A stretch of 51,874 nucleotides of DNA from a virus. Taxonomy: Duplodnaviria; Caudoviricetes. Shown here piece after piece: positions 1 through 51,874 of the stretch. The stretch spans positions 1 through 51,874 of IMG/VR virus record IMGVR_UViG_3300032373_001207. The stretch is one strand, 5' to 3'. Position numbers and translations under genes: made by a program. The number at the start of each line of letters is the position of its first letter. Positions within the stretch are counted from its first letter, which is position 1. The notes beneath the pieces are model-generated. The model saw only the letters and a list, made by a program, of their open reading frames with translations. It was not told where the DNA came from and made no database searches.

Positions 1-101
1 CATCACCTCATTGTCTTGAGGGGTGTAAAACGAAAAAGCGGTCGGCCAATCGCGCGGGTAAGCAATCCAGAGAAGGGCGAGACGCCAAAAGCTAAGTTTT
101 T

Positions 102-731
102 TCATCCTTCAGTGCTCCCATGGGACCTGGGCGGACAACCCGCTTGACCGTTTTCTTCGTAGTCATGGAATGGGGTGCCCCCGGCGCTGTCCTGCACCTC
201 ACCGGGGGCTTGAGCACCACCGTGCGCGGTCGTCACCACGTCAGGATCGGGCTGGCTCAACTCGTTGTTTGTTTGGGCGGAGGGGACTGTGACTCGACTT
301 TTTAGGGTGCTGGCCCTACCATTCCCGCGCGGAACAGATAGCGCAGGGGGCATAGCGTGAACTTTCAGAGATTCATCAACCTTGATTTCGGCCAAGCTAA
401 CTGGTTGGTCTACACCCTTTGGAAATCGACGCATTTTGAAACCGGAGATATGGCCGGGGAACTTAGGTGTCTTTGGGCGTCGGCAAAGATGCACTCCAAA
501 AGCATCACACTTGATGATTTGAGCGATGACGCCCAGGAGCCGCTTGACTGGAATGTCTGCGTACTTTGGCCCATCGAGGTGAGTGGAACAGGCTTTCTTA
601 GCAAGGATAATGTCCAAGACATCGTGAACACCAAGCTTGGCGAGATGGCCGCCAATCCACCGAAAGGCTCCGAGGGCTTTGCAAATTTCGCGGGCGGTGC
701 TGTCTTTGGGCGTGATGGTGAGCGCGTTCAT
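102..731 (-). CDS. Hypothetical protein (uncertain; antisense to 357..764)
   Basis: ATGA overlap with the stop of 728..1048; composition not clearly protein-like. Confidence 0.35.
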   Translation of the reverse strand: MNALTITPKDSTAREICKALGAFRWIGGHLAKLGVHDVLDIILAKKACSTHLDGPKYADIPVKRLLGVIAQIIKCDAFGVHLCRRPKTPKFPGHISGFKMRRFPKGVDQPVSLAEIKVDESLKVHAMPPALSVPRGNGRASTLKSRVTVPSAQTNNELSQPDPDVVTTAHGGAQAPGEVQDSAGGTPFHDYEENGQAGCPPRSHGSTEG

Positions 732-764
732 GAGGTTGATTTCCCGTCCGGCGTGTTTAGCTGA
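357..764 (+). CDS. Hypothetical protein, possibly an antisense gene
   Basis: GTG start preceded by AGGGGG; globular-looking composition. Confidence 0.4.
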   Translation: MNFQRFINLDFGQANWLVYTLWKSTHFETGDMAGELRCLWASAKMHSKSITLDDLSDDAQEPLDWNVCVLWPIEVSGTGFLSKDNVQDIVNTKLGEMAANPPKGSEGFANFAGGAVFGRDGERVHEVDFPSGVFS

Positions 765-1048
765 TGGTCAGGTTTAAATCCGACTTTTTCTCCCGGCTTT
801 CCTTCTCCTTCGTATCGGATAATTTTGATGCCTAATTCTTCGTTGTATTCGGTGTTGATAGCGGACAAAAGTGCACTCAACGCCTCTTGTGGTGTATCGC
901 CGTAGTACGGGCCGCGGACTGTCTCAATCGCCCCGCACATCACATTAGCGATCCAAGTCACCTTGCCGTCGTTGCCAGCGTTGACGTGGTAAATTTCAAT
1001 GTGGTCTGGCGTTGTGACCCCTAAAACTGTTGCACCTTCTATCGTCAT
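728..1048 (-). CDS. Hypothetical phage protein
   Basis: ATGA-coupled within the leftward operon. Confidence 0.75.
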   Translation of the reverse strand: MTIEGATVLGVTTPDHIEIYHVNAGNDGKVTWIANVMCGAIETVRGPYYGDTPQEALSALLSAINTEYNEELGIKIIRYEGEGKPGEKVGFKPDHQLNTPDGKSTS

Positions 1049-1293
1049 GGCTTTTGCTCCGGGTTTTGTTGGGGCGTTGTCGGGCGGTCATATCCGGCGC
1101 ACCATCGCTGGGCTAGGGCGGGGCTTGAAAACGGCACATCCTGCGCCCCCATGCCGAGTTGCTTTGCATATCCCCCGGCCTGTTCCGCAAGTCTGCCAGC
1201 GTCGGAATTCCGGCCTTTACGCTTGGCGTCCATGCAATCGTCAACGGTCTGTTGGTACTGCGCGGGGGAAATATTTGTTTGTGCAGAGGTCAT
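1045..1293 (-). CDS. Hypothetical phage protein
   Basis: Start reassigned to MTSAQT just after the upstream stop; ATGA overlap downstream. Confidence 0.7.
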   Translation of the reverse strand: MTSAQTNISPAQYQQTVDDCMDAKRKGRNSDAGRLAEQAGGYAKQLGMGAQDVPFSSPALAQRWCAGYDRPTTPQQNPEQKP

Positions 1294-1294
1294 G

Positions 1295-1492
1295 TCACTT
1301 CCCTTCGAAGTCGTTTTGACAGTCGGCGCAGCGTTGCGCGTTTGGGCTGGCTGCTTTGCGGGCTTCTGGGATGGGGTCATCGCAGTCAATGCAGTCATCA
1401 CTGCCAGGAAGGCCTGAGGGGGCTTGGCGCATGGCTAGGGCCTTACTCACATATCCCTGGGCGAGTTCTTGGGCGCGGTCACCGTCATCCAT
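1295..1492 (-). CDS. TraR/DksA C4-type zinc finger protein
   Basis: MDDGDRAQ N-terminus; CIDCDDPIPEARKAA...RCADCQ. Confidence 0.9.
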   Translation of the reverse strand: MDDGDRAQELAQGYVSKALAMRQAPSGLPGSDDCIDCDDPIPEARKAASPNAQRCADCQNDFEGK

Positions 1493-1853
1493 GAGCGGCC
1501 TCATTCATTTCAGAGACCGCTATATCTAGATCACCAAGAGCCTCAGCGCTCACAATGGCGTAGCCCTTTTTTGGGTTTTCCCTGAGGATGTTCCTGAGTA
1601 GGTTCTGGGCTGCTTGGCCCACGCTTGTGAAGGTATCTACGGTGTTATCTACCTCCACCAAGGTGATGTTGCGGGAGCCCGTGTCGCCACGCTTTAGGTG
1701 TCCCTGTTTTTCAAGCCGCTCAATCATGTCGACCGTACCGCCGACACTCTTTGACCCAGATAGGGTCATGATTTCGCGCACAGTCGGCGCGTAACCATGG
1801 TCCGCGGTGTAGTCACGGATAATGGCAATGAGCTGTTGTTGTTTGGGCGTCAT
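1485..1853 (-). CDS. LexA-like DNA-binding-domain protein without peptidase domain
   Basis: MTPKQQQLIAIIRDY...GYAPTVREI...LEKQGHLKR resembles the LexA N-terminal winged helix. Confidence 0.85.
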   Translation of the reverse strand: MTPKQQQLIAIIRDYTADHGYAPTVREIMTLSGSKSVGGTVDMIERLEKQGHLKRGDTGSRNITLVEVDNTVDTFTSVGQAAQNLLRNILRENPKKGYAIVSAEALGDLDIAVSEMNEAAHG

Positions 1854-1857
1854 GGCC

Positions 1858-3003
1858 TTACTCCTGATCCTTGGGTTGGTTCAGTTCTGCATCACGCGCG
1901 TTGACGCGGTTGATGATGTCTTGATGCTGTTCGGGGAGCGCGGCTTTGAGGTCTTCCAGTTCGGCCTTCTTGTTGGCCATCCATTTATTGAGAGAAGCCT
2001 TGTCCGGCATGGTGTTGATGTTTGAAGATGCGTTATCGCACCACGCTTCCCATCCACCATCAGGCTCATTGGGGGCTTGTGTCGGCGCGTCCTCTTTGGC
2101 GCTCAGGTTCGCGCATGCATCGTTGAAGGCGCGGGCGATGTCCTTGCGTTCATCAGAGCGCGTGCCAAGACCTTCTTGAACATCAACGTTGTGATCCATG
2201 AAGGCGTCGAGCATGTCCCTTGTGGAAAGGGCTTCGACCTTCTTGACGGTTTCCTTCACATAGTTAGGCTTGGAAAACTCGCCCATGGATTCACCGAATT
2301 CGTCGATGAGGGGGAGCAGTTCGACCGTGTCGGTGGTGGGTTGTTGTTCGAAGTCGGTGAGCTGCGGCCGTGGTGGGGCGTCTGCCGGACGAGGGGTGAT
2401 GTCAATCATGCCCTGGGCTTCGTCTTCGTCGTAAATTCCGGAGAAGCCGAAGGCAAGGCGAGCCCCCTGGATCAGGGTCTTGTGGCGCAAGAACCGCTTG
2501 GTATGTGTCTGCCATGGGCCTTTCATGCCTGCCTTGAATGGCTTGCGGTAAACTTCGTCCAGGTACTCGCGGACAACGGTTGGGTGCTCACGGTCCTTGC
2601 GGTAAATCACCACCTCACACCACTTGGGGCATTCCTGTCCGTCTGCGGGGGTCGTGAGCTCATCGGCGTAGCGGAACTCAAAACCGTTCAGCGCTTTGTG
2701 GTCATTGATGATCCGGCTCCAGCCGTCGACGCCAACCACGGGTACGATGCCGTTCTGCTTGTCGGGGAAGGCGAATATTTCCTTGGTGAACGGGTTCAAT
2801 CCGTATTGATCCGCGACGATCAGCAGCGCCATCATTTCCTCATCGGTCGCCGGACGATCTTTGGCCTTGAAGCACGTTGCTTTCAGCGTGCCCATGAGCT
2901 TGCTGGCGTCGACGCTGTATCTGTCCGCGAACTTTTCCAATAGCTTGCGCTTCGGGCGGTCTTGCGTGACCGGCAGGGGCGCGACGTTAGTTTCCTGTGT
3001 CAT
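1858..3003 (-). CDS. bet: Single-strand annealing recombinase, Bet/RecT family
   Basis: LIVADQYGLNPFTKEIFAFPDK.NGIVPVVGVDGWSRIIN...GPWQTHTKRFLRHKTLIQGARLAFGFSGIYDEDEA. Confidence 0.93.
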   Translation of the reverse strand: MTQETNVAPLPVTQDRPKRKLLEKFADRYSVDASKLMGTLKATCFKAKDRPATDEEMMALLIVADQYGLNPFTKEIFAFPDKQNGIVPVVGVDGWSRIINDHKALNGFEFRYADELTTPADGQECPKWCEVVIYRKDREHPTVVREYLDEVYRKPFKAGMKGPWQTHTKRFLRHKTLIQGARLAFGFSGIYDEDEAQGMIDITPRPADAPPRPQLTDFEQQPTTDTVELLPLIDEFGESMGEFSKPNYVKETVKKVEALSTRDMLDAFMDHNVDVQEGLGTRSDERKDIARAFNDACANLSAKEDAPTQAPNEPDGGWEAWCDNASSNINTMPDKASLNKWMANKKAELEDLKAALPEQHQDIINRVNARDAELNQPKDQE

Positions 3004-3123
3004 GGTCTTTCCTCAGTCAATCATCTGGGCGGCTTGCCCTATCTACCTCAGAGGCTCCGCCACCCTTTCGGGCCGGAGCATGAGGGAGGGCATGACCCTC
3101 AATTTGTCTGGCGAGGCCAGTGG

Positions 3124-3324
3124 TTAGCCGACGGCGTGCAAGGGCGTCTGGTTTGAAATGTGCCGGGCTAGGATCGCTTGTGCCGTTGAGTGCGTGAGGC
3201 TGACGGCGGTGACATTTTGTTTAAGAACGTCGAGAAACGGCTTTTCGGTGCTGTCAACAAACGTGTTTCCGGTTCCGTGCCATTCGGCGATAACGGCGAT
3301 TTCTTCTGGGGTGCGATCAGTCAT
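3124..3324 (-). CDS. Hypothetical protein
   Basis: AGGAG RBS before MTDRTPEE. Confidence 0.6.
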   Translation of the reverse strand: MTDRTPEEIAVIAEWHGTGNTFVDSTEKPFLDVLKQNVTAVSLTHSTAQAILARHISNQTPLHAVG

Positions 3325-3432
3325 GTAACTTTTGCTCCTATCTCGGGTTAATGAACTCCAAATTGGATACCCCTTAAGCCGGGCCACCTTTCGGCTCCCG
3401 GCTTGGGGGCTACATCGCTATGTGCGCAGTTG

Positions 3433-4026
3433 TTAACGGGATGGCAGAGATGTCGCCGTTACCGGAGCAACTAGATTTTTAGCAATGAAGTTTCCAATTG
3501 CTGCGGAAACTTGTTTCTCGGCTTCCTGCCTTACCTTGGTAATCTCGCCCTTTGCTGCCGCGATTACTGGCTCTACGCCTTCTTTGTGTATTAGCCATGC
3601 AAGTCGCGTTTGTTTGCCATAGCTGGTGTCCAATCGACCATCGTTGTTTACCTTGTCGTTCAACGACTTGGAAAACTGCGCGGCGATGTGTTCACGCATG
3701 GTCGTGGTTTTGCCGTTTGGTTCGCCCCAGCTATTGGTAATTTTGAGTTCTTTGGCGATAGCCTCATCAAGCAGGGCATTAACGCGGTCTGAGATGCTTG
3801 TTTTCACCGTATCTGTGATCAGCGTTTTGACGGCTTCATCAATGCGTTTTGAAATGCCTTCAGCATCTATTTTCTTGTCGGCAAGGAGGCGGTTTGCAAC
3901 AATGCTTGGCAGGCTGCTCAGGCTGTAATTGTCCAGTTTTATGGTGACCAAGAGGTCGCCATTGGGTTTTGTCTCGTAGCTTTCTTCATAGTCGTCATCA
4001 TCTTCATCAAACATTTTTATCTCCAT
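3433..4026 (-). CDS. Hypothetical phage protein
   Basis: Long ORF in operon orientation; start uncertain. Confidence 0.75.
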   Translation of the reverse strand: MEIKMFDEDDDDYEESYETKPNGDLLVTIKLDNYSLSSLPSIVANRLLADKKIDAEGISKRIDEAVKTLITDTVKTSISDRVNALLDEAIAKELKITNSWGEPNGKTTTMREHIAAQFSKSLNDKVNNDGRLDTSYGKQTRLAWLIHKEGVEPVIAAAKGEITKVRQEAEKQVSAAIGNFIAKNLVAPVTATSLPSR

Positions 4027-4050
4027 GATTTAGGGGTGGTGTAATAATAT

Positions 4051-4827
4051 TTATGCGGCGGCGACCTTGTTCACTACGAACAGCACGCCTGGAATTGGTT
4101 TCTTTTCGGCAGATGTCGCGCCGGCGTTCGCCAATTGAAGAATCAACTCCTTGACCTTGTGGTGGTCTTTGAAGTTGGCCAGGGCCAAGTCGTAATCGGT
4201 GATTTCTGCATGCCATTGAGAACGCAGGGATGATGTGCGGGGCGCATAGTTGCCCTTTACGCCCACGGTGCTTTGAGTGACCCTGTGGGCAACTTCAACG
4301 GCTTCTTCAGCGGCCTTGCGTGCATCTTCGGCTTGCAATGTGGTGCCGACGATATCGACGGGGGCCTCGCTTGTTGCCTGTGCCGCCGCTGCGTCTTCAG
4401 CGGCCTTGCGTGCATCTTCGGCTTCCTGAAGCTTGCGCATGGCCTCTTCGTTGGCAACGCGCTCGGCTTCCAGACGCTCGTCTTCCAGCTTTTTAAGCCA
4501 TGCTGTACGCAAGGGGGTGAACAGGTCCTGGATGGTCTGGAGCTGGGCCTTGATGGGGTTGTAGGTTTGATCAATGGCCTTATTGGCATCGAGGTGAGGG
4601 CGCTTTGCGGACGTCCTGACGCTCTCCACCTCTTTGAGCTCGGCCTTTATGAGTTCTTTGAGGTCATCAGCTTTTTCGGCCTGCTCCGGCGTTGTGATTT
4701 TATCAACCGTCGTGAGCCATGCGTTGCAGGTCGCGGCAAGTTGGTCGGCCCGGTCTTGCATGGCGACCGAAGCGTCTGGTTGATTGTGGCCAAGGCCTGC
4801 GGTCTCTGTGGGGGTGTCGGTGGTCAT
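4051..4827 (-). CDS. Coiled-coil phage protein of the recombination region (GHNQP motif)
   Basis: AGGAG RBS before MTTDTP; helical; ends KPIPGVLFV. Confidence 0.8.
   Translation of the reverse strand: MTTDTPTETAGLGHNQPDASVAMQDRADQLAATCNAWLTTVDKITTPEQAEKADDLKELIKAELKEVESVRTSAKRPHLDANKAIDQTYNPIKAQLQTIQDLFTPLRTAWLKKLEDERLEAERVANEEAMRKLQEAEDARKAAEDAAAAQATSEAPVDIVGTTLQAEDARKAAEEAVEVAHRVTQSTVGVKGNYAPRTSSLRSQWHAEITDYDLALANFKDHHKVKELILQLANAGATSAEKKPIPGVLFVVNKVAAA
4304..4424. repeat. 31-bp perfect direct repeat (4304-4334, 4394-4424), intragenic
   Basis: TCTTCAGCGGCCTTGCGTGCATCTTCGGCTT twice, encoding AEDARKAAE. Confidence 0.9.
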
Positions 4828-4837
4828 GGGGATTCTC

Positions 4838-5983
4838 CTACGTGGGCATGAGGTTTGAAATAGGGATATTGCGGATGTCGGTGGTCGGACGCGCGGTCGG
4901 TTGCTGCGCGCTCTTGGGGGTCGTGGTGACGGCGCGGTAGGGATTGGCTTCGGGAGAGTCTGGGGCGTACTGCGCAGCCCATGCCCGGTCAGCAATGAGG
5001 TAATTGTACGTGTTGCTGGCAATTGGCTCGAAGCGTGCCACCCAGATACGGAGCATGTCAGCGGCTTCGCCGTTCACCAAGACATCGCCTTTATCATTGA
5101 TCAAAACACCAACAACCGGCGCACCCTTGGCAAGACTGGCCTGATAAAATCCAGGCTCTGGTTGCTTAACCGTAAGGAATTCCGCCACAGCCTTTAGATC
5201 AGGTTCATATGCTTTGAAGGCATCAAGAGGCACGGTCACCGGAACGTCGGTGCGCAGTGTCACCAGTTCCTTTGAAAGTCTGGCGTTGTCGGCGAACTGA
5301 AGCAGATTTTGTCGGCGCGCGGGCTGATTTATGTTCGCCGCGTTGGACAAAACACCTTCCAGGTCTTCGTATTTGTTGATCAACATCGCGGCAATAGTGA
5401 GCCCAATGCCTTCAATACCGGGGACATTGTCGGCGGTATCTCCAGCCAGTGCCTGTACGTCAATAACGAGGTCCGGCCCGACGCCGAATTTTTCCAGCAC
5501 TTCGGCGGGGCCAACGGTGAGGCTTTTCATTGGGTCAAAGATGGTGACGCCTTCGGTCACCAACTGCATCAAGTCCTTATCGCTTGAAACAATCGTCACT
5601 TCGGCCCCGGCCTCGCGCGCTTGGCGGGCATAGGTGGCAATCAGGTCATCGGCCTCATAGCCTTCCATGCTTACGGAGGAAAGCCCCATGATCAATGTAG
5701 CTTCGCGTACCAGAGTAAGCTGAGAGGTCAAATCCGCAGGCGACGGCGGGCGGTTGGCTTTGTAGGCTGGGTAAATGTCATTGCGAAACGTCTTGCGGGC
5801 ATGATCGAAAACGACGGCGACGGCGGCATCCGTGTTTTCCAGTAGCTTTATGAGCATGGAGGTGAAGCCGTACACCGCGCCAAACGGCGTCCCATCAGGG
5901 CGCGTCAATGGAGGGTACGCATGATAGGCCCGGTAGATAAAGCCGGATGCGTCAATGAGCATGATGCGGCGAGACTCGGTCAT
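4838..5983 (-). CDS. DNA polymerase I-type 5'-3' exonuclease/flap endonuclease fused to a C-terminal phage domain
   Basis: LIDASGFIYRAYHA, TFRNDIYPAYKANR, EGYEADDLIAT, SSDKDLMQL, LAGDTADNVPGIEGIG; no polymerase domain; ATGA coupling. Confidence 0.92.
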   Translation of the reverse strand: MTESRRIMLIDASGFIYRAYHAYPPLTRPDGTPFGAVYGFTSMLIKLLENTDAAVAVVFDHARKTFRNDIYPAYKANRPPSPADLTSQLTLVREATLIMGLSSVSMEGYEADDLIATYARQAREAGAEVTIVSSDKDLMQLVTEGVTIFDPMKSLTVGPAEVLEKFGVGPDLVIDVQALAGDTADNVPGIEGIGLTIAAMLINKYEDLEGVLSNAANINQPARRQNLLQFADNARLSKELVTLRTDVPVTVPLDAFKAYEPDLKAVAEFLTVKQPEPGFYQASLAKGAPVVGVLINDKGDVLVNGEAADMLRIWVARFEPIASNTYNYLIADRAWAAQYAPDSPEANPYRAVTTTPKSAQQPTARPTTDIRNIPISNLMPT

Positions 5984-6816
5984 GACGCACCCCATGGGAA
6001 CTGAGTCCAGCGTTGGCCATCCAGTTCAGGCGTTTCGATCACGCCCTTGCGACCTGTGCCGCCGGGGATTTGCTTGAGGAAGAAAGGCACGTCGAATTCG
6101 GTGCATTGATCGCGCAGGCTACGCGCCCAATCTTCATTGAATGGGCGACGGCTTGGGCCACTTTCTGCCCCGCAAATCACCCAATCAAGTCGCGGGCCGC
6201 TCCAGCCGCCGCACTTGGTCGCGCGAAACCCATCCAGGGCGTTGTCGCAATATGTCCAGTCGTCGCGCTCTCGCATGATTTTGCGCAAGTCTACAGGCCC
6301 AAGTTGCGGCTCAACCGACAAGCCACGCACGGCTGCGGGAGTGTCGAGAAGCTTCGGAACGTCCCTGTTAGCCTCTTCTTGGTTAACCACTGTAATCAAC
6401 AGCCACACGTTGGGGTATCCATCGCCCCAGTCGGCAGGAAGCATCTTTCTCGCGTTGCCTATACGCTTGGTGGCGAATATCCAAATCAGGTGCGGCGTGG
6501 CTTTAACCAATGCCCAAAGATCGTCGCGCCACTCTTGCGGCACCTCATTGTCGAACGGATCGCAAAGGCTACCGCCAAAGATGCGTGGCTGCGTTCCGGC
6601 CGCCAGGGCTTCCCGGTTCCATCGGATCGGCTTCTTCCAGTTGGCTTCACTGGTGCGCTTGCGAGGTTTTCCAGGACCCCAGCCTTCCGCTGTCCAGTGC
6701 CAATGGCGGTCTTGCTCGTCGGCATAGCAGTTGTCGCAGCCAGGACTCACTTTGGTGCAGCCGATCCAGGCGTTGAAGGTGTGGTCACACCATGCGATTT
6801 TGCTGTTCTCAGCCAT
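5980..6816 (-). CDS. Phage Gp37/Gp68 family (DUF5131) protein
   Basis: SKIAWCDHTFNAWIGCTKVSPGCDNCYA; SVEPQLG; DWVICGAESG; PFFLKQ. Confidence 0.92.
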   Translation of the reverse strand: MAENSKIAWCDHTFNAWIGCTKVSPGCDNCYADEQDRHWHWTAEGWGPGKPRKRTSEANWKKPIRWNREALAAGTQPRIFGGSLCDPFDNEVPQEWRDDLWALVKATPHLIWIFATKRIGNARKMLPADWGDGYPNVWLLITVVNQEEANRDVPKLLDTPAAVRGLSVEPQLGPVDLRKIMRERDDWTYCDNALDGFRATKCGGWSGPRLDWVICGAESGPSRRPFNEDWARSLRDQCTEFDVPFFLKQIPGGTGRKGVIETPELDGQRWTQFPWGAS

Positions 6817-7174
6817 GGGGCGTCTCTCCTATGCCAGTCTCGAAGAAGCTGAGTTTCCCTTTCATGGTGACGAACGGCAGGGGCTTAGCGTTGGCCAGGA
6901 TCCAGCCGTAGTGTCCGAGCATGTACCAGCCAGACTGAGCAGGCTTGATGCAGTCGGTGATTTCGACCTGCCCCACGATGCCGCCCGTTTCAAAGGTGTC
7001 GGGAAGATCGTGGTCGTAGGCTTTGAGGGCTTCTACGGCAGCCCTGTCCACCTTCTGTCCTGTGTGGATCAGCACCGGGCCGCGATAGTTCGTCCGCCAT
7101 GTGCGGTTCTCGATGTCCTTACCCAGGTGCAGGATGGCGTAGGCCCATGGCTGTTTGATGCTGATCGCTTTCAT
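6809..7174 (-). CDS. ASCH domain protein
   Basis: MKAISIKQPWAYAILHLGKDIENRTWRTNYRGPVLIH. Confidence 0.92.
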   Translation of the reverse strand: MKAISIKQPWAYAILHLGKDIENRTWRTNYRGPVLIHTGQKVDRAAVEALKAYDHDLPDTFETGGIVGQVEITDCIKPAQSGWYMLGHYGWILANAKPLPFVTMKGKLSFFETGIGETPHG

Positions 7175-7434
7175 TAGATCAACCCCAACTGCTTATTGTT
7201 GTCATTGGTGGAGCTGGCGATGTCGCGGCCCCACATCCATTTGATGTAGAGTTCCAGGCGGTCAGCTATGGCCTGGGGGCAATCGGCAACGTCCAGGCCG
7301 AGGACGCCAGCGTCGACACCGGCCGACATGGCCAGGGTCAGGGCCTGAACCGGGTTTCCACGGTTGTGGGCGTCCAGGCATTCCTTAACGGCGCGGTCAT
7401 GCAGGGCCGGGTCTATGTGGAGTAGGGAGCTCAT
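7174..7434 (-). CDS. Hypothetical protein
   Basis: Coupled to both neighbours. Confidence 0.7.
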   Translation of the reverse strand: MSSLLHIDPALHDRAVKECLDAHNRGNPVQALTLAMSAGVDAGVLGLDVADCPQAIADRLELYIKWMWGRDIASSTNDNNKQLGLI

Positions 7435-7988
7435 TGTGCTTCCCCTTTGGCCTTGGCGATGGCAGGAAGAAGGATGCTTTCGATATATTCAAACGCCTTT
7501 TCCCAGCCATAATCAGCGGCGTCGTACCGATCCGTTATGTCTCTATCTTCAAGACCGCAGTGGAGGCCAAGGTAGTAATCGCCGCCAGGGTTCTCTGCGG
7601 CCTCTTCTGCCGCCCCCAGCAGTTCGTCGTGGCAGTTCCAAGTGTGGACAATGCGGGCGGCGTTGGCTTGAGAGTTGACGCGCACACCCTCAGCCACAAC
7701 CTCAAAAACCTCGGCTACGCAAAGCGGGGAACCATCTATGTCAGCTAAAATCGCATAATCGTATCCGCCGTCGCTTGGCTGGGATGCGCGTTTTGTTACC
7801 AACATCCCCGGCGTGTGTTCTTGTTTCCCGGTTCCATGACAGGCAGCGCATTGCTCTTGTCCTTCGCCCTGCCCAGCAACAGGTTGATTACAGCATTCCC
7901 CCGTTTCGGTAGGGCATTGGCAACACTCTGCAACCGTTACCGGAATCGTATACCAACCCGCGCCGTGGCACTGTTCGCAATCACTCAT
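7431..7988 (-). CDS. Hypothetical protein with N-terminal CxxCxGxG zinc finger
   Basis: CEQCHGAG...CAACHGTG; C-terminal AIAKAKGE typical of phage early genes. Confidence 0.75.
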   Translation of the reverse strand: MSDCEQCHGAGWYTIPVTVAECCQCPTETGECCNQPVAGQGEGQEQCAACHGTGKQEHTPGMLVTKRASQPSDGGYDYAILADIDGSPLCVAEVFEVVAEGVRVNSQANAARIVHTWNCHDELLGAAEEAAENPGGDYYLGLHCGLEDRDITDRYDAADYGWEKAFEYIESILLPAIAKAKGEAQ

Positions 7989-8173
7989 GACACCACCCCC
8001 GACTGGTATAGGACGTAGGCGGAAGCGGCGATTAGCACGCCTGCGAAAGCGATCAGAAACACCATGACGCCGCCGATCCAGAGAAGCGCGCGGCCTATAC
8101 GTTCACCCGTCGTGGTGTGATGGGAAAGCGGGTCAATCTGCGTGAAACGTCTGCTGTCGATAAGGTCCATCAT
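7985..8173 (-). CDS. Small membrane protein
   Basis: One long hydrophobic segment; ATGA coupling. Confidence 0.65.
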   Translation of the reverse strand: MMDLIDSRRFTQIDPLSHHTTTGERIGRALLWIGGVMVFLIAFAGVLIAASAYVLYQSGVVS

Positions 8174-8176
8174 GGC

Positions 8177-8497
8177 TTAGGCCCCCACAGCTAGACGGGG
8201 CAGGTCGATAGAGGCGAGGGCGGTATCATGGCCAGCGCCATCCGTCAGGTGGTGTTTAACCGCAGCTTCCAAGATCAGGTCATAGGCAGAAGTCGCAGGG
8301 ACATAGCCTTGCTCGGTCTTTGTCTTGGTTTCGTCCGTCCAGTCGGTGAACTTGAACTCGATGTCATGAACGTCGGTGATGAAGGCGTGATCGCCGCGCG
8401 TCCCGACGATCAGCACGCACCGCATATCAATCTCAGCGACTGACTTGCCAGCAATGCGCAGGTCGTAGGTGAACTCGTAGGGGATGTTGGTCCGCAT
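8177..8497 (-). CDS. Hypothetical protein, first gene of the leftward operon
   Basis: GGAGG RBS before MRTNIPYEF; the longer listed start lies inside the operator region. Confidence 0.75.
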   Translation of the reverse strand: MRTNIPYEFTYDLRIAGKSVAEIDMRCVLIVGTRGDHAFITDVHDIEFKFTDWTDETKTKTEQGYVPATSAYDLILEAAVKHHLTDGAGHDTALASIDLPRLAVGA

Positions 8498-8528
8498 GAC
8501 TGTTGCCTCCATCAGTGGTGATGAAGAA

Positions 8529-8581
8529 AGTGTGCAATATATGCACATAGCGGTCAAGCCTTAATTGTGCATTATTTGCAC
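8529..8581 (-). promoter_or_regulatory. Leftward early promoter with two operators (PL/OL-like)
   Basis: Minus strand TTGACC-17-CACACT; GTGCA-ATATA-TGCAC 8532-8546 and GTGCA-TTATT-TGCAC 8567-8581. Confidence 0.8.
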
Positions 8582-8715
8582 TTAATGAAAAATATCAAGC
8601 CGCGTATGCTTTTACGGGTGTTTTGTTAGGGAATATTCGGGATAGGGGCTGAAACCACGTTATAGGTACACGTCCCCCATTATCCGCACATGACGCACTT
8701 TGCAAAGCGTCGTTC

Positions 8716-8904
8716 CTAAGGTGGATTTGCAATTTGCGGATAAATCAGCGCCGCTAGTACGGCGGTCTCCAAAATCAAGAGAAATATAGCTGCGAATAAT
8801 ATGCTTCCCAAAAGGATGAAAAACCAATGTGGAATACCGTGTTCGGCGCGACGCGGTACGCCTCGCTCACGCACAATTGATCTCACGATGTCATCTCTTG
8901 CCAT
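8716..8904 (-). CDS. Small single-pass membrane protein downstream of the repressor
   Basis: G-rich RBS before MARDDIV; WFFILLGSILFAAIFLLIL. Confidence 0.5.
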   Translation of the reverse strand: MARDDIVRSIVRERGVPRRAEHGIPHWFFILLGSILFAAIFLLILETAVLAALIYPQIANPP

Positions 8905-9151
8905 TTGGCACCCCCCCTGCAAGGCTCCCCCTACCACGGCTGTGGTGTGGTGGAGCCAGTCGTTTTCTGGGTGGGCTAACTTTAGCGGGAAGGCCCATGA
9001 TGAAAGAGGGATGCAACCCTCTAGTAGTCCTTCGCTGCCCTTTTTTCGCGTGGCGGTGGACGTGCAATCATTAGCAGTGGCAAATTGTGACGTCAATAGT
9101 CCAAATGCGTGTATTTGTACTCAGAGGTAAGTAAATCCGGCGAGTCGCTGT

Positions 9152-9619
9152 CTAGCGCTTGGCGAATTTGACTCTGATGATGTTGGAGGCGACGGCCTGA
9201 CCGGCGGCCTCTAGGGCCCTATTTTCCAGGCCATCGTCGTACTTGAGGGCGTAGAGAATGCGAAATTGGTCTTGCAGCGTCTCGGCCCAGTCATTTCTGG
9301 TCATGTTCATATCTTCTTGATCCGTGGCATGATTGACCTCAAGGAAGGCTAAGCGCACCAGATCGGACAAATCGTCCAGGTTGGCAACGTCAGCGGGTGC
9401 CTGGATCACGTCGGTGGTGGATAATCCGGCATGAGATAGAACCTCTTCGGAGCTCACAGCAAGGGCGCGCGCAAGAATAGAAGCTTCATTCAGCTTAATG
9501 GGCTGGTGCCCATTTATAATTTTGCTGACAACGGAGCGCTCCCGGCCCAGCAGTGACCCAAGTTTTTCCTGGGTTACCCCCTGTTCCCGCATCCTGTTTT
9601 TAAACCATTTCGTATCCAT
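9152..9619 (-). CDS. CI-like XRE helix-turn-helix repressor
   Basis: MDTKWFKNRMREQGVTQEKLGSLLGRERSVVSKIING; divergent from cro-like gene. Confidence 0.85.
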   Translation of the reverse strand: MDTKWFKNRMREQGVTQEKLGSLLGRERSVVSKIINGHQPIKLNEASILARALAVSSEEVLSHAGLSTTDVIQAPADVANLDDLSDLVRLAFLEVNHATDQEDMNMTRNDWAETLQDQFRILYALKYDDGLENRALEAAGQAVASNIIRVKFAKR

Positions 9620-9654
9620 GACTTCATTCTGCTCAAAAGGTTAACAAATGGCTC

Positions 9655-9706
9655 GTGCATTGTTTGCACTATTTGTCTTGACGTGACTGTGCAAAATATG
9701 CACATT
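9655..9706 (+). promoter_or_regulatory. Rightward early promoter with two operators (PR/OR-like)
   Basis: TTGACG (9678)-17-CACATT (9701); GTGCA-TTGTT-TGCAC 9655-9669 and GTGCA-AAATA-TGCAC 9689-9703. Confidence 0.8.
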
Positions 9707-9744
9707 TAGAAACAGGGACTCTCTTCCACCTGAGGAAATTATCA

Positions 9745-10020
9745 ATGTCAGACGATCTACCCGTTGATGCACCGCAAACGCCTTACCAGGTCGTTCTCGC
9801 TAAATGTAACGGCAAAAAAAAGCGCTTGGCGGAAATCTTGGGGATCGAAGAATCCGGCGTGCGGAAGATGAACGTCCCCGTGAACAAGGGTGGAACCGGT
9901 GGCGAAATTCGTGACAAACATCAGATCATACTCTTGCGTGACGGCCCTAAATTTGGGGTCACCTTCACGCTTGATGACTTCAAAATGCCCGCCGCTCCTC
10001 ATAAAGGGGACGGCGCATGA
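9745..10020 (+). CDS. Cro-like protein
   Basis: GAGG RBS; KRLAEILGIEESGVRKM HTH; KGGTGGEI motif; position opposite the repressor. Confidence 0.75.
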   Translation: MSDDLPVDAPQTPYQVVLAKCNGKKKRLAEILGIEESGVRKMNVPVNKGGTGGEIRDKHQIILLRDGPKFGVTFTLDDFKMPAAPHKGDGA

Positions 10021-10211
10021 CGGTTCTCTTCGAACTCCCTGATTTGCACGATGACGGTTTGCGCCAGCTTCACGGCTTCGGCGTCCTCGGCATCAATTCC
10101 GGTGCGGCAGAACTCGGCGGCGGCGAACAGCATGTTGGCCAAGTTGATGGTCAGTCGGTTATCCGGGGCAGCGACGTCTGCTTCGCCGAACAGGGGGATG
10201 ACGTTTCCCAT
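9999..10211 (-). CDS. Putative 70-aa antisense gene within the rightward operon
   Basis: GAGGAAAGGA RBS before MGNVIPLF; amphipathic helical sequence. Confidence 0.5.
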   Translation of the reverse strand: MGNVIPLFGEADVAAPDNRLTINLANMLFAAAEFCRTGIDAEDAEAVKLAQTVIVQIREFEENRHAPSPL

Positions 10212-10238
10212 GGTGGGGGGTCCTTTCCTCATGAGTGA
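10017..10238 (+). CDS. Short ORF bridging cro and the CII-like gene
   Basis: ATGA overlap with cro stop, 8-nt overlap with next start; composition atypical. Confidence 0.35.
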   Translation: MTVLFELPDLHDDGLRQLHGFGVLGINSGAAELGGGEQHVGQVDGQSVIRGSDVCFAEQGDDVSHGGGSFPHE

Positions 10239-10740
10239 TTTGAACGAACTTAAAGGCCTCATTGAACGGATCGTCGCGGCGCAGGAAAAGCTGGGTGACG
10301 ACGATGTTGTTTACAGTTTGCCGAACCCCGCCGGACATCCCACAGGGAAACACGGAACCTTTCTTCGCCCTGAGGATATCACCTCTGAAATGATTGGCGC
10401 GCGGGTAAAGACTGCGTTGCAAAAAAGGGTAGGGCGGCGCCGGGAATATGGCGTTGCGGATCTGGCGTCCTACATCCTTGCATCCGAAAAGACGGCCCAG
10501 AAATACATGGACGGAGATACCCCGAGCAGCCTGAATATTTGGCGTTTGATCGCGTTCTTCGGTCCCGAGTTTGCTTCGGAGCTTCTGGCCCCCCTGGGTA
10601 TGGCCGTGGTGGAAAGCGATAGCGCCCATGCCTCTCAGTGCCTGTCCATCGAAGGTCTGATGACCATGCTCCCCCAACTTCGCAATCTGGCGGAAACGCT
10701 GGAAAGCACCCTCCAGGATGAGGGTGATAATCATGAATAA
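10231..10740 (+). CDS. CII-like HTH regulator
   Basis: Start at MSDLNE; VADLASYILASEKTAQKYMDG HTH; position after cro. Confidence 0.6.
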   Translation: MSDLNELKGLIERIVAAQEKLGDDDVVYSLPNPAGHPTGKHGTFLRPEDITSEMIGARVKTALQKRVGRRREYGVADLASYILASEKTAQKYMDGDTPSSLNIWRLIAFFGPEFASELLAPLGMAVVESDSAHASQCLSIEGLMTMLPQLRNLAETLESTLQDEGDNHE

Positions 10741-10761
10741 AACGAAAAAGGAGCCCCCATC

Positions 10762-11061
10762 ATGTCTGGCGAAAACGACACCATCACCCAAGTTCGCAAT
10801 GCCTACAGCCTGCGCTCATTCGTCGAGCGCATCGAGCGCTTAGAAGAAGAAAAAGCCGCCCTGGCCGCAGACATCCGCGAAGTCTATTCCGAGGCCAAAG
10901 GCACGGGCTTTGACGTCAAAATCATCCGTCAGATCATCCGCCTGCGCAAAATGGACGTATCCGACCGTCAAGAACAAGAAGACATGCTCGACGTCTATAA
11001 GCGCGCCCTAGGCATGGATGGAACGCCTCTTGATGACTATGCGAATAAGGCGGCGGAATAG
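10762..11061 (+). CDS. gapR: GapR-like nucleoid protein (DUF2312/UPF0335)
   Basis: LRSFVERIERLEEEKAALAADIREVYSEAKGTGFDVKIIRQIIRLRKMD. Confidence 0.92.
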   Translation: MSGENDTITQVRNAYSLRSFVERIERLEEEKAALAADIREVYSEAKGTGFDVKIIRQIIRLRKMDVSDRQEQEDMLDVYKRALGMDGTPLDDYANKAAE

Positions 11062-11063
11062 CC

Positions 11064-11384
11064 ATGGTCCGTAAATCAAAATATGCAGCCATTCCGACCG
11101 TCGTGGACGGTATCCGCTTCGCCTCCAAACGTGAGGCGAGGCGGTACGGGGAACTGCGTCTTTTGGAGCGCGCAGGAGAGATTGCAAGCCTTGAATTGCA
11201 GCCAACTTTTCCCTGCGTAGTGAGCGGCGCGAAGGTTTGCACCTATATCGCCGATTTTGCTTATACGAGCGAAGCAGGAAAACGCGTCGTTGAGGACGTA
11301 AAAGGCGTCAAAACGCCCGTCTATCGCCTTAAGAAGAAACTGGTCGAAGCGATCTATCAAAACGTCACGATTGTGGAGGTGTGA
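11064..11384 (+). CDS. DUF1064 family PD-(D/E)XK-like protein
   Basis: SKY...VDGIRFASKREARRY; YIADFAY; VVEDVKG...YRLKKKL. Confidence 0.88.
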   Translation: MVRKSKYAAIPTVVDGIRFASKREARRYGELRLLERAGEIASLELQPTFPCVVSGAKVCTYIADFAYTSEAGKRVVEDVKGVKTPVYRLKKKLVEAIYQNVTIVEV

Positions 11385-11385
11385 G

Positions 11386-11790
11386 ATGGAAAACAACCCG
11401 CGTAAATCCATGCACCAAGCGCGCAAGAAGCGGATTTTCGATGCGCACGACGGCCTGTGCTGGCGTTGTGGCCTGCCGTTCGAGGACGGCGAAAAGATCG
11501 AGTACGATCATAAGGTAGCGCTTTGCCGTGGTGGATCTGATGAGGACGAGAATATCGGTCCTATGCACGTCCTTTGCCACAAGCTGAAGACGAACGGCAC
11601 AAAAGCGCTGCGTCTTGGCGCCGATAAGTTTGAGGCCGCCAAAACCAAGCGGATCAAAAAGAAAAGCGCTGCGCCTCTTGGCTCAAAGCACAATTGGCCG
11701 TCGCGCCCCCTGAATTCACGTTCCACGTTTGGTAACCCGGGCCTGAAAAAGAAGCTGACAGGCGAAGTCGTACGGAGGGACACGTCATGA
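11386..11790 (+). CDS. HNH endonuclease
   Basis: CWRCG...EYDHKVALCRGGSDEDENIGPMHVLCHKLKT. Confidence 0.88.
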   Translation: MENNPRKSMHQARKKRIFDAHDGLCWRCGLPFEDGEKIEYDHKVALCRGGSDEDENIGPMHVLCHKLKTNGTKALRLGADKFEAAKTKRIKKKSAAPLGSKHNWPSRPLNSRSTFGNPGLKKKLTGEVVRRDTS

Positions 11791-12053
11791 CCATAGAAGG
11801 CCTGCTGCTGATCACCCTAATCCTGTGCGTGTTGCTGTTGGCGGTACACGTTAACGAGAAGCTGAAGGCGCAAGCGCGTGAGATGACCACGTTGCGCAAC
11901 AGCAATTTAATGGACAGGTCAGAGCTTCGTGCAATCGTAAACACCCACGCGCGTGACGTGGAGAAAACCTACGCCACCATTGATGACCTGCAAGACGCGG
12001 AAGGCCGCCTTACCGATCACTTGGCACGCATTGAAATGGGGCAGCCGTCATGA
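11787..12053 (+). CDS. Membrane-anchored hypothetical protein
   Basis: N-terminal hydrophobic helix then coiled coil; ATGA coupling. Confidence 0.7.
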   Translation: MTIEGLLLITLILCVLLLAVHVNEKLKAQAREMTTLRNSNLMDRSELRAIVNTHARDVEKTYATIDDLQDAEGRLTDHLARIEMGQPS

Positions 12054-12451
12054 CTGAAAAACGCACCTTCATAATTGGCGGAACGGAACGGGAGCGTCGT
12101 CAGGCTCATGTCCAGGTTGAAGCCTATAAATCAACCTTGGACAAGTCGAAGAAGTACCGCCTGACCATTGAACCGTATCGGCGCAAGCGGACCACAAGCC
12201 AGAACAGCCTGTACTGGTCCTGGATGACCTTGATTGCCGATGAGACCGGCAACGATAAGGACGATATCCACGAATTTTTGCTGAACAAGTTTTGCCCCAC
12301 CAAGGTGGTGATGGTTGGTGGTGAAGAGCAGGAAATCACATCTACCAAGTACCTCGACACCAAACAAATGAGCGCCTACATGGACCGGATACCGCCATGG
12401 GCTGGCGAATTCAATATTTCCCTTCCACTTCCTGAAAACCAGGAGGCGTAG
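12050..12451 (+). CDS. NinB/YbcN-like recombination protein
   Basis: KRTTSQNSLYW; STKYLDTKQMSAYMDRI. Confidence 0.8.
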   Translation: MTEKRTFIIGGTERERRQAHVQVEAYKSTLDKSKKYRLTIEPYRRKRTTSQNSLYWSWMTLIADETGNDKDDIHEFLLNKFCPTKVVMVGGEEQEITSTKYLDTKQMSAYMDRIPPWAGEFNISLPLPENQEA

Positions 12452-12455
12452 GGGG

Positions 12456-13760
12456 ATGAGTGTGCGCATCGAGCACGGGGATTGCCTTGAGGTCATGCAG
12501 CGCCTTATCGACGATGGCGTCCAGGTGGACTCTTGTGTCGTTGACCCGCCCTATCATCTATCCAGCATCGTGAAGCGTTTTGGAGCAAAGGATGCCGCAC
12601 CGGCCAAAGTGGGGGCCACTGGCGCTTATGCACGGGCGTCGGCAGGCTTCATGGGGCAGGAATGGGACGGTGGTGACATCGCGTTTTGCGCTGAGACATG
12701 GGCATTGGTGTTGCAACTTCTTAAACCTGGCGGGCATTTGGTGGCATTTTCAGGTACACGGACATACCACCGCATGGCCGTCGCCATCGAGGACGCAGGT
12801 TTTGAAATACGTGACCAGCTTGGCTGGCTATACGGCACCGGCTTCCCCAAGTCGCACAATGTTGGCAAGGCTATAGATAGGACGGTTGGGGTAACCGGGG
12901 AAGCTATTCAGACCGGTGATGCCGTGCGGCGCATGAGACCTGGGGCAGACCAGGAAAAAGACGAAACATGGGAAAAGCTGGATAATGGCCGGGTCCATGT
13001 GCCCCACGAGTACGCGCCAGCATCCCCCGAAGCCCAACGATGGTCTGGGTGGGGGACGGCACTGAAACCAGCGTGGGAACCCGTCGTTCTTGCGCGTAAA
13101 CCACTGGTAGGCACCGTAGCCGAGAATATTTTGAAACACGGCACGGGAGCAATTAACGTCGACGGGTGCAGAGTGGCGTCTGACGAAGGTGCTCACCGAG
13201 AGAACGAAACCTCACAAAATCGACGCTACGTTCAAAGTGGCTCAACCAACTTTGCGGCGGCTCCTGGCCCGCGCGGAGGTTCGCCAAAAGGCCGCTTCCC
13301 CGCCAACGTCATCCATGACGGTTCAGATGAGGTATTAGCAGAATTTCCAGCAAATAGCAGTGTTACGGGAAAGCGCTCGACCATCAGTCGCAACGCTCCG
13401 GTTTCTGGGACTGCATGGTTGCCGGACAATCATGCGTCGTGTGAATACCCCGGTGAAGGTGGGTCGCCATCACGGTTTTTCTATTCCGCTAAGGCCGACA
13501 AACAAGACCGGTGTGGTTCCAAGCATCCAACCGTAAAGCCCATCGACTTGATGGCGTATCTGTGTCGTCTGGTGACGCCCCCTGGGGGCACTGTGCTCGA
13601 TCCGTTTGCTGGGTCCGGCACCACTGGCATGGCGTGTCTACGAGAGAGCTTCGATGCCATTTTAATTGAAAAACAAGCCGAGTACGTCGCCGATATACAC
13701 CGTCGCCTGGAGCATGTGTCAGGTGCGGATACGCCGCTATTTAAGGATGCAGCCCAATGA
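12456..13760 (+). CDS. Orphan N6-adenine/N4-cytosine DNA methyltransferase (beta arrangement)
   Basis: DPPY near N-terminus; HPTVKP and VLDPFAGSGTTG near C-terminus. Confidence 0.93.
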   Translation: MSVRIEHGDCLEVMQRLIDDGVQVDSCVVDPPYHLSSIVKRFGAKDAAPAKVGATGAYARASAGFMGQEWDGGDIAFCAETWALVLQLLKPGGHLVAFSGTRTYHRMAVAIEDAGFEIRDQLGWLYGTGFPKSHNVGKAIDRTVGVTGEAIQTGDAVRRMRPGADQEKDETWEKLDNGRVHVPHEYAPASPEAQRWSGWGTALKPAWEPVVLARKPLVGTVAENILKHGTGAINVDGCRVASDEGAHRENETSQNRRYVQSGSTNFAAAPGPRGGSPKGRFPANVIHDGSDEVLAEFPANSSVTGKRSTISRNAPVSGTAWLPDNHASCEYPGEGGSPSRFFYSAKADKQDRCGSKHPTVKPIDLMAYLCRLVTPPGGTVLDPFAGSGTTGMACLRESFDAILIEKQAEYVADIHRRLEHVSGADTPLFKDAAQ

Positions 13761-14125
13761 CAGACGCCGTAGACGCCTCCACCCTCCATGCTCAGAAGCA
13801 TTTGTTCTCCATGATGGCGCGGGGCATTGATGGGGATTCCATCTGTGCGGATATGGAGCCGCTGGGCTGGCCCTGCCAGCGGGTGCTGGATACCGTCCAT
13901 GCGATGCTGGAAGGGGTCATGATCGGTCCCTGCATGACGCCCACCCAGCGCGCGCTGATCATCCTGTTCGGTCGAGCACAAGAGGACAGCACCACCCCTG
14001 GTGGATTTCGTCTGGGGGGCAGGCCTGCCTCGGCCATTGACGTCATCCGCGCGGCCAACGTGGTGCTGACCAATTTCTCCATGCCGTTGATTGATTACCC
14101 TGGGCTGGAAAGGGTATCGGCATGA
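13757..14125 (+). CDS. Hypothetical protein
   Basis: ATGA-coupled on both sides. Confidence 0.7.
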   Translation: MTDAVDASTLHAQKHLFSMMARGIDGDSICADMEPLGWPCQRVLDTVHAMLEGVMIGPCMTPTQRALIILFGRAQEDSTTPGGFRLGGRPASAIDVIRAANVVLTNFSMPLIDYPGLERVSA

Positions 14126-15678
14126 ACGACCAGCCATATGACTCCGATGTTATTAGTGAAGACGAGGCCATGGACAGGGGCGAGGGCGGCAACGTCATCA
14201 CCGCACCTGCATTCCAGGAACTCCCCAACAACATCGAAGCCGAGCAAGCCTTGTTGGGTGCTATTTTCAGCAACAACCGCGCCATGGAAGACGCTGGAGA
14301 GTTTTTAAGACCTGAGCATTTTGCCGTATCCGAGCATGGGACGGTCTATGCCGCCCTTCAAAGCCTGATCGGGGAAGGGCGTACTGTTAGCCCTGTGTCG
14401 CTGATTGGCCTTTTTGAGAGTGATGAGGCGTTGGTGGCCTTGGGCGGTAAGGCCTACCTAAACCAGTTGGCGATCAGCGCCGTCACCATCATCAATGCCC
14501 CAGAATACGCCCGGATTATTTATGAACTGCACATGCGGCGCGAGCTGATCCACGTTGGGCGCGGCATTGCGGAGCGAGCATTCAACCAAGATATGGATGA
14601 CCCGGCCCCGCTTCAGGTGGAAGCTGCGGAGCGGCAACTGTCGGAGCTGGTTGGAGATAGCGCGGGACGCCAGGGCGCAACGCGGGAAGAGTCCGTAAAT
14701 GCCGCCCTGAGCATGATGGAGCGCCGCTTCAACGACCCGGATGCGATAATAGGGCCGACCACGGGGCTTGAGGCTGTTGATCGCATTTTGCTTGGTCTGG
14801 AGCCTACTGATTTGCTCGTTCTTGCGGGAGCAACGTCAATGGGGAAAACAAGCCTTGCAACTGCTATCGCCGATTTCAACGCTGAACTGCACCATAAAAC
14901 GAACGGTGCGTCAGGCGTTTCGGTGGGGTTTTTCTCTAAGGAAATGAGCACCGAGCAACTTTACCAACGCATAGCCAGCAGCAAAACAAGTGTCCCCCTG
15001 AAACAAATCAGAACGGGTAGATATCACGAGGGCAAAGGCGCGTTTGAAAAGGTATCCATGGCCTTGCAACGCTATAAGAATATTCCCCTTCTGATCGACG
15101 ACACGGGTGGTCTTACGGCCAGAGGTATATGGGCAAGGGCGCGCCGCATGAAGCGCCAGCACGGGGTCGGCCTAATTGTCATAGATCAGCTTTCCCACAT
15201 CGTGCCAGAGAACGATAAAGACAGGCCAGTACACGCCCTCGGAAAGATCACCAAAACAATAAAAGCGATGGCGAAGGATTTGGAAGTCCCCGTCATCCTG
15301 CTTCATCAGCTATCGCGCGCGATGATGACCAGAGATGACCCGAGACCAGTATTATCGGATCTGCGTGACAGCGGCGAGATTGAGCAAGACGCAGATATCG
15401 TCGCGTTTGTTCACCGCGAGGAATATTACCTCGAACGCAAGGGTGACCCAGTCCAGCGCGAAAACGAAAACCAAGAAAAGTTTTTGCTAAGGATGGAAAT
15501 CCACCAAAAACGTATGGCGGCGGTGAAAGGCAAGGCTGAAGTCATCGTCGCCAAATATAGGAATGGCGCAGTTGGCAAGGCCACCGTTTCATTCCAAGGC
15601 GGATATGCACGCTTTGCAAATTTGTCCACCTTCGAAGATAGCCACCCCTCTCACCCCCAAGAGGACATACCACTATGA
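14122..15678 (+). CDS. dnaB: Replicative DNA helicase
   Basis: PNNIEAEQALLGA; AGATSMGKTS; LIVIDQL; QLSR; SDLRDSGEIEQDAD. Confidence 0.95.
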   Translation: MNDQPYDSDVISEDEAMDRGEGGNVITAPAFQELPNNIEAEQALLGAIFSNNRAMEDAGEFLRPEHFAVSEHGTVYAALQSLIGEGRTVSPVSLIGLFESDEALVALGGKAYLNQLAISAVTIINAPEYARIIYELHMRRELIHVGRGIAERAFNQDMDDPAPLQVEAAERQLSELVGDSAGRQGATREESVNAALSMMERRFNDPDAIIGPTTGLEAVDRILLGLEPTDLLVLAGATSMGKTSLATAIADFNAELHHKTNGASGVSVGFFSKEMSTEQLYQRIASSKTSVPLKQIRTGRYHEGKGAFEKVSMALQRYKNIPLLIDDTGGLTARGIWARARRMKRQHGVGLIVIDQLSHIVPENDKDRPVHALGKITKTIKAMAKDLEVPVILLHQLSRAMMTRDDPRPVLSDLRDSGEIEQDADIVAFVHREEYYLERKGDPVQRENENQEKFLLRMEIHQKRMAAVKGKAEVIVAKYRNGAVGKATVSFQGGYARFANLSTFEDSHPSHPQEDIPL

Positions 15679-16868
15679 GAGAATATGGAAAAATTGAAGT
15701 TCCGTTCTGGAGCTGGGCACGGCGCAAGGGCTTGAGTGATCAAGCTAAATTGCTGGCCACCTATCTGTTGAGCGGGCCGCACAGCAATTCTGTGGGCTGT
15801 TACGAGTTGCCGACCGATTATGTCGTAGCGGACTTAAAATGGACGTTGGAAACAGTATCACAAACCCTTTCGGAACTGTCTCGATACCATTTCGCATACC
15901 ATTGCGAAGCCACTGATTATGTGTTTATCCGGGACCACCTCCACCACAACGGAGCGGCAAATCCAAAGGTCGCTAAGAGCATGTCCAAAATCATAGCGGA
16001 CATACCCAAGGAATTTGCCTTTTGGCCAGAGTTTGCAACGGCTTTGAAACAGTATGGCAAACACTTCGAAGACAGTTTTATAGACGGTATCATAAACCGT
16101 ATATCAAACGGTATAGCAAACCAGGAGCAGGAACACGAGCAGGAGCAGGAACACGAGCACCACCACGATCAGGGGCCGGATGGTGGTGGTGGTTCTGGGG
16201 AAGGGGTTGATCAGCCCTTTTTGCCAGACCCTGTTCCACCGACAGCCGGGAAGACCGCCGCCGAACTGTGTGATATCCCGCCCCGTCTGCAGCGAAAGGA
16301 TTCTGGCCCTGGAGATGACCCAGGCCCAGAAGAACCGCTGCGCAAGCGACCGCGGCTGGAGGACCAGGCCGATCATGCGGCCCCACTGCCGGAAAGCCCT
16401 GGAAAACCCGTCTGCGAGGCCTACATGGCCGTGGTTGCCGAGGTTTACGACGGAGAGAGCCTGCTGACCCATGCCGGAGCGGGCGGGCCGATGATTGCGG
16501 CGCGATGGCTGGAGGCTGGTGCCGATATGGCGTTGATCCGTGACGTGTTCGAAACCATCCTACGAGACCGCAATGCCAAGGGTAAACAGCCACCAAGCAC
16601 CCTGACCTATTTCGATCAGCCCATAGCGCGCGCCATTAAGCAGGCCGCAGCCCCCATGCCGGAAGCTAACTCGGGCTGGGGGGGCAAGACCGAGCCATCT
16701 GGCGTGCACCCAGATGCTGACCGGAATATGTGGATTGGTCGAATGAAGGGGTTTTTCAACGACGCTTTTTGGATCGACAGCTACGGCCCCACCCCAGACG
16801 AGCCTGACTGCGATTGTCCGGCGGACGTGCTGGCCATGTTTCCAGCCCCAAAAGGAGAAAACTCATGA
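15675..16868 (+). CDS. Putative replication initiator/replisome organiser
   Basis: AKLLATYLLSGPHSNSVGCYELP N-terminus; EQEQEH linker; internal iteron-like repeats; next to dnaB. Confidence 0.7.
   Translation: MREYGKIEVPFWSWARRKGLSDQAKLLATYLLSGPHSNSVGCYELPTDYVVADLKWTLETVSQTLSELSRYHFAYHCEATDYVFIRDHLHHNGAANPKVAKSMSKIIADIPKEFAFWPEFATALKQYGKHFEDSFIDGIINRISNGIANQEQEHEQEQEHEHHHDQGPDGGGGSGEGVDQPFLPDPVPPTAGKTAAELCDIPPRLQRKDSGPGDDPGPEEPLRKRPRLEDQADHAAPLPESPGKPVCEAYMAVVAEVYDGESLLTHAGAGGPMIAARWLEAGADMALIRDVFETILRDRNAKGKQPPSTLTYFDQPIARAIKQAAAPMPEANSGWGGKTEPSGVHPDADRNMWIGRMKGFFNDAFWIDSYGPTPDEPDCDCPADVLAMFPAPKGENS
16048..16157 (+). repeat. Iteron-like 12-bp repeats plus 18-bp tandem repeat; candidate origin
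   Basis: AACAGTATGGCA, then GACAGTTTTATA GACGGTATCATA AACCGTATATCA AACGGTATAGCA; CAGGAGCAGGAACACGAG twice. Confidence 0.55.
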
Positions 16869-17329
16869 ACATGATCACCCCAAAGACCTGGACGCCAGAG
16901 CGGAAAGCCGAGGTTGTGCGCCTATACCAGGACCTGTCGCGGAACGAACTGGCAGCGCGTATGGGCGTGACCAAGGGTGCCTTAAGCGGGTTGATAAACC
17001 GCATGGGGCTGACCCGGTCGGATTGCAACCCGATCCAGAGCAACCCGGAAAAGGCCAAGAAAGCCCGAGCGAAGAACGCGGCCCGGCGCGAACTGCAAAC
17101 CGTGGGCAAGCGAGGACAAAATATTACCCCCGCTAACGATCAGCCAAAGGTGGAAAACGGGTGCCGGTTCATCGCAGGGGATGTGAGGGGACGGCCCGAG
17201 GGTGTGGAAATCGACGATCTGTACTGCAACGCGCCGCGCCAGAAGGATTCCAGCTACTGCGCCGAACATCACGCGCTTTGCACGACGATTGTGCCTAAGC
17301 GTAAACGTCGGGGGCAAGCCGATGGATAA
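16865..17329 (+). CDS. gcrA: GcrA-like regulator
   Basis: WTPERKAEVVRLY...AARMGVTKGALSGLINRMGL; CRFIAGD...YCNAP...SYCAEH. Confidence 0.85.
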   Translation: MNMITPKTWTPERKAEVVRLYQDLSRNELAARMGVTKGALSGLINRMGLTRSDCNPIQSNPEKAKKARAKNAARRELQTVGKRGQNITPANDQPKVENGCRFIAGDVRGRPEGVEIDDLYCNAPRQKDSSYCAEHHALCTTIVPKRKRRGQADG

Positions 17330-17669
17330 ACAGGCGAAATGCCCGTGCTGCGGCCAAGGGATCACCGTACCCATGCCGTTTTGGTTGGATGAGGACGGCT
17401 GCATCGTCCATATGCACGATGAAAAAATAGCCCTGACAAAGACCGAGGCAAGGTTTATGGCGGCAATGCAGCGCACCCACCCCAGAACATCAACCACCAA
17501 CTCCTTGGTGGAATACATCTACAGAGATGATCCGGACGGTGGCCCCCTGGACGCCAACAAAGTTGTGAAGCAGTACGCCCGTCGAGTTCGTAACAAACTC
17601 AAACATACCGCCGTGAACATCGAAACCGTGTGGAGCGTCGGGTATCGCTTTACCAAAAGGGAATTGTAG
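17322..17669 (+). CDS. OmpR/CtrA-like winged-helix protein lacking a receiver domain
   Basis: LTKTEARFM...RVRNKL...IETVWSVGYRF; N-terminal CPCCG. Confidence 0.8.
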   Translation: MDKQAKCPCCGQGITVPMPFWLDEDGCIVHMHDEKIALTKTEARFMAAMQRTHPRTSTTNSLVEYIYRDDPDGGPLDANKVVKQYARRVRNKLKHTAVNIETVWSVGYRFTKREL

Positions 17670-17679
17670 GGAGAAGAGC

Positions 17680-18384
17680 ATGATCAGTGAGCCATTCCGT
17701 AAGCTCTTGAGCGCGGCCGTTTACAATCCCCATGCCGTGGAAAAGCGCATGAAGGAGCTGGAGCTGCACCTTGTCAGCCAGCACGAGAAGGGGACCGACG
17801 ACTCCCTGTTGCCGTTCATTGCGGCCCTGGAGGTGGAGATCGAACGCTTTGAACGTCATCAAGCCGATAAGGCCCAGGACCCGAACGGGCCTACTCGGGA
17901 GACCGTGCGTCATCTGCGGGATGATCCAGTGGTGATGTTGCTTAAGCGGGGTACCATTAACAAGGAAGACGAAAAGACCATACAGGAGGTCCGCGAGCTG
18001 CGCGGAAAGCTGACCCAGGGCCTTACACCCGGCGGGGGCGGGCAGGGTGAAAAGGTGGATACCAGCGCCAGGACCTTCACTCACCCCATCGAACGCCTGA
18101 ACGCGCGCCAGGATAAGCTTTACGTCCACGTCTACAAACCCTGGGCCGACGCTGTGAGTAAGGACGGTATCCGCTTAGGCGAGCGGGGCAGGGAACTGGA
18201 CCTCAATCCGTTTAACCTGGTGGTGAACGTCATCGAGGACGGAATCCCCCTAAGGCGGCTGGAAACGCAGCACAAGGTTACAACGGGGGCGCTGTCTCAG
18301 CCATTCGTCAGCGCCGTTCGGGATTTTGCCCATCGCCTGAAAATTGCCGAGGATGAGGGCAAGGTGCCAAGGGGGAGGGGATGA
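17680..18384 (+). CDS. Putative late-gene regulator/antiterminator
   Basis: Position of lambdoid Q; C-terminal HTH-like segment; followed by a promoter-terminator pair. Confidence 0.5.
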   Translation: MISEPFRKLLSAAVYNPHAVEKRMKELELHLVSQHEKGTDDSLLPFIAALEVEIERFERHQADKAQDPNGPTRETVRHLRDDPVVMLLKRGTINKEDEKTIQEVRELRGKLTQGLTPGGGGQGEKVDTSARTFTHPIERLNARQDKLYVHVYKPWADAVSKDGIRLGERGRELDLNPFNLVVNVIEDGIPLRRLETQHKVTTGALSQPFVSAVRDFAHRLKIAEDEGKVPRGRG

Positions 18385-18698
18385 GCCTTCAGCACAAACT
18401 AATGTTCGGAGACCCCATAGCGCCATGGCATCTCTGGTTCGCGTGGCGACCGGTAAAAACATGGGACGGTCGATGGTGCTGGTTCTCCGTCACCAAGCGC
18501 CGCATGATTCAAAGCCATGATTATCTGTCTGGCCCTTCCATGAGGTGGTGGGAATATGAGATTGAAGATGGCTATGCTTTGGATGTGCAGGAAAATCCCA
18601 CCCTTGATGAGCGCAGCTTGCATATGCGAGAAGTCTTAGACCGTGTACCTCTGGCACCACATCTACCCGATGAAAACGAAACGGGAACAACCCCTTGA
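18381..18698 (+). CDS. Hypothetical Trp-rich phage protein
   Basis: WHLWFAWRPVKTWDGRWCW motif. Confidence 0.65.
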   Translation: MSLQHKLMFGDPIAPWHLWFAWRPVKTWDGRWCWFSVTKRRMIQSHDYLSGPSMRWWEYEIEDGYALDVQENPTLDERSLHMREVLDRVPLAPHLPDENETGTTP

Positions 18699-18723
18699 CT
18701 TCAGAACCGACTTAGGGTAGTAA
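18695..18723 (+). promoter_or_regulatory. Candidate late promoter
   Basis: TTGACT at 18695, TAGTAA 17 bp downstream. Confidence 0.45.
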
Positions 18724-18749
18724 ATAGGCCTACTAGAAATTGCGCCTAC

Positions 18750-18780
18750 AGCCCGCCCGGACCCTCCGCGGCGGGCTTTT
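18750..18780 (+). terminator. Intrinsic terminator
   Basis: AGCCCGCC...GGCGGGCT TTT. Confidence 0.7.
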
Positions 18781-18878
18781 CCGTGGAAAATTCACCATGT
18801 ACCGCATCTTCATCACACTTGGCCTATGGGCCCTGGTGGCGTGCAGCGCGTGGCATAGGGTTAGGCGGAGGCACCGGC

Positions 18879-19091
18879 ATGTCTAATAAGTACGTTCCTA
18901 TCGCTAGCGCACCCCAAAGCGCAAGTGCCGCACGGTACAGCGAGGATGTATGTGGTGACGTCATGGACGACAGCATCACCGTGTTTGATGAGGTCCAAGA
19001 ACCGATATGGACAGGACTTGTTGATCAGCACGGCGTGGACCTCTACCGCGTAACTGATCGCCTTCCCATGGGCTTCCGAGTGAAATCATAA
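18879..19091 (+). CDS. Small hypothetical phage protein
   Basis: GGAGG RBS; TGLVDQHGVDLYR...MGF. Confidence 0.7.
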   Translation: MSNKYVPIASAPQSASAARYSEDVCGDVMDDSITVFDEVQEPIWTGLVDQHGVDLYRVTDRLPMGFRVKS

Positions 19092-19274
19092 AAGCACCCT
19101 TACGGCTCAGGACGGTGCAGCCGATAAATCCGCATCGACCTCCTCCCATTCACGCGATCCCCCATCGCGAAGACCGAAACAGAGTGTGAAGCCGACCCTG
19201 CTGGGGGGTAGGACGGCGGAACCGCGGGCGGAGCTGGGAAACTGGCTCCGCCCTGCCTATTCCTGAGAGGGCTT

Positions 19275-19721
19275 ATGGCCGGAAACAAGCTTACCCCTAA
19301 GCAAGAAGCCTTTTGCCTAGCCTATATAGAAACGGGTAACGCCAGCGAGGCGTATCGTCGCTCGTATTCAGCAGAGAAGATGAAAGACGCGACGGTTCAT
19401 CGGGCAGCGAAGGAATTGTTTGATAACCCCAAGATCACCGCAAGGCTTGTTGAACTTCAGGCCCACCATCAAGAGCGCCACGATGTAACCGTGGATAGTC
19501 TGACCGAGGAGTATGAAGAAGCTCGTGAGATGGCGAGGGTTTTGGAGATGCCGTCGGCCATGGTTCAGGCCACAACAGGCAAAGGCCGTGTGCATGGGCT
19601 GGTAACAAACAAAAACGAGATCACGGGCAAGAATGGCGGCCCCATCGAAATTAAAGACAAAACACCGGCTGCGGTGAAAACCGCGCTAGACGCGATATTC
19701 CAGCGCAATGCCAGTACCTAA
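19275..19721 (+). CDS. terS: Terminase small subunit
   Basis: LTPKQEAFCLAYIETGNASEAYRRSY; EITGKNGGPIE. Confidence 0.92.
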   Translation: MAGNKLTPKQEAFCLAYIETGNASEAYRRSYSAEKMKDATVHRAAKELFDNPKITARLVELQAHHQERHDVTVDSLTEEYEEAREMARVLEMPSAMVQATTGKGRVHGLVTNKNEITGKNGGPIEIKDKTPAAVKTALDAIFQRNAST

Positions 19722-21381
19722 CGTTCTGCCGCTAGAACGACTGGCGGCTATTCAGTTTTACGAAGACACGCTGGTCGATGCGGTAAAGCTTGATCAAAAA
19801 GCGGCCGAGGCTGAGGAAAGCACAGGGGAATACTCGTATCTGGAGCGCACACAGCGGCGGCTTTCCAGAAATGATCTATTTTACCTTCTGACGGTTTCCC
19901 TCAATCGGTCAGATATCAACGAAGACTGGCTCTTCGAGCGATGCCGAGAGGTTCAGGCAGACCCGAACGGGTGCTTGGACCTGTGGGCCCGAGAGCACTA
20001 CAAATCAACGATCATCACCTTTGGGCTCAGCATCCAGGACATCCTAGCCAGCCACGGTGATGACCCGGAGCCCAGATATGACGGCCGTGAAGTCACCATT
20101 GGTATCTTTAGCCACACCAAGGGCATTGCAACAGGCTTTCTGGACCAAATCAAAAACGAGTTCGAAACCAACACGGTCCTTCAAAAGCTGTTTCCAGACG
20201 TTCTGTATGAGCGGCCCAGAAGCCAGGCACCGTCATGGAGCAAGAGCGAAGGGATAACCGTTAAGCGGGCGTCAAACCCCAAGGAGTCAACGGTTGAGGC
20301 CTGGGGCCTCGTCGACGGGCAGCCAACTGGAAAGCACTTCTTCATCCTTAACTACGATGACGTGGTGACGGAAGAATCAGTCGGCACGCCGGATCAGATC
20401 GCCAAGACCACAAAATCATGGGAATTGTCCACCAACCTGGGCACGGAAGGTGGCTGGGACCGATACGTCGGCACCCGCTATCACCAATTCGACAGTTACC
20501 AAGAGATGATCGACCGCGGCTCGGTCAAGGTTCGGCTGCACCCTTGCACATTGGACGGGTCTGAAGACTTTTCGCCTGATAACTGTGCGTTAAGATCGCC
20601 TGAGTTTCTCATGAAACGCCGCAAGGATCAGGGTCCATACACCTTTGGGGCTCAAATGCTCTTGGACCCTACAGCGGACAGCGCTCAGGGCTTTAACGAA
20701 GACTGGCTCCAATATTGGCCTGCGGAACATGCGAAGGGCATGAACGTCTACATCCTTGTGGATCCGTCCAGTGGGCGAAAGATCAAAGAAGCTGGCGGCG
20801 GTGGAAGAACCGCAGCCGGACAGGAACAGAAGAACACGAACCTTGATTACACCGTCATGGAAGTCGTTGGGCTCGGCCCAGACGGGAATTACTACACCCT
20901 CGACCGTATACGGGACCGGTTGAGCCTCACAGAACGGGCAACAACGCTATTTCAGCTCCATCGGGACTGGAAACCTCTCAAGATCGGCTATCAACGTTAC
21001 GGGCTAGAAGCCGACATCGAGCACATTGAGCATCTGCAAAAAGAGCAGAACTACCGCTTCACCATAGAGCCAGTAGGCAGTCCGCTTTCTAAATCTGACC
21101 GTATCAAGCGCCTGATCCCAATTTACGAAGGGGGCAGGTGGTTTGAACCGGAAAGCATCATCCGCAATGACTGGGAAGGGAAGGCCGTCAATCTGACGAA
21201 GACCTTCATCCGCGAAGAGTACACGGCATTCCCAGTGTGCAAGCACGACGACGTCCTCGACTGCAAGGCCACCATCCTGGACTTACCTGATCTGGTATGG
21301 CCCAAGCCGCAGAACGAGGGCGACACAACGCCGGCATGGATGAAGCGCATGAAGAAAAAGCGGTCCTGGCAGGCCAGTTAA
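19708..21381 (+). CDS. terL: Terminase large subunit
   Basis: AREHYKSTI Walker A-like, YDDVV Walker B, VGTRYH, ILVDPS and HDDVLD nuclease motifs. Confidence 0.9.
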   Translation: MPVPNVLPLERLAAIQFYEDTLVDAVKLDQKAAEAEESTGEYSYLERTQRRLSRNDLFYLLTVSLNRSDINEDWLFERCREVQADPNGCLDLWAREHYKSTIITFGLSIQDILASHGDDPEPRYDGREVTIGIFSHTKGIATGFLDQIKNEFETNTVLQKLFPDVLYERPRSQAPSWSKSEGITVKRASNPKESTVEAWGLVDGQPTGKHFFILNYDDVVTEESVGTPDQIAKTTKSWELSTNLGTEGGWDRYVGTRYHQFDSYQEMIDRGSVKVRLHPCTLDGSEDFSPDNCALRSPEFLMKRRKDQGPYTFGAQMLLDPTADSAQGFNEDWLQYWPAEHAKGMNVYILVDPSSGRKIKEAGGGGRTAAGQEQKNTNLDYTVMEVVGLGPDGNYYTLDRIRDRLSLTERATTLFQLHRDWKPLKIGYQRYGLEADIEHIEHLQKEQNYRFTIEPVGSPLSKSDRIKRLIPIYEGGRWFEPESIIRNDWEGKAVNLTKTFIREEYTAFPVCKHDDVLDCKATILDLPDLVWPKPQNEGDTTPAWMKRMKKKRSWQAS

Positions 21382-21399
21382 AATCCGAGGAGCCCGTAC

Positions 21400-21714
21400 A
21401 TGGATACATCGACCGTTGTTGCAATCATCGGCCTCGCCACAACTCTCATGCTCGGCCAGTTCGCCATGTGGCGGTGGTTGGTCACGAAACTACGTGAAGA
21501 TCGCGCGGCCGCAGCGCAAAGCAGCAATGAGCTTCATAAACGCATCGACGACGTAAAAGACAATTACGTCAGACGTGACGATTTAATGCAGCACATATCA
21601 CGCATTGAATCAGGCCAGGCCCAACATTCGTCACTGCTTCAGGCTGGGCTAGAACGCATCAATGGGCGCATCGACTCCTTAGTGGGTACAGCAAGCACGG
21701 AAAAGGCGGGTTAA
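21400..21714 (+). CDS. Membrane-anchored coiled-coil protein (possible holin or lysis accessory)
   Basis: N-terminal TM helix; KRIDDVKDNYVRRDD. Confidence 0.6.
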   Translation: MDTSTVVAIIGLATTLMLGQFAMWRWLVTKLREDRAAAAQSSNELHKRIDDVKDNYVRRDDLMQHISRIESGQAQHSSLLQAGLERINGRIDSLVGTASTEKAG

Positions 21715-21717
21715 GCC

Positions 21718-23706
21718 ATGGTGTACGGTCCCCTCAGCGCTCGTAAGCCGCTACCTAAGCAGGACTGGAAAACCATCTTGTTGATGAGCGACCGCTTTGA
21801 GCGGGACGCCGCCGCACATTCAACGTGGGCAGAAGTGGCCAAGAGATGCACCGAGTACCTTGAAGGCAAGCAATGGACCGCAGATGCTCTGAAAGAGCTG
21901 GCAGACGATGGCAGGCCTGCACTGACCTTCAACAAGATCGCTCCTCTGGTCCGGGTCGTTATGGGCTACTTCTCGAATAACCGCACCGATGAAAAGTTCC
22001 TACCAGACCACGATGAAAGCTCTACCGCAGCTATAGCTCAGGCCCTAACCAAGACGTCCAAGCAGATGTCGGAAAGCAGCCAGCAGCCATACGTGGACAC
22101 AGAGGTGTTCTTGGATGGCCTTATCGGCGGCCGCGGCTATTACGACTGGCGCCTTGATTTTGAAGAGAACGAGCTGGGCGAAGCCAAATGCCAAGCCTTG
22201 GACCCGTTCTCAACCTATCTGGACTGTGACGGAGATCAATACGACATCAACAAATCGAGCCGGGTGACAACGAGCCGGTGGGGCTCAATCGAAGACCTGG
22301 AGGCTTTGTACGGTGCAGTCATCCGTAAGCTTGTCGAACCATTGGTCCTGGGCGGTGGATATGCTGGCATGCCGGCAGCCGTGTCCCAGTACATCAACGA
22401 AGAAATCACCCCATGGCGCACGTTCGGCGGTGATAGCGAAGATCAGAAGTTTGGGTATGGCAGTGCAGGGTCCTTTGAAGGGTTCATGCACAACCACATC
22501 GACCCGACCCGCAAGAACATCCGCATCATTGATCAGCAGCACTACAAGCGCGTGAAGACACGCATGGTCATCGACTTGGATACAGGCTTACAGAAGGCGC
22601 TTCCCGAGCACTGGAAGTACGAGAGGATCGAGAAGTTCTTGGAGTGGCAGGAAGCCAGGTTCGCATCCCTGGGCAAGGTCTCACCGATCCGTTACGACGA
22701 GCGCGTCATTCGCCGGGTACGTTGGACCACCCTGGTTGGTGACATCATCGTTCATGATGCTTGGTCACCGTATAAGACCTTTACCATTCAACCGTTCTTC
22801 CCGTATTTCCGCAGGGGCAAGACGCGGGGCATGGTCGAGGATCTACTTGATCCACAGCAGGAGATCAACAAGCGCCGCAGCTCTCAGATCGACATCATCT
22901 CACGCACCGCCAATGGTGGATGGCAAATCCACGAAGATGGCGTCAGCGAGGAAGAAATGGAGAACTGGGAGAACAATTCATCTTCCCCAGGCTTCATCGG
23001 AAAATGGAAAGGCGAAGCGCACAAGCAGCCAAAACAGATTGGCCCCGCTGGCTCGCCGGTCGATCATGAACGCCTAGAGATGAAGTCCACCGATGACCTG
23101 AAGGAAATCTCAGGCATCAACGATTCAATGCTAGGGCAGCTTGACCGGGTCCAGTCCGGCAAGGCTCTCATCGAGCGCCAACGTGGCGGTGTTCTCTCCA
23201 TCCAGCAATACATGACCAACATGAGCCGCACCAAGGAGCTGGTCGGTCGCAAGAAGCTTGAGTTGATCCAGAACCATTACACCGAACAGCGGTTGGTCCG
23301 CACCCTGGGTGAAGATGGTTCGCAGGACAGCCTGAAGATCAACGAGAAGTCATCCACCGGTGAAATTCTCAACAACGTCACCATCGGTAAGTATTCAATC
23401 AGCATCGACGAAACTCCGCTGTCGGCCTCATTCGTGTCGGCTCAGTTCGAGGAACTGATGGAACTGATCGAGAAGCAAGTCATCCCAGTCGAGGCCGTCA
23501 TGGACGTGGCGGTAGAGCTGTCCAGCATTCCACAAAAGGCCGTGGTCAAAGAACGTGTCCAGGCCTTCATGACTAATCAGGGCATTCCCACCGGTGATGA
23601 GATTATGACACCAGGTGCAGCCCCGGCAGCGCCAAGTCAAGAACTTGCTCCAGGCTTGGCTGATATGGGCAATGGCCAACAGGCTCCCAGCACTGGGCCA
23701 GCGTAA
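21718..23706 (+). CDS. Portal protein, P22-like
   Basis: GKQW...GRPALTFNKIAP; RGMVEDLLDPQQEINKRRS; SGKALIERQ. Confidence 0.9.
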   Translation: MVYGPLSARKPLPKQDWKTILLMSDRFERDAAAHSTWAEVAKRCTEYLEGKQWTADALKELADDGRPALTFNKIAPLVRVVMGYFSNNRTDEKFLPDHDESSTAAIAQALTKTSKQMSESSQQPYVDTEVFLDGLIGGRGYYDWRLDFEENELGEAKCQALDPFSTYLDCDGDQYDINKSSRVTTSRWGSIEDLEALYGAVIRKLVEPLVLGGGYAGMPAAVSQYINEEITPWRTFGGDSEDQKFGYGSAGSFEGFMHNHIDPTRKNIRIIDQQHYKRVKTRMVIDLDTGLQKALPEHWKYERIEKFLEWQEARFASLGKVSPIRYDERVIRRVRWTTLVGDIIVHDAWSPYKTFTIQPFFPYFRRGKTRGMVEDLLDPQQEINKRRSSQIDIISRTANGGWQIHEDGVSEEEMENWENNSSSPGFIGKWKGEAHKQPKQIGPAGSPVDHERLEMKSTDDLKEISGINDSMLGQLDRVQSGKALIERQRGGVLSIQQYMTNMSRTKELVGRKKLELIQNHYTEQRLVRTLGEDGSQDSLKINEKSSTGEILNNVTIGKYSISIDETPLSASFVSAQFEELMELIEKQVIPVEAVMDVAVELSSIPQKAVVKERVQAFMTNQGIPTGDEIMTPGAAPAAPSQELAPGLADMGNGQQAPSTGPA

Positions 23707-23726
23707 CAAGTAAAGGAAGACACCTC

Positions 23727-24275
23727 ATGGACCCCAAGGATGTTGCCCCCTCAATTATCCTGCCATCTGAATTCAATGAGACTGAAGACCGCATCTCAGG
23801 CGGAACGCACAAGCTCAAGGATGAATGGCTTTCGTCGCGCCTCGTGGCTTGGCTCTACGCAGAGTCCGGGGCTAAGTGCTGGGCGTGCATGCTGCTCAGC
23901 AGTGGCAAGTGGCATTACTGGGTGAAAGAAGCGGAGCAGGGCATAACACCGCCAAATTCACACAAGCGTGATTATGCCCGCAGCGTCGTTCGTTACCTCA
24001 ACAAGCACCTGCATTTTGATGGTGCCTGGGTTGGGGGCTGGATGGATGACGGCTGGAAGCGCTTCTATCTGGTGTGGAAGGACAAAGACGGAGATATCCA
24101 GTTCCCCATCGACACGGCCGGCGAAGTCCGCTGGAACGATCTGAAGGACTGGCCCATGGACGTATGGGGCAATCACGCCACCCAAGCTTTTGAGCAATGG
24201 TGTCACGCCATGGAAACCATCGGCGCCACCCCTGACCAGCAACTGAAATTGGCCCAAGGTCAAACCCGACACTGA
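23727..24275 (+). CDS. Hypothetical protein
   Basis: AAGGA RBS; long ORF in the late operon. Confidence 0.75.
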   Translation: MDPKDVAPSIILPSEFNETEDRISGGTHKLKDEWLSSRLVAWLYAESGAKCWACMLLSSGKWHYWVKEAEQGITPPNSHKRDYARSVVRYLNKHLHFDGAWVGGWMDDGWKRFYLVWKDKDGDIQFPIDTAGEVRWNDLKDWPMDVWGNHATQAFEQWCHAMETIGATPDQQLKLAQGQTRH

Positions 24276-24292
24276 AAAAGGCTCCCCCAGCC

Positions 24293-24469
24293 ATGATGCA
24301 ACACCCAGCCATTGAGCAAACCGTCAACCGAGCCATCGTACAAACCCTGATCGAGAAGACGACGCCTATAGATACCGTGAAACTCATGGGACCTATCCCC
24401 ATCGAAATTGCTCTCGGTGTTCTGTTTAACAGGCGTCATCTGATCATCCACAACGGAGAACAGTCATGA
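24293..24469 (+). CDS. 58-aa hypothetical protein (not in ORF track)
   Basis: MMQHPAIEQTV...GEQS; ATGA overlap with next gene. Confidence 0.45.
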   Translation: MMQHPAIEQTVNRAIVQTLIEKTTPIDTVKLMGPIPIEIALGVLFNRRHLIIHNGEQS

Positions 24470-24846
24470 ACCCCAGCATCACATCAGCCCTGATCCACAG
24501 CCCCAAGCACAAGAACGCAATCATTGTGGCCCTGGCTCAGATTGCCGACACCGACATCACCGGTGCTGCCACCGTCGTTAAACGCAAATGCGAAGAGCTC
24601 CGCATTGCAGACTTCCCGAACCCGTTTCCTCATGGGTCGGATGATCGGGCTGAATGGGACTCTGTATGGCACCCAGCCGAAGCTGAAGACCCTGCGTTCG
24701 AGCTCATCGACTATGACGCCATGAGCAAAAATGAAATCGCTCAGCTCGTGAAAAAGCGCATGAACGTCAATATTGCCACATGGAGCACCAAGCCCGCGGT
24801 CATCGCGCGTGCCAAGAGCCTGCTCAGTCAGGCTGCGCAACAGTAA
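24466..24846 (+). CDS. Hypothetical protein
   Basis: GGAG RBS; followed by terminator. Confidence 0.75.
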   Translation: MNPSITSALIHSPKHKNAIIVALAQIADTDITGAATVVKRKCEELRIADFPNPFPHGSDDRAEWDSVWHPAEAEDPAFELIDYDAMSKNEIAQLVKKRMNVNIATWSTKPAVIARAKSLLSQAAQQ

Positions 24847-24889
24847 ACCAAGTTTTCACAGGTCCGCCTTAACGGGCGGAACGTGATTG

Positions 24890-24914
24890 AGGCTGCTTTC
24901 GAGCGGCCTTTTTT
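24890..24914 (+). terminator. Intrinsic terminator
   Basis: AGGCTGCT-TTCG-AGCGGCCT-TTTTT. Confidence 0.8.
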
Positions 24915-25114
24915 GTTGGCCACGGTTCATGCCCGAGGTCAGCGCCCCAGTCGACGTGGGTAATCGGTCGTATCGGACGCTCTGACCGTATCAGGGCAAC
25001 CCCGGGGCCGGGGGTTAAGACCGTGGCCATTCGGCTCTTGTGACCGCATTCATAAGCACCGTCGCCGGGTGTCCCGGGCGTCTCGCCAGCTACCAAGCGA
25101 AGAGGTAGATACCA

Positions 25115-26200
25115 ATGACCGTTAAAGACGAAACTCAGCAGGACAAAAACCAAGAACCGCAGCCGGAACAGGTTGAGGAAGCGTTTACGACACCCGAAGA
25201 CGACGCCCATGAAGAGGCAGTACGTGAGCTTGAAGAAGCCGAGCGTGCGGCTGAAGAAGGGGACGACGACGGGGCCGCAGACAAAGCCGAAACCAAAGAG
25301 TTTGAGCAGGTGGCAGACGAAGCCGCAGGCGATGACAAAGCCGCAGGCGGGGAAGACCTCGATAAACCCGATGATGAAAAGGGTAAGACCGTCCCCCTGG
25401 CTGTTCTGAAGAAAGAACGCAAGGAACGCCAAACCCGGGAACGTGATCTTGAACTGCGTCTCGCACGTACGGAAGGACAGCTCGAAGCTACAAAGAGCAA
25501 TCCAACTGACACAGGTGAGCCGGAAGCCCCGCAGCAATCGGTGGAAGAGCAAATCGCGGACTTGAACGCCAAGGCAGACGAAGCCGCGGCACAGGTGGAT
25601 GAAGGCGAACTTACATTCGCTCAAGCCAACAAAATAGTCCGTGAAACCAATGAGCAAATTCAAACCCTCAAAGACCGCTCAGCTCAGCAGGCCCAGGATA
25701 GCCAACCAGCAACCTTGGACGTGCGTATCGAGGAAAACCTAGTCGAACTGGAAGGAAAGTATCCCGTCATTAAGACGCTCGGTGACGAGCAAATGGCGGA
25801 CTTTGTGAACCAGGCGTACCAGCAAGCCGAAGAGGAGGGTGAACCCATCCGAACCGGTGCCCTGGAAACCATGCGTCTTCACAACATGGCGGCTAAAGCT
25901 GCCCATGATCATTACGCCCAGTTCTACAAAACCGACCAACCGGTCACCCCGTCCTCTGAACAACCGTCTCCAGATGGTCAACCGTTGGGGAAAGAAGGCC
26001 TAAGCCCACAAGCGAAGGCGCGTGCCGACAAGATAGATCTTGCGGCCAATCACCCCCCCGACATCAACCAAATCGGCTCGTCTGCCGAAGGGACACTCAA
26101 CGACACGCAAATCCTCGCAAAGATGGAAGGTCTGAGCGAAGAAGAGCGTATCGAGTTCCTGGACAGCATGCCGGGTCTGGCTCAACGCCTCGGCGGTTAA
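25115..26200 (+). CDS. Capsid scaffolding protein
   Basis: Acidic coiled coil, TVPLAVLKKERKERQ; directly before the capsid gene. Confidence 0.8.
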   Translation: MTVKDETQQDKNQEPQPEQVEEAFTTPEDDAHEEAVRELEEAERAAEEGDDDGAADKAETKEFEQVADEAAGDDKAAGGEDLDKPDDEKGKTVPLAVLKKERKERQTRERDLELRLARTEGQLEATKSNPTDTGEPEAPQQSVEEQIADLNAKADEAAAQVDEGELTFAQANKIVRETNEQIQTLKDRSAQQAQDSQPATLDVRIEENLVELEGKYPVIKTLGDEQMADFVNQAYQQAEEEGEPIRTGALETMRLHNMAAKAAHDHYAQFYKTDQPVTPSSEQPSPDGQPLGKEGLSPQAKARADKIDLAANHPPDINQIGSSAEGTLNDTQILAKMEGLSEEERIEFLDSMPGLAQRLGG

Positions 26201-26236
26201 TCCTAATCGCCGGGACCCGTACAGGAGACACCAGAA

Positions 26237-27352
26237 ATGGCTGTAACTGATTTCGGCGCACTCTCTGACTTGCAGCGTACTGTGCAAGCCACGAGCGTAG
26301 CCAAGCAAGGACGTGACGAAAACTTCTTCATGTCCAATGCGTTCCTCGGCAAAAACACTGCCGATATGAACCGTCCTCTAATCCGTGTCACGGAGCTCAC
26401 CAAAGACGCCCGCGGCACCAAGGCAGTATTGCCATTGACCACCGACTTGACCGGTGGTGGCGTTGTTGGTGACAACATCTTGGAAGGTAACGAAGAAGCT
26501 CTCGTAGCTGACGCGCAGACCATCCAGATTGACCAACTGCGCAACGGCGTGCGCTCCAAGGGTAAAATGGCTGAGCAGGAAACGGTCATCCGCTTCCGTG
26601 CCACAGCAAAAGACGCCTTGGGCTTCTGGTTGGCTGACACCATCGACGAGCTGATGTTCCTGACCATCGCCGGTCGGGCCTATTCGCTCAACACCGATGG
26701 CTCGGCTCGTGATGCCAGCTCGCAGCTTCCACAACTGGGCTTCGCGTCCGATGTGGTCGCCGCGTCCACCAACCGTGTCATGTATGCCGGTGCTGCAACG
26801 TCTGAAGCGACTTTGACGGCCACCGACACCATGACCTGGGACTTGGTCACGGATATGAAGACGCACGCTAAGCGTAAGCGTATTCGTCCCATCCGCGCCG
26901 GTGGCAAGACGTACTACATCCTGGTTCTCAGCACCGAGCAGTGCCGCGATCTGGAAAAGACGTCGGACTACAAGACGTTGACCGCACAGGCTATGCCACG
27001 CGGCCTCAACAACCCGCTGTTCACCAACGCCAAGAAGGTGGTGAACGATGTTGTCATCTACGATCACCAGAAGGTCTACAACACCTTGGGCCTCGCTTCT
27101 GGCTCCAAGTGGGGCGCTTCTGGCACCGTCGATGGCGCGCAAGCATTCCTCATGGGTGCATGTGCCGCGGGCGCCGCAATGCTCGGCAACGTCGAGTGGG
27201 CGGAATCGGATAGCACCGATTACAAGAACCGTCCGGCTATTGGTACGGGTCGTATCATCGGCATGCTCAAACCGCAGTACAAGTCACGGTACGACGGCAA
27301 CACCACCGAAGATTACGGTTGTGTTTCGCTGAAGACCGCGGCCGCTGCTTAA
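26237..27352 (+). CDS. Major capsid protein (N4-gp56/DUF4043-like)
   Basis: GGGVVGDNILEGNEEAL...IQIDQLRNGV; NNPLF; AGGAG RBS. Confidence 0.88.
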   Translation: MAVTDFGALSDLQRTVQATSVAKQGRDENFFMSNAFLGKNTADMNRPLIRVTELTKDARGTKAVLPLTTDLTGGGVVGDNILEGNEEALVADAQTIQIDQLRNGVRSKGKMAEQETVIRFRATAKDALGFWLADTIDELMFLTIAGRAYSLNTDGSARDASSQLPQLGFASDVVAASTNRVMYAGAATSEATLTATDTMTWDLVTDMKTHAKRKRIRPIRAGGKTYYILVLSTEQCRDLEKTSDYKTLTAQAMPRGLNNPLFTNAKKVVNDVVIYDHQKVYNTLGLASGSKWGASGTVDGAQAFLMGACAAGAAMLGNVEWAESDSTDYKNRPAIGTGRIIGMLKPQYKSRYDGNTTEDYGCVSLKTAAAA

Positions 27353-27380
27353 CCCTCAGGACAGAAGGAAAAACTGAACG

Positions 27381-28094
27381 ATGAAACGCATTAAATTCCA
27401 ACTGTACGCGGGTATCGGCGGTTTCCCGCGCGGTGCAATGATCAGTGCCGTAGGCGGCCTGGTTATGGTTGCCACCGCGGGCGGCTCGGCGAAAGCTACC
27501 CTCTACAACGCTGACGGAACCAGCCTGGCCAACCCGGTCACGCTGACTTCCGGTGGCGCTGAGATTTACGTTGCCGACAGTATCGACACCGTTGATCTCT
27601 ACATCATGGCTCCAGGCGGCCAGTTCGTGTCCAAGGCCGGTGTTGCACCGGGCGCGGATCCGGACATCGCTGTGGATACCACCAACCGTAACCAAGTGGC
27701 GGTTATTCCGTTCTCCGTTACGGATCAGGCGGGTGATGCAACGGAAACCAGCACCGGGTTCATCGAACCTGCAAACGCTATGTTCCTGCCCAACGCATCC
27801 GTTCGTGTGACAACCATCGACGCCACTGAAACCGTTGACGTTGGCACTCTCGCCGGCGATCCCAACGGATTCATCGCAGCGGCTGCTGTTGGTGTTCTAG
27901 GTGTTATCAAAGGAACGTTGGCCAATGGTGCCGCCACCTTGGGTGCTCTCTTATTTGTTCAAGATAGCATCACTGCGGGCGATGCCGCTCCTGAGGCTCA
28001 TGTCTCTACGGGCTTGGCCATTACCTACACGCTGACGACCGGTGCAGACACCGCCGAAGGCTTTATCGTCCTGCCGTACATTCTGACGGCGTAA
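27381..28094 (+). CDS. Putative capsid decoration/minor virion protein
   Basis: Ala/Gly/Thr-rich beta-type sequence directly after the capsid gene. Confidence 0.6.
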   Translation: MKRIKFQLYAGIGGFPRGAMISAVGGLVMVATAGGSAKATLYNADGTSLANPVTLTSGGAEIYVADSIDTVDLYIMAPGGQFVSKAGVAPGADPDIAVDTTNRNQVAVIPFSVTDQAGDATETSTGFIEPANAMFLPNASVRVTTIDATETVDVGTLAGDPNGFIAAAAVGVLGVIKGTLANGAATLGALLFVQDSITAGDAAPEAHVSTGLAITYTLTTGADTAEGFIVLPYILTA

Positions 28095-28104
28095 GGAGCA
28101 GGTC

Positions 28105-28124
28105 TGGGGGGCTTCGGCCCCCCA
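28105..28124 (+). terminator. Strong UUCG hairpin after capsid genes (terminator or stabiliser)
   Basis: TGGGGGGC-TTCG-GCCCCCCA; no adjacent U tract. Confidence 0.55.
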
Positions 28125-28174
28125 TGCCACCTATTTGTTTGGGCATTTTACCCCCGTGAATTGAGGAGAAAACC

Positions 28175-28729
28175 ATGAACGAGAATACCCAAGAGTTTGC
28201 CACCGTGCGCCAGACCAGCCTGCCAATTGACGGTAAGGCTACGCATGAAGCCCGCAGTGGTAAGGCCTATGAACTATCCAGAGACGAGCCATCCTTTATG
28301 CCTCTGGAAGATGCTTATTCTTTCCTCGTAGATAGTGCCTTCGAAGTGCGTTCGGCTGAGCGTAAGAAGAACGAAGACCACGATCCCAATGATCCTGATT
28401 CGAAAGCCTACATCATCACCGAAGGCGACATCATCACACCGGTATCAAACAAGAAAGTTGATGGCGGGCGTGTCGAACTGGACGAAGACGAAGTCGTCGC
28501 CAAGCTGAACGAACTGACGCAGGACGCGATCCTGAAACGCTGCAAGCGCCTCAGTGGGTCGGAAAGCCTGAAGAAGTCGACCAAGAAGGTTGATCTGATT
28601 ACCTTCCTGATCGAAAACAAACCAAAGGCTACATATGGGCAAGGGCGCGGCTCTGAAAACGCTCCGTCAGAAATGGACGGCGCAGAGTTGAACAATCTTC
28701 TCGATATGTCGGACAATCTCCCAACATGA
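28175..28729 (+). CDS. Hypothetical protein
   Basis: GAGGAG RBS. Confidence 0.75.
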   Translation: MNENTQEFATVRQTSLPIDGKATHEARSGKAYELSRDEPSFMPLEDAYSFLVDSAFEVRSAERKKNEDHDPNDPDSKAYIITEGDIITPVSNKKVDGGRVELDEDEVVAKLNELTQDAILKRCKRLSGSESLKKSTKKVDLITFLIENKPKATYGQGRGSENAPSEMDGAELNNLLDMSDNLPT

Positions 28730-29076
28730 TGGAAGTCGATTTTATCGCCAAGGTTTGTCTTGAGGCCAACCGCGCCTATTGCCAGACCTTGGGCGACTTC
28801 TCTCAGCCCGCATGGGAAGACGCACCTGATGAACAGCGCGAAAGCATTGTTGATGGGGTGAAGTTCTTCCTGCGCAATCCAGCCGCGCCTGCATTTATGG
28901 CGCACGACAATTGGACCCGCAAGAAACTGGCCGATGGCTGGAAACACGGCGAGACCAAGGACCCTGTAGCGAAGACCCACCCGTGCATGCTCCCCTGGGA
29001 TGAACTGCCCGAAGAGCAAAAGCGGAAGGACCTTCTGTTCCACAACATCGTGTTTTCGATGACTTCGGAGATGTAA
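28726..29076 (+). CDS. Phage RyR-domain protein
   Basis: HDNWTRKKLADGWKHGETKDPVAKTHPCMLPWDELPEEQKRKD. Confidence 0.88.
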   Translation: MMEVDFIAKVCLEANRAYCQTLGDFSQPAWEDAPDEQRESIVDGVKFFLRNPAAPAFMAHDNWTRKKLADGWKHGETKDPVAKTHPCMLPWDELPEEQKRKDLLFHNIVFSMTSEM

Positions 29077-29080
29077 CCAG

Positions 29081-29797
29081 ATGTCCGGTCTGTTTTCAGC
29101 CAGCCAGATTTGTGAACGCGCCCTTCGAAAGATCGGCGCGTTTTCAATTAATGACAGCGCCGCAGACGGTGAAGAGCTGCAAGAAGCTGCGTTCTGGTTC
29201 GATATGATCCTCTCTGAGCTGGCAGAGACCGAGGCCTGCTTCTGGCTGCGTCCAGACACCATAAGCTCAGGCCTAACCGCTGCTCAGGCCTCTTATGTGC
29301 TTGCCACGTTGATGGGCACCAGCTACCCAAGCGACGGCCTCGTAAGTGTTGTGAGCATTCAGTATGACGATGGTTCCAATTCCCAAGAACTAACCCCCAT
29401 GCGCCGCAGCGAATACGAGGGCCTTTCACAAAAGGACACCTCCGGAACTCCTACTTTTTACTATCTCGACCGACTAACCGATGCAGCCGAGCAAACCCTA
29501 TATCTCTATCCCGTACCGGTAGTGGCAGGCAGCCTGGAGATGCTCGTGCAGGTCGAGACACCTGAGGTATCAAAAACACCAGACAACCGTGCTCACGGCC
29601 TTCGCCGGGGCTGGCAACGCTTTCTTATCACCAGTGTCGCCGCTGAAATCGGTGACGGTCCGGTGCGCAGGCTTCCGTCCTCTGAAGTGGACCGCTACCG
29701 CCGGGATGCTGAGATCGCATTTAAGAAATTATCTAAAGCCAATTCATCCAACACAGAGCGTACCGGTTCTCGGCGCGCAAAGCCCTGGGGAGCCTAA
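29081..29797 (+). CDS. Head-tail adaptor protein
   Basis: ICERALRKIGA; SGTPTFYYLDR...LYLYPVP; position. Confidence 0.7.
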   Translation: MSGLFSASQICERALRKIGAFSINDSAADGEELQEAAFWFDMILSELAETEACFWLRPDTISSGLTAAQASYVLATLMGTSYPSDGLVSVVSIQYDDGSNSQELTPMRRSEYEGLSQKDTSGTPTFYYLDRLTDAAEQTLYLYPVPVVAGSLEMLVQVETPEVSKTPDNRAHGLRRGWQRFLITSVAAEIGDGPVRRLPSSEVDRYRRDAEIAFKKLSKANSSNTERTGSRRAKPWGA

Positions 29798-29800
29798 TAG

Positions 29801-30940
29801 ATGCGCATTTGTGTTCACCAGTTCTCAATCGCCAATGAAGCCTATATCGGGGCGTCTGCATCCCTTTACACGGTGGATGGTAACGGGGCTCGGACAACCA
29901 CCTTGGCTACGCTGTATGATAGCACCACGGGCAGCGGAACACTGAGCAATCCACAAACCCTGGATAGCGAAGGGAAGTTTGCCCAGCCGGTCTATATCGA
30001 CGTGCCTGTGATCGCCGCACTTAGCGGCCTGGGCTTAACCGACCACGACACAGGCATCATCAACCTCATTCTCAGTTTTCGTCACGCATGGGCAACGACC
30101 ACCGTCTACGCTGTCAACGATGTTGTGTCTATTTCCGCGGCTGAAGATGCGGCGCTGTTAGGTTCTCTCTACATCTGTACGGCGCGCCACGCTGCCGGAG
30201 TATTTGCCACGGATCGCGACACCAACGGATATTGGGATCTGTTTATCGACGCTTCATCCGCAATGAAGTGGGCCAGCAACCCAGAAAATGTATTAGTCGA
30301 CGCAACAAAATATAGCGCCCTTCACTATGCGGCAAAGGCTCTTGCTGCCGCTGATGCGGCGGCGGCCAGCGCCGCTAGTTTCACGACCTTTTCTTATCAA
30401 GGTACATGGAACGCCACCACCAACACGCCCGCTATTCCTGCCGCCGCTGTGAGCAATGAGGGGCATTACTACATCGTCGCCACGGCGGGAACGACGAGTA
30501 TTGACGGCATAACGGATTGGCAGGTATCGGATTGGCTGGTGTCGAACGGAACGACCTGGGAGAAGATCGATAACTCGCTCCCGGCTTTGGTTCTGTTGTC
30601 CAATGCCGCCGCTGCGCTTACCGCAGGCTTCGGCATCACGGGTGCGATACTGACAGATGCGGCGACGGTGACGCCAAACTTCAACACCAACAATGCCTTT
30701 GATTGGACGCTTGCGGCTTCGCGCACGCTGGCGTTCCCCACCATCATCACCGGGCAGACCAAGGGCATGATGTACATCGACGCCACGGCTTCGGCTGGGG
30801 CGTGGACAGTGACGCTTGGCGCGGGCCTAACGGAGCAAGGTGGTGATGGCCTGACCATCCCCAGCGGGGCGACCTTTCGTATCTGGATCGTCCTAAAAAC
30901 TGGCGCGGTGGGGCATGTCTATACGGAGCAATTGTTATGA
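29801..30940 (+). CDS. Tail fibre/spike protein with N-terminal virion anchor
   Basis: LSNPQTLDSEGKFAQPVY; YQGTWNATTNTP; DWQVSDWLVSNGTTWEKIDN. Confidence 0.7.
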   Translation: MRICVHQFSIANEAYIGASASLYTVDGNGARTTTLATLYDSTTGSGTLSNPQTLDSEGKFAQPVYIDVPVIAALSGLGLTDHDTGIINLILSFRHAWATTTVYAVNDVVSISAAEDAALLGSLYICTARHAAGVFATDRDTNGYWDLFIDASSAMKWASNPENVLVDATKYSALHYAAKALAAADAAAASAASFTTFSYQGTWNATTNTPAIPAAAVSNEGHYYIVATAGTTSIDGITDWQVSDWLVSNGTTWEKIDNSLPALVLLSNAAAALTAGFGITGAILTDAATVTPNFNTNNAFDWTLAASRTLAFPTIITGQTKGMMYIDATASAGAWTVTLGAGLTEQGGDGLTIPSGATFRIWIVLKTGAVGHVYTEQLL

Positions 30941-32517
30941 TCCCGATGATGTTCCCGGTTGGCATTTTGGCGCGCTACAACATCAACAATGCCGTCTTGT
31001 TCAGCGTGGGTAGTTTTCTCTCACGCACACCAGCCGCGTCTAATCGCAAAACATGGACGTATTCATGGTGGGAAAAAAGAGCCGTAACAGGGAAGCAACA
31101 AGACAGGTTGTCCGCATACGGATCAAACGACGATAACGGATACTTTTCCGTGATCGTTTCCCCTACTGATCAATACGCTTGTGGCAATTACACAGGCGGG
31201 GTTACGGTAAGCGAGGTTGCTGTTAAGCGCGACCCTGCGGCTTGGTCACACCATGTATTCGTCCACGATACGACACAGGCCATAGGCGCGAATCGTTACA
31301 AGTTTTACGTGGACGACGTTCTCCAGGCCCACTCATCAACCATATACGGGACGCAAAACTTCGACGGAGCCATCAATAGCGCGATAGCGCATTACATTGG
31401 GCGCAATGGTTTAGTGCCGACGACCTATGACGCCGAGGACTATCTCGCGGATATTCAGTTCATCGACGGTCTAGCCCTAACACCCGCCGACTTTGGTGAA
31501 ATATCCACAGTCACGGGCAATTGGATCGCCAAGAGATACCTCGGGACTTATCCCGCTAATTCCTTTTACCTAGACTTTTCTAACCCTGCTGCGCTAGGCA
31601 CCGACGCTTCGGGTAACGGCAACGATTGGACCGTTAACGGCACAGGCCTTGTGCAAGTCACGAGTACGCCGACAAATGTTGCGGCAACGTGGAACCCTCT
31701 AGATAACGCCCCCGGTGCAAGTGTTCATGTCATGTCGAACGGTAATCGTGATGTGACGTTAAGCGGAACTGGTGCCGGGTACACAAGGGCCACCTTATAC
31801 ATTCCCTCTGAGGGGAAATGGGTGTGGATGATTAAGGTGCTAACCACAGGCGCGTATTTCATAATGGGCATGAAAAACAAAGACGCCACGATAACCCCGC
31901 CAGTCGATAACTCAAACGATGCCATTGTCTACCGCTCCGACACGGGCCAGAAGGGTGACAATGGGGTCTGGTCGGCCTTTGGTGCGACGTGGGGTGCTGT
32001 GAATGATATTATTCGCGCTGAATTTGACGTGGCGGCGAACTCATTAGAGTTTTTCAAGAACAATGTATCGCAAGGGACGATGACCCCACCGACGGGTATC
32101 TCGTGGGTACCCTTCATAGATATTGCAGTTACAAACGGGGCTAAAGTTTCCACCGCATTTAATCCGGATGATTTTTTTGAAGCGCCCTCGACAGACTTCT
32201 TAGCCCTCACCACCGATAACCTCCCCACACGCTCCCCAAAAACACCGACCACTCCACAGACGGGCAGCTTCACAGGCAACGCAAATGCTGATGGTCCTTG
32301 CATCAACCTAGGCATGGCAATCGACCAGAGTGGCACGTCAACAATCAACGGCAACACAATCACATGGGGCACCCACGCGGATGCTTTGGCAATCGGTGTG
32401 AAACTACGCACCGCCCTGGCAACGTACAACGCCTCTGGGGCGAACACATACAGCTTTGCAGTCAAAGCCTACACGGGCGGCTCCAACGTGGATGAGGCTA
32501 ATGGACAAGCAAATTAA
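30937..32517 (+). CDS. LamG/concanavalin-like plus SPRY-like receptor-binding protein
   Basis: NRKTWTYSWW; RDPAAWSHHV; FIDGLALTPADFG; LGTDASGNGNDWT; FFKNNVSQG. Confidence 0.75.
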   Translation: MIPMMFPVGILARYNINNAVLFSVGSFLSRTPAASNRKTWTYSWWEKRAVTGKQQDRLSAYGSNDDNGYFSVIVSPTDQYACGNYTGGVTVSEVAVKRDPAAWSHHVFVHDTTQAIGANRYKFYVDDVLQAHSSTIYGTQNFDGAINSAIAHYIGRNGLVPTTYDAEDYLADIQFIDGLALTPADFGEISTVTGNWIAKRYLGTYPANSFYLDFSNPAALGTDASGNGNDWTVNGTGLVQVTSTPTNVAATWNPLDNAPGASVHVMSNGNRDVTLSGTGAGYTRATLYIPSEGKWVWMIKVLTTGAYFIMGMKNKDATITPPVDNSNDAIVYRSDTGQKGDNGVWSAFGATWGAVNDIIRAEFDVAANSLEFFKNNVSQGTMTPPTGISWVPFIDIAVTNGAKVSTAFNPDDFFEAPSTDFLALTTDNLPTRSPKTPTTPQTGSFTGNANADGPCINLGMAIDQSGTSTINGNTITWGTHADALAIGVKLRTALATYNASGANTYSFAVKAYTGGSNVDEANGQAN

Positions 32518-32550
32518 GCCCACCGGGGCCAGCAACGCCGACGAAGCAAC

Positions 32551-32575
32551 GGGACGCTAGAGAGCGTCCTTTTTT
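32551..32575 (+). terminator. Intrinsic terminator
   Basis: GGGACGCT-AGAG-AGCGTCCT-TTTTT. Confidence 0.8.
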
Positions 32576-32597
32576 AATGCAATAAGGGGGACATCAA

Positions 32598-34487
32598 ATG
32601 CCCGTGGTAAATGTCGGAATTTTTGATATTTGGCAGAAGGGATTTGCCGCGGCGTCGGTTACTGTGTTTCAGGCCGGCACGACGACAAAGGCGAGCCTTT
32701 TTACCGATGAAGCGCTTACTGTCGCCGCAAGCAACCCCCAGCTTCTTGAGACCAAAACAATCAGCGGCCAAACCTATGGCAAGTTTGCGGCTCCTCTCTA
32801 CACGGCCAATGCGTTCTACCTTGATGTGAACAGCACGGACCAGACTGGCGTGATCCGCCCGCCGTTGACGTCACTTGACGCGCTGGACGCAAGTTTAGCC
32901 CTGGTAACGGCAACAGGTGGGTCTCAGGCCCGTGCCTTAAATGACATTGTGGCCCGTGTCGTTCACGTTGAAGACCACGGTGTGTTTCTGGCGACCAGCG
33001 ACCCGAGCGCGTCCTCGAGCACCAACAACGCCACCTTGACCATCGCCATCGGCGTGGCAGCGTCCAACGGCGGCGGTGACGTCATCATTCCACCCGGGAC
33101 ATTTGAATTCACGTCGGTGACGCTATCTGGTGGGGTGCGTTTAGTTGGGCATGGCCATAGCGCCACGACCTTGCAATCTCAGACAGCCGCCAACGTCATC
33201 ACCATCGGTGGAGACGAAGCTGGCCTCTCGCAGATCACCATTGATGGCGTGAACCTTCAGGTTGGTTCCGTTGGTCTATATGCCAAGGCCCAGAACGAAA
33301 TTCGCATTCATCAGGCAACCATCAAGCGTTTCGAGATCGGCGTTCATATGCAGGGTGGACGCAAGGCCGAATGGTATGACCTCTACATCTCAAACTGCAC
33401 CACGGGTGCCAAACTGCATGGAGATAACGATGCCAGTGGCGGCGCTGATGGAGACGAACTGCGCAACAACAGCTGGGTCGGCGGTGTGGTCGACCTGTGC
33501 ACCACCACGGGCGTTGAGCTGTCCTATGTGGACAAGAAGTGCTGGCACAATTCCATCACGGACGTTGGCTTCGAGAGCAACACCGGAGCAGCCCTCAATA
33601 TCAATGGGGCTCGCTTCACAAAACTCACCGAGTGCTGGTGGACGGGCAATACCACCAACGTCGCCGTGGCAGATGATAGCGATGTCACAGCCATTACAGA
33701 GAACACGGTCATCGGTCTGCACTTTTTTGGTGGGTCACTGAGTGGGGGAGCGGCAACGTTCACCGATACCTGCCAGGACGTGATCCTTGACGGTATGGAA
33801 ATCTCCGACGTCGACTTCACGTTGACTTTGCCGCAGAACAACATCGTGGCCCGTGATTGTGTTGAGAATTCCCTGGTGACAATTGCTGGGGACGGCACCA
33901 AGTGGACCCGACAGAGGACCATGAAGGGCGACCAACCTGGATCTTCCGGAGTAACGGCCGACGCCACGCCGACAAAGGCCTGGAGCGTTGACCTTGAGCC
34001 CGGACAAGTCGGTCATATCCGTGCGGAAATCATCGCTAACCAGCAAGACGGAGAAGGCTACGCCATTTATCACATCTCACGTCCCGTGCGCCGCCCAGGC
34101 AGCACGCTGGCCTATGATGCTCAAACGGCCAACTTTACCTTAGGCGAAACGCTGACGGGCAGCACCAGCGGCGCTACGGCGCGCATTGTCGCGGATGCTG
34201 ACGGTGGAGCGACGGGAACGTTAACGCTGCGGGACATCGTCGGGACGTTCGAGAACAACGAAGAAGTAACGGACGCGCTCGGTGGGTCGGCTTTGGTGAA
34301 CGGCACCTTGACCCCGGTTAATGCCGCATTGCTTGGGGCAACGGCCAGCCCTACCGCCGCAGTAGAATCGGCGATTGGGTTGGCGGCTGACTTCGCCGCA
34401 AGCGGTACCGAAATTGAAATCCAGGTCACAGGTGAAGCCGCCAAGACCTATGAGTGGATTGTCCACGCAGAGACGGTGCTGGATTAA
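32598..34487 (+). CDS. Tailspike with pectate-lyase-like beta-helix
   Basis: VVHVEDHG...GGGDVIIPPGTF...GVRLVGHG; repetitive beta-helix sequence. Confidence 0.78.
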   Translation: MPVVNVGIFDIWQKGFAAASVTVFQAGTTTKASLFTDEALTVAASNPQLLETKTISGQTYGKFAAPLYTANAFYLDVNSTDQTGVIRPPLTSLDALDASLALVTATGGSQARALNDIVARVVHVEDHGVFLATSDPSASSSTNNATLTIAIGVAASNGGGDVIIPPGTFEFTSVTLSGGVRLVGHGHSATTLQSQTAANVITIGGDEAGLSQITIDGVNLQVGSVGLYAKAQNEIRIHQATIKRFEIGVHMQGGRKAEWYDLYISNCTTGAKLHGDNDASGGADGDELRNNSWVGGVVDLCTTTGVELSYVDKKCWHNSITDVGFESNTGAALNINGARFTKLTECWWTGNTTNVAVADDSDVTAITENTVIGLHFFGGSLSGGAATFTDTCQDVILDGMEISDVDFTLTLPQNNIVARDCVENSLVTIAGDGTKWTRQRTMKGDQPGSSGVTADATPTKAWSVDLEPGQVGHIRAEIIANQQDGEGYAIYHISRPVRRPGSTLAYDAQTANFTLGETLTGSTSGATARIVADADGGATGTLTLRDIVGTFENNEEVTDALGGSALVNGTLTPVNAALLGATASPTAAVESAIGLAADFAASGTEIEIQVTGEAAKTYEWIVHAETVLD

Positions 34488-35887
34488 TGGGTAGCGCCTG
34501 GAAAGACATCCCCATAAATTCCAAGCTGTTTCAGAACATTCCTGAAACGATTTTGACCAACAGCAATGCGGCCCTGGAGAATTGCTTTCAGGCTGAGAAC
34601 GGGGCCCATGTGCGGTTTCCGGGGCTGAAGGACTTCAGCGCGCTTTCAGGAACTGCGCCGACGTATCTGCACGAATGGAAGGGTGACCTCGTCGCCGTCA
34701 CCAATGGCAACGTCTATCGTGTGGACCAGTCCGGAACCGCAAACAATGTCACCGGCGTTCCGGTCAGTGGTGGGAACCACCCGACATTCTCGCGCACCGA
34801 AGACGAACTCTTGATGGCGGCCGGCGGGCCAATTATTCGTTTAGCGGGGACAGAGACTGAAGTGCTTTCCGATGATGCGCCGGACTCTACCCACATTGGC
34901 TATGTGGATGGCTATGTGGTGGCGGTCGAACCACACAGCGGTCGCTTCTATCATGCGCAAGCAGGGACGCCACGGATATGGGACCCGCTTGATGTCTTCG
35001 CCGCCGAGAGCAAACCGGATAATGTCAATTCGTTGGCGGTCACCCCGCGCCGTGAGCTCCTGATTTGTGGCATCGACAGCATTGAACAATACGAACGGCT
35101 CCCGTCAGGAACGACACCATTCTTCCGGCGCTGGGCGGTCGGTGAGGGGGTATTTGCACCCTATACGTTGGTGACCGCCGACAATGGGGCGTGGGTAATC
35201 AATAAACAAAAGGAATTCGTTCGTTTCGCCGGGCAGGTCTCAAACGTCACCAGCGATTTCATCAACCTGTCCTTGGAAGGCATTGATGATTGGACGGACA
35301 CCTGGTCATCGTTGTTCCACACCCAAGGTCAGAAGTTTATCATTCTGCAAATGCCCAACGCCACCAACACGTACGGTACCAAGGGGGTGACCTGCCTGTT
35401 CGATTATCGCCAGCACCGATGGTTCAACCTTTTTGGCTGGGATGATGATGCTGGCCTTCCGGCCCGTTGGCCCGGGTGGTCCTATTACCGCATGTGGGGG
35501 CGTGAATTTGTCGGCGGGAACGGCAAAATCCTAGAACTCGACAGAGGTACGCACAGCAATGACGGTCAGATCCAGCGCATGCTTGGACGCACCGGCCACC
35601 TCGATAAGTGGGGAGAAGCGCGTGTCGATAATCTACGCATGCGCATCCGCCGCGGCGTGGTGGGATCAAACGACACAGAGTCCGTGATTTCAATCCGCGC
35701 AATCCGCGATAACGGCAAACCGACCCGTTGGAAGTCAAAGGGCCTCGGCAAGGCTGGCAATCGGGTCATGAATATTGAGTTTGGTGGCTTCGGATGTGCC
35801 CATGCGTGGCAGTTCGAATACTTCGTAACTGATGCTTGTGATGTGGAGATGGTCTCCATGCAAGCACAATTGACGCGAATTGGTTAA
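34487..35887 (+). CDS. Tail nozzle/DNA stabilisation protein (P22 gp10-like)
   Basis: TAATG coupling; beta-propeller-like; FAAESKPDNV. Confidence 0.72.
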   Translation: MGSAWKDIPINSKLFQNIPETILTNSNAALENCFQAENGAHVRFPGLKDFSALSGTAPTYLHEWKGDLVAVTNGNVYRVDQSGTANNVTGVPVSGGNHPTFSRTEDELLMAAGGPIIRLAGTETEVLSDDAPDSTHIGYVDGYVVAVEPHSGRFYHAQAGTPRIWDPLDVFAAESKPDNVNSLAVTPRRELLICGIDSIEQYERLPSGTTPFFRRWAVGEGVFAPYTLVTADNGAWVINKQKEFVRFAGQVSNVTSDFINLSLEGIDDWTDTWSSLFHTQGQKFIILQMPNATNTYGTKGVTCLFDYRQHRWFNLFGWDDDAGLPARWPGWSYYRMWGREFVGGNGKILELDRGTHSNDGQIQRMLGRTGHLDKWGEARVDNLRMRIRRGVVGSNDTESVISIRAIRDNGKPTRWKSKGLGKAGNRVMNIEFGGFGCAHAWQFEYFVTDACDVEMVSMQAQLTRIG

Positions 35888-35890
35888 GAG

Positions 35891-36394
35891 ATGACCGGAC
35901 AAGCGCCGCCGCCCCCACCAAACATACCAAACGGGCAGACGGATGAGGGCACCGTTCGGGCACTGGTAGAATGGTTATGGGCTTTTTACAAAGCGGTGAT
36001 CTTAGAAAGCTATTTGGCTACAACCGCCTCGTTGACCAGTCTGCAAGACATTGTTGACCCTGCAAGCGCCACGGCAGCTACAGCGCAGACAACTGCCAAT
36101 ACGGCCCTAACATTAGCCACTTCAAACGATACGAGGCTGGACTCCATCAAGGCCGGCAGCGTGACCATGGCAGATGCAGCCACGACGGGGGACTTCACCT
36201 TCGCCGTAGCTTTTGATGACACCAGCTATTTCGTGACGGCTTCACCATCCGCGAAGATAGGAACACCAGCCGCAGGCTCTCAGAACGTAGATGCGTTTAC
36301 CAAGGCCGTAGATAAAGTCACCGTCACCCTGCAAGCCGCTCCTGGAGCGGGCAACAGTGTGACCTTTGATGTCATGGCCATACGGCCACAGTAG
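35891..36394 (+). CDS. Putative tail needle/minor tail protein
   Basis: Follows nozzle; Ala/Thr coil plus C-terminal beta domain. Confidence 0.5.
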   Translation: MTGQAPPPPPNIPNGQTDEGTVRALVEWLWAFYKAVILESYLATTASLTSLQDIVDPASATAATAQTTANTALTLATSNDTRLDSIKAGSVTMADAATTGDFTFAVAFDDTSYFVTASPSAKIGTPAAGSQNVDAFTKAVDKVTVTLQAAPGAGNSVTFDVMAIRPQ

Positions 36395-36405
36395 GAGACC
36401 ACCAC

Positions 36406-36705
36406 ATGCAAACTCAGTTCAAAGAAGGCTTGGCGGCATTAAGTCCTGAAGAAATAAAGCTTCTGGACGAGGTGATCGACAACAACCCACAGTTTTACGC
36501 CATCGTGCAAAAGGCATGGCCGTTCATTGCGGAAGTCTTCCTTCCATTTGTTGAGAACGACAACGATGGAGACGCCGACGACGTTGACCCCAATGAACAA
36601 GGTGGCGAGCCTATCGGTGAAGCTCCAGACCAAAAACCACCACAGCAGCCACAGCAAATGATGGGCCCGCGAAGCGCTCTCGCAGGACCGCAGTTTCGGA
36701 GATAA
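36406..36705 (+). CDS. Hypothetical protein
   Basis: AGGAG RBS. Confidence 0.7.
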   Translation: MQTQFKEGLAALSPEEIKLLDEVIDNNPQFYAIVQKAWPFIAEVFLPFVENDNDGDADDVDPNEQGGEPIGEAPDQKPPQQPQQMMGPRSALAGPQFRR

Positions 36706-36708
36706 GCC

Positions 36709-37854
36709 ATGGCCATTTCTGATGAAACCAAAAGCGGCCCGGTATCGGCGCTGCGCTACAGCTCAAACCGCTTCCCTGGCTTTGGTCAGCGCGCGGTGAG
36801 TGGATATAGCGCGCCGAGTGCTGCATCGTCTCCTGCGACCGCCCCATCCCCAATCAGTTCAAAGGGTTCAAATCCGCTCTGGGGGGTCAGGGCCAACGAC
36901 GGTGGGGACGGGGAAAAAAATAAACCAACAAAAACACCTCCATCTCCACTTGATCAAATGCAGCTTGAAAAAGGTTACCAACTCCACGCGGCCTTGAGTT
37001 CTCCAATTGGGCAACTCGGCACAGGCGTAGTGGGTGCCGTTCCTGGAATTGGCCAAGCCATTTCTGGCATTACCGGGATTGTAAAATCAGGAACTGGCGG
37101 CTGGCTCGCGTCAGGCCAGCGTAAGGGATACAACGCCGGACGCGAAAGCGGACTGACCAGCGATGAGGCAAATAGCACCACAAACGCAGGCCTTGGACCA
37201 GATGACTTCGAAAGTGCAGAAGGGACTGGAGGGCTCACAAAGGCAGGAGCATCTGGACACATTAATGATGGATATAGGCCCGGAGACGTAACCTCAGAGC
37301 CGTTGTCGGATGGTGGCGTATCGAACACCAATGGAGCTGGAGATGGAGGGGGCGGAGCATCGTTTTCTGATGGATCGTGGTCCGATGGTTCAGATACTGG
37401 GGGCTATAGCGATAACTGGTCCTCCTCTAAGTCAGACAGTTGGGGTGGAAGTTCCAGCGATAGCTCAGGTGGTTCCAGCAGCAGTGCATCTAGTTCCCGC
37501 GTTATCTGCACCCACATGATGCGCATTGGATTGATGGACATATCCCTATGGCGTGCGGATATGACGTTTACCGCTCAGTACGCATCACCAACCATGGTGC
37601 GGGGCTATCACTTCTGGGCCATTCCATATGTCCGGCTGATGCGCCGTGATGGCTTAATCGGGCGTTTGGCGGTGCAGGTCATGGAGCCTATTGCCCGGAA
37701 CCGTGCGGAAGAGCTGGCGTACCAGCTCGGCAAACGCAACACACCAAACTATCGCGGCAAACTGGCTCGCCTCATTCTCGAACCTCTGTCCTGGTTGATC
37801 GGCTGCGTGGTCGAACAAAAGGACTGGCGCGCGCTCTATATGGATAAGGGGTAA
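36709..37854 (+). CDS. Putative internal virion protein, Gly/Ser-rich, with C-terminal VICT domain
   Basis: Ser-rich linker then VICTHMMRIG...GYHFWAIPYVRLMR. Confidence 0.65.
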   Translation: MAISDETKSGPVSALRYSSNRFPGFGQRAVSGYSAPSAASSPATAPSPISSKGSNPLWGVRANDGGDGEKNKPTKTPPSPLDQMQLEKGYQLHAALSSPIGQLGTGVVGAVPGIGQAISGITGIVKSGTGGWLASGQRKGYNAGRESGLTSDEANSTTNAGLGPDDFESAEGTGGLTKAGASGHINDGYRPGDVTSEPLSDGGVSNTNGAGDGGGGASFSDGSWSDGSDTGGYSDNWSSSKSDSWGGSSSDSSGGSSSSASSSRVICTHMMRIGLMDISLWRADMTFTAQYASPTMVRGYHFWAIPYVRLMRRDGLIGRLAVQVMEPIARNRAEELAYQLGKRNTPNYRGKLARLILEPLSWLIGCVVEQKDWRALYMDKG

Positions 37855-37858
37855 GACC

Positions 37859-38575
37859 ATGGGATGGTTTTCAAATGTAGTAAGTGCAGCCACGAACTTT
37901 GTGACCGGTGGCGGCGGTGACGTGAGCTCAGAGTTTCTGAATGCTGCGGTCAGTCTCGGTGGTGATGTTCTCGGTTCTACAATCGCCGGGAATGCCAACC
38001 AAAAGGCAGCTAAGACGGTGGCACAGGGGTATCAATCCCAGGCGGACGCCATCAGCGCGGGCAACAATGCCGCCCAAGATCGGTTTGATCAAATCATCGA
38101 ACAAGGTCAGCCGGCCACGGACTACCTACGCCGCGTTGTGGCCAGTGACCCCTACCAGCTCACCCCAGAGCAGCAGTCCGGACGCGAAACCGTATTGAGG
38201 GGCGCGCGCAACAGTTTAGCCGCTTCAGGGTTGCGTGGGGCCGGACGTGCTGGCGTTGCCGCCATCAACAATGCAGACGGTGCCTATCAGGATAAGGCCG
38301 TGTCCAGCAACATCAGGCGAGCCGATACGGCGGCAAATACGCTTTCGTCTCGTTCAAACACAGCCTCAATGACTGGGGCCCAGTACGACGTCAACACCGG
38401 CGCGCGCTTGGCTGGTACGAAGCCATTGGCCGCCGATAGTCAGGCCAGTGCGGATGTGGCGAACGCGGCCCTGGACGGATCGGTAATGGGGTCGCTTTCT
38501 AGCTTCATCGCCAGTGATGAGAAAGATAAGAGCCGCGACAGTCGTTACAAAGAGTGGAAAAAACCGGACGTCTAG
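37859..38575 (+). CDS. Putative DNA ejection protein (P22 gp7-like)
   Basis: Gly/Ala-rich; NSLAASGLRGAG; position. Confidence 0.65.
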   Translation: MGWFSNVVSAATNFVTGGGGDVSSEFLNAAVSLGGDVLGSTIAGNANQKAAKTVAQGYQSQADAISAGNNAAQDRFDQIIEQGQPATDYLRRVVASDPYQLTPEQQSGRETVLRGARNSLAASGLRGAGRAGVAAINNADGAYQDKAVSSNIRRADTAANTLSSRSNTASMTGAQYDVNTGARLAGTKPLAADSQASADVANAALDGSVMGSLSSFIASDEKDKSRDSRYKEWKKPDV

Positions 38576-38586
38576 GGGACATCAAC

Positions 38587-40212
38587 ATGGTCGAATTTAT
38601 AAAAGACAATCCGGTCACGCTTGGCCGTTTCCGCGCTCAAGAAGCACAAAGGGCGCAGAACCAGGACGCGCGGCTTGAGGAGCAGGGATTCCAACAACGC
38701 TACGCACACGATACGCAGGTTGGTGTTGATCGCGCCGTCCGTACCGCACTGGGTGGGTTTAATGCAGGGCAGCCTCCAACACCCAACGCCCAGCCGACGA
38801 ACGCCGCGCCGATGCCAGCAGGCGGCATGAAGGTAGGGGCCCAACCAACCGCACCAGCCACCAACCGGGCTTGGGCGCGCACCCCGGGCTTCAACCCAGG
38901 CGGTGGCGCGCAAAATCAGCGCCTCATTCGTGAATTGTCCAAGGTCGAAGGCGGTGGGGCCGAAGCCCTCAGGCGCTTTTCCCAGGACCAGACCCGGCAG
39001 AACAAGCGCACAGACGCCCTGGAAGACAAGGCCTGGAGCATGTTTTCGAACGCCAAGCATCCCGCTGACCTGGAAATGGCCAACTCAATGTATAAGCAGG
39101 CCACCGGTCAGGACCTACCGCCGCAGTGGCGCACCAAGCAGGCCGTCTTAAAGGCCGGCACGGTCGACGCCGCAGCGAGAGAGCGCTATCCGCGCGACAT
39201 CGTTCAGCGCCGCAAGTTCATCGAAGTCGGTATGACCCAGGGCTTGGAAGTGGCCCTTCGCCAGATGGCTGGTGAATCCGTTGTCACCGGAAAGCTCCAG
39301 ATGACGCCAAAGCAGGTCTACGACATGGCCGTGAAGGCGCACACCATTGAAGATCCAGCAACGTTAATAAAATCGACGGACTGGGGCAAGGTTCAGGCTT
39401 CGATGGATTCCTATGGGTTTGGTGATCAAGGCAGAGCCATTATTGGCGGTGGTGTGGTAGAGGCCGCAGGAGCTGGTCCTGGCATGGATACAAAAATGGC
39501 TATGGGCCGCGCCCGGGCAGAAGCGGATAGTCAGGCTGGACTATTCAGCACCGACGCCACCGACTTCAAGGCTGACGGCGGCAACCGTGAAGCTTTCATC
39601 ACCCGCCGAACGCAGCAGATAATGGCCGGGCTTGAAAATCAAGGTAGCCAGCCCCAGGCAGAGGCACCTGAGGTCCGCCAAGCCAGTGCATCAACAGCCC
39701 CTCAAGACCCAGCTCAGCGTGTAGTTGGGCAGGTCTATCGTTCGCCAAACGGTCAATTGGGCGAGTGGACCGGGCAGGGATGGAGGATCGTTGAGGGCGG
39801 CGCAGGTCAAGATGTCTCAACCGGTGATCCCGCGGCTCCGGTGGATAACGGTTACGGCCCCGCCCAGCCAAGCACATCCTTACAAACTGATGTGGACCCT
39901 CGTGAAGCCCGACGTATAGACGCGGAGGCCGAGCTTCAGGCGGCTGTGGCAGAGATGAACCAACTGATTGACGAAAATATGGCGCGCGAGGCCATGCGCA
40001 CAGAAGCCGCCCAAAATGGACATAGCGTTCCACAGTTTGACCACCGCGATAAACAGCTTCAGGCCGCTATGAATAATGCAGAACAACGCATCAGCCGCGC
40101 CCACGACAATCTCAGCAGCATCATGCGGTTTTGGAAAGAGCCGGTGGCCGCGGCTTCAGGGACTGATGAGGCCGTTAAGGGCGGCCTAAAAGGAAAGCAC
40201 TCTCAATATTAA
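38587..40212 (+). CDS. Putative DNA ejection protein
   Basis: AGGGGA RBS before MVEFIK; Gln/Ala-rich; position. Confidence 0.65.
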   Translation: MVEFIKDNPVTLGRFRAQEAQRAQNQDARLEEQGFQQRYAHDTQVGVDRAVRTALGGFNAGQPPTPNAQPTNAAPMPAGGMKVGAQPTAPATNRAWARTPGFNPGGGAQNQRLIRELSKVEGGGAEALRRFSQDQTRQNKRTDALEDKAWSMFSNAKHPADLEMANSMYKQATGQDLPPQWRTKQAVLKAGTVDAAARERYPRDIVQRRKFIEVGMTQGLEVALRQMAGESVVTGKLQMTPKQVYDMAVKAHTIEDPATLIKSTDWGKVQASMDSYGFGDQGRAIIGGGVVEAAGAGPGMDTKMAMGRARAEADSQAGLFSTDATDFKADGGNREAFITRRTQQIMAGLENQGSQPQAEAPEVRQASASTAPQDPAQRVVGQVYRSPNGQLGEWTGQGWRIVEGGAGQDVSTGDPAAPVDNGYGPAQPSTSLQTDVDPREARRIDAEAELQAAVAEMNQLIDENMAREAMRTEAAQNGHSVPQFDHRDKQLQAAMNNAEQRISRAHDNLSSIMRFWKEPVAAASGTDEAVKGGLKGKHSQY

Positions 40213-40508
40213 CTTGATTGACCAGCTTGTCCAAACGGGATGATCAAGCCACGTTGAAGCCCTTCAATGAGCAAGCGGCGGTCTACATCGTCCATGGGCA
40301 GAGTTACCTTCCTGGTGACACCATCAAGGATGTACGTCAGGCAATTGCAGTCTTCGCGATACATCGACCTTGCGGCTTGATCGAAGGCGGCGCGGTCCTC
40401 TTCGGCCATCGGCGGTAAGCCTTCGAGCATGAGCTCATAGGGCGTCTTATCCGCAGCAAGGGCAGGACCGACGATCAGAATCAAAAGAATGGATAAGGCA
40501 AATTTCAT
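40209..40508 (-). CDS. Secreted hypothetical protein (moron)
   Basis: Signal peptide MKFALSILLILIVGPALA. Confidence 0.65.
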   Translation of the reverse strand: MKFALSILLILIVGPALAADKTPYELMLEGLPPMAEEDRAAFDQAARSMYREDCNCLTYILDGVTRKVTLPMDDVDRRLLIEGLQRGLIIPFGQAGQSS

Positions 40509-40510
40509 CA

Positions 40511-40696
40511 CTAGTTCTTCCACCATGGTCGGCAGGGCTTATTCGTGCCGCAGACAAGCACCTCTCCAGTGATTTTGTTGACCTTCCATGCAAATGGGTG
40601 GCTGGGAGCTGGTTTTAACTCCCATATACCGCCGGACCAGAGGTATCCAATGGCAGCAACGACACAGATCAGGAGGATGGAGAGTTTTTTGTCCAT
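40511..40696 (-). CDS. Small membrane protein (moron)
   Basis: N-terminal TM helix; AWKVNKITGEVLVC. Confidence 0.65.
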   Translation of the reverse strand: MDKKLSILLICVVAAIGYLWSGGIWELKPAPSHPFAWKVNKITGEVLVCGTNKPCRPWWKN

Positions 40697-40736
40697 GGTG
40701 GCAATGGTGCCACAGGTAACAACCGAGAGTCGATAA

Positions 40737-40991
40737 TTACTTCTTCAGCCGGACTCCAGGCCCTTCTCCGTTCTCGTCGATGAAAATCACCCCGGCTGTT
40801 TCAAGGGCGGTGATTATACGGCTAATGTTTTCATATGTGCCACGTAGCGGCCCTTCGCCACCTTCCAACCTCTTTACTGTTGGGATAGAAATATCTGCCG
40901 CTGTTGCCAAGGTATTTTGGTCCCATTTAATCATAGCTCGTGCAGCTCGAAGCTGTGCGGAAGTGATCTGTGCGGACATTTTTTGATCCAT
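40737..40991 (-). CDS. XRE-family HTH regulator
   Basis: ITSAQLRAARAMIKWDQNTLA...TVKRLE...LETAGVIFIDENGEGPGVRL. Confidence 0.92.
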   Translation of the reverse strand: MDQKMSAQITSAQLRAARAMIKWDQNTLATAADISIPTVKRLEGGEGPLRGTYENISRIITALETAGVIFIDENGEGPGVRLKK

Positions 40992-41016
40992 TCGTACTTA
41001 AATTTATCTAAATGTA

Positions 41017-41045
41017 TTGACTAATTGGATATTGGTTGATACCTT
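41017..41045 (+). promoter_or_regulatory. Sigma70-type promoter
   Basis: TTGACT-17-TACCTT in an AT-rich divergent region. Confidence 0.6.
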
Positions 41046-41077
41046 TGTATCACGGTTAATACAAAGGAGCAACCCAA

Positions 41078-41284
41078 ATGGCAATGCAAGATAGGATCAT
41101 GGGGCACGTCGAAAATATCGTTCAGGTGGATTTCAGAGAGCCGCCTAAAGCCTGGAACCTTCGGGAGGTTGTCAGAAAACGCGGCATACCTAGAGGGCAG
41201 GGCGTTAACCGTCCTGATGTTGTTACATCAATCCGTCGACTTTCTAACGACAACGCCCCCATGCGAGAATTTATCAAAGGCTAA
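41078..41284 (+). CDS. Small protein, paralogue of 49849..50046
   Basis: AAGGAG RBS; NIVQVDFRE.PKAWNLR..VRKRGIPRGQGVNRPDVVTSI. Confidence 0.75.
   Translation: MAMQDRIMGHVENIVQVDFREPPKAWNLREVVRKRGIPRGQGVNRPDVVTSIRRLSNDNAPMREFIKG
41114..41234 (+). repeat. 121-bp direct repeat, copy 1 (copy 2 at 49876-49996)
   Basis: 13 differences in 121 nt by manual alignment. Confidence 0.92.
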
Positions 41285-41363
41285 AAACCCATGAAATTCT
41301 GGGCGAAGTGGTGTATGGTGTTGCCAGTTTGTTCTTGGCCGTAGGCTAGTTATTGGAGCCACT

Positions 41364-41654
41364 ATGAAGATCAAAATATCAGAAATCACACTCGGAGAAC
41401 GCCACCGCAAGGACATGGGCGATTTGCAGGGTTTGGCCGACAGCATAACGCGCCAGGATCTTTTGCAGCCCATCGGCATTACCGAAAGTAATCGTCTTGT
41501 TTTCGGGGAGCGTCGGCTTCGGGCTTGTAGAGACATCCTGGGCTTAGCAGAAATCGACGTGCGTGTTGTTGCCGTGACCTCAATTGTCGAGGGTGCCCAA
41601 GCGTCGGCGCAAAGGCAAATCTCTGCCCAAGAAGTAATCGGCGCATATAAGTAA
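41364..41654 (+). CDS. ParB N-terminal-domain protein, apparently truncated
   Basis: RHRKDMGDLQGLADSI...LLQPI...LVFGERRLRA; ends right after the domain. Confidence 0.75.
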   Translation: MKIKISEITLGERHRKDMGDLQGLADSITRQDLLQPIGITESNRLVFGERRLRACRDILGLAEIDVRVVAVTSIVEGAQASAQRQISAQEVIGAYK

Positions 41655-41663
41655 ACATAAACT

Positions 41664-41689
41664 AACCCCACACGGCGGGGTTTTTCTTT
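41664..41689 (+). terminator. Intrinsic terminator
   Basis: AACCCC...GGGGTT TTTCTTT. Confidence 0.6.
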
Positions 41690-41736
41690 GGGCGGCTCCT
41701 TACTGGGGCTGCCCTTTTTGTTGGAGAACTACGCAC

Positions 41737-44700
41737 ATGGCCGACCAACCCTTAAAGCTTGTTTCTGATGCGGAGTTCTTTGGTGAGCCCCAGCAACAAG
41801 AGATCACAAAGCCAACAGGGTTTCTCTCCGATGAAGAGTTTTTTGGTGAAAGGGTTAGTCCTAGCGGTCCAGTAGAACAAGACTCCAGCTTTACAGGCAG
41901 CGTGGCGCGTGGCGTCGATCTAGCCCAGGGCATGGGATACAGCTTCATTGAGGCCAGCGGCGAAGCAATGGGCTCTGATACCCTGAAGGATTTCGGCAAA
42001 GAGGGCCGCGAGCGCAACATGGTCGAGATGGGGCAGAACCCCCGTACCCAGAATTTCAAAGACATTGGAAGCTTTGGGGACGCTGTTGATTGGGCCAAAG
42101 AAACGGCTGGCGAACAGGCCGCCATGATGGCCCCGAGCATGGCGGGCGGTATTGGTGGTGCGGCCCTTGGCGCAGCAACCCCAATTCCCGGTGGTGCTGT
42201 AATCGGCGGCATCATCGGTGCCGTTGTGCCGTCATTTATCCTTGGCACTGGCGAAACCCAGATGGCCATTAAAGAAAAAGACCCCAATGCAGAAGCTCCG
42301 GGTATGGCATTTCTTGGTGGTTCGGCTATTGCGGCCCTTGATTCCGTGCTGCCGGGTAAACTTGGCTCGTATGTGGTTAAGGCCTATGGCAGGGAAACGG
42401 CTGAAGCAATTGTCCGGGAAGCCCTCAAAAAGCGTCTGGTCAAAGAAATCCCCAAGGGCATGGCGCTTGAAGGCGTTACCGAAGCCGTACAGGAAGCCAT
42501 CAGCGAGGCCGCTGCGGCGCATGGTACAGGGCAAGAGATTGACTGGAGTGGCCTACAAGACCAGATGATCGAGGCCGGAGCGGCAGGTGCCCTTATGGGC
42601 GGCGGTGCAACCGGTGCAACCGAGGTGGGCACTGCGATTATGCAGGGAAACCAAGCACCCACAGAACAAGACTTAGAAGACCAGATCAACGCTGAACGCG
42701 CCAAGAATATCGACGAGGGCGTGCGCGTTCTCAGCGGTGAAGAGGTGCAGGCTGCTCCGGACGTTTCTCCTCCGTTGAGTACGGCACAGCCCCTGGAGGA
42801 CGGGTTGCCCAACTCCGCGCCTCTAGGGGCAACCATGCCCGAGGGAACTGGCGAGCGCCACGCCCCCGTGAAGGCCGAGGTCCCCGTCGATGTGGACCTT
42901 GCCGCCACCCAAGCCAATACCGCCCCCTCTGACGCCCAGAAGGAAGCCGGGAACTACAAGAAGGGCCACGTAAAGGTACAAGGCCTGGACATCGCCATCG
43001 AAAACCCCAAGGGTTCCGTGCGTTCTGGTTCCGACGAAGACGGGAAAGCTTGGGAAACGGTCATGCGTTCCCATTACGGCTACATCAAAACGGCTGAAGG
43101 TGCGGATGGCGATAAGGTCGACGTGTTCATCAACACCGCCACCAATGGCATTGGCGAAACCGCTTTTGTTGTGGACCAGGTGGTGGGTGGCCAGTTCGAT
43201 GAGCATAAGGTGGTTCTGGGGGCCGAGAGCATTGCGGATGCCAAAGCTATCTACAGTGAGAACTATGCACCTGACTGGGATGGTATTGGTGCCGTCACCC
43301 CCATGCACATGGATGACTTCAAGACCTGGCTGAAGGATGGCAACACCAAGAAGCCCGTCGCATGGACCGCGCCGCTCGATGACCAACTCCCCGCCGATAT
43401 GCAGCCGGTTTCACGTGAAACAAATCAAGAACAAACGCCAGCCTTCAACGTTGATGCGCACTATGGCGCCGCCGTTGCCTTTGCTAAGGCCCAGGGCAAG
43501 AAGTTGACCCCATTGTTCCTGTCCAAGGCCCTTGGTGTGACCGGCAAAGAGGCTCGTGCCTTGTTGGACATCCTGGCCGCCCGTGGCGTCATTCGCAAAT
43601 CTAAGGACAAAGGCACCTATAGCCGCATTCCGGTGCGCAAGGGGCCTGTGGACGTGCTGACGTATATTGCTGACCGTGGTGGCCTGCGTGACGATGAGGG
43701 GCATGACCTGAAGAAGGGACGGGGCGGACAGCGCTTTATCCCCGGTGTTGGTCCCCTAATCCGCTCCAGTGGCCACGGTGTGGACGCTTTGGGCGAAATG
43801 CTCCATGAGGACGGTTACTTCGGCCCCTTGGACACGACGCCGCGCCCGACCGAGGCCCAGGTCCTGGAAGTGCTCGACCGCGCCCTGAGTGGCGAAAAGG
43901 TCTACATCCCCGAAGAAGCCCATCTCCCCGGCGAGACCCGCGCGGCAGAAGAAAGCAAGGCCGGCGAGGCTGAGGTGCGCACCCGCGTGTCCGAGCTTGA
44001 GCTGGACCTGAATGATGGCGAAGTCTCGTATGTTGCGGGCTGGGTTGGTCAGGGCATGTCCCTGGATGACGCCATCGCTGCCACCATCGAGCAGCGCACC
44101 GGGAAGTGGGCAGAAGCCCAAAACCCCACATTTGAAGACGAAGTGATCGACATTCCGTGGGATGAAATCATGCTCACGGAACCTGCTGACTTAGAGGCGG
44201 GAATCCGCTATACTGCCCCCAGGGTTGCGGAGCAGAGCTTCGATGCCCCATTTGCAAAGGTGACGAACGATGAACCGCGAACAGCGCCTCAAGATGGCCA
44301 GCCAGACCAGGACCGCCCTGGAGAAGCACGGGCACAAGATCGACCCGAAGGATCAGGCCGAGGGGCTGAGGCACGCCCGGAACCTGGAGAAACTGGCCGA
44401 GCACCTGCCGGACAAGAAAACCCAGGCTTAGCCACCGCTCAAACCGATCAAGCCCCCGCCGATACCGCGGGGGTTTCTGATTCTGTGTCAAAGACACCAA
44501 AGACGACACATGAACTCAATGCAGCTCGTGACCGCGTCTATCGCCCAGACAAGAAGCTTTATGGGTATTCAAGTGTAGACCTCTCAACCAATTACACCAT
44601 GGAAGAGCTCAACCAATTGAGACTTTCTGTAGAGACTGACCCCGCAAATCAGGAAGACACAGGGCTGTATCTATACACAAAACCAGCACGCTCAAAGTTG

Positions 44701-47700
44701 GACAAAATTGCTTGGGCCGTGCGCTACAAAATGGAAGAAAAGCGTAAGGCCGCTAAAGCTACCACCGAGACCGTCACCAACGTGGCTGGCGCGACCGAGC
44801 AGGGCGTTATCCCCGGTGCTGAGAAGATCAGCGACAAGGAACTGGCCGAGCGCAAGATGGCCGAGAAGAAGAAGTCCGATGTCACGCAGAAGGATGCTGG
44901 TTCGGATGGCGGCCTCTTCGACACCGGCGCGCGCGATCAGGGCGACTTGCTGGATGTCGCAGCCAAACCCGTTGTTTCTCATAAAACGGAAAATATTGAC
45001 GACAAACCCAAGGCCAAGAATCCGAACGGCACCGACTTGCTGGGCGATAAGGCCAAAATCACCGACAAGGGTGTGGAGATGTATGCCGCTGCCATGCCGA
45101 GGGGGGCTGCATACACCCAGTTGGTTGCCGACCAGAACCATTTTTCGAGTGAAGTAGATGACGCACTTGCGGGAAAGCGTAAGGGCTCTCGCGCTTTTCT
45201 TACCGTCGGGGAAACACCCCTGATCCTTAATCGTCTTGGCGTTAAACGCAAAAAACTGATGATGCGGGCCTCAAAGCCGCAGGAGATTTTGGACACCCAC
45301 GACGGCATGACCATCGACCTGATCAAACGGGCGCCGACCCTGATAAGCGATCCGGTTATGGTCATGAAGTCAGGCAGCCGTGGCAATCCCCATGCGTTGG
45401 TTGCCGTGCTGAATGAAGTGGATGCAAACGGTGAATTGCTGGTGGCCGTGGTGACGCCAGCCACTGGGCGGGTGCAGGTGGATACTTTCAGTAGCGCATA
45501 TGGAAAGACCACCAATCCGCAAAGGTTCATTGATGACGCGGTGGCGCAAAAAAGAGTGCGGTATTACAACGAAGAAATGGCGCTTAACCACCCCGGCATC
45601 ACTGGGGTCCAATTCCCCAGGTGGGGGGCGGTTAAGCGCCACATTCCAAATGTACTCTCACACGACGATTTCGTCAAGGCACGCGCGCAAAAGCCCGATG
45701 TTTACAGTGTTCTTGGTGAGTATTCGTGGAAGGATTCTGTGGACCGCAAGAAGCTGGTTGAGCAGATTATTGCCATTCATAAACGCATCGCACCGAAGAC
45801 GGACATCGAAGTCGTTGAACAACTCTTTGGCAATATAGAGGGTCGGGGCCTCGAAGAGGTTGGCGGCGTCTACAGTCCGGGGAAAAACCTTGTTCGTGTT
45901 GCGGTCGATTTTGGCAATGCCGAGGCGCTTGTTCGTCATGAGGACATCCATGCCCTGCGCGATATGGGGATGTTCACCAAAACCGAATGGAACATTTTGT
46001 CGCAAAAGGCCAGAAGGCAGTGGATCGAAGATTACAAAATTGATGTTCGGTACCCTAAGCACTCGAAGGAGAAGGCTGCCGAAGAGGCTATTGGTGATGC
46101 GTTCGCAGATTACATGACCGGAGATGCACGGTTTTCGCCCGTTATTCGCCGTATCTTCGACAAGATCAAACAATTCTTTGAACGCCTGGGGAACCTTCTG
46201 AACGGGCAGGGCTATCAGAGCGTTGAAGACATATTCGACCGCGTTGAGCGCGGTGACGTCGGAAAGCGGCAGGCCAACCATGATACGGATGCAACAAGTT
46301 CAATTGACGACCTGTATAGCGTTGACGAAGACCCTATCTCAGAGCTGGCATCGTCCAAAGACTTCGCCGAGCGCGCGGCAGAGACCCTGCAAACCCCGGA
46401 GCAGAAGCAAGGGGCGCTGAAGACTGCCCTGGATGGGGTGAGGGATTTCGTTACATCACCGGCCATCCCCCATGCCAAGGACTTGAACTGGTTCCAGAAG
46501 GCCATGGTCCACCCCCGCATGATCGCGGAGATGTTCCCAAAATTCACGCCGGTATGGTTAGCGGCCGAGAAGCAGTTCAAGCGCCGGGACACCATCAACG
46601 CCGAACTGACCAGCATCATGGAGCCTTACCACGCCCTGGAGCTCGACAGCAAAGCGCGTGTGCATGCGGTGCTGGAGCTTGGGCGTTTGCAAGGAGAAGT
46701 TATCGACAGCAAAAACGTGGGCCTCACCAACACGTGGGGCGATACGGATATGTCGAAGCTGGGCGAACGGATCAACCTGACCGAAGACGAGTCCAAGGCC
46801 TATCACGCCGTGCGCAAGACCATGGATAGGGTTCTCCAGCTTTACACGAAGCAGGTGCTTAACGAATGGGGATATGACCAGAAGGACAGCCCCAAGACGT
46901 CCGCAGAACTAGAGGCCCTATCCAAGGAGCTTTATGAAAAGGCCAAAGATGCTGAGAGCCATGAAGAGGCTAAGGACCTAAACCGCGAAGGCGACACAGC
47001 TAAGGAAGCCGCCAAGATCATCGGCGAAATTGAGGCCGCAAAGGCAACGGGATATGTGCCATTCAGTCGTTTTGGAGACGTTGGTATAACGGTGCGCGAC
47101 AAGGGTAATTCTGTGGTGCATTTCGAGAAGATCGAAGTGGGCGGAGCCGTTGGCCGTCTGGTCAACCGCAAGAAGGTCCAGGATGTGCGCCGTCGCTTAA
47201 TGGAGCAATACCCTAAATCCAAAGGCTACGCTGTTGGGAACGCGCAACAGATGACCAACGCCGCCGACATGGCAGCGGCAGGCCTCAAGATCGGAGACAT
47301 TGATGCGCTGGCGGATATCGCAGGCATTGAAGATTCAGAGTGGGCCGGAACGCGGGAGAAGCTGAACAAAGCCACCATGAAGGCTGGCTTTCGTAAGCAC
47401 TTCATTGGTTCCAAAAAAACAGCAGGGTACTCCACGGATTTTGAGCGCTCTCTTGCGGATTCAATTACCAGCGTCAGTTCCTATCTTGCGCGCCGCGAAG
47501 TGCGTGAAGAGATGGAGCAGGCGCAGGCGCAGCTCGCTTCACCTCAGAACAAACAAACGAACCTTTATGAGTATGCCAAAACCTATGGAGACTACGTTCA
47601 GTCCCCTGGTGAGAGTTTGCAGTGGTTCCGGAGTTTGAATTTTTTCTATTATCTGTCGGGAAATGTCAGCAGCGCCGTGGTCAACCTGACACAGGTGGGG

Positions 47701-49188
47701 CTGGCGACCGCTCCATACTTGACGCAGTTTACATCGGCTCGGCGCGTTTCTATGGAACTGGCCCGTGCCTATAAGGACGTCGGCAAAATGGCTTGGCGCA
47801 AGCCGAACATGGATGGTGGCGCGATGGAATTCTTCGATCCATCCAAGGCACCGGCAGACGTAAAAGAAGATCTGCAAAGAGCTTGGGATGACGGCACCCT
47901 GGTTCCGTTGGTGACATTGGAGCAAATGGGCGTGGCGCACGGCCGGGAGAAATTCCGTCGCGGCATTGGCAAAGGATCTCAGGCCGCCGTGGAGTTTGCT
48001 GGATCGCTGTTCACCGGTGCAGAACGGGCCAACAGGCTGGTGACCTTCATCGCCGCCCACCGGCTTGCTCGGCAGAAGGGTTTCATGTTCAAGGTGAACG
48101 AGGTGCTGAAGGATAATGGCCTATGGCAGCACCAGGCCAAGGATATGAACCCAGGGAACTTCGCCGAGTGGGCAATCGACGAAACACATTTTGTAATGGG
48201 AAAACGTAACCGGCCGACACTATTTCGCGGTGTCGGTACGGCGGTCTTTCAGTTCAGGGGCTTCTCCGTTCAATACTTGGAGCTGATGTGGCGCATGGCC
48301 AGTCAGAACGGGGCGGAGGGCAAGCGGGCGTTTGCCATGCTCTTGGGTGGGCTGGTCGCGTCCGCTGGCGTGTGGGGGCTGCCGTTTGGAGATGACCTGA
48401 AGGACGTGATTGAGCAGCTTTATGCCTTCGCCACAGATCGAGAAATCGACTTAGAAGCCGAACTGCGCGAAGCGATCTATGACACAAGTGGGTCTGCGCT
48501 CCTGGCCGAGGCCGTTAACCGCGGCCCAATGCGCATGGTGGGTGCCGATATGTCTCATCGCATTGGTATGGGGTCCGTCCTGCCGATGAACACCTTCATG
48601 GGGCTTATGGGGGTCCAAACACGTCAAGGTGGCGAGGTCATGGGGGTTGGCTGGGATATGACGGTCGGGCGCGTTAAGCGGATCGTCGATCATTTGAAGA
48701 ACGATCAACTGGCAATGGCAGGATCAGAGGCCTTGCCGGCCTTCGCTAAAAACCCTGTGCAATCCATCTTGTGGAGCACGGACGGGGTTCGGTCGCGCGG
48801 GACGGGACGGGCGCAAATTCCGGAAAATAAAATCACCGATATGGACGTGGCGCTGAAGTGGTTTGGGTTTACGCCGGTTCATATCACGAGGGAACGCGAA
48901 GTCGAGTGGGCTAAAATCCGCTCCACCAGAGCGGTAACAAACCTACAGGCGCGCTTTTACACGAAGATGGTCCGGTCGATTGTCGAGGGTGATAAAGACG
49001 GCGTGGCGGCGCTCTTTGCTGAAATAAAGGACTACAACGCGGACAAGCCGTTTCATAAGCAGATACGTCTCAGTCGAACATACCTCAATCGACTTGTTCG
49101 CCTAGAAGTGAGTGGATACGAGGGCCGAAAGCTGCCGAGAAAGGCCCGTCCGCATGGGGCAAAGCTTGATCAGGTGTACCCGAATTGA
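41737..49188 (+). CDS. Large polyvalent virion/ejection protein (inorganic pyrophosphatase-like, MuF-C/PBECR-like, HExxH metallopeptidase-like, PLxRFG-like regions)
   Basis: GNYKKGHV...ENPKGSVRSG...HYGYI...GADGDKVDVF; ISDPVMVMKS...SAYGK; VRHEDIHAL; YVPFSRFG. Confidence 0.85.
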   Translation: MADQPLKLVSDAEFFGEPQQQEITKPTGFLSDEEFFGERVSPSGPVEQDSSFTGSVARGVDLAQGMGYSFIEASGEAMGSDTLKDFGKEGRERNMVEMGQNPRTQNFKDIGSFGDAVDWAKETAGEQAAMMAPSMAGGIGGAALGAATPIPGGAVIGGIIGAVVPSFILGTGETQMAIKEKDPNAEAPGMAFLGGSAIAALDSVLPGKLGSYVVKAYGRETAEAIVREALKKRLVKEIPKGMALEGVTEAVQEAISEAAAAHGTGQEIDWSGLQDQMIEAGAAGALMGGGATGATEVGTAIMQGNQAPTEQDLEDQINAERAKNIDEGVRVLSGEEVQAAPDVSPPLSTAQPLEDGLPNSAPLGATMPEGTGERHAPVKAEVPVDVDLAATQANTAPSDAQKEAGNYKKGHVKVQGLDIAIENPKGSVRSGSDEDGKAWETVMRSHYGYIKTAEGADGDKVDVFINTATNGIGETAFVVDQVVGGQFDEHKVVLGAESIADAKAIYSENYAPDWDGIGAVTPMHMDDFKTWLKDGNTKKPVAWTAPLDDQLPADMQPVSRETNQEQTPAFNVDAHYGAAVAFAKAQGKKLTPLFLSKALGVTGKEARALLDILAARGVIRKSKDKGTYSRIPVRKGPVDVLTYIADRGGLRDDEGHDLKKGRGGQRFIPGVGPLIRSSGHGVDALGEMLHEDGYFGPLDTTPRPTEAQVLEVLDRALSGEKVYIPEEAHLPGETRAAEESKAGEAEVRTRVSELELDLNDGEVSYVAGWVGQGMSLDDAIAATIEQRTGKWAEAQNPTFEDEVIDIPWDEIMLTEPADLEAGIRYTAPRVAEQSFDAPFAKVTNDEPRTAPQDGQPDQDRPGEARAQDRPEGSGRGAEARPEPGETGRAPAGQENPGLATAQTDQAPADTAGVSDSVSKTPKTTHELNAARDRVYRPDKKLYGYSSVDLSTNYTMEELNQLRLSVETDPANQEDTGLYLYTKPARSKLDKIAWAVRYKMEEKRKAAKATTETVTNVAGATEQGVIPGAEKISDKELAERKMAEKKKSDVTQKDAGSDGGLFDTGARDQGDLLDVAAKPVVSHKTENIDDKPKAKNPNGTDLLGDKAKITDKGVEMYAAAMPRGAAYTQLVADQNHFSSEVDDALAGKRKGSRAFLTVGETPLILNRLGVKRKKLMMRASKPQEILDTHDGMTIDLIKRAPTLISDPVMVMKSGSRGNPHALVAVLNEVDANGELLVAVVTPATGRVQVDTFSSAYGKTTNPQRFIDDAVAQKRVRYYNEEMALNHPGITGVQFPRWGAVKRHIPNVLSHDDFVKARAQKPDVYSVLGEYSWKDSVDRKKLVEQIIAIHKRIAPKTDIEVVEQLFGNIEGRGLEEVGGVYSPGKNLVRVAVDFGNAEALVRHEDIHALRDMGMFTKTEWNILSQKARRQWIEDYKIDVRYPKHSKEKAAEEAIGDAFADYMTGDARFSPVIRRIFDKIKQFFERLGNLLNGQGYQSVEDIFDRVERGDVGKRQANHDTDATSSIDDLYSVDEDPISELASSKDFAERAAETLQTPEQKQGALKTALDGVRDFVTSPAIPHAKDLNWFQKAMVHPRMIAEMFPKFTPVWLAAEKQFKRRDTINAELTSIMEPYHALELDSKARVHAVLELGRLQGEVIDSKNVGLTNTWGDTDMSKLGERINLTEDESKAYHAVRKTMDRVLQLYTKQVLNEWGYDQKDSPKTSAELEALSKELYEKAKDAESHEEAKDLNREGDTAKEAAKIIGEIEAAKATGYVPFSRFGDVGITVRDKGNSVVHFEKIEVGGAVGRLVNRKKVQDVRRRLMEQYPKSKGYAVGNAQQMTNAADMAAAGLKIGDIDALADIAGIEDSEWAGTREKLNKATMKAGFRKHFIGSKKTAGYSTDFERSLADSITSVSSYLARREVREEMEQAQAQLASPQNKQTNLYEYAKTYGDYVQSPGESLQWFRSLNFFYYLSGNVSSAVVNLTQVGLATAPYLTQFTSARRVSMELARAYKDVGKMAWRKPNMDGGAMEFFDPSKAPADVKEDLQRAWDDGTLVPLVTLEQMGVAHGREKFRRGIGKGSQAAVEFAGSLFTGAERANRLVTFIAAHRLARQKGFMFKVNEVLKDNGLWQHQAKDMNPGNFAEWAIDETHFVMGKRNRPTLFRGVGTAVFQFRGFSVQYLELMWRMASQNGAEGKRAFAMLLGGLVASAGVWGLPFGDDLKDVIEQLYAFATDREIDLEAELREAIYDTSGSALLAEAVNRGPMRMVGADMSHRIGMGSVLPMNTFMGLMGVQTRQGGEVMGVGWDMTVGRVKRIVDHLKNDQLAMAGSEALPAFAKNPVQSILWSTDGVRSRGTGRAQIPENKITDMDVALKWFGFTPVHITREREVEWAKIRSTRAVTNLQARFYTKMVRSIVEGDKDGVAALFAEIKDYNADKPFHKQIRLSRTYLNRLVRLEVSGYEGRKLPRKARPHGAKLDQVYPN
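44186..44214 (+). promoter_or_regulatory. Internal sigma70-type promoter for the nested ORF
   Basis: CTGACT-17-TATACT. Confidence 0.55.
44270..44431 (+). CDS. Nested 53-aa ORF in the +1 frame of the giant gene (not in ORF track)
   Basis: AAGGTG RBS; MNREQRLKMASQTRTALEKHGHKIDPKDQAEGLRHARNLEKLAEHLPDKKTQA; promoter upstream and hairpin downstream. Confidence 0.6.
   Translation: MNREQRLKMASQTRTALEKHGHKIDPKDQAEGLRHARNLEKLAEHLPDKKTQA
44450..44478 (+). terminator. Terminator-like hairpin after the nested ORF
   Basis: AAGCCCCCGC-7nt-GCGGGGGTTT; weak U tract. Confidence 0.5.
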
Positions 49189-49245
49189 TGGATTGCCGAT
49201 TAATCGCTAAGGTAGCGTCGTGAGATTGTTGGCGCGGGGGGTAAA

Positions 49246-49602
49246 ATGATGAATTGCAGATCAATAGGGGCCGTAGTTTTGGTGGTGATGGTTTTGTTTC
49301 CAGCAACCGCAAGCACTACTGAGTGGGACTATGGGAGCACAGGAAGGCTGGCTCAGGCATGCACTCGTTCCAATGATGTTTGGGCTGGATATTGCAGAGG
49401 TATGATAATTGGCGTTGCATCAATTATGTCAGCCAATGCTCAAGTTGAGCCTCGTCCGCCATATTTTGCGTGCGTTGGAAATGACGATGTATCAGAGATA
49501 ATAAATAAGTTTGTTTCGTGGTCTAAGGATGGGCAGAAAGATTTATCGGAAGACGCACCGATAGGGCTTATTCGGTTCCTCAGGGCCACGTATCCTTGTT
49601 AA
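49246..49602 (+). CDS. Rap1a/Tai-like secreted immunity protein
   Basis: Signal peptide; TGRLAQAC...YCRGMIIGV...C...LRATYPC cysteine pattern. Confidence 0.78.
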   Translation: MMNCRSIGAVVLVVMVLFPATASTTEWDYGSTGRLAQACTRSNDVWAGYCRGMIIGVASIMSANAQVEPRPPYFACVGNDDVSEIINKFVSWSKDGQKDLSEDAPIGLIRFLRATYPC

Positions 49603-49604
49603 TT

Positions 49605-49745
49605 TTATTTACTTTTTTCAACGTGTTGGACCAAGATGCGTTCGATGTAATTGGCTAGCGTGCGGCCATCTTTCTCCGCCAACTGTTCAAGCTTTTCTTT
49701 GAGTTCCGGTTCAACTCGGATTCCAATTGCCGCAGATCGGGCCAT
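49605..49745 (-). CDS. 46-aa ribbon-helix-helix (Arc/CopG-like) regulator (not in ORF track)
   Basis: GGAG RBS; MARSAAIGIRVEPELKEKLEQLAEKDGRTLANYIERILVQHVEKSK. Confidence 0.88.
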   Translation of the reverse strand: MARSAAIGIRVEPELKEKLEQLAEKDGRTLANYIERILVQHVEKSK

Positions 49746-49762
49746 GTCTTCACTCCGTTAAC

Positions 49763-49828
49763 ATTGTTTGCAGATAGTTGTTGACAACAAACAACAACAG
49801 CATCACTCTATACACATCTGCAAACAAT
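49763..49828 (+). promoter_or_regulatory. Promoter of the RAMP operon flanked by a perfect 13-bp inverted repeat
   Basis: TTGACA (49781)-17-CACTCT; ATTGTTTGCAGAT 49763-49775 and ATCTGCAAACAAT 49816-49828. Confidence 0.7.
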
Positions 49829-49848
49829 TGCAACACGGAGCAATCGAA

Positions 49849-50046
49849 ATGCGCACCTATAAAAGTACGGACTCAAACATCGTCCAGGTGGATTTCAGAG
49901 AGAAGCCCAAAGCCTGGAATCTTCGGGACGAAGTCAGAAAGCGCGGCATACCTAGAGGGCAGGGCGTTAACCGTCCTGACGTGGTTACCTCAATCCTCAG
50001 GGGTGTGAACGAAAACGCACTTGTCCGTGGGGTGACCCATGGCTAA
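49849..50046 (+). CDS. Small protein, paralogue of 41078..41284
   Basis: GGAG RBS before MRTYKS; overlaps the RAMP start by 8 nt. Confidence 0.75.
   Translation: MRTYKSTDSNIVQVDFREKPKAWNLRDEVRKRGIPRGQGVNRPDVVTSILRGVNENALVRGVTHG
49876..49996 (+). repeat. 121-bp direct repeat, copy 2
   Basis: Matches 41114-41234. Confidence 0.92.
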
Positions 50047-50635
50047 GGCCGCAACGGAAAAGGTCGACCTACCAGCCCTGAACATCCAGGGCTTTGAATT
50101 GACGCTGGTCGGGGATAGCCCCCTGATTTGCCATGCTTGGTCGAAGAAGGCCAAAGAGATGATGCTGGCGAAGCAGATGAAAAAACCCGCAACCGCAAAG
50201 GTGGCGAAGGACCCGGAGCAGGATTACCAAGACAGCCTCTATCCGCACCCTGAGGGCGGCTACGGTTTTCCCGCAGTGGCGTTTAAATCAGCAGCAGTCA
50301 GTGCCTGTCGGGCGCTCGATAAAAGCATCACCATGGTCCAGGCGCGCGGCGCGTTCCACGTTATAGGTGAGTTGGTGAAAATCGACGGCGATCCGCGGCC
50401 CCGCGAAGATATGGTGCGGATTGGCATGGGCACCGCAGATATCAGGTTCCGGGGAGAGTTTCCAGTTTGGAATACCACATTCTTGGTGCGCTACAACGCT
50501 AACGTTCTAACGGCCGAGCAAATTATAAATCTGTTCAACCACGCCGGATTCCACGTCGGCGTGGGCGAGAACAGGCCCGAAAAGTCCGGCAACGGCTTTG
50601 GCATGTTCCACGTCGCTATTGAAGGGGAGGCGTGA
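50039..50635 (+). CDS. Stand-alone RAMP/Cas7-like RNA-binding protein
   Basis: LTLVGDSPLICH (like Csm3 beta1/SPLHIG), GFPAVAFKSAAVSA (like IPGSSLKGALRS), C-terminal Gly-rich loop GVGENRPEKSGNGFGMF. Confidence 0.75.
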   Translation: MAKAATEKVDLPALNIQGFELTLVGDSPLICHAWSKKAKEMMLAKQMKKPATAKVAKDPEQDYQDSLYPHPEGGYGFPAVAFKSAAVSACRALDKSITMVQARGAFHVIGELVKIDGDPRPREDMVRIGMGTADIRFRGEFPVWNTTFLVRYNANVLTAEQIINLFNHAGFHVGVGENRPEKSGNGFGMFHVAIEGEA

Positions 50636-51123
50636 TCATGACGGATAAAATCTATTCCTGGAAAGATGGCGCCATCATCAAGGCAGATGCCCAGAAGGTT
50701 GGCGAACGCCTTGAGTGGCTGGAAAAACGCCACAATGGGCTGTTATCCGCAGAAGCGGTATTAAACGACGCCAAGAAAAAAACGTCACCCTTGAACAAAG
50801 CGTTCGAGTGGGATGACACGGAAGCCGCACAGCAATATCGCTTGGAGCAGGCGCGGGCCTTGATGCGGATGATCACGGTGGAAATCCGACAGGTTAAGAC
50901 CAAGACACATAAGCCGGTCAGGGCCTACGTGAATGTACGGCGTGCAGACGACAAGGGATACGCGCCGGTCGCTCAAGTCATGAATGACACCGAATTGCGG
51001 GAGCAAGTCCTGCAGCGGGCATGGCGTGAACTGCAAAACTGGCGGGACCGCTACCGCGAATACGAAGAACTGATTGAGATATTCACCGCCATCGAGCAAA
51101 CGGCGGACAAGATCAGCGCTTAA
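50632..51123 (+). CDS. Partner protein of the RAMP gene, function unknown
   Basis: GTGA overlap with RAMP stop; SPLNKAFEWDDTEAAQQYRLEQAR. Confidence 0.8.
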   Translation: MIMTDKIYSWKDGAIIKADAQKVGERLEWLEKRHNGLLSAEAVLNDAKKKTSPLNKAFEWDDTEAAQQYRLEQARALMRMITVEIRQVKTKTHKPVRAYVNVRRADDKGYAPVAQVMNDTELREQVLQRAWRELQNWRDRYREYEELIEIFTAIEQTADKISA

Positions 51124-51136
51124 GGATTGGGTTACG

Positions 51137-51278
51137 CCGAGAGTTCCTTACAACCTCGGGGCCGGAAACGGCAGCAAGGCAGGCGAGGCAAGGTGAGGTA
51201 TGGCGAGGTCTGTCGAGGAGCGGCGAGGCCTGGCAAGTCGAGGCTAACAGGGGCAGTTCTTCGGAGCTGCCCTTTTTT
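51137..51278 (+). ncRNA. Putative guide RNA with 12 GGY-NN pentamers, two 5' hairpins and a 3' terminator
   Basis: From 51182: GGCGA GGCAA GGTGA GGTAT GGCGA GGTCT GTCGA GGAGC GGCGA GGCCT GGCAA GTCGA GGC; hairpins 51137-51159 and GCCG-GAAA-CGGC 51161-51172; 5' end uncertain. Confidence 0.75.
51249..51278 (+). terminator. Intrinsic terminator
   Basis: AGGGGCAGTTC-TTCG-GAGCTGCCCTT-TTTT. Confidence 0.88.
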
Positions 51279-51298
51279 ATTGAAGATGGAGCGGCAAG

Positions 51299-51874
51299 AT
51301 GAAGGTTTATGACCTGATTGAAGATATCGTACGTCGGGAAGGTGGTTTCTCCGCTGACCCGAAAGACCGCGCGCATTATGGCAAAGCGAAAGATCATCAC
51401 AAATGGGATTGCTATTGCACCAACATGGGCATCACCCAGGCTACGCTTTCCGACTATTTCGGCCGTCAAGCCACGCAAGACGAGGTCCGCAGCCTGGAAC
51501 CGGCTCTGGCGCATGAGATTTACGAGAGCCGATATGTGACGGGTCCACGCTTTCACACCATGCCGGATATGATTGTTGAGGCGCTCGTCGACGGCGGAGT
51601 CCATTCAGGGCCACGTCGGTCGGCCCGGTGGCTCCAGGAAGTCCTCAACATGGCCGGATATGGCCTTCTATCTACAGATGGGGCCATTGGCCCGTCCACG
51701 CGCTCAGCAGCCACTACAGCGGCGGAAGAGATGGGTCCGTGGTTGGTGAACGCGCTTATTGAGCAAAGGAGACAGTTTTTGCTGGCATTGATCGCCGCAG
51801 ACCCCACGCAGCAGCGCTTTCACGATGGGTGGATGGCGCGGCTTAATAGTTTGGAAGTGGAGACGGACACATGA
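51299..51874 (+). CDS. Endolysin, glycoside hydrolase family 108 with peptidoglycan-binding domain
   Basis: REGGF..DPKD; TNMGITQATL; DGGVHSG; DGAIGPST; RFHDGWMAR. Confidence 0.92.
   Translation: MKVYDLIEDIVRREGGFSADPKDRAHYGKAKDHHKWDCYCTNMGITQATLSDYFGRQATQDEVRSLEPALAHEIYESRYVTGPRFHTMPDMIVEALVDGGVHSGPRRSARWLQEVLNMAGYGLLSTDGAIGPSTRSAATTAAEEMGPWLVNALIEQRRQFLLALIAADPTQQRFHDGWMARLNSLEVETDT

Follow-up and report, generated by a model that had tools for sequence, protein, structure and literature searches.

Reciprocal VIPR guide matches between a phage and a related provirus suggest silencing of a shared virion-protein gene

Introduction

In the VIPR systems described to date, a target is read with a skip of one base in alignment with the wobble position of codons, either strand may be targeted, and silencing is achieved by binding (10.64898/2026.04.26.720920); the structural basis is treated in a separate study (10.64898/2026.04.26.720927). 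Such a system, which operates without a PAM, raises the question of how a phage spares itself when its guide is directed at a gene present in its own genome. The locus analysed here poses this question directly. In a phage sequence of 51,874 nucleotides (i.e., the whole stretch, referred to as the window), the best match of a predicted guide RNA is found in a giant gene of the phage itself. A first-pass annotation had attributed this near match to a guide directed at the homologous gene of a competing relative, read without regard to third codon positions, with self-targeting avoided through mismatches.

Results

The window carries a VIPR system

The locus is composed of two overlapping open reading frames followed by a pentamer tract and then a lysozyme gene. 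The first frame, vipr (50039..50635, plus strand), encodes a 198-residue protein with a RAMP/Cas7-like fold. A profile built from 120 homologues of this ORF (A4) returned a single match in the PDB, the Vipr protein of Escherichia phage SUSP1 (36pp_D, E 9.4e-8), with an alignment that covers the thumb residue R138 and the G-loop residue R179; SUSP1 was not reached by a single-sequence tblastn search with the window Vipr. The predicted model (pLDDT 88) has chains of type III and type VII CRISPR effector complexes as its top Foldseek matches. In SUSP1 the G-loop reads D177-W178-R179, where the tryptophan stacks on G2, while residues 177-179 of the window protein (50568-50576) read E-N-R. Position 178 is a tryptophan in 112 of the 120 homologues and an asparagine in five, which include the window Vipr and its three closest relatives.

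The second frame, a candidate vap accessory gene (50632..51123, plus strand, 163 amino acids), overlaps the vipr stop codon and belongs to phrog_15946, a group of uncharacterised function. It has no relative in the PDB and falls in no named family in family and profile searches, and the locus is therefore assigned to VIPR without a type. Divergent from the vipr operon lies a small ribbon-helix-helix repressor gene (49605..49745, minus strand; RHH_1, 22.9 bits against a cutoff of 20.5), the product of which could regulate the operon. A class 1 CRISPR-Cas system was considered and rejected, as no CRISPR-like array or repeat family is listed for the window and no cas family was found in the 37 ORFs scanned. 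A search of the window against Rfam gave nothing at gathering score.

In the viral collection, the Vipr protein most similar to that of the window (83% identical) is encoded by a locus (L001) in a provirus, referred to as G001, where the gene order is the same as in the window, i.e., giant gene, vipr, vap and one guide; the candidate vap is syntenic there and 74% identical. The possibility that G001 is a satellite was rejected on the basis of its own capsid, portal, terminase and integrase genes, which identify it as an autonomous provirus.

The guide and its flanking elements

The predicted vrRNA guide (51182..51246, plus strand) consists of 13 GGY-NN pentamers, 10 of which have an exact GGY head; the NN series begins at 51185 with 3-base spacers throughout (12/12). 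Units 1-12 are treated here as the guide. The 13th unit (TA), which had been omitted from the series in the first-pass annotation, matches neither the self site nor the G001 site described below. By analogy with SUSP1, the tract would be expressed as a vrRNA and bound by Vipr. Pentamer tracts are also present in other Vipr loci, among the matches listed of 49 loci.

Between vap and the array lies a conserved leader (51124..51181, plus strand) that ends at its 3' side in a GGCAG/G overlap, the same junction by which arrays are linked in other Vipr loci. The stretch 51124-51184 is identical to L001:11092-11152 at 57 of 61 bases, compared with about 75% for the locus around it, and a 22-base piece of it was found in just one further contig of the viral collection. 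The predicted fold of the leader is no better than that of shuffled sequences (z 0.27) and a comparison with known RNAs gave no Rfam match of note; a role as promoter or processing signal is conceivable. On the 3' side of the tract, a terminator scan identified a hairpin followed by a T run (51249..51279, plus strand, z -5.4), resembling an intrinsic terminator, and in L001 the stem is kept by an A-T to G-C swap. This hairpin may be a structured tail of the guide RNA or just a terminator; the SUSP1 RNA, in contrast, has a recognisable pseudoknot tail. Scaffold, leader and hairpin are thus kept between the window and G001, while the NN letters of the two guides differ at 12 of 13 units.

In several other loci (L003, L013, L039, L046, L047 and others) the vrRNA arrays are long and staggered, with units that overlap by one base at GGCAG/G; certain Vipr loci among the matches listed carry at least 10 guides.

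The target gene encodes a giant polyvalent protein

The gene in which the match is found (41737..49188, plus strand) encodes a giant polyvalent protein of 2483 amino acids. The protein combines InPase and MuF-C with a PLxRFG domain in its C-terminal part (residues 1772-2455), and it is in this last domain that both target sites discussed below are located. Its relatives are F116-like. They vary widely in length and in their N-terminal domains but have the C-terminal part in common, such that the PLxRFG domain is a sensible aim for a guide directed at relatives. Phage polyvalent proteins, as described in PMC5512222, together with the NCBIfam PLxRFG domain family NF032893, resemble the window protein in being giant and multidomain, in combining InPase with MuF-C and in being encoded near head and tail genes. 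These proteins are predicted in the same text to be packaged and injected (PMC5512222), and by analogy the window protein is probably packaged in the virion; the polyvalent protein is here the target and not the silencing system. Adjoining the giant gene on its 3' side is a gene for a Rap1a-like immunity protein (49246-49602; 27.3 bits, cutoff 27.7).

The self-match alone is borderline

With a skip of one base, the window guide matches its own genome at 48436..48471 on the plus strand (site A) in 19 of 24 bases and nine of 12 dinucleotides, or 19 of 26 bases if unit 13 is included. The site is in frame, covering residues 2234-2245 (DREIDLEAELRE) of the 2483-residue ORF, every skip falls on the third position of a codon, and units 2, 6 and 11 contain the mismatches; the NN series and the alignment as first reported were reproduced in each of these respects. 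No other site in the window scores as high as site A, the runner-up reaching 17/24.

How unusual this score is depends on the null model. When the order of the guide dinucleotides was shuffled, at least 19 bases were matched somewhere in the window in 338 of 5000 cases and at least nine dinucleotides in 31 of 5000. Shuffling codons within the 33 ORFs gave 77/1500 and 10/1500, respectively, and shuffling the guide bases 3/1500 and 0/1500. Among 83 real guides of other Vipr loci (arrays of at least 11 units from L002-L049, with the last unit dropped, cut to 12 units and duplicates merged), two reach 79% or more somewhere in the window. The originally proposed chance estimate of 0.004 agrees with some of these nulls and is an underestimate under others. 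Taken alone, the self-match is thus borderline, i.e., suggestive but not decisive: the shuffled-guide and codon-shuffle checks that had been proposed for it yield the site A score in 0.2-7% of shuffles, depending on the null. TTA, the codon at unit 6, accounts for one of the 48 leucine codons in the C-terminal 594 codons and for 7/171 across the gene; being a single observation, its rarity is given little weight here, i.e., it carries little weight as an argument for escape.

Each guide has its better match in the other phage

G001 was found through Vipr similarity and its choice is therefore independent of any guide match. On the orthologous site in G001 (L001:8350-8385), the window guide scores 21/24, compared with 19/24 on self; the site reads DKEIDLESELRE, with a lysine at unit 2. 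A homologue with a better match and this lysine had both been predicted from the window. The lysine predicted at unit 11 is not borne out: the unit specifies lysine or asparagine, but among 109 homologues, 102 have an arginine and none has either of the two. The predicted indifference to third positions is correct, but it is already the published VIPR rule (10.64898/2026.04.26.720920).

In the opposite direction, the G001 guide matches the window at 47631..47666 on the minus strand (site B; residues 1966-1977), wobble-aligned, with 20 of 24 bases and 10 of 12 units, compared with 18/24 on its own copy. The margin between self and non-self is thus two bases in each case. Sites A and B are separated by about 800 bases and lie within the same PLxRFG domain, one on each strand. 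Both cross-matches are wobble-aligned one-base-skip matches at or above the 80% used for VIPR targets, while the self site, at 79%, is below this cut-off.

Across the whole genome, the score of the window guide on G001 was equalled in 1/2000 order shuffles and 0/1500 base shuffles, and that of the G001 guide on the window in 0/2000 order, 1/1500 base and 0/1500 codon shuffles. None of the 83 control guides reached 83% on either the window or G001. Other skip lengths were rejected, as they score lower than a skip of one; with skips of 0, 2 or 3 the cross comparisons gave at most 17/24. The two scores at site A (self and G001) are correlated, the sites being homologous. Between the window and G001, 20 of the 24 read bases at site A are the same, compared with just three of the 12 skipped bases. 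When homologous proteins were scored, none of 197 fitted the window guide at site A in more than 10 of 12 units, and at site B the window protein was the best fit to the G001 guide among 196 (11/12). These statements refer to the two guides of the clade that were read, i.e., those of the window and G001.

The acidic composition of the window guide offers a simple alternative, namely that a guide rich in Asp/Glu codons happens to match an acidic helix and that the relative scores well through homology alone; the 5-7% of order or codon shuffles that reach 19/24 in the window, and unrelated viral proteins that reach 21-22 of 24, agree with it. The G001 guide, however, has no GA unit, such that the objection fails for it. 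This guide nevertheless lands within the same domain of 1.8 kb, in wobble phase and on the opposite strand, with a score reached by 0-1 of 1500-2000 shuffles under three nulls. Chance, largely refuted by this reciprocal guide, is very improbable.

Perfect targets and further relatives

The perfect target that had been expected in a competing relative was not found in three collections: the exact 24-position pattern has no match in viral, metagenome or genome contigs, and neither units 1-10 of the window guide nor units 1-11 of the G001 guide have a match in viral contigs. A relaxed 20-position pattern, which was picked after G001 had been seen and serves as a background count only, retrieved four viral stretches, two of which belong to unrelated acidic proteins that score 22 and 21 of 24. 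A score of 21/24 therefore has little weight at database scale; its weight here comes from its position, which is orthologous to site A in a relative that was selected independently.

Alignment searches for Vipr relatives identified four viral, at least 15 metagenome and three genome loci. Among the matches listed, three loci are the G001 element (G002, which matches G001 at 100% identity, is counted with it as one element), and the others are at most 43% identical, with no guide array detected. None of nine candidates from a single-sequence viral search for clade members was confirmed, and a search with shorter fragments gave six proteins, none of them close. Two proteins (P0101 and P0014) encoded on one 12.2-kb contig likely represent a third relative.

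The two elements occur in one sequencing run

In a run labelled microbial mat metagenome (X1), from which the records analysed here may derive, contigs with 0 differences were found both to the window element, at a depth of about 21, and to L001:7000-11146, at a depth of about 227. This is co-occurrence within one run, not evidence of a shared host. The same run holds low-depth contigs of 535 and 719 bases (depth 5-6; records 3 and 4) in which the giant gene of at least one additional relative is represented and which probably span both target sites. In a second run (X2) the window element was present as short pieces only, and this run was left out of the comparison.

Matches in G001 were found by tblastn for 11 of 33 window ORFs, which do not include terminase, portal or capsid. 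A comparison of window positions 19275-27352 with G001 by the same method describes a mosaic pair with common replication genes, giant-gene C-terminus and VIPR, and unmatched head genes.

Discussion

Aim of the guide and sparing of self

The combined data indicate that the window guide is quite probably aimed at relatives' copies of the giant virion-protein gene. Judged from the sequences, the two phages would likely silence each other's copy of this common gene, and the flagged self-match would be a by-product of shared ancestry. Because neither cross-match is perfect, the guides were probably written against the clade rather than against exactly these two genomes. Extrapolating from SUSP1, Vipr subunits would coat the RNA, one per pentamer, holding GGY and presenting the NN pairs, and the complex would bind double-stranded DNA with every third base skipped. 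Transcription could then be blocked inside the late gene of the rival, the particles of which would lose an injected protein.

The distribution of mismatches bears on how self might be spared. Those of the window guide that are specific to self are confined to units 2 and 6, both in the 5' half. Unit 11 mismatches both phages, and unit 12 of the G001 guide likewise fits neither. The unit 11 mismatch, originally taken as one of the means of self-avoidance, cannot serve as such because it is common to G001, in line with the arginine found in most homologues. Self-sparing can be proposed only tentatively, because the 3' half of the guide fits the self site slightly better than the rival site (units 7-12, 10/12 and 9/12, respectively).

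A more far-reaching interpretation, which we put forward tentatively, is that two temperate phages residing together attack each other with RNA guides over a single essential gene that they have in common. Each would write a guide against the allele of the other and protect itself by a few changes that are visible to the wobble-blind code, including synonymous swaps between codon families. Such swaps are seen from Leu CTN to TTA at the window's own site and from Ser AGY to TCG at the site in the rival. If this interpretation is true, VIPR would discriminate between kin with no need of a PAM, and self would differ from non-self by as little as two or three bases.

Other explanations of the matches

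A reading that is less probable, and yet close to the preferred one, is that the guides target a third element, i.e., a further relative or a satellite that carries this ejection-type gene, and that the mutual and self matches are echoes of homology. It overlaps with the aim at relatives' copies because the mechanism is the same and differs only in the intended victim. The imperfect cross-matches would suit it, as would the additional giant-gene relative (at least one) in X1 and the precedent that SUSP1 guides aim at a satellite with structural genes common to the phage (10.64898/2026.04.26.720920). Against it, no better homologue emerged: the scored proteins stop at 10/12 at site A, and the best fit at site B is that of the window. 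Nor was a satellite-like carrier apparent among the fetched loci.

Self-regulation is improbable. Here the guide would also, or mainly, bind the phage's own late virion gene and dampen it, e.g., in a lysogen. The self score lies barely below the published 80% cut-off, units 7-10 and 12 are perfect on self, and the structures, as described in 10.64898/2026.04.26.720927, resolve engagement first at the 3' units; moreover, the best self-site of both phages falls in the giant gene. Yet both guides fit the other phage better, and the two phages use different sites, which a conserved autoregulation would not need. Furthermore, in the clades examined in 10.64898/2026.04.26.720920 no self-target reaches 80%.

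Relation to known systems

The closest known counterparts of the locus are the type II reference loci of VIPR in Escherichia phage SUSP1 and in a prophage of Pseudomonas fulva (10.64898/2026.04.26.720920), with which it has in common a RAMP-fold vipr with one accessory gene, a GGY/NN pentamer RNA in the range of 9-16 units and the one-base wobble skip, and the window and G001 as a pair also resemble them in having targets on either strand in competing phages. Unlike in these reference loci, there is a single guide in the window, closed by the terminator-like hairpin, and its target is a gene that its owner also carries. In the conflicts of the SUSP1 family, relatives are likewise targeted, self scores are below non-self scores and the targets are conserved, wobble-aligned coding sequences, according to 10.64898/2026.10.15.759431. 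The lower self scores are reported there for guides that target vrRNAs. In that text, the self-sparing guides are directed at the vrRNAs of rivals and others at vipr or at satellites; here, the target is a virion gene.

VIPR, its code and its use between phages are already known, and the locus adds an unusually clean reciprocal pair for the study of self/non-self discrimination. The VIPR literature, in the portions consulted, which include passages of 10.64898/2026.10.21.760802, describes no autonomous VIPR phages that reciprocally aim at a common virion gene, although such cases may be contained in figures, in the target lists of data S3 or in supplementary tables on bioRxiv. Similarly, no mismatch tolerance of VIPR is given in the portions of the VIPR texts that were searched. 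The pair constitutes a natural 2 x 2 test, in which two guides each have a self and a rival site that are two matched bases apart. It could set the mismatch threshold of VIPR and reveal whether synonymous swaps at the first codon position are an escape route.

Possible regulatory cassettes and more distant homologues

A direct repeat of 122 bases, 89% identical between its copies, is found at 41113-41234 and 49875-49996, where it lies at the core of two small ORFs (41078-41284 and 49849-50046). Each of these ORFs faces a small divergent repressor gene, of the HTH type at 40737-40991 and the RHH gene at 49605-49745, and one repeat cassette precedes the ParB-like and giant genes while the other precedes vipr. 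In G001, the gene ahead of vipr is apparently of the HTH type. These arrangements suggest that the repressor/repeat units are swappable regulatory cassettes.

Vipr homologues of at most 45% identity, annotated as hypothetical, are also present in the phage collection (hits H31-H66), where they are carried by 29 Mycobacterium and five Gordonia phage records, one cyanophage and one Pseudomonas phage.

Follow-up and report, generated by a model that had tools for sequence, protein, structure and literature searches.

A Prophage VIPR Locus with a Single Guide, a Structured 5′ Leader, and a Candidate Target in the Giant Virion-Protein Gene of a Sibling Provirus

Introduction

VIPR systems, published in 2026 preprints, pair a minimal RAMP protein, Vipr, with guide RNAs built from GGY-NN pentamers. 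The target rule is to read two bases and skip one (10.64898/2026.04.26.720920). According to the available text of the structural study of Vipr from Escherichia phage SUSP1, guide contacts in the protein include H17, R138, D177, and R179, and Trp178 stacks on G2 (10.64898/2026.04.26.720927). Here we examine a locus in the viral record IMGVR_UViG_3300032373_001207, a provirus that is 87% complete; the whole stretch analyzed, 51,874 nucleotides, is called the window below. A sequence-only reading of this DNA had pointed to a resemblance to VIPR-type systems, and we find that the locus is almost certainly a member of that published system, with a guide whose best matching site in a sibling provirus lies in a giant virion-protein gene.

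Results

The window carries replication, terminase, portal, and head genes, and toward its end the order is a 2483-aa gene, a Rap1a-like gene, a divergent ribbon-helix-helix gene, a 65-aa ORF, a 198-aa gene, a 163-aa gene, a noncoding stretch, and an endolysin gene. The elements of the cassette are as follows.

49605..49745, minus strand: ribbon-helix-helix (Arc/CopG-like) repressor gene, divergent; Pfam RHH_1 above the cut-off, with Arc-like PHROGs
49763..49828, no strand assigned: putative control region; a 13-base perfect inverted repeat found by eye (49763-49775 and 49816-49828) flanks a TTGACA at 49781
49849..50046, plus strand: 65-aa ORF whose stop overlaps the vipr start; alternatively listed as 49768-50046 from an upstream TTG
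50039..50635, plus strand: vipr, encoding a predicted minimal RAMP (Cas7/Csm3-like) guide-binding protein of 198 aa, by homology and predicted fold
50632..51123, plus strand: vap, accessory gene of the phrog_15946 family, 163 aa from GTG or 161 aa from the ATG at 50638
51131..51181, plus strand: 5′ leader of the guide, 51 bases, with two hairpins (stems 51137-51159 and 51161-51172)
51182..51246, plus strand: vrRNA guide tract of 13 GGY-NN pentamers
51249..51278, plus strand: intrinsic terminator, a stem at 51249-51274 followed by a T run (fold z = -4.5)

The vipr and vap ORFs share 4 bases, in agreement with the earlier description of vap as a coupled partner gene. The 65-aa ORF, for which Pfam and PHROG family searches gave no convincing family, is likely the first gene of the cassette operon. 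A 97-base piece of this ORF (49875-49971), with 10 differences, also occurs in an 8.7-kb contig of sequencing run X1 at a depth of 24. The ribbon-helix-helix repressor likely regulates the cassette; a promoter search did not pick up the TTGACA region. The nearest relative of the window is the 57-kb provirus G001 (locus L001), whose Vipr is 83% identical and whose cassette follows the same giant gene with another guide. The divergent repressors of the two differ in kind, being of the ribbon-helix-helix type in the window (49605-49850) and a helix-turn-helix-like ORF, labeled by eye, in the sibling (L001, 2400-3005), a sign that the control module has been swapped. A Rap1a immunity-like gene (49246-49602), which scores just below the Pfam cut-off, separates the giant gene from the cassette.

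The sequence-only reading had noted neither cas genes nor an array, and this holds in the record. A family search for Cas1, the only Cas family searched as such, found none in the 87% complete provirus; no repeat-spacer array is present among the 22 tandem-repeat rows; and no cas family appears among the best five PHROG matches listed per ORF (33 of the 60 ORFs of at least 130 aa, positions 1-42000).

The structure model of the 198-aa protein (pLDDT 92.6) bears out the RAMP fold and the three hallmarks proposed from the letters: SPL follows strand 1 (residues E16-25), PAVAFKSA opens the helix at 79-91, and a Gly-rich loop spans 170-188 of the model. The top fold matches, at TM scores of about 0.4-0.56, are chains of CRISPR RAMP complexes (Csm, Cmr, and type VII); the fold library compared is older than the solved Vipr entry. 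A profile of 84 homologues searched against the PDB gave SUSP1 Vipr as the sole significant match (E = 1.9e-10, all others E at least 0.8), and a single-sequence search reached it only at E = 0.053. Pairwise hhalign of the window and SUSP1 Vipr proteins gives 97.6%, and both fall in phrog_4652. The family is large, with 2894 of 2997 candidates scored. The SUSP1 residues H17, K33, R138, D177, and R179 align to H32, K48, R138, E177, and R179 in the window protein; K82 aligns to an Ala in a poorly aligned part and has no clear counterpart. Position 178 is Asn, a residue found there in 5 of 120 homologues, with Trp in 112. The missing counterpart of K82 and the absence of Trp178 count against our main reading, the latter being a naturally occurring Trp-to-Asn substitution at a residue that grips the guide.

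GGY-NN tracts lie beside vipr, on the vipr strand, in 47 of 49 viral loci, a set that includes several duplicates; the two loci without a standard tract are one incomplete locus and one with a variant tract. Most Vipr relatives have abutting tracts with a one-base overlap. At one vipr locus (L030, 3590-4400) the tract apparently consists of GTT/GTC/GCT units rather than GGY. In two others (L005, 4105-4264; L012, 1607-1832) the diversity of the NN pairs is very low, mostly AA, AT, GG, and GC, and these may possibly be expanded or nontargeting guides.

The vap family is present in 46 of the 49 vipr loci. The protein has a weakly winged-helix-like N-terminal part followed by a helical hairpin, and its whole-domain fold likenesses, to winged-helix ArsR and MecI, are all weak. 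Sequence searches found no solved relative and only unnamed clusters, the fold search assigned none, and no nuclease family or fold was matched. The family conserves an acidic motif, FEWD, and a number of its Arg residues are invariant. Comparison with SUSP1 vap1 gives an hhalign probability of 0.1%, and the two sit in separate PHROGs, so we regard them as not homologous.

The pentamer tract is real. It scores 20, against 8 for the next best tract in the window and 12 for the best of 100 windows simulated with an order-3 Markov model, and comprises 10 GGY, 2 GTC, and 1 GGA units. The earlier count of 12 units reading about 36 bp requires correction to 13 units with a 38-base footprint. Of the two flanks described as hairpins, the 3′ terminator, which begins at most 3 bases after the tract, stands out by folding energy (z = -4.5); the upstream hairpins do not (z = -0.17) and are supported by conservation. 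Compared with the sibling guide, 12 of the 13 NN pairs differ and the spacing is kept.

The leader preceding the tract is almost identical in the window and G001, and ends in a GGCA boundary like that at the joints of staggered VIPR arrays. Pattern scans returned true copies in 10 of 42, 11 of 24, 14 of 38, and 3 of 10 matches; the rest, which lacked a tract, were set aside as chance. This gave 22 distinct leaders including that of the window, each preceding a tract. Fourteen of the other 21 follow vipr and vap, beginning 7-10 bases past the vap stop, five have no vipr upstream, and two are too close to a contig end. Excluding L169, whose second hairpin is weak, pairing is found in 95.7% of cells across 21 of the 22. 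Thirteen of these 21 have C-G as the first pair and eight have G-C, a compensatory change, and the second hairpin also covaries; other pairs of the first stem are mostly invariant, partly because the search patterns fixed them. Loop lengths differ by 1-4 bases between loci. Pairing of the 5′ GCC of the leader with a downstream GGC was ruled out, as the position covaries inside the first hairpin.

The fixed site after the stop codon, together with invariant unpaired bases, suggests a processing or protective role for the leader, and a ribozyme is possible. The hammerhead ribozyme core contains CUGA, and this core is absent from the invariant leader columns. By eye, the leader does not fit the consensus cores of HDV-like, twister, pistol, and hatchet ribozymes, and divergent members could escape such a comparison. 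Rfam returned nothing over the leader in 8 loci and no hammerhead in 49150-51400 at E values up to 10, where there were just two unrelated weak matches. Two of the 43 viral vipr loci searched (L001 and L021) have the leader, which is a subclade trait. A leader model had no match in the Gordonia locus or over the initial 46 kb of SUSP1, and elsewhere gave only weak matches (E 0.02-0.6). One leader-like element with an A-T first pair (L137, 4475-4546, minus strand; 21.6 bits) lies without a tract on a cellular-looking contig.

Matching the guides of the window and its sibling to each other's sequence points to the region that encodes the C-terminal part of the giant protein, in both directions.

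41737..49188, plus strand: giant polyvalent protein gene, 2483 aa, with InPase and MuF-C domains, at the end of the virion module
47629..47666, minus strand: site matched by the G001 guide, 21/26 here and 19/26 in G001's own gene
48436..48473, plus strand: the window's counterpart of the site that its guide matches in G001, 19/26 here and 21/26 in G001

Against the whole 57 kb of G001, the window guide scores at best 21/26 with a one-base skip, and skips of 0, 2, and 3 give at most 18; units 1-7 match perfectly at this site, which is homologous to its own 19/26 site. The G001 guide likewise scores at best 21/26 in the window, where other skips give 16. Shuffling the units reproduced a score of 21 in 10 of 2000 cases for the window guide against G001, and 1 of 1000 shuffles was as good for the G001 guide against the window; in a scope narrowed post hoc to the final 2.1 kb of the giant gene, none of 3000 reached 21 for either guide. 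The skipped bases are third codon (wobble) positions at both sites. These tests agree with the VIPR preprints, as does the gapped code, with each unit covering three target bases, proposed in the sequence-only reading. That reading also assigned one subunit to each GGY, which does not hold in published structures, where two neighboring subunits hold each GGY. The self matches are 19/26 for each guide, which for the window guide is the best one-skip match in its own window and lies within chance (230 of 1000 shuffles). The target claim comes from two guides, and 21/26, or 81%, is barely above the 80% cut-off of the preprint and exceeds the self match by just 2. A possible target in the repressor gene, at 49730, was set aside (18/26, within chance).

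The search for better targets extended beyond the sibling. Single-protein search found no relatives of the giant gene; an alignment search recovered 6 loci, of which 2 are the same sibling sequence, and none of 74 homologous proteins can exceed 22/26 at the site of the window guide. A perfect target for units 1-12 had no exact match in metagenome or genome collections. An exact search of viral contigs with units 3-11 gave 2 matches in unrelated genes, at 21/26 and 23/26. The latter, in a coiled-coil gene (L051), was selected by requiring 18 bases across the viral collection, for which we estimate about one such 23/26 match by chance, and both are probably chance.

The two phages also occur in one sample. 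In sequencing run X1, from which the window may derive, the window phage has a depth of about 21, whereas a contig bearing the leader variants of G001 has a depth of 227; the guide of G001 is seen there as a loose end at 51184. The contigs break at the leader because it is common to both siblings, and the contigs on either side of the break have depths of 21.2 and 20.6, an equality that speaks against the guide having been swapped. The run further contains a third copy of the giant-gene region (window 47872-48053), more divergent and at a depth of 5.5.

When 89 guides of other loci were compared with the window and G001, the median score was 68%; two reached 80% on the window and one on G001. 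All three guides at or above 80% come from loci without vipr, and all match vipr genes.

50405..50436, plus strand: site within vipr, at the conserved thumb motif, to which orphan guides match, 20/22 for that of L111 and 23/28, over a longer span, for that of L114

For each of the two related guides on the window thumb motif, none of 500 shuffles was as good, and the vipr gene of G001 is matched 18/22 by a leader-bearing orphan guide of the same set. These guides, from L111 and L114 (leader 2501-2532, minus strand, in both) and from L100 (2501-2532), bear the leader and have no vipr within 2.5 kb upstream. Their matches to vipr are in codon register. This matching of vipr genes echoes the orphan guides described in a further preprint (10.64898/2026.10.15.759431) and supports the one-skip code for the Vipr clade of the window.

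Discussion

Taken together, the data are consistent with a mechanism in which Vipr, by analogy with SUSP1, would coat the single 13-unit guide RNA, and the complex would bind the gene for the giant virion protein in sibling phages with two bases read and one skipped, blocking its transcription in the sibling. Filament formation, an R-loop triplex, and silencing without cutting are carried over from the SUSP1 work, and silencing instead of cutting, as the sequence-only reading also proposed, is what we infer for this locus. A match of 21/26 would suffice for targeting and the 19/26 self match would not. For polyvalent proteins of this kind, packaging in the virion and injection have been predicted (PMC5512222, in the portion available), so silencing could plausibly yield defective rival particles, with loss of the giant protein spoiling them. 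The divergent repressor would time expression of the cassette, and the 5′ leader would free or protect the guide, which is made as the terminal part of the operon transcript. We consider this full mechanism, with the sibling giant gene as the working target, reasonably probable. The reciprocal matches suggest mutual RNA-guided warfare between close kin, and the role in phage-phage competition assigned earlier agrees, on sequence evidence, with them and with the VIPR preprints. A bolder version, in which siblings silence each other's virion-injected giant protein with guides tuned to miss self by two bases, and in which the leader is an uncatalogued RNA, self-cleaving or nuclease-stopping, that excises the guide and gives orphan guides access to the same Vipr complexes, is speculative and in our view rather improbable.

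The alternative that deserves the most attention is that this is a working VIPR whose true target is unsampled, either an unrelated virus or a third relative carrying a closer copy of the giant gene; the match to the sibling would then reflect shared ancestry of the site or an old, escaped target. The five mismatches to the sibling compare poorly with the 89% average that the available text of 10.64898/2026.10.15.759431 gives for natural SUSP1 targets, a further divergent giant-gene copy is present in run X1, and the coiled-coil gene of L051 scores higher. The match is nevertheless reciprocal and perfect over units 1-7, both phages occur in one run, and no better homologue was found among the 74 proteins and 6 loci, and we hold this alternative to be unlikely. 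We think it very unlikely that the guide damps the phage's own late gene in the prophage state through the 19/26 site. That site is the best one-skip match in the window and in frame, and G001 has a self match of the same score; yet the score is within chance, both guides match the other phage better, and the VIPR preprints report no self match of 80% or more and lower self scores.

Little credence attaches, in the same way, to a partner that is a nuclease or other enzyme and a system that destroys its target. The FEWD motif, the invariant Arg residues, and the enzyme partners of some VIPR types would fit such a reading, and against it are the lack of a nuclease family or fold match for vap, its weak winged-helix likenesses, and the description of nuclease-bearing VIPR types as host defense-island systems, where the window is a prophage. 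That the tract is a small coding ORF, low-complexity DNA arisen by chance, or an assembly misjoin is highly improbable. One frame of 61 aa is open through leader and tract in both siblings, but this frame crosses the terminator, the tract scores far above the simulations, variation has a period of 5, and the leader loops vary in length. A misjoin is suggested by the break of the contigs at the shared leader and opposed by the similar depths of its flanks, far from the 227 of the sibling. The sibling giant gene as the working target, then, remains our preferred reading. It provides a natural test pair, two related proviruses in one sample that score 21/26 on each other and 19/26 on self, so that the self-versus-rival threshold and the direction of the arms race become testable by a reporter assay. 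The leader, in turn, may explain single-guide maturation in a large Vipr clade without a type II tail.

Comparison with Known Systems

Class 1 CRISPR systems with a Cas7/Csm3 backbone have the RAMP fold in common with this locus; they possess an array, Cas1, and contiguous pairing, in contrast to the gapped pairing here and the absence of array and Cas1. In the hammerhead-interspersed VIPR array, a hammerhead lies beside the guide, whereas Rfam found none at the window. The two-way match of VIPR siblings to a virion gene, together with the leader, does not appear in the available text of 10.64898/2026.04.26.720920, 10.64898/2026.04.26.720927, and 10.64898/2026.10.15.759431; in the main text of the first, the words "virion" and "leader" each occur 0 times.

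VIPR type II, known from Escherichia phage SUSP1 and a Pseudomonas fulva prophage (PDB 36pp), is alike in the Vipr family and the two-gene locus. Its 9-16 GGY-NN units, wobble-aligned one-base-skip code, and rival-phage targets (10.64898/2026.04.26.720920) also resemble the window, where targets are assigned by computation. The window differs in having one guide rather than four, a partner that is not vap1, Asn in place of Trp178, and, instead of a 3′ pseudoknot tail, a terminator within 3 bases of the tract and a structured 5′ leader. Because the partner is unrelated to SUSP1 vap1, the locus, judged from its sequence, is VIPR but not type II. The solo vrRNAs of 10.64898/2026.10.15.759431, in the part of that text available, are likewise orphan guides on vipr with self scores below rival scores, as seen here; the targets named there are satellites, vipr, vrRNAs, and REP repeats, and the window differs in matching a virion-protein gene. 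Among VIPR loci with staggered arrays or a single vrRNA, most relatives of the window Vipr have staggered arrays; the leader, found in just the 2 of 43 loci noted above, is present in the window, which keeps the boundary motif of those arrays before its one guide.

Follow-up and report, generated by a model that had tools for sequence, protein, structure and literature searches.

A probable single guide RNA of a VIPR system in a provirus, predicted to silence the giant gene of related phages

We propose that a period-5 repeat near the right end of a provirus record, analysed here over its full 51,874 nucleotides (the window), is the single guide RNA (vrRNA) of a VIPR system and is predicted to silence the giant gene of related phages; we put the probability of this reading at about 0.8. 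That the tract and its neighbouring genes belong to the VIPR class as such is close to certain. VIPR systems, published in 2026, consist of vipr, vap and vrRNAs with 9-16 repeats in which GGY triplets and NN dinucleotides alternate (10.64898/2026.04.26.720920). The vrRNAs anneal to double-stranded DNA, leaving one base unread in each unit, and transcription is repressed; NN has been demonstrated experimentally to set specificity (10.64898/2026.04.26.720920). The window holds the same elements in the order vipr, vap-like gene, leader, tract and terminator. A stand-alone small RAMP protein outside any CRISPR context carries the thumb and G-loop residues and Vipr homology and fold, an overlapping accessory gene recurs at Vipr loci, the adjacent 13-unit tract combines conserved triplets with hypervariable NN, and these NN bases find a wobble-skipping match in a giant gene.

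The guide tract (51182..51246, plus strand) was delimited by pattern scan, by alignment to its closest relative and by target matching. At exact 5-nt spacing (51182-51244) it comprises ten GGY, two GTC and one GGA triplet, with G first in 13/13; five values (GA, AA, AT, CT and GC) account for the 12 dinucleotides that separate them, and a sixth, TA, follows the last triplet. On recount, the tract stands as the preliminary description had it, with its 13 triplets, their composition, the five NN values, an off-register GGCA and two hairpins. It is the one such tract in the window: nothing on the minus strand scores above 5/13, and among 100 windows simulated with a first-order Markov model the highest score was 7/13 GGY, versus 10/13 in the real sequence. 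The argument that a 5-nt period is incompatible with codon structure holds for the guide, which is non-coding; it does not extend to the target, which is read in a 3-nt codon register. In Rfam scans, no family reached gathering score anywhere in the window, no ribozyme appeared in 51050-51320 even at E<=10, and neither scan placed a hammerhead ribozyme beside the guide.

The vipr gene (50039..50635, plus strand) encodes 198 amino acids with a RAMP (Cas7/Csm3-like) fold, as judged from a profile match, an AlphaFold model and fold searches. The protein has no Pfam family and has 2894 homologues among 2997 candidates. Its sequence is distant from that of type II SUSP1 Vipr (36pp_D; single-sequence E=0.053); a profile of 80 homologues matches the same chain at E=3.1e-10, the only PDB match below 0.001. 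The model (pLDDT 92) has Csm3/Cmr RAMPs as its top structural matches in two fold searches, the best with Z 11.1 and rmsd 3.9 over 149 aligned residues. The thumb/G-loop region aligns with that of SUSP1 Vipr, pairing R138 with R138, D177 with E177 and R179 with R179, and R138, E177 and R179 are each invariant in 80/80 homologues; these positions correspond to GGY contacts named in the accessible part of the SUSP1 Vipr structure paper (10.64898/2026.04.26.720927). Unlike SUSP1 Vipr, in which W178 stacks on G2, the protein has Asn at residue 178 (50570-50572), a position held by W in 70/80 homologues and by N in 5/80, namely this protein and its four nearest homologues. Homologues about 42% identical occur in cultured Mycobacterium and Gordonia phages (H1-H32, H37-H64), and the partner gene is also present in those Mycobacterium phages.

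This vap-like partner gene (50632..51123, plus strand; 161-163 amino acids; PHROG 15946) overlaps the vipr stop codon, and a homologue accompanies vipr at 45 of the 49 Vipr loci. Its product had no Pfam match above cut-off and matched unnamed Atlas clusters only; Foldseek gave nothing at E<=0.001 beyond weak winged-helix rows, and VIA-align gave coiled-coil noise only. A comparison of the gene with 50,697 phage records did not recover SUSP1, and it does not resemble the gene next to vipr in LESphi2, a phage whose own type is only inferred. The record itself represents a provirus at 87% completeness. It has genes for terminase, portal, capsid and replication, and no cas1 was found in it; near the locus there is no repeat-spacer array. 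Its right end runs from the giant gene through a Rap1a-like ORF, a divergent ribbon-helix-helix (RHH) repressor and a short ORF to vipr, and onward through the partner ORF, leader, tract and terminator to a glycosyl hydrolase 108 endolysin. The Rap1a-like immunity ORF (49246-49602), with a probable signal peptide, thus separates the giant gene from the VIPR cassette; the closest relative has a different small membrane-like ORF at this position. A 122-nt segment encoding the same short peptide occurs twice at 89% identity (49874-49995 and 41113-41234), each copy just downstream of a divergent small repressor (RHH, 49605-49745; HTH, 40737-40991); one copy leads into vipr and the other into a ParB-like ORF. 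Judging from this duplicated segment, two moron-like cassettes flank the giant gene.

Comparison with related loci separates a constant from a variable part of the repeat. The closest locus (L001, in provirus G001) has a Vipr that is 83% identical and 13 units in gapless register, of which triplets agree at 32/39 positions versus 7/26 for NN. The preliminary description had placed the information in NN, and this comparison bears it out, as does the fact that NN read with a one-base skip gives the best matches in both phage records. It had also held that the tract is not a slippage microsatellite, a view that agrees with the confinement of variation between the two loci to NN. GGY/NN tracts (score >=6) were present at 43 of 49 IMG/VR Vipr loci, in every case on the strand that carries vipr; the opposite strand had none. 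Across 1121 internal units from 115 unique tracts, entropy was 0.25, 0.69 and 1.18 bits at the triplet positions versus 1.90 and 1.95 bits at NN; because GGY was the basis on which tracts were picked, the triplet values contain some circularity, and near-identical loci whose tracts differed at all were counted separately. Across the family, GTY and GGA are frequent as minority triplets. In the nearest relatives of this Vipr, the guides form arrays in which successive units share one base at GGCA|G. Seven loci (L005-L010 and L012) stand apart from the rest: their arrays are low in complexity, with GGC as the sole triplet and a small set of NN values. Both phages are represented in one sequencing run: contigs from run X1, which is possibly the source of the window, match 46500-49971 of the window and 1-4146 of L001 with zero differences (3.5 and 4.1 kb) and split at the tract start. 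A second run, X2, was set aside because its coverage was too little.

How might a single guide be delimited within its transcript? The tract starts 58 nt behind the partner gene, and no sigma-70 promoter was found between the two. The intervening leader folds into two hairpins on the plus strand. The first (51137..51159) extends the CCGAG/CTCGG stem noted earlier to eight pairs with one bulge and a 6-nt loop; the second (51161..51172) has a four-pair stem capped by a GAAA tetraloop and is identical in L001. Together they give z=-2.23, with 6/200 shuffles equally good, and the 54-nt leader as a whole is unremarkable against its shuffles (z=-0.31). Leader identity between the window and L001 is 57/58, the sole difference sitting in the loop of hairpin 1, and that of the adjoining partner gene is 213/300. 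The 12 leader pairs are invariant in two sequences only, so there is no covariation. Searches of viral and metagenome collections found the leader pattern only in G001 and its parent contig, so that the clade comparison amounts to two distinct guides. An alignment of equivalent tracts had been expected to reveal conserved GGY and hairpins with divergent NN; the expectation is borne out for triplets and NN, and the hairpins, kept in L001, were not found elsewhere among the 49 loci examined. Their suggested function as processing or loading handles is thus putative and draws on conservation in two sequences. An HDV-like ribozyme layout was tried on the leader, and the by-eye fit failed.

The family-wide motif is the GGCA boundary, not the hairpins. 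GGCA (51178-51181) sits one base off the tract register, and the boundary motif GGCA|G (51178..51182, plus strand), found through the family tract survey, overlaps the first guide unit by one base. In related loci, GGCA lies upstream of the tract in 93/115 unique tracts and GGCAG is the last unit in 98/115, its final G being the first base of the next unit. On the other side, an intrinsic terminator (51249..51279, plus strand) closes the vipr-vap-vrRNA unit, with 11 pairs at 51249-51274 followed by a T run (z=-5.43), and begins three bases past the tract; the preliminary description ended short of it and omitted the two upstream genes. Relative to L001 the terminator has one compensatory and one one-sided change. 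Its 5' arm (51247-51256) keeps the register of the repeat, unit 15 being GGCAG here and GGCGG in L001, and the terminator may double as the family's terminal unit. The GGCA|G boundary likely marks the 5' end of the mature guide, and the terminator would provide its 3' end.

What, then, does the guide recognize? The predicted target family is that of the giant gene (41737..49188, plus strand), which encodes 2483 amino acids with InPase and MuF_C domains according to domain searches; its homologues carry the name PLxRFG domain-containing protein, and its position together with PHROG labels suggests that the product is probably a virion or ejected protein. The 26 NN bases were read by the published 1-nt-skip rule and compared with dinucleotide and base permutations (n=1000 each), the lead having been noticed by eye before these tests. 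The best site of the window guide in G001 (57 kb) lies in the giant gene and matches 21/26 bases (81%), a score reached by 4/1000 dinucleotide-permuted and 0/1000 base-permuted guides. The corresponding site also matches 21/26 in G002 (L059-L060), a 29.9-kb linear record that has the same giant-gene sites as G001 and ends before the VIPR locus. Conversely, the best window site of the L001 guide (47629..47666, minus strand) matches 21/26 in the giant gene, with 0/1000 permuted guides as good under both nulls. One mismatch there is a serine codon-family swap (gene TCG, guide AG), which is a synonymous escape that the wobble skip cannot cover. Each guide fits its own phage less well. The window guide's near-match in its own giant gene (48436..48473, plus strand), orthologous to the G001/G002 site, has 19/26 and is not significant alone (236 and 29 of 1000 permuted guides); the L001 guide likewise scores 19/26 at its own orthologous site (31 and 34 of 1000). 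The four best sites of two guides in two phages thus share a gene and a codon register in which the skipped base is the wobble position, and the reciprocal best sites occupy different positions on opposite strands. Identity between the two giant genes is 0.77, 0.86 and 0.45 at the three codon positions. Skips of 0, 2 or 3 gave at most 18/26, a trivial skip-3 self-match aside.

We took a natural non-self target to show at least 80% NN identity in wobble alignment, and the reciprocal matches lie just above this threshold; they exceed the self matches by just 2/26 bases. One of 54 unrelated guides also reached at least 80% against the window (18/22), which makes the threshold alone weak. Twelve more distant orthologues scored 14-19 at the site of the window guide and 10-18 at that of the L001 guide, and no vipr was found in their fetched DNA. 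GTDB contained no close giant-gene relative. Taken together, these matches make the giant gene family the probable target; that G001 itself is the selected target we regard as rather doubtful.

The strongest alternative refines the main reading. In this version the guide would be directed at an unsampled third member of the phage family, and the reciprocal 21/26 pairs would be a by-product of aiming at conserved parts of the gene; we hold this at slightly under even odds. IMG/VR contained no exact target for the full 13 units, for units 1-10 or 3-12, or for units 1-11 of L001, and since no perfect target was found, the true one may be such a third relative. The window guide mismatches G001 at units 8, 11 and 13, toward its 3' end, where SUSP1 assembly appears to begin according to the accessible part of the structural study (10.64898/2026.04.26.720927). 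Units 11 and 13 of the window guide mismatch either known allele, as do units 12 and 13 of the L001 guide, and these recurring 3' mismatches suggest a third or older allele; unit 13, mismatched in all four candidate sites, may instead be part of the tail. Moreover, run X1 contains low-depth contigs of at least one further giant-gene relative, and more close orthologues are known as proteins (P0122, P0124 and P0125). Against a third member stands the ceiling that amino-acid sequence imposes: of the 62 homologous proteins, not one would allow more than 22/26 at the site of the window guide, and at L001's site the window's own protein is the highest, at 24/26.

A target outside the gene family, in a satellite, the host or another element, with the giant-gene matches arising by chance, is improbable. 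It would fit the published SUSP1 guides, which aim at satellites, and the window guide, being GA-rich, is well suited to acidic coding sequence. In the permutation tests, the top window match fell in the giant gene in wobble frame for 129 and 60 of 1000 guides. Yet it needs two independent coincidences in the same gene, at about 0.004 and below 0.001, and the only exact 22-base match in 185,579 GTDB genomes, in a spirochaete histidine kinase gene, is at chance level and was rejected as a target. Still less likely is self-regulation, in which partial pairing would let the guide damp the late giant gene of its own phage. The best self site of either phage does lie in that gene, at a distance of 3-4 kb from the guide, but identity there is 73%, five or six units contain mismatches, and either guide scores higher on the other phage. 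Moreover, the P. fulva clade and types III and V showed no self matches of at least 80% (10.64898/2026.04.26.720920). Finally, a degenerate microsatellite or non-functional relic, which would accord with the period-10 repeat that Tandem Repeats Finder calls in part of the tract and with the 3/13 triplets that are not GGY, is very unlikely: the L001 comparison and the family survey largely refute it, with both genes intact, leader and terminator conserved, and the deviating triplet types common in the family.

Having weighed these alternatives, we return to the preferred reading, a VIPR guide aimed at related phages' giant gene, and ask how it compares with known systems. As in published VIPR, the locus comprises two genes in a provirus, an approximately 20-kDa RAMP and 13 units (range 9-16) with hypervariable NN; the guide performs best with a 1-nt skip on the wobble base, on either strand, and its self match is below 80%. 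Compared by description, type II VIPR (SUSP1, P. fulva) has an invariant, structured 3' tail per guide and vap1, whereas the present locus places a two-hairpin leader 5' of its one guide and a terminator hairpin directly 3'. The predicted target also differs: published guides are aimed at a satellite, a lysogeny regulator or vipr, and this one at the giant, virion-type gene carried by sister phages. Single-vrRNA and staggered architectures have both been mentioned (10.64898/2026.04.26.720920). In staggered arrays several vrRNAs overlap by 1 nt (fig. S18 legend, 10.64898/2026.04.26.720920), whereas here one tract has kept the boundary; GGCAG, a string not found in the text or supplement of that paper, is presumably the boundary in fig. 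S18, whose legend gives no sequence. Unlike in hammerhead-interspersed VIPR arrays, no ribozyme of that kind was found next to this guide. With Class 1 CRISPR-Cas, in which Cas7/Csm3 assembles on crRNA, the system shares the RAMP fold and a predicted filament on guide RNA; it differs in lacking cas1 and a neighbouring repeat-spacer array and in its discontinuous code. Satellite targeting, wobble alignment and guides that fit relatives better than self are described in the available portion of a further report, where the better-than-self guides are vrRNA-targeting ones (10.64898/2026.10.15.759431), and another, likewise accessible in part, recovered 99 period-5 clusters (10.64898/2026.10.21.760802).

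We envision a scenario in which the vipr-vap-vrRNA unit, by analogy with SUSP1 and P. fulva, would be transcribed as far as the terminator, and the transcript would be cut at the GGCA|G boundary. If the protein behaves as SUSP1 Vipr does, one subunit per GGY unit would polymerise on the guide, and each NN would pair with two DNA bases while the third is skipped. Binding may then block transcription without cutting, as in SUSP1 and P. fulva. Located in the 3' part of the giant late gene of a rival sister phage, such a block might spoil the rival's particles. The phage's own copy, which differs at 7/26 read bases, would escape, and under the wobble skip an escape by synonymous change would be impossible for the rival. 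A bolder version, which we consider possible though unlikely, is that two sister proviruses from one microbial-mat run each aim their only guide at the other's giant gene, their own alleles having drifted out of reach, and that they do so with an Asn-178 VIPR variant whose array has been replaced by one guide released by a two-hairpin leader.

The architecture first noted is what defines a class of systems already described in 2026, and its discovery value is therefore low. The local additions are the reciprocal pair, the predicted giant-gene target, the two-hairpin leader and N178; a literature search found no paper joining VIPR with PLxRFG or a large polyvalent protein. The pair bears on the origin of new guides and on the processing that releases a lone guide from an operon transcript, two questions to which the accessible parts of the VIPR literature gave no answer. 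The cultured Mycobacterium and Gordonia phages offer tractable models for this Vipr clade. The two proviruses, with near-identical scaffolds and wholly reprogrammed NN, each fitting the other phage's structural gene better, form a minimal natural test pair, and their four natural guide-target combinations (21, 21, 19 and 19 of 26) would make mismatch tolerance and self-avoidance measurable.
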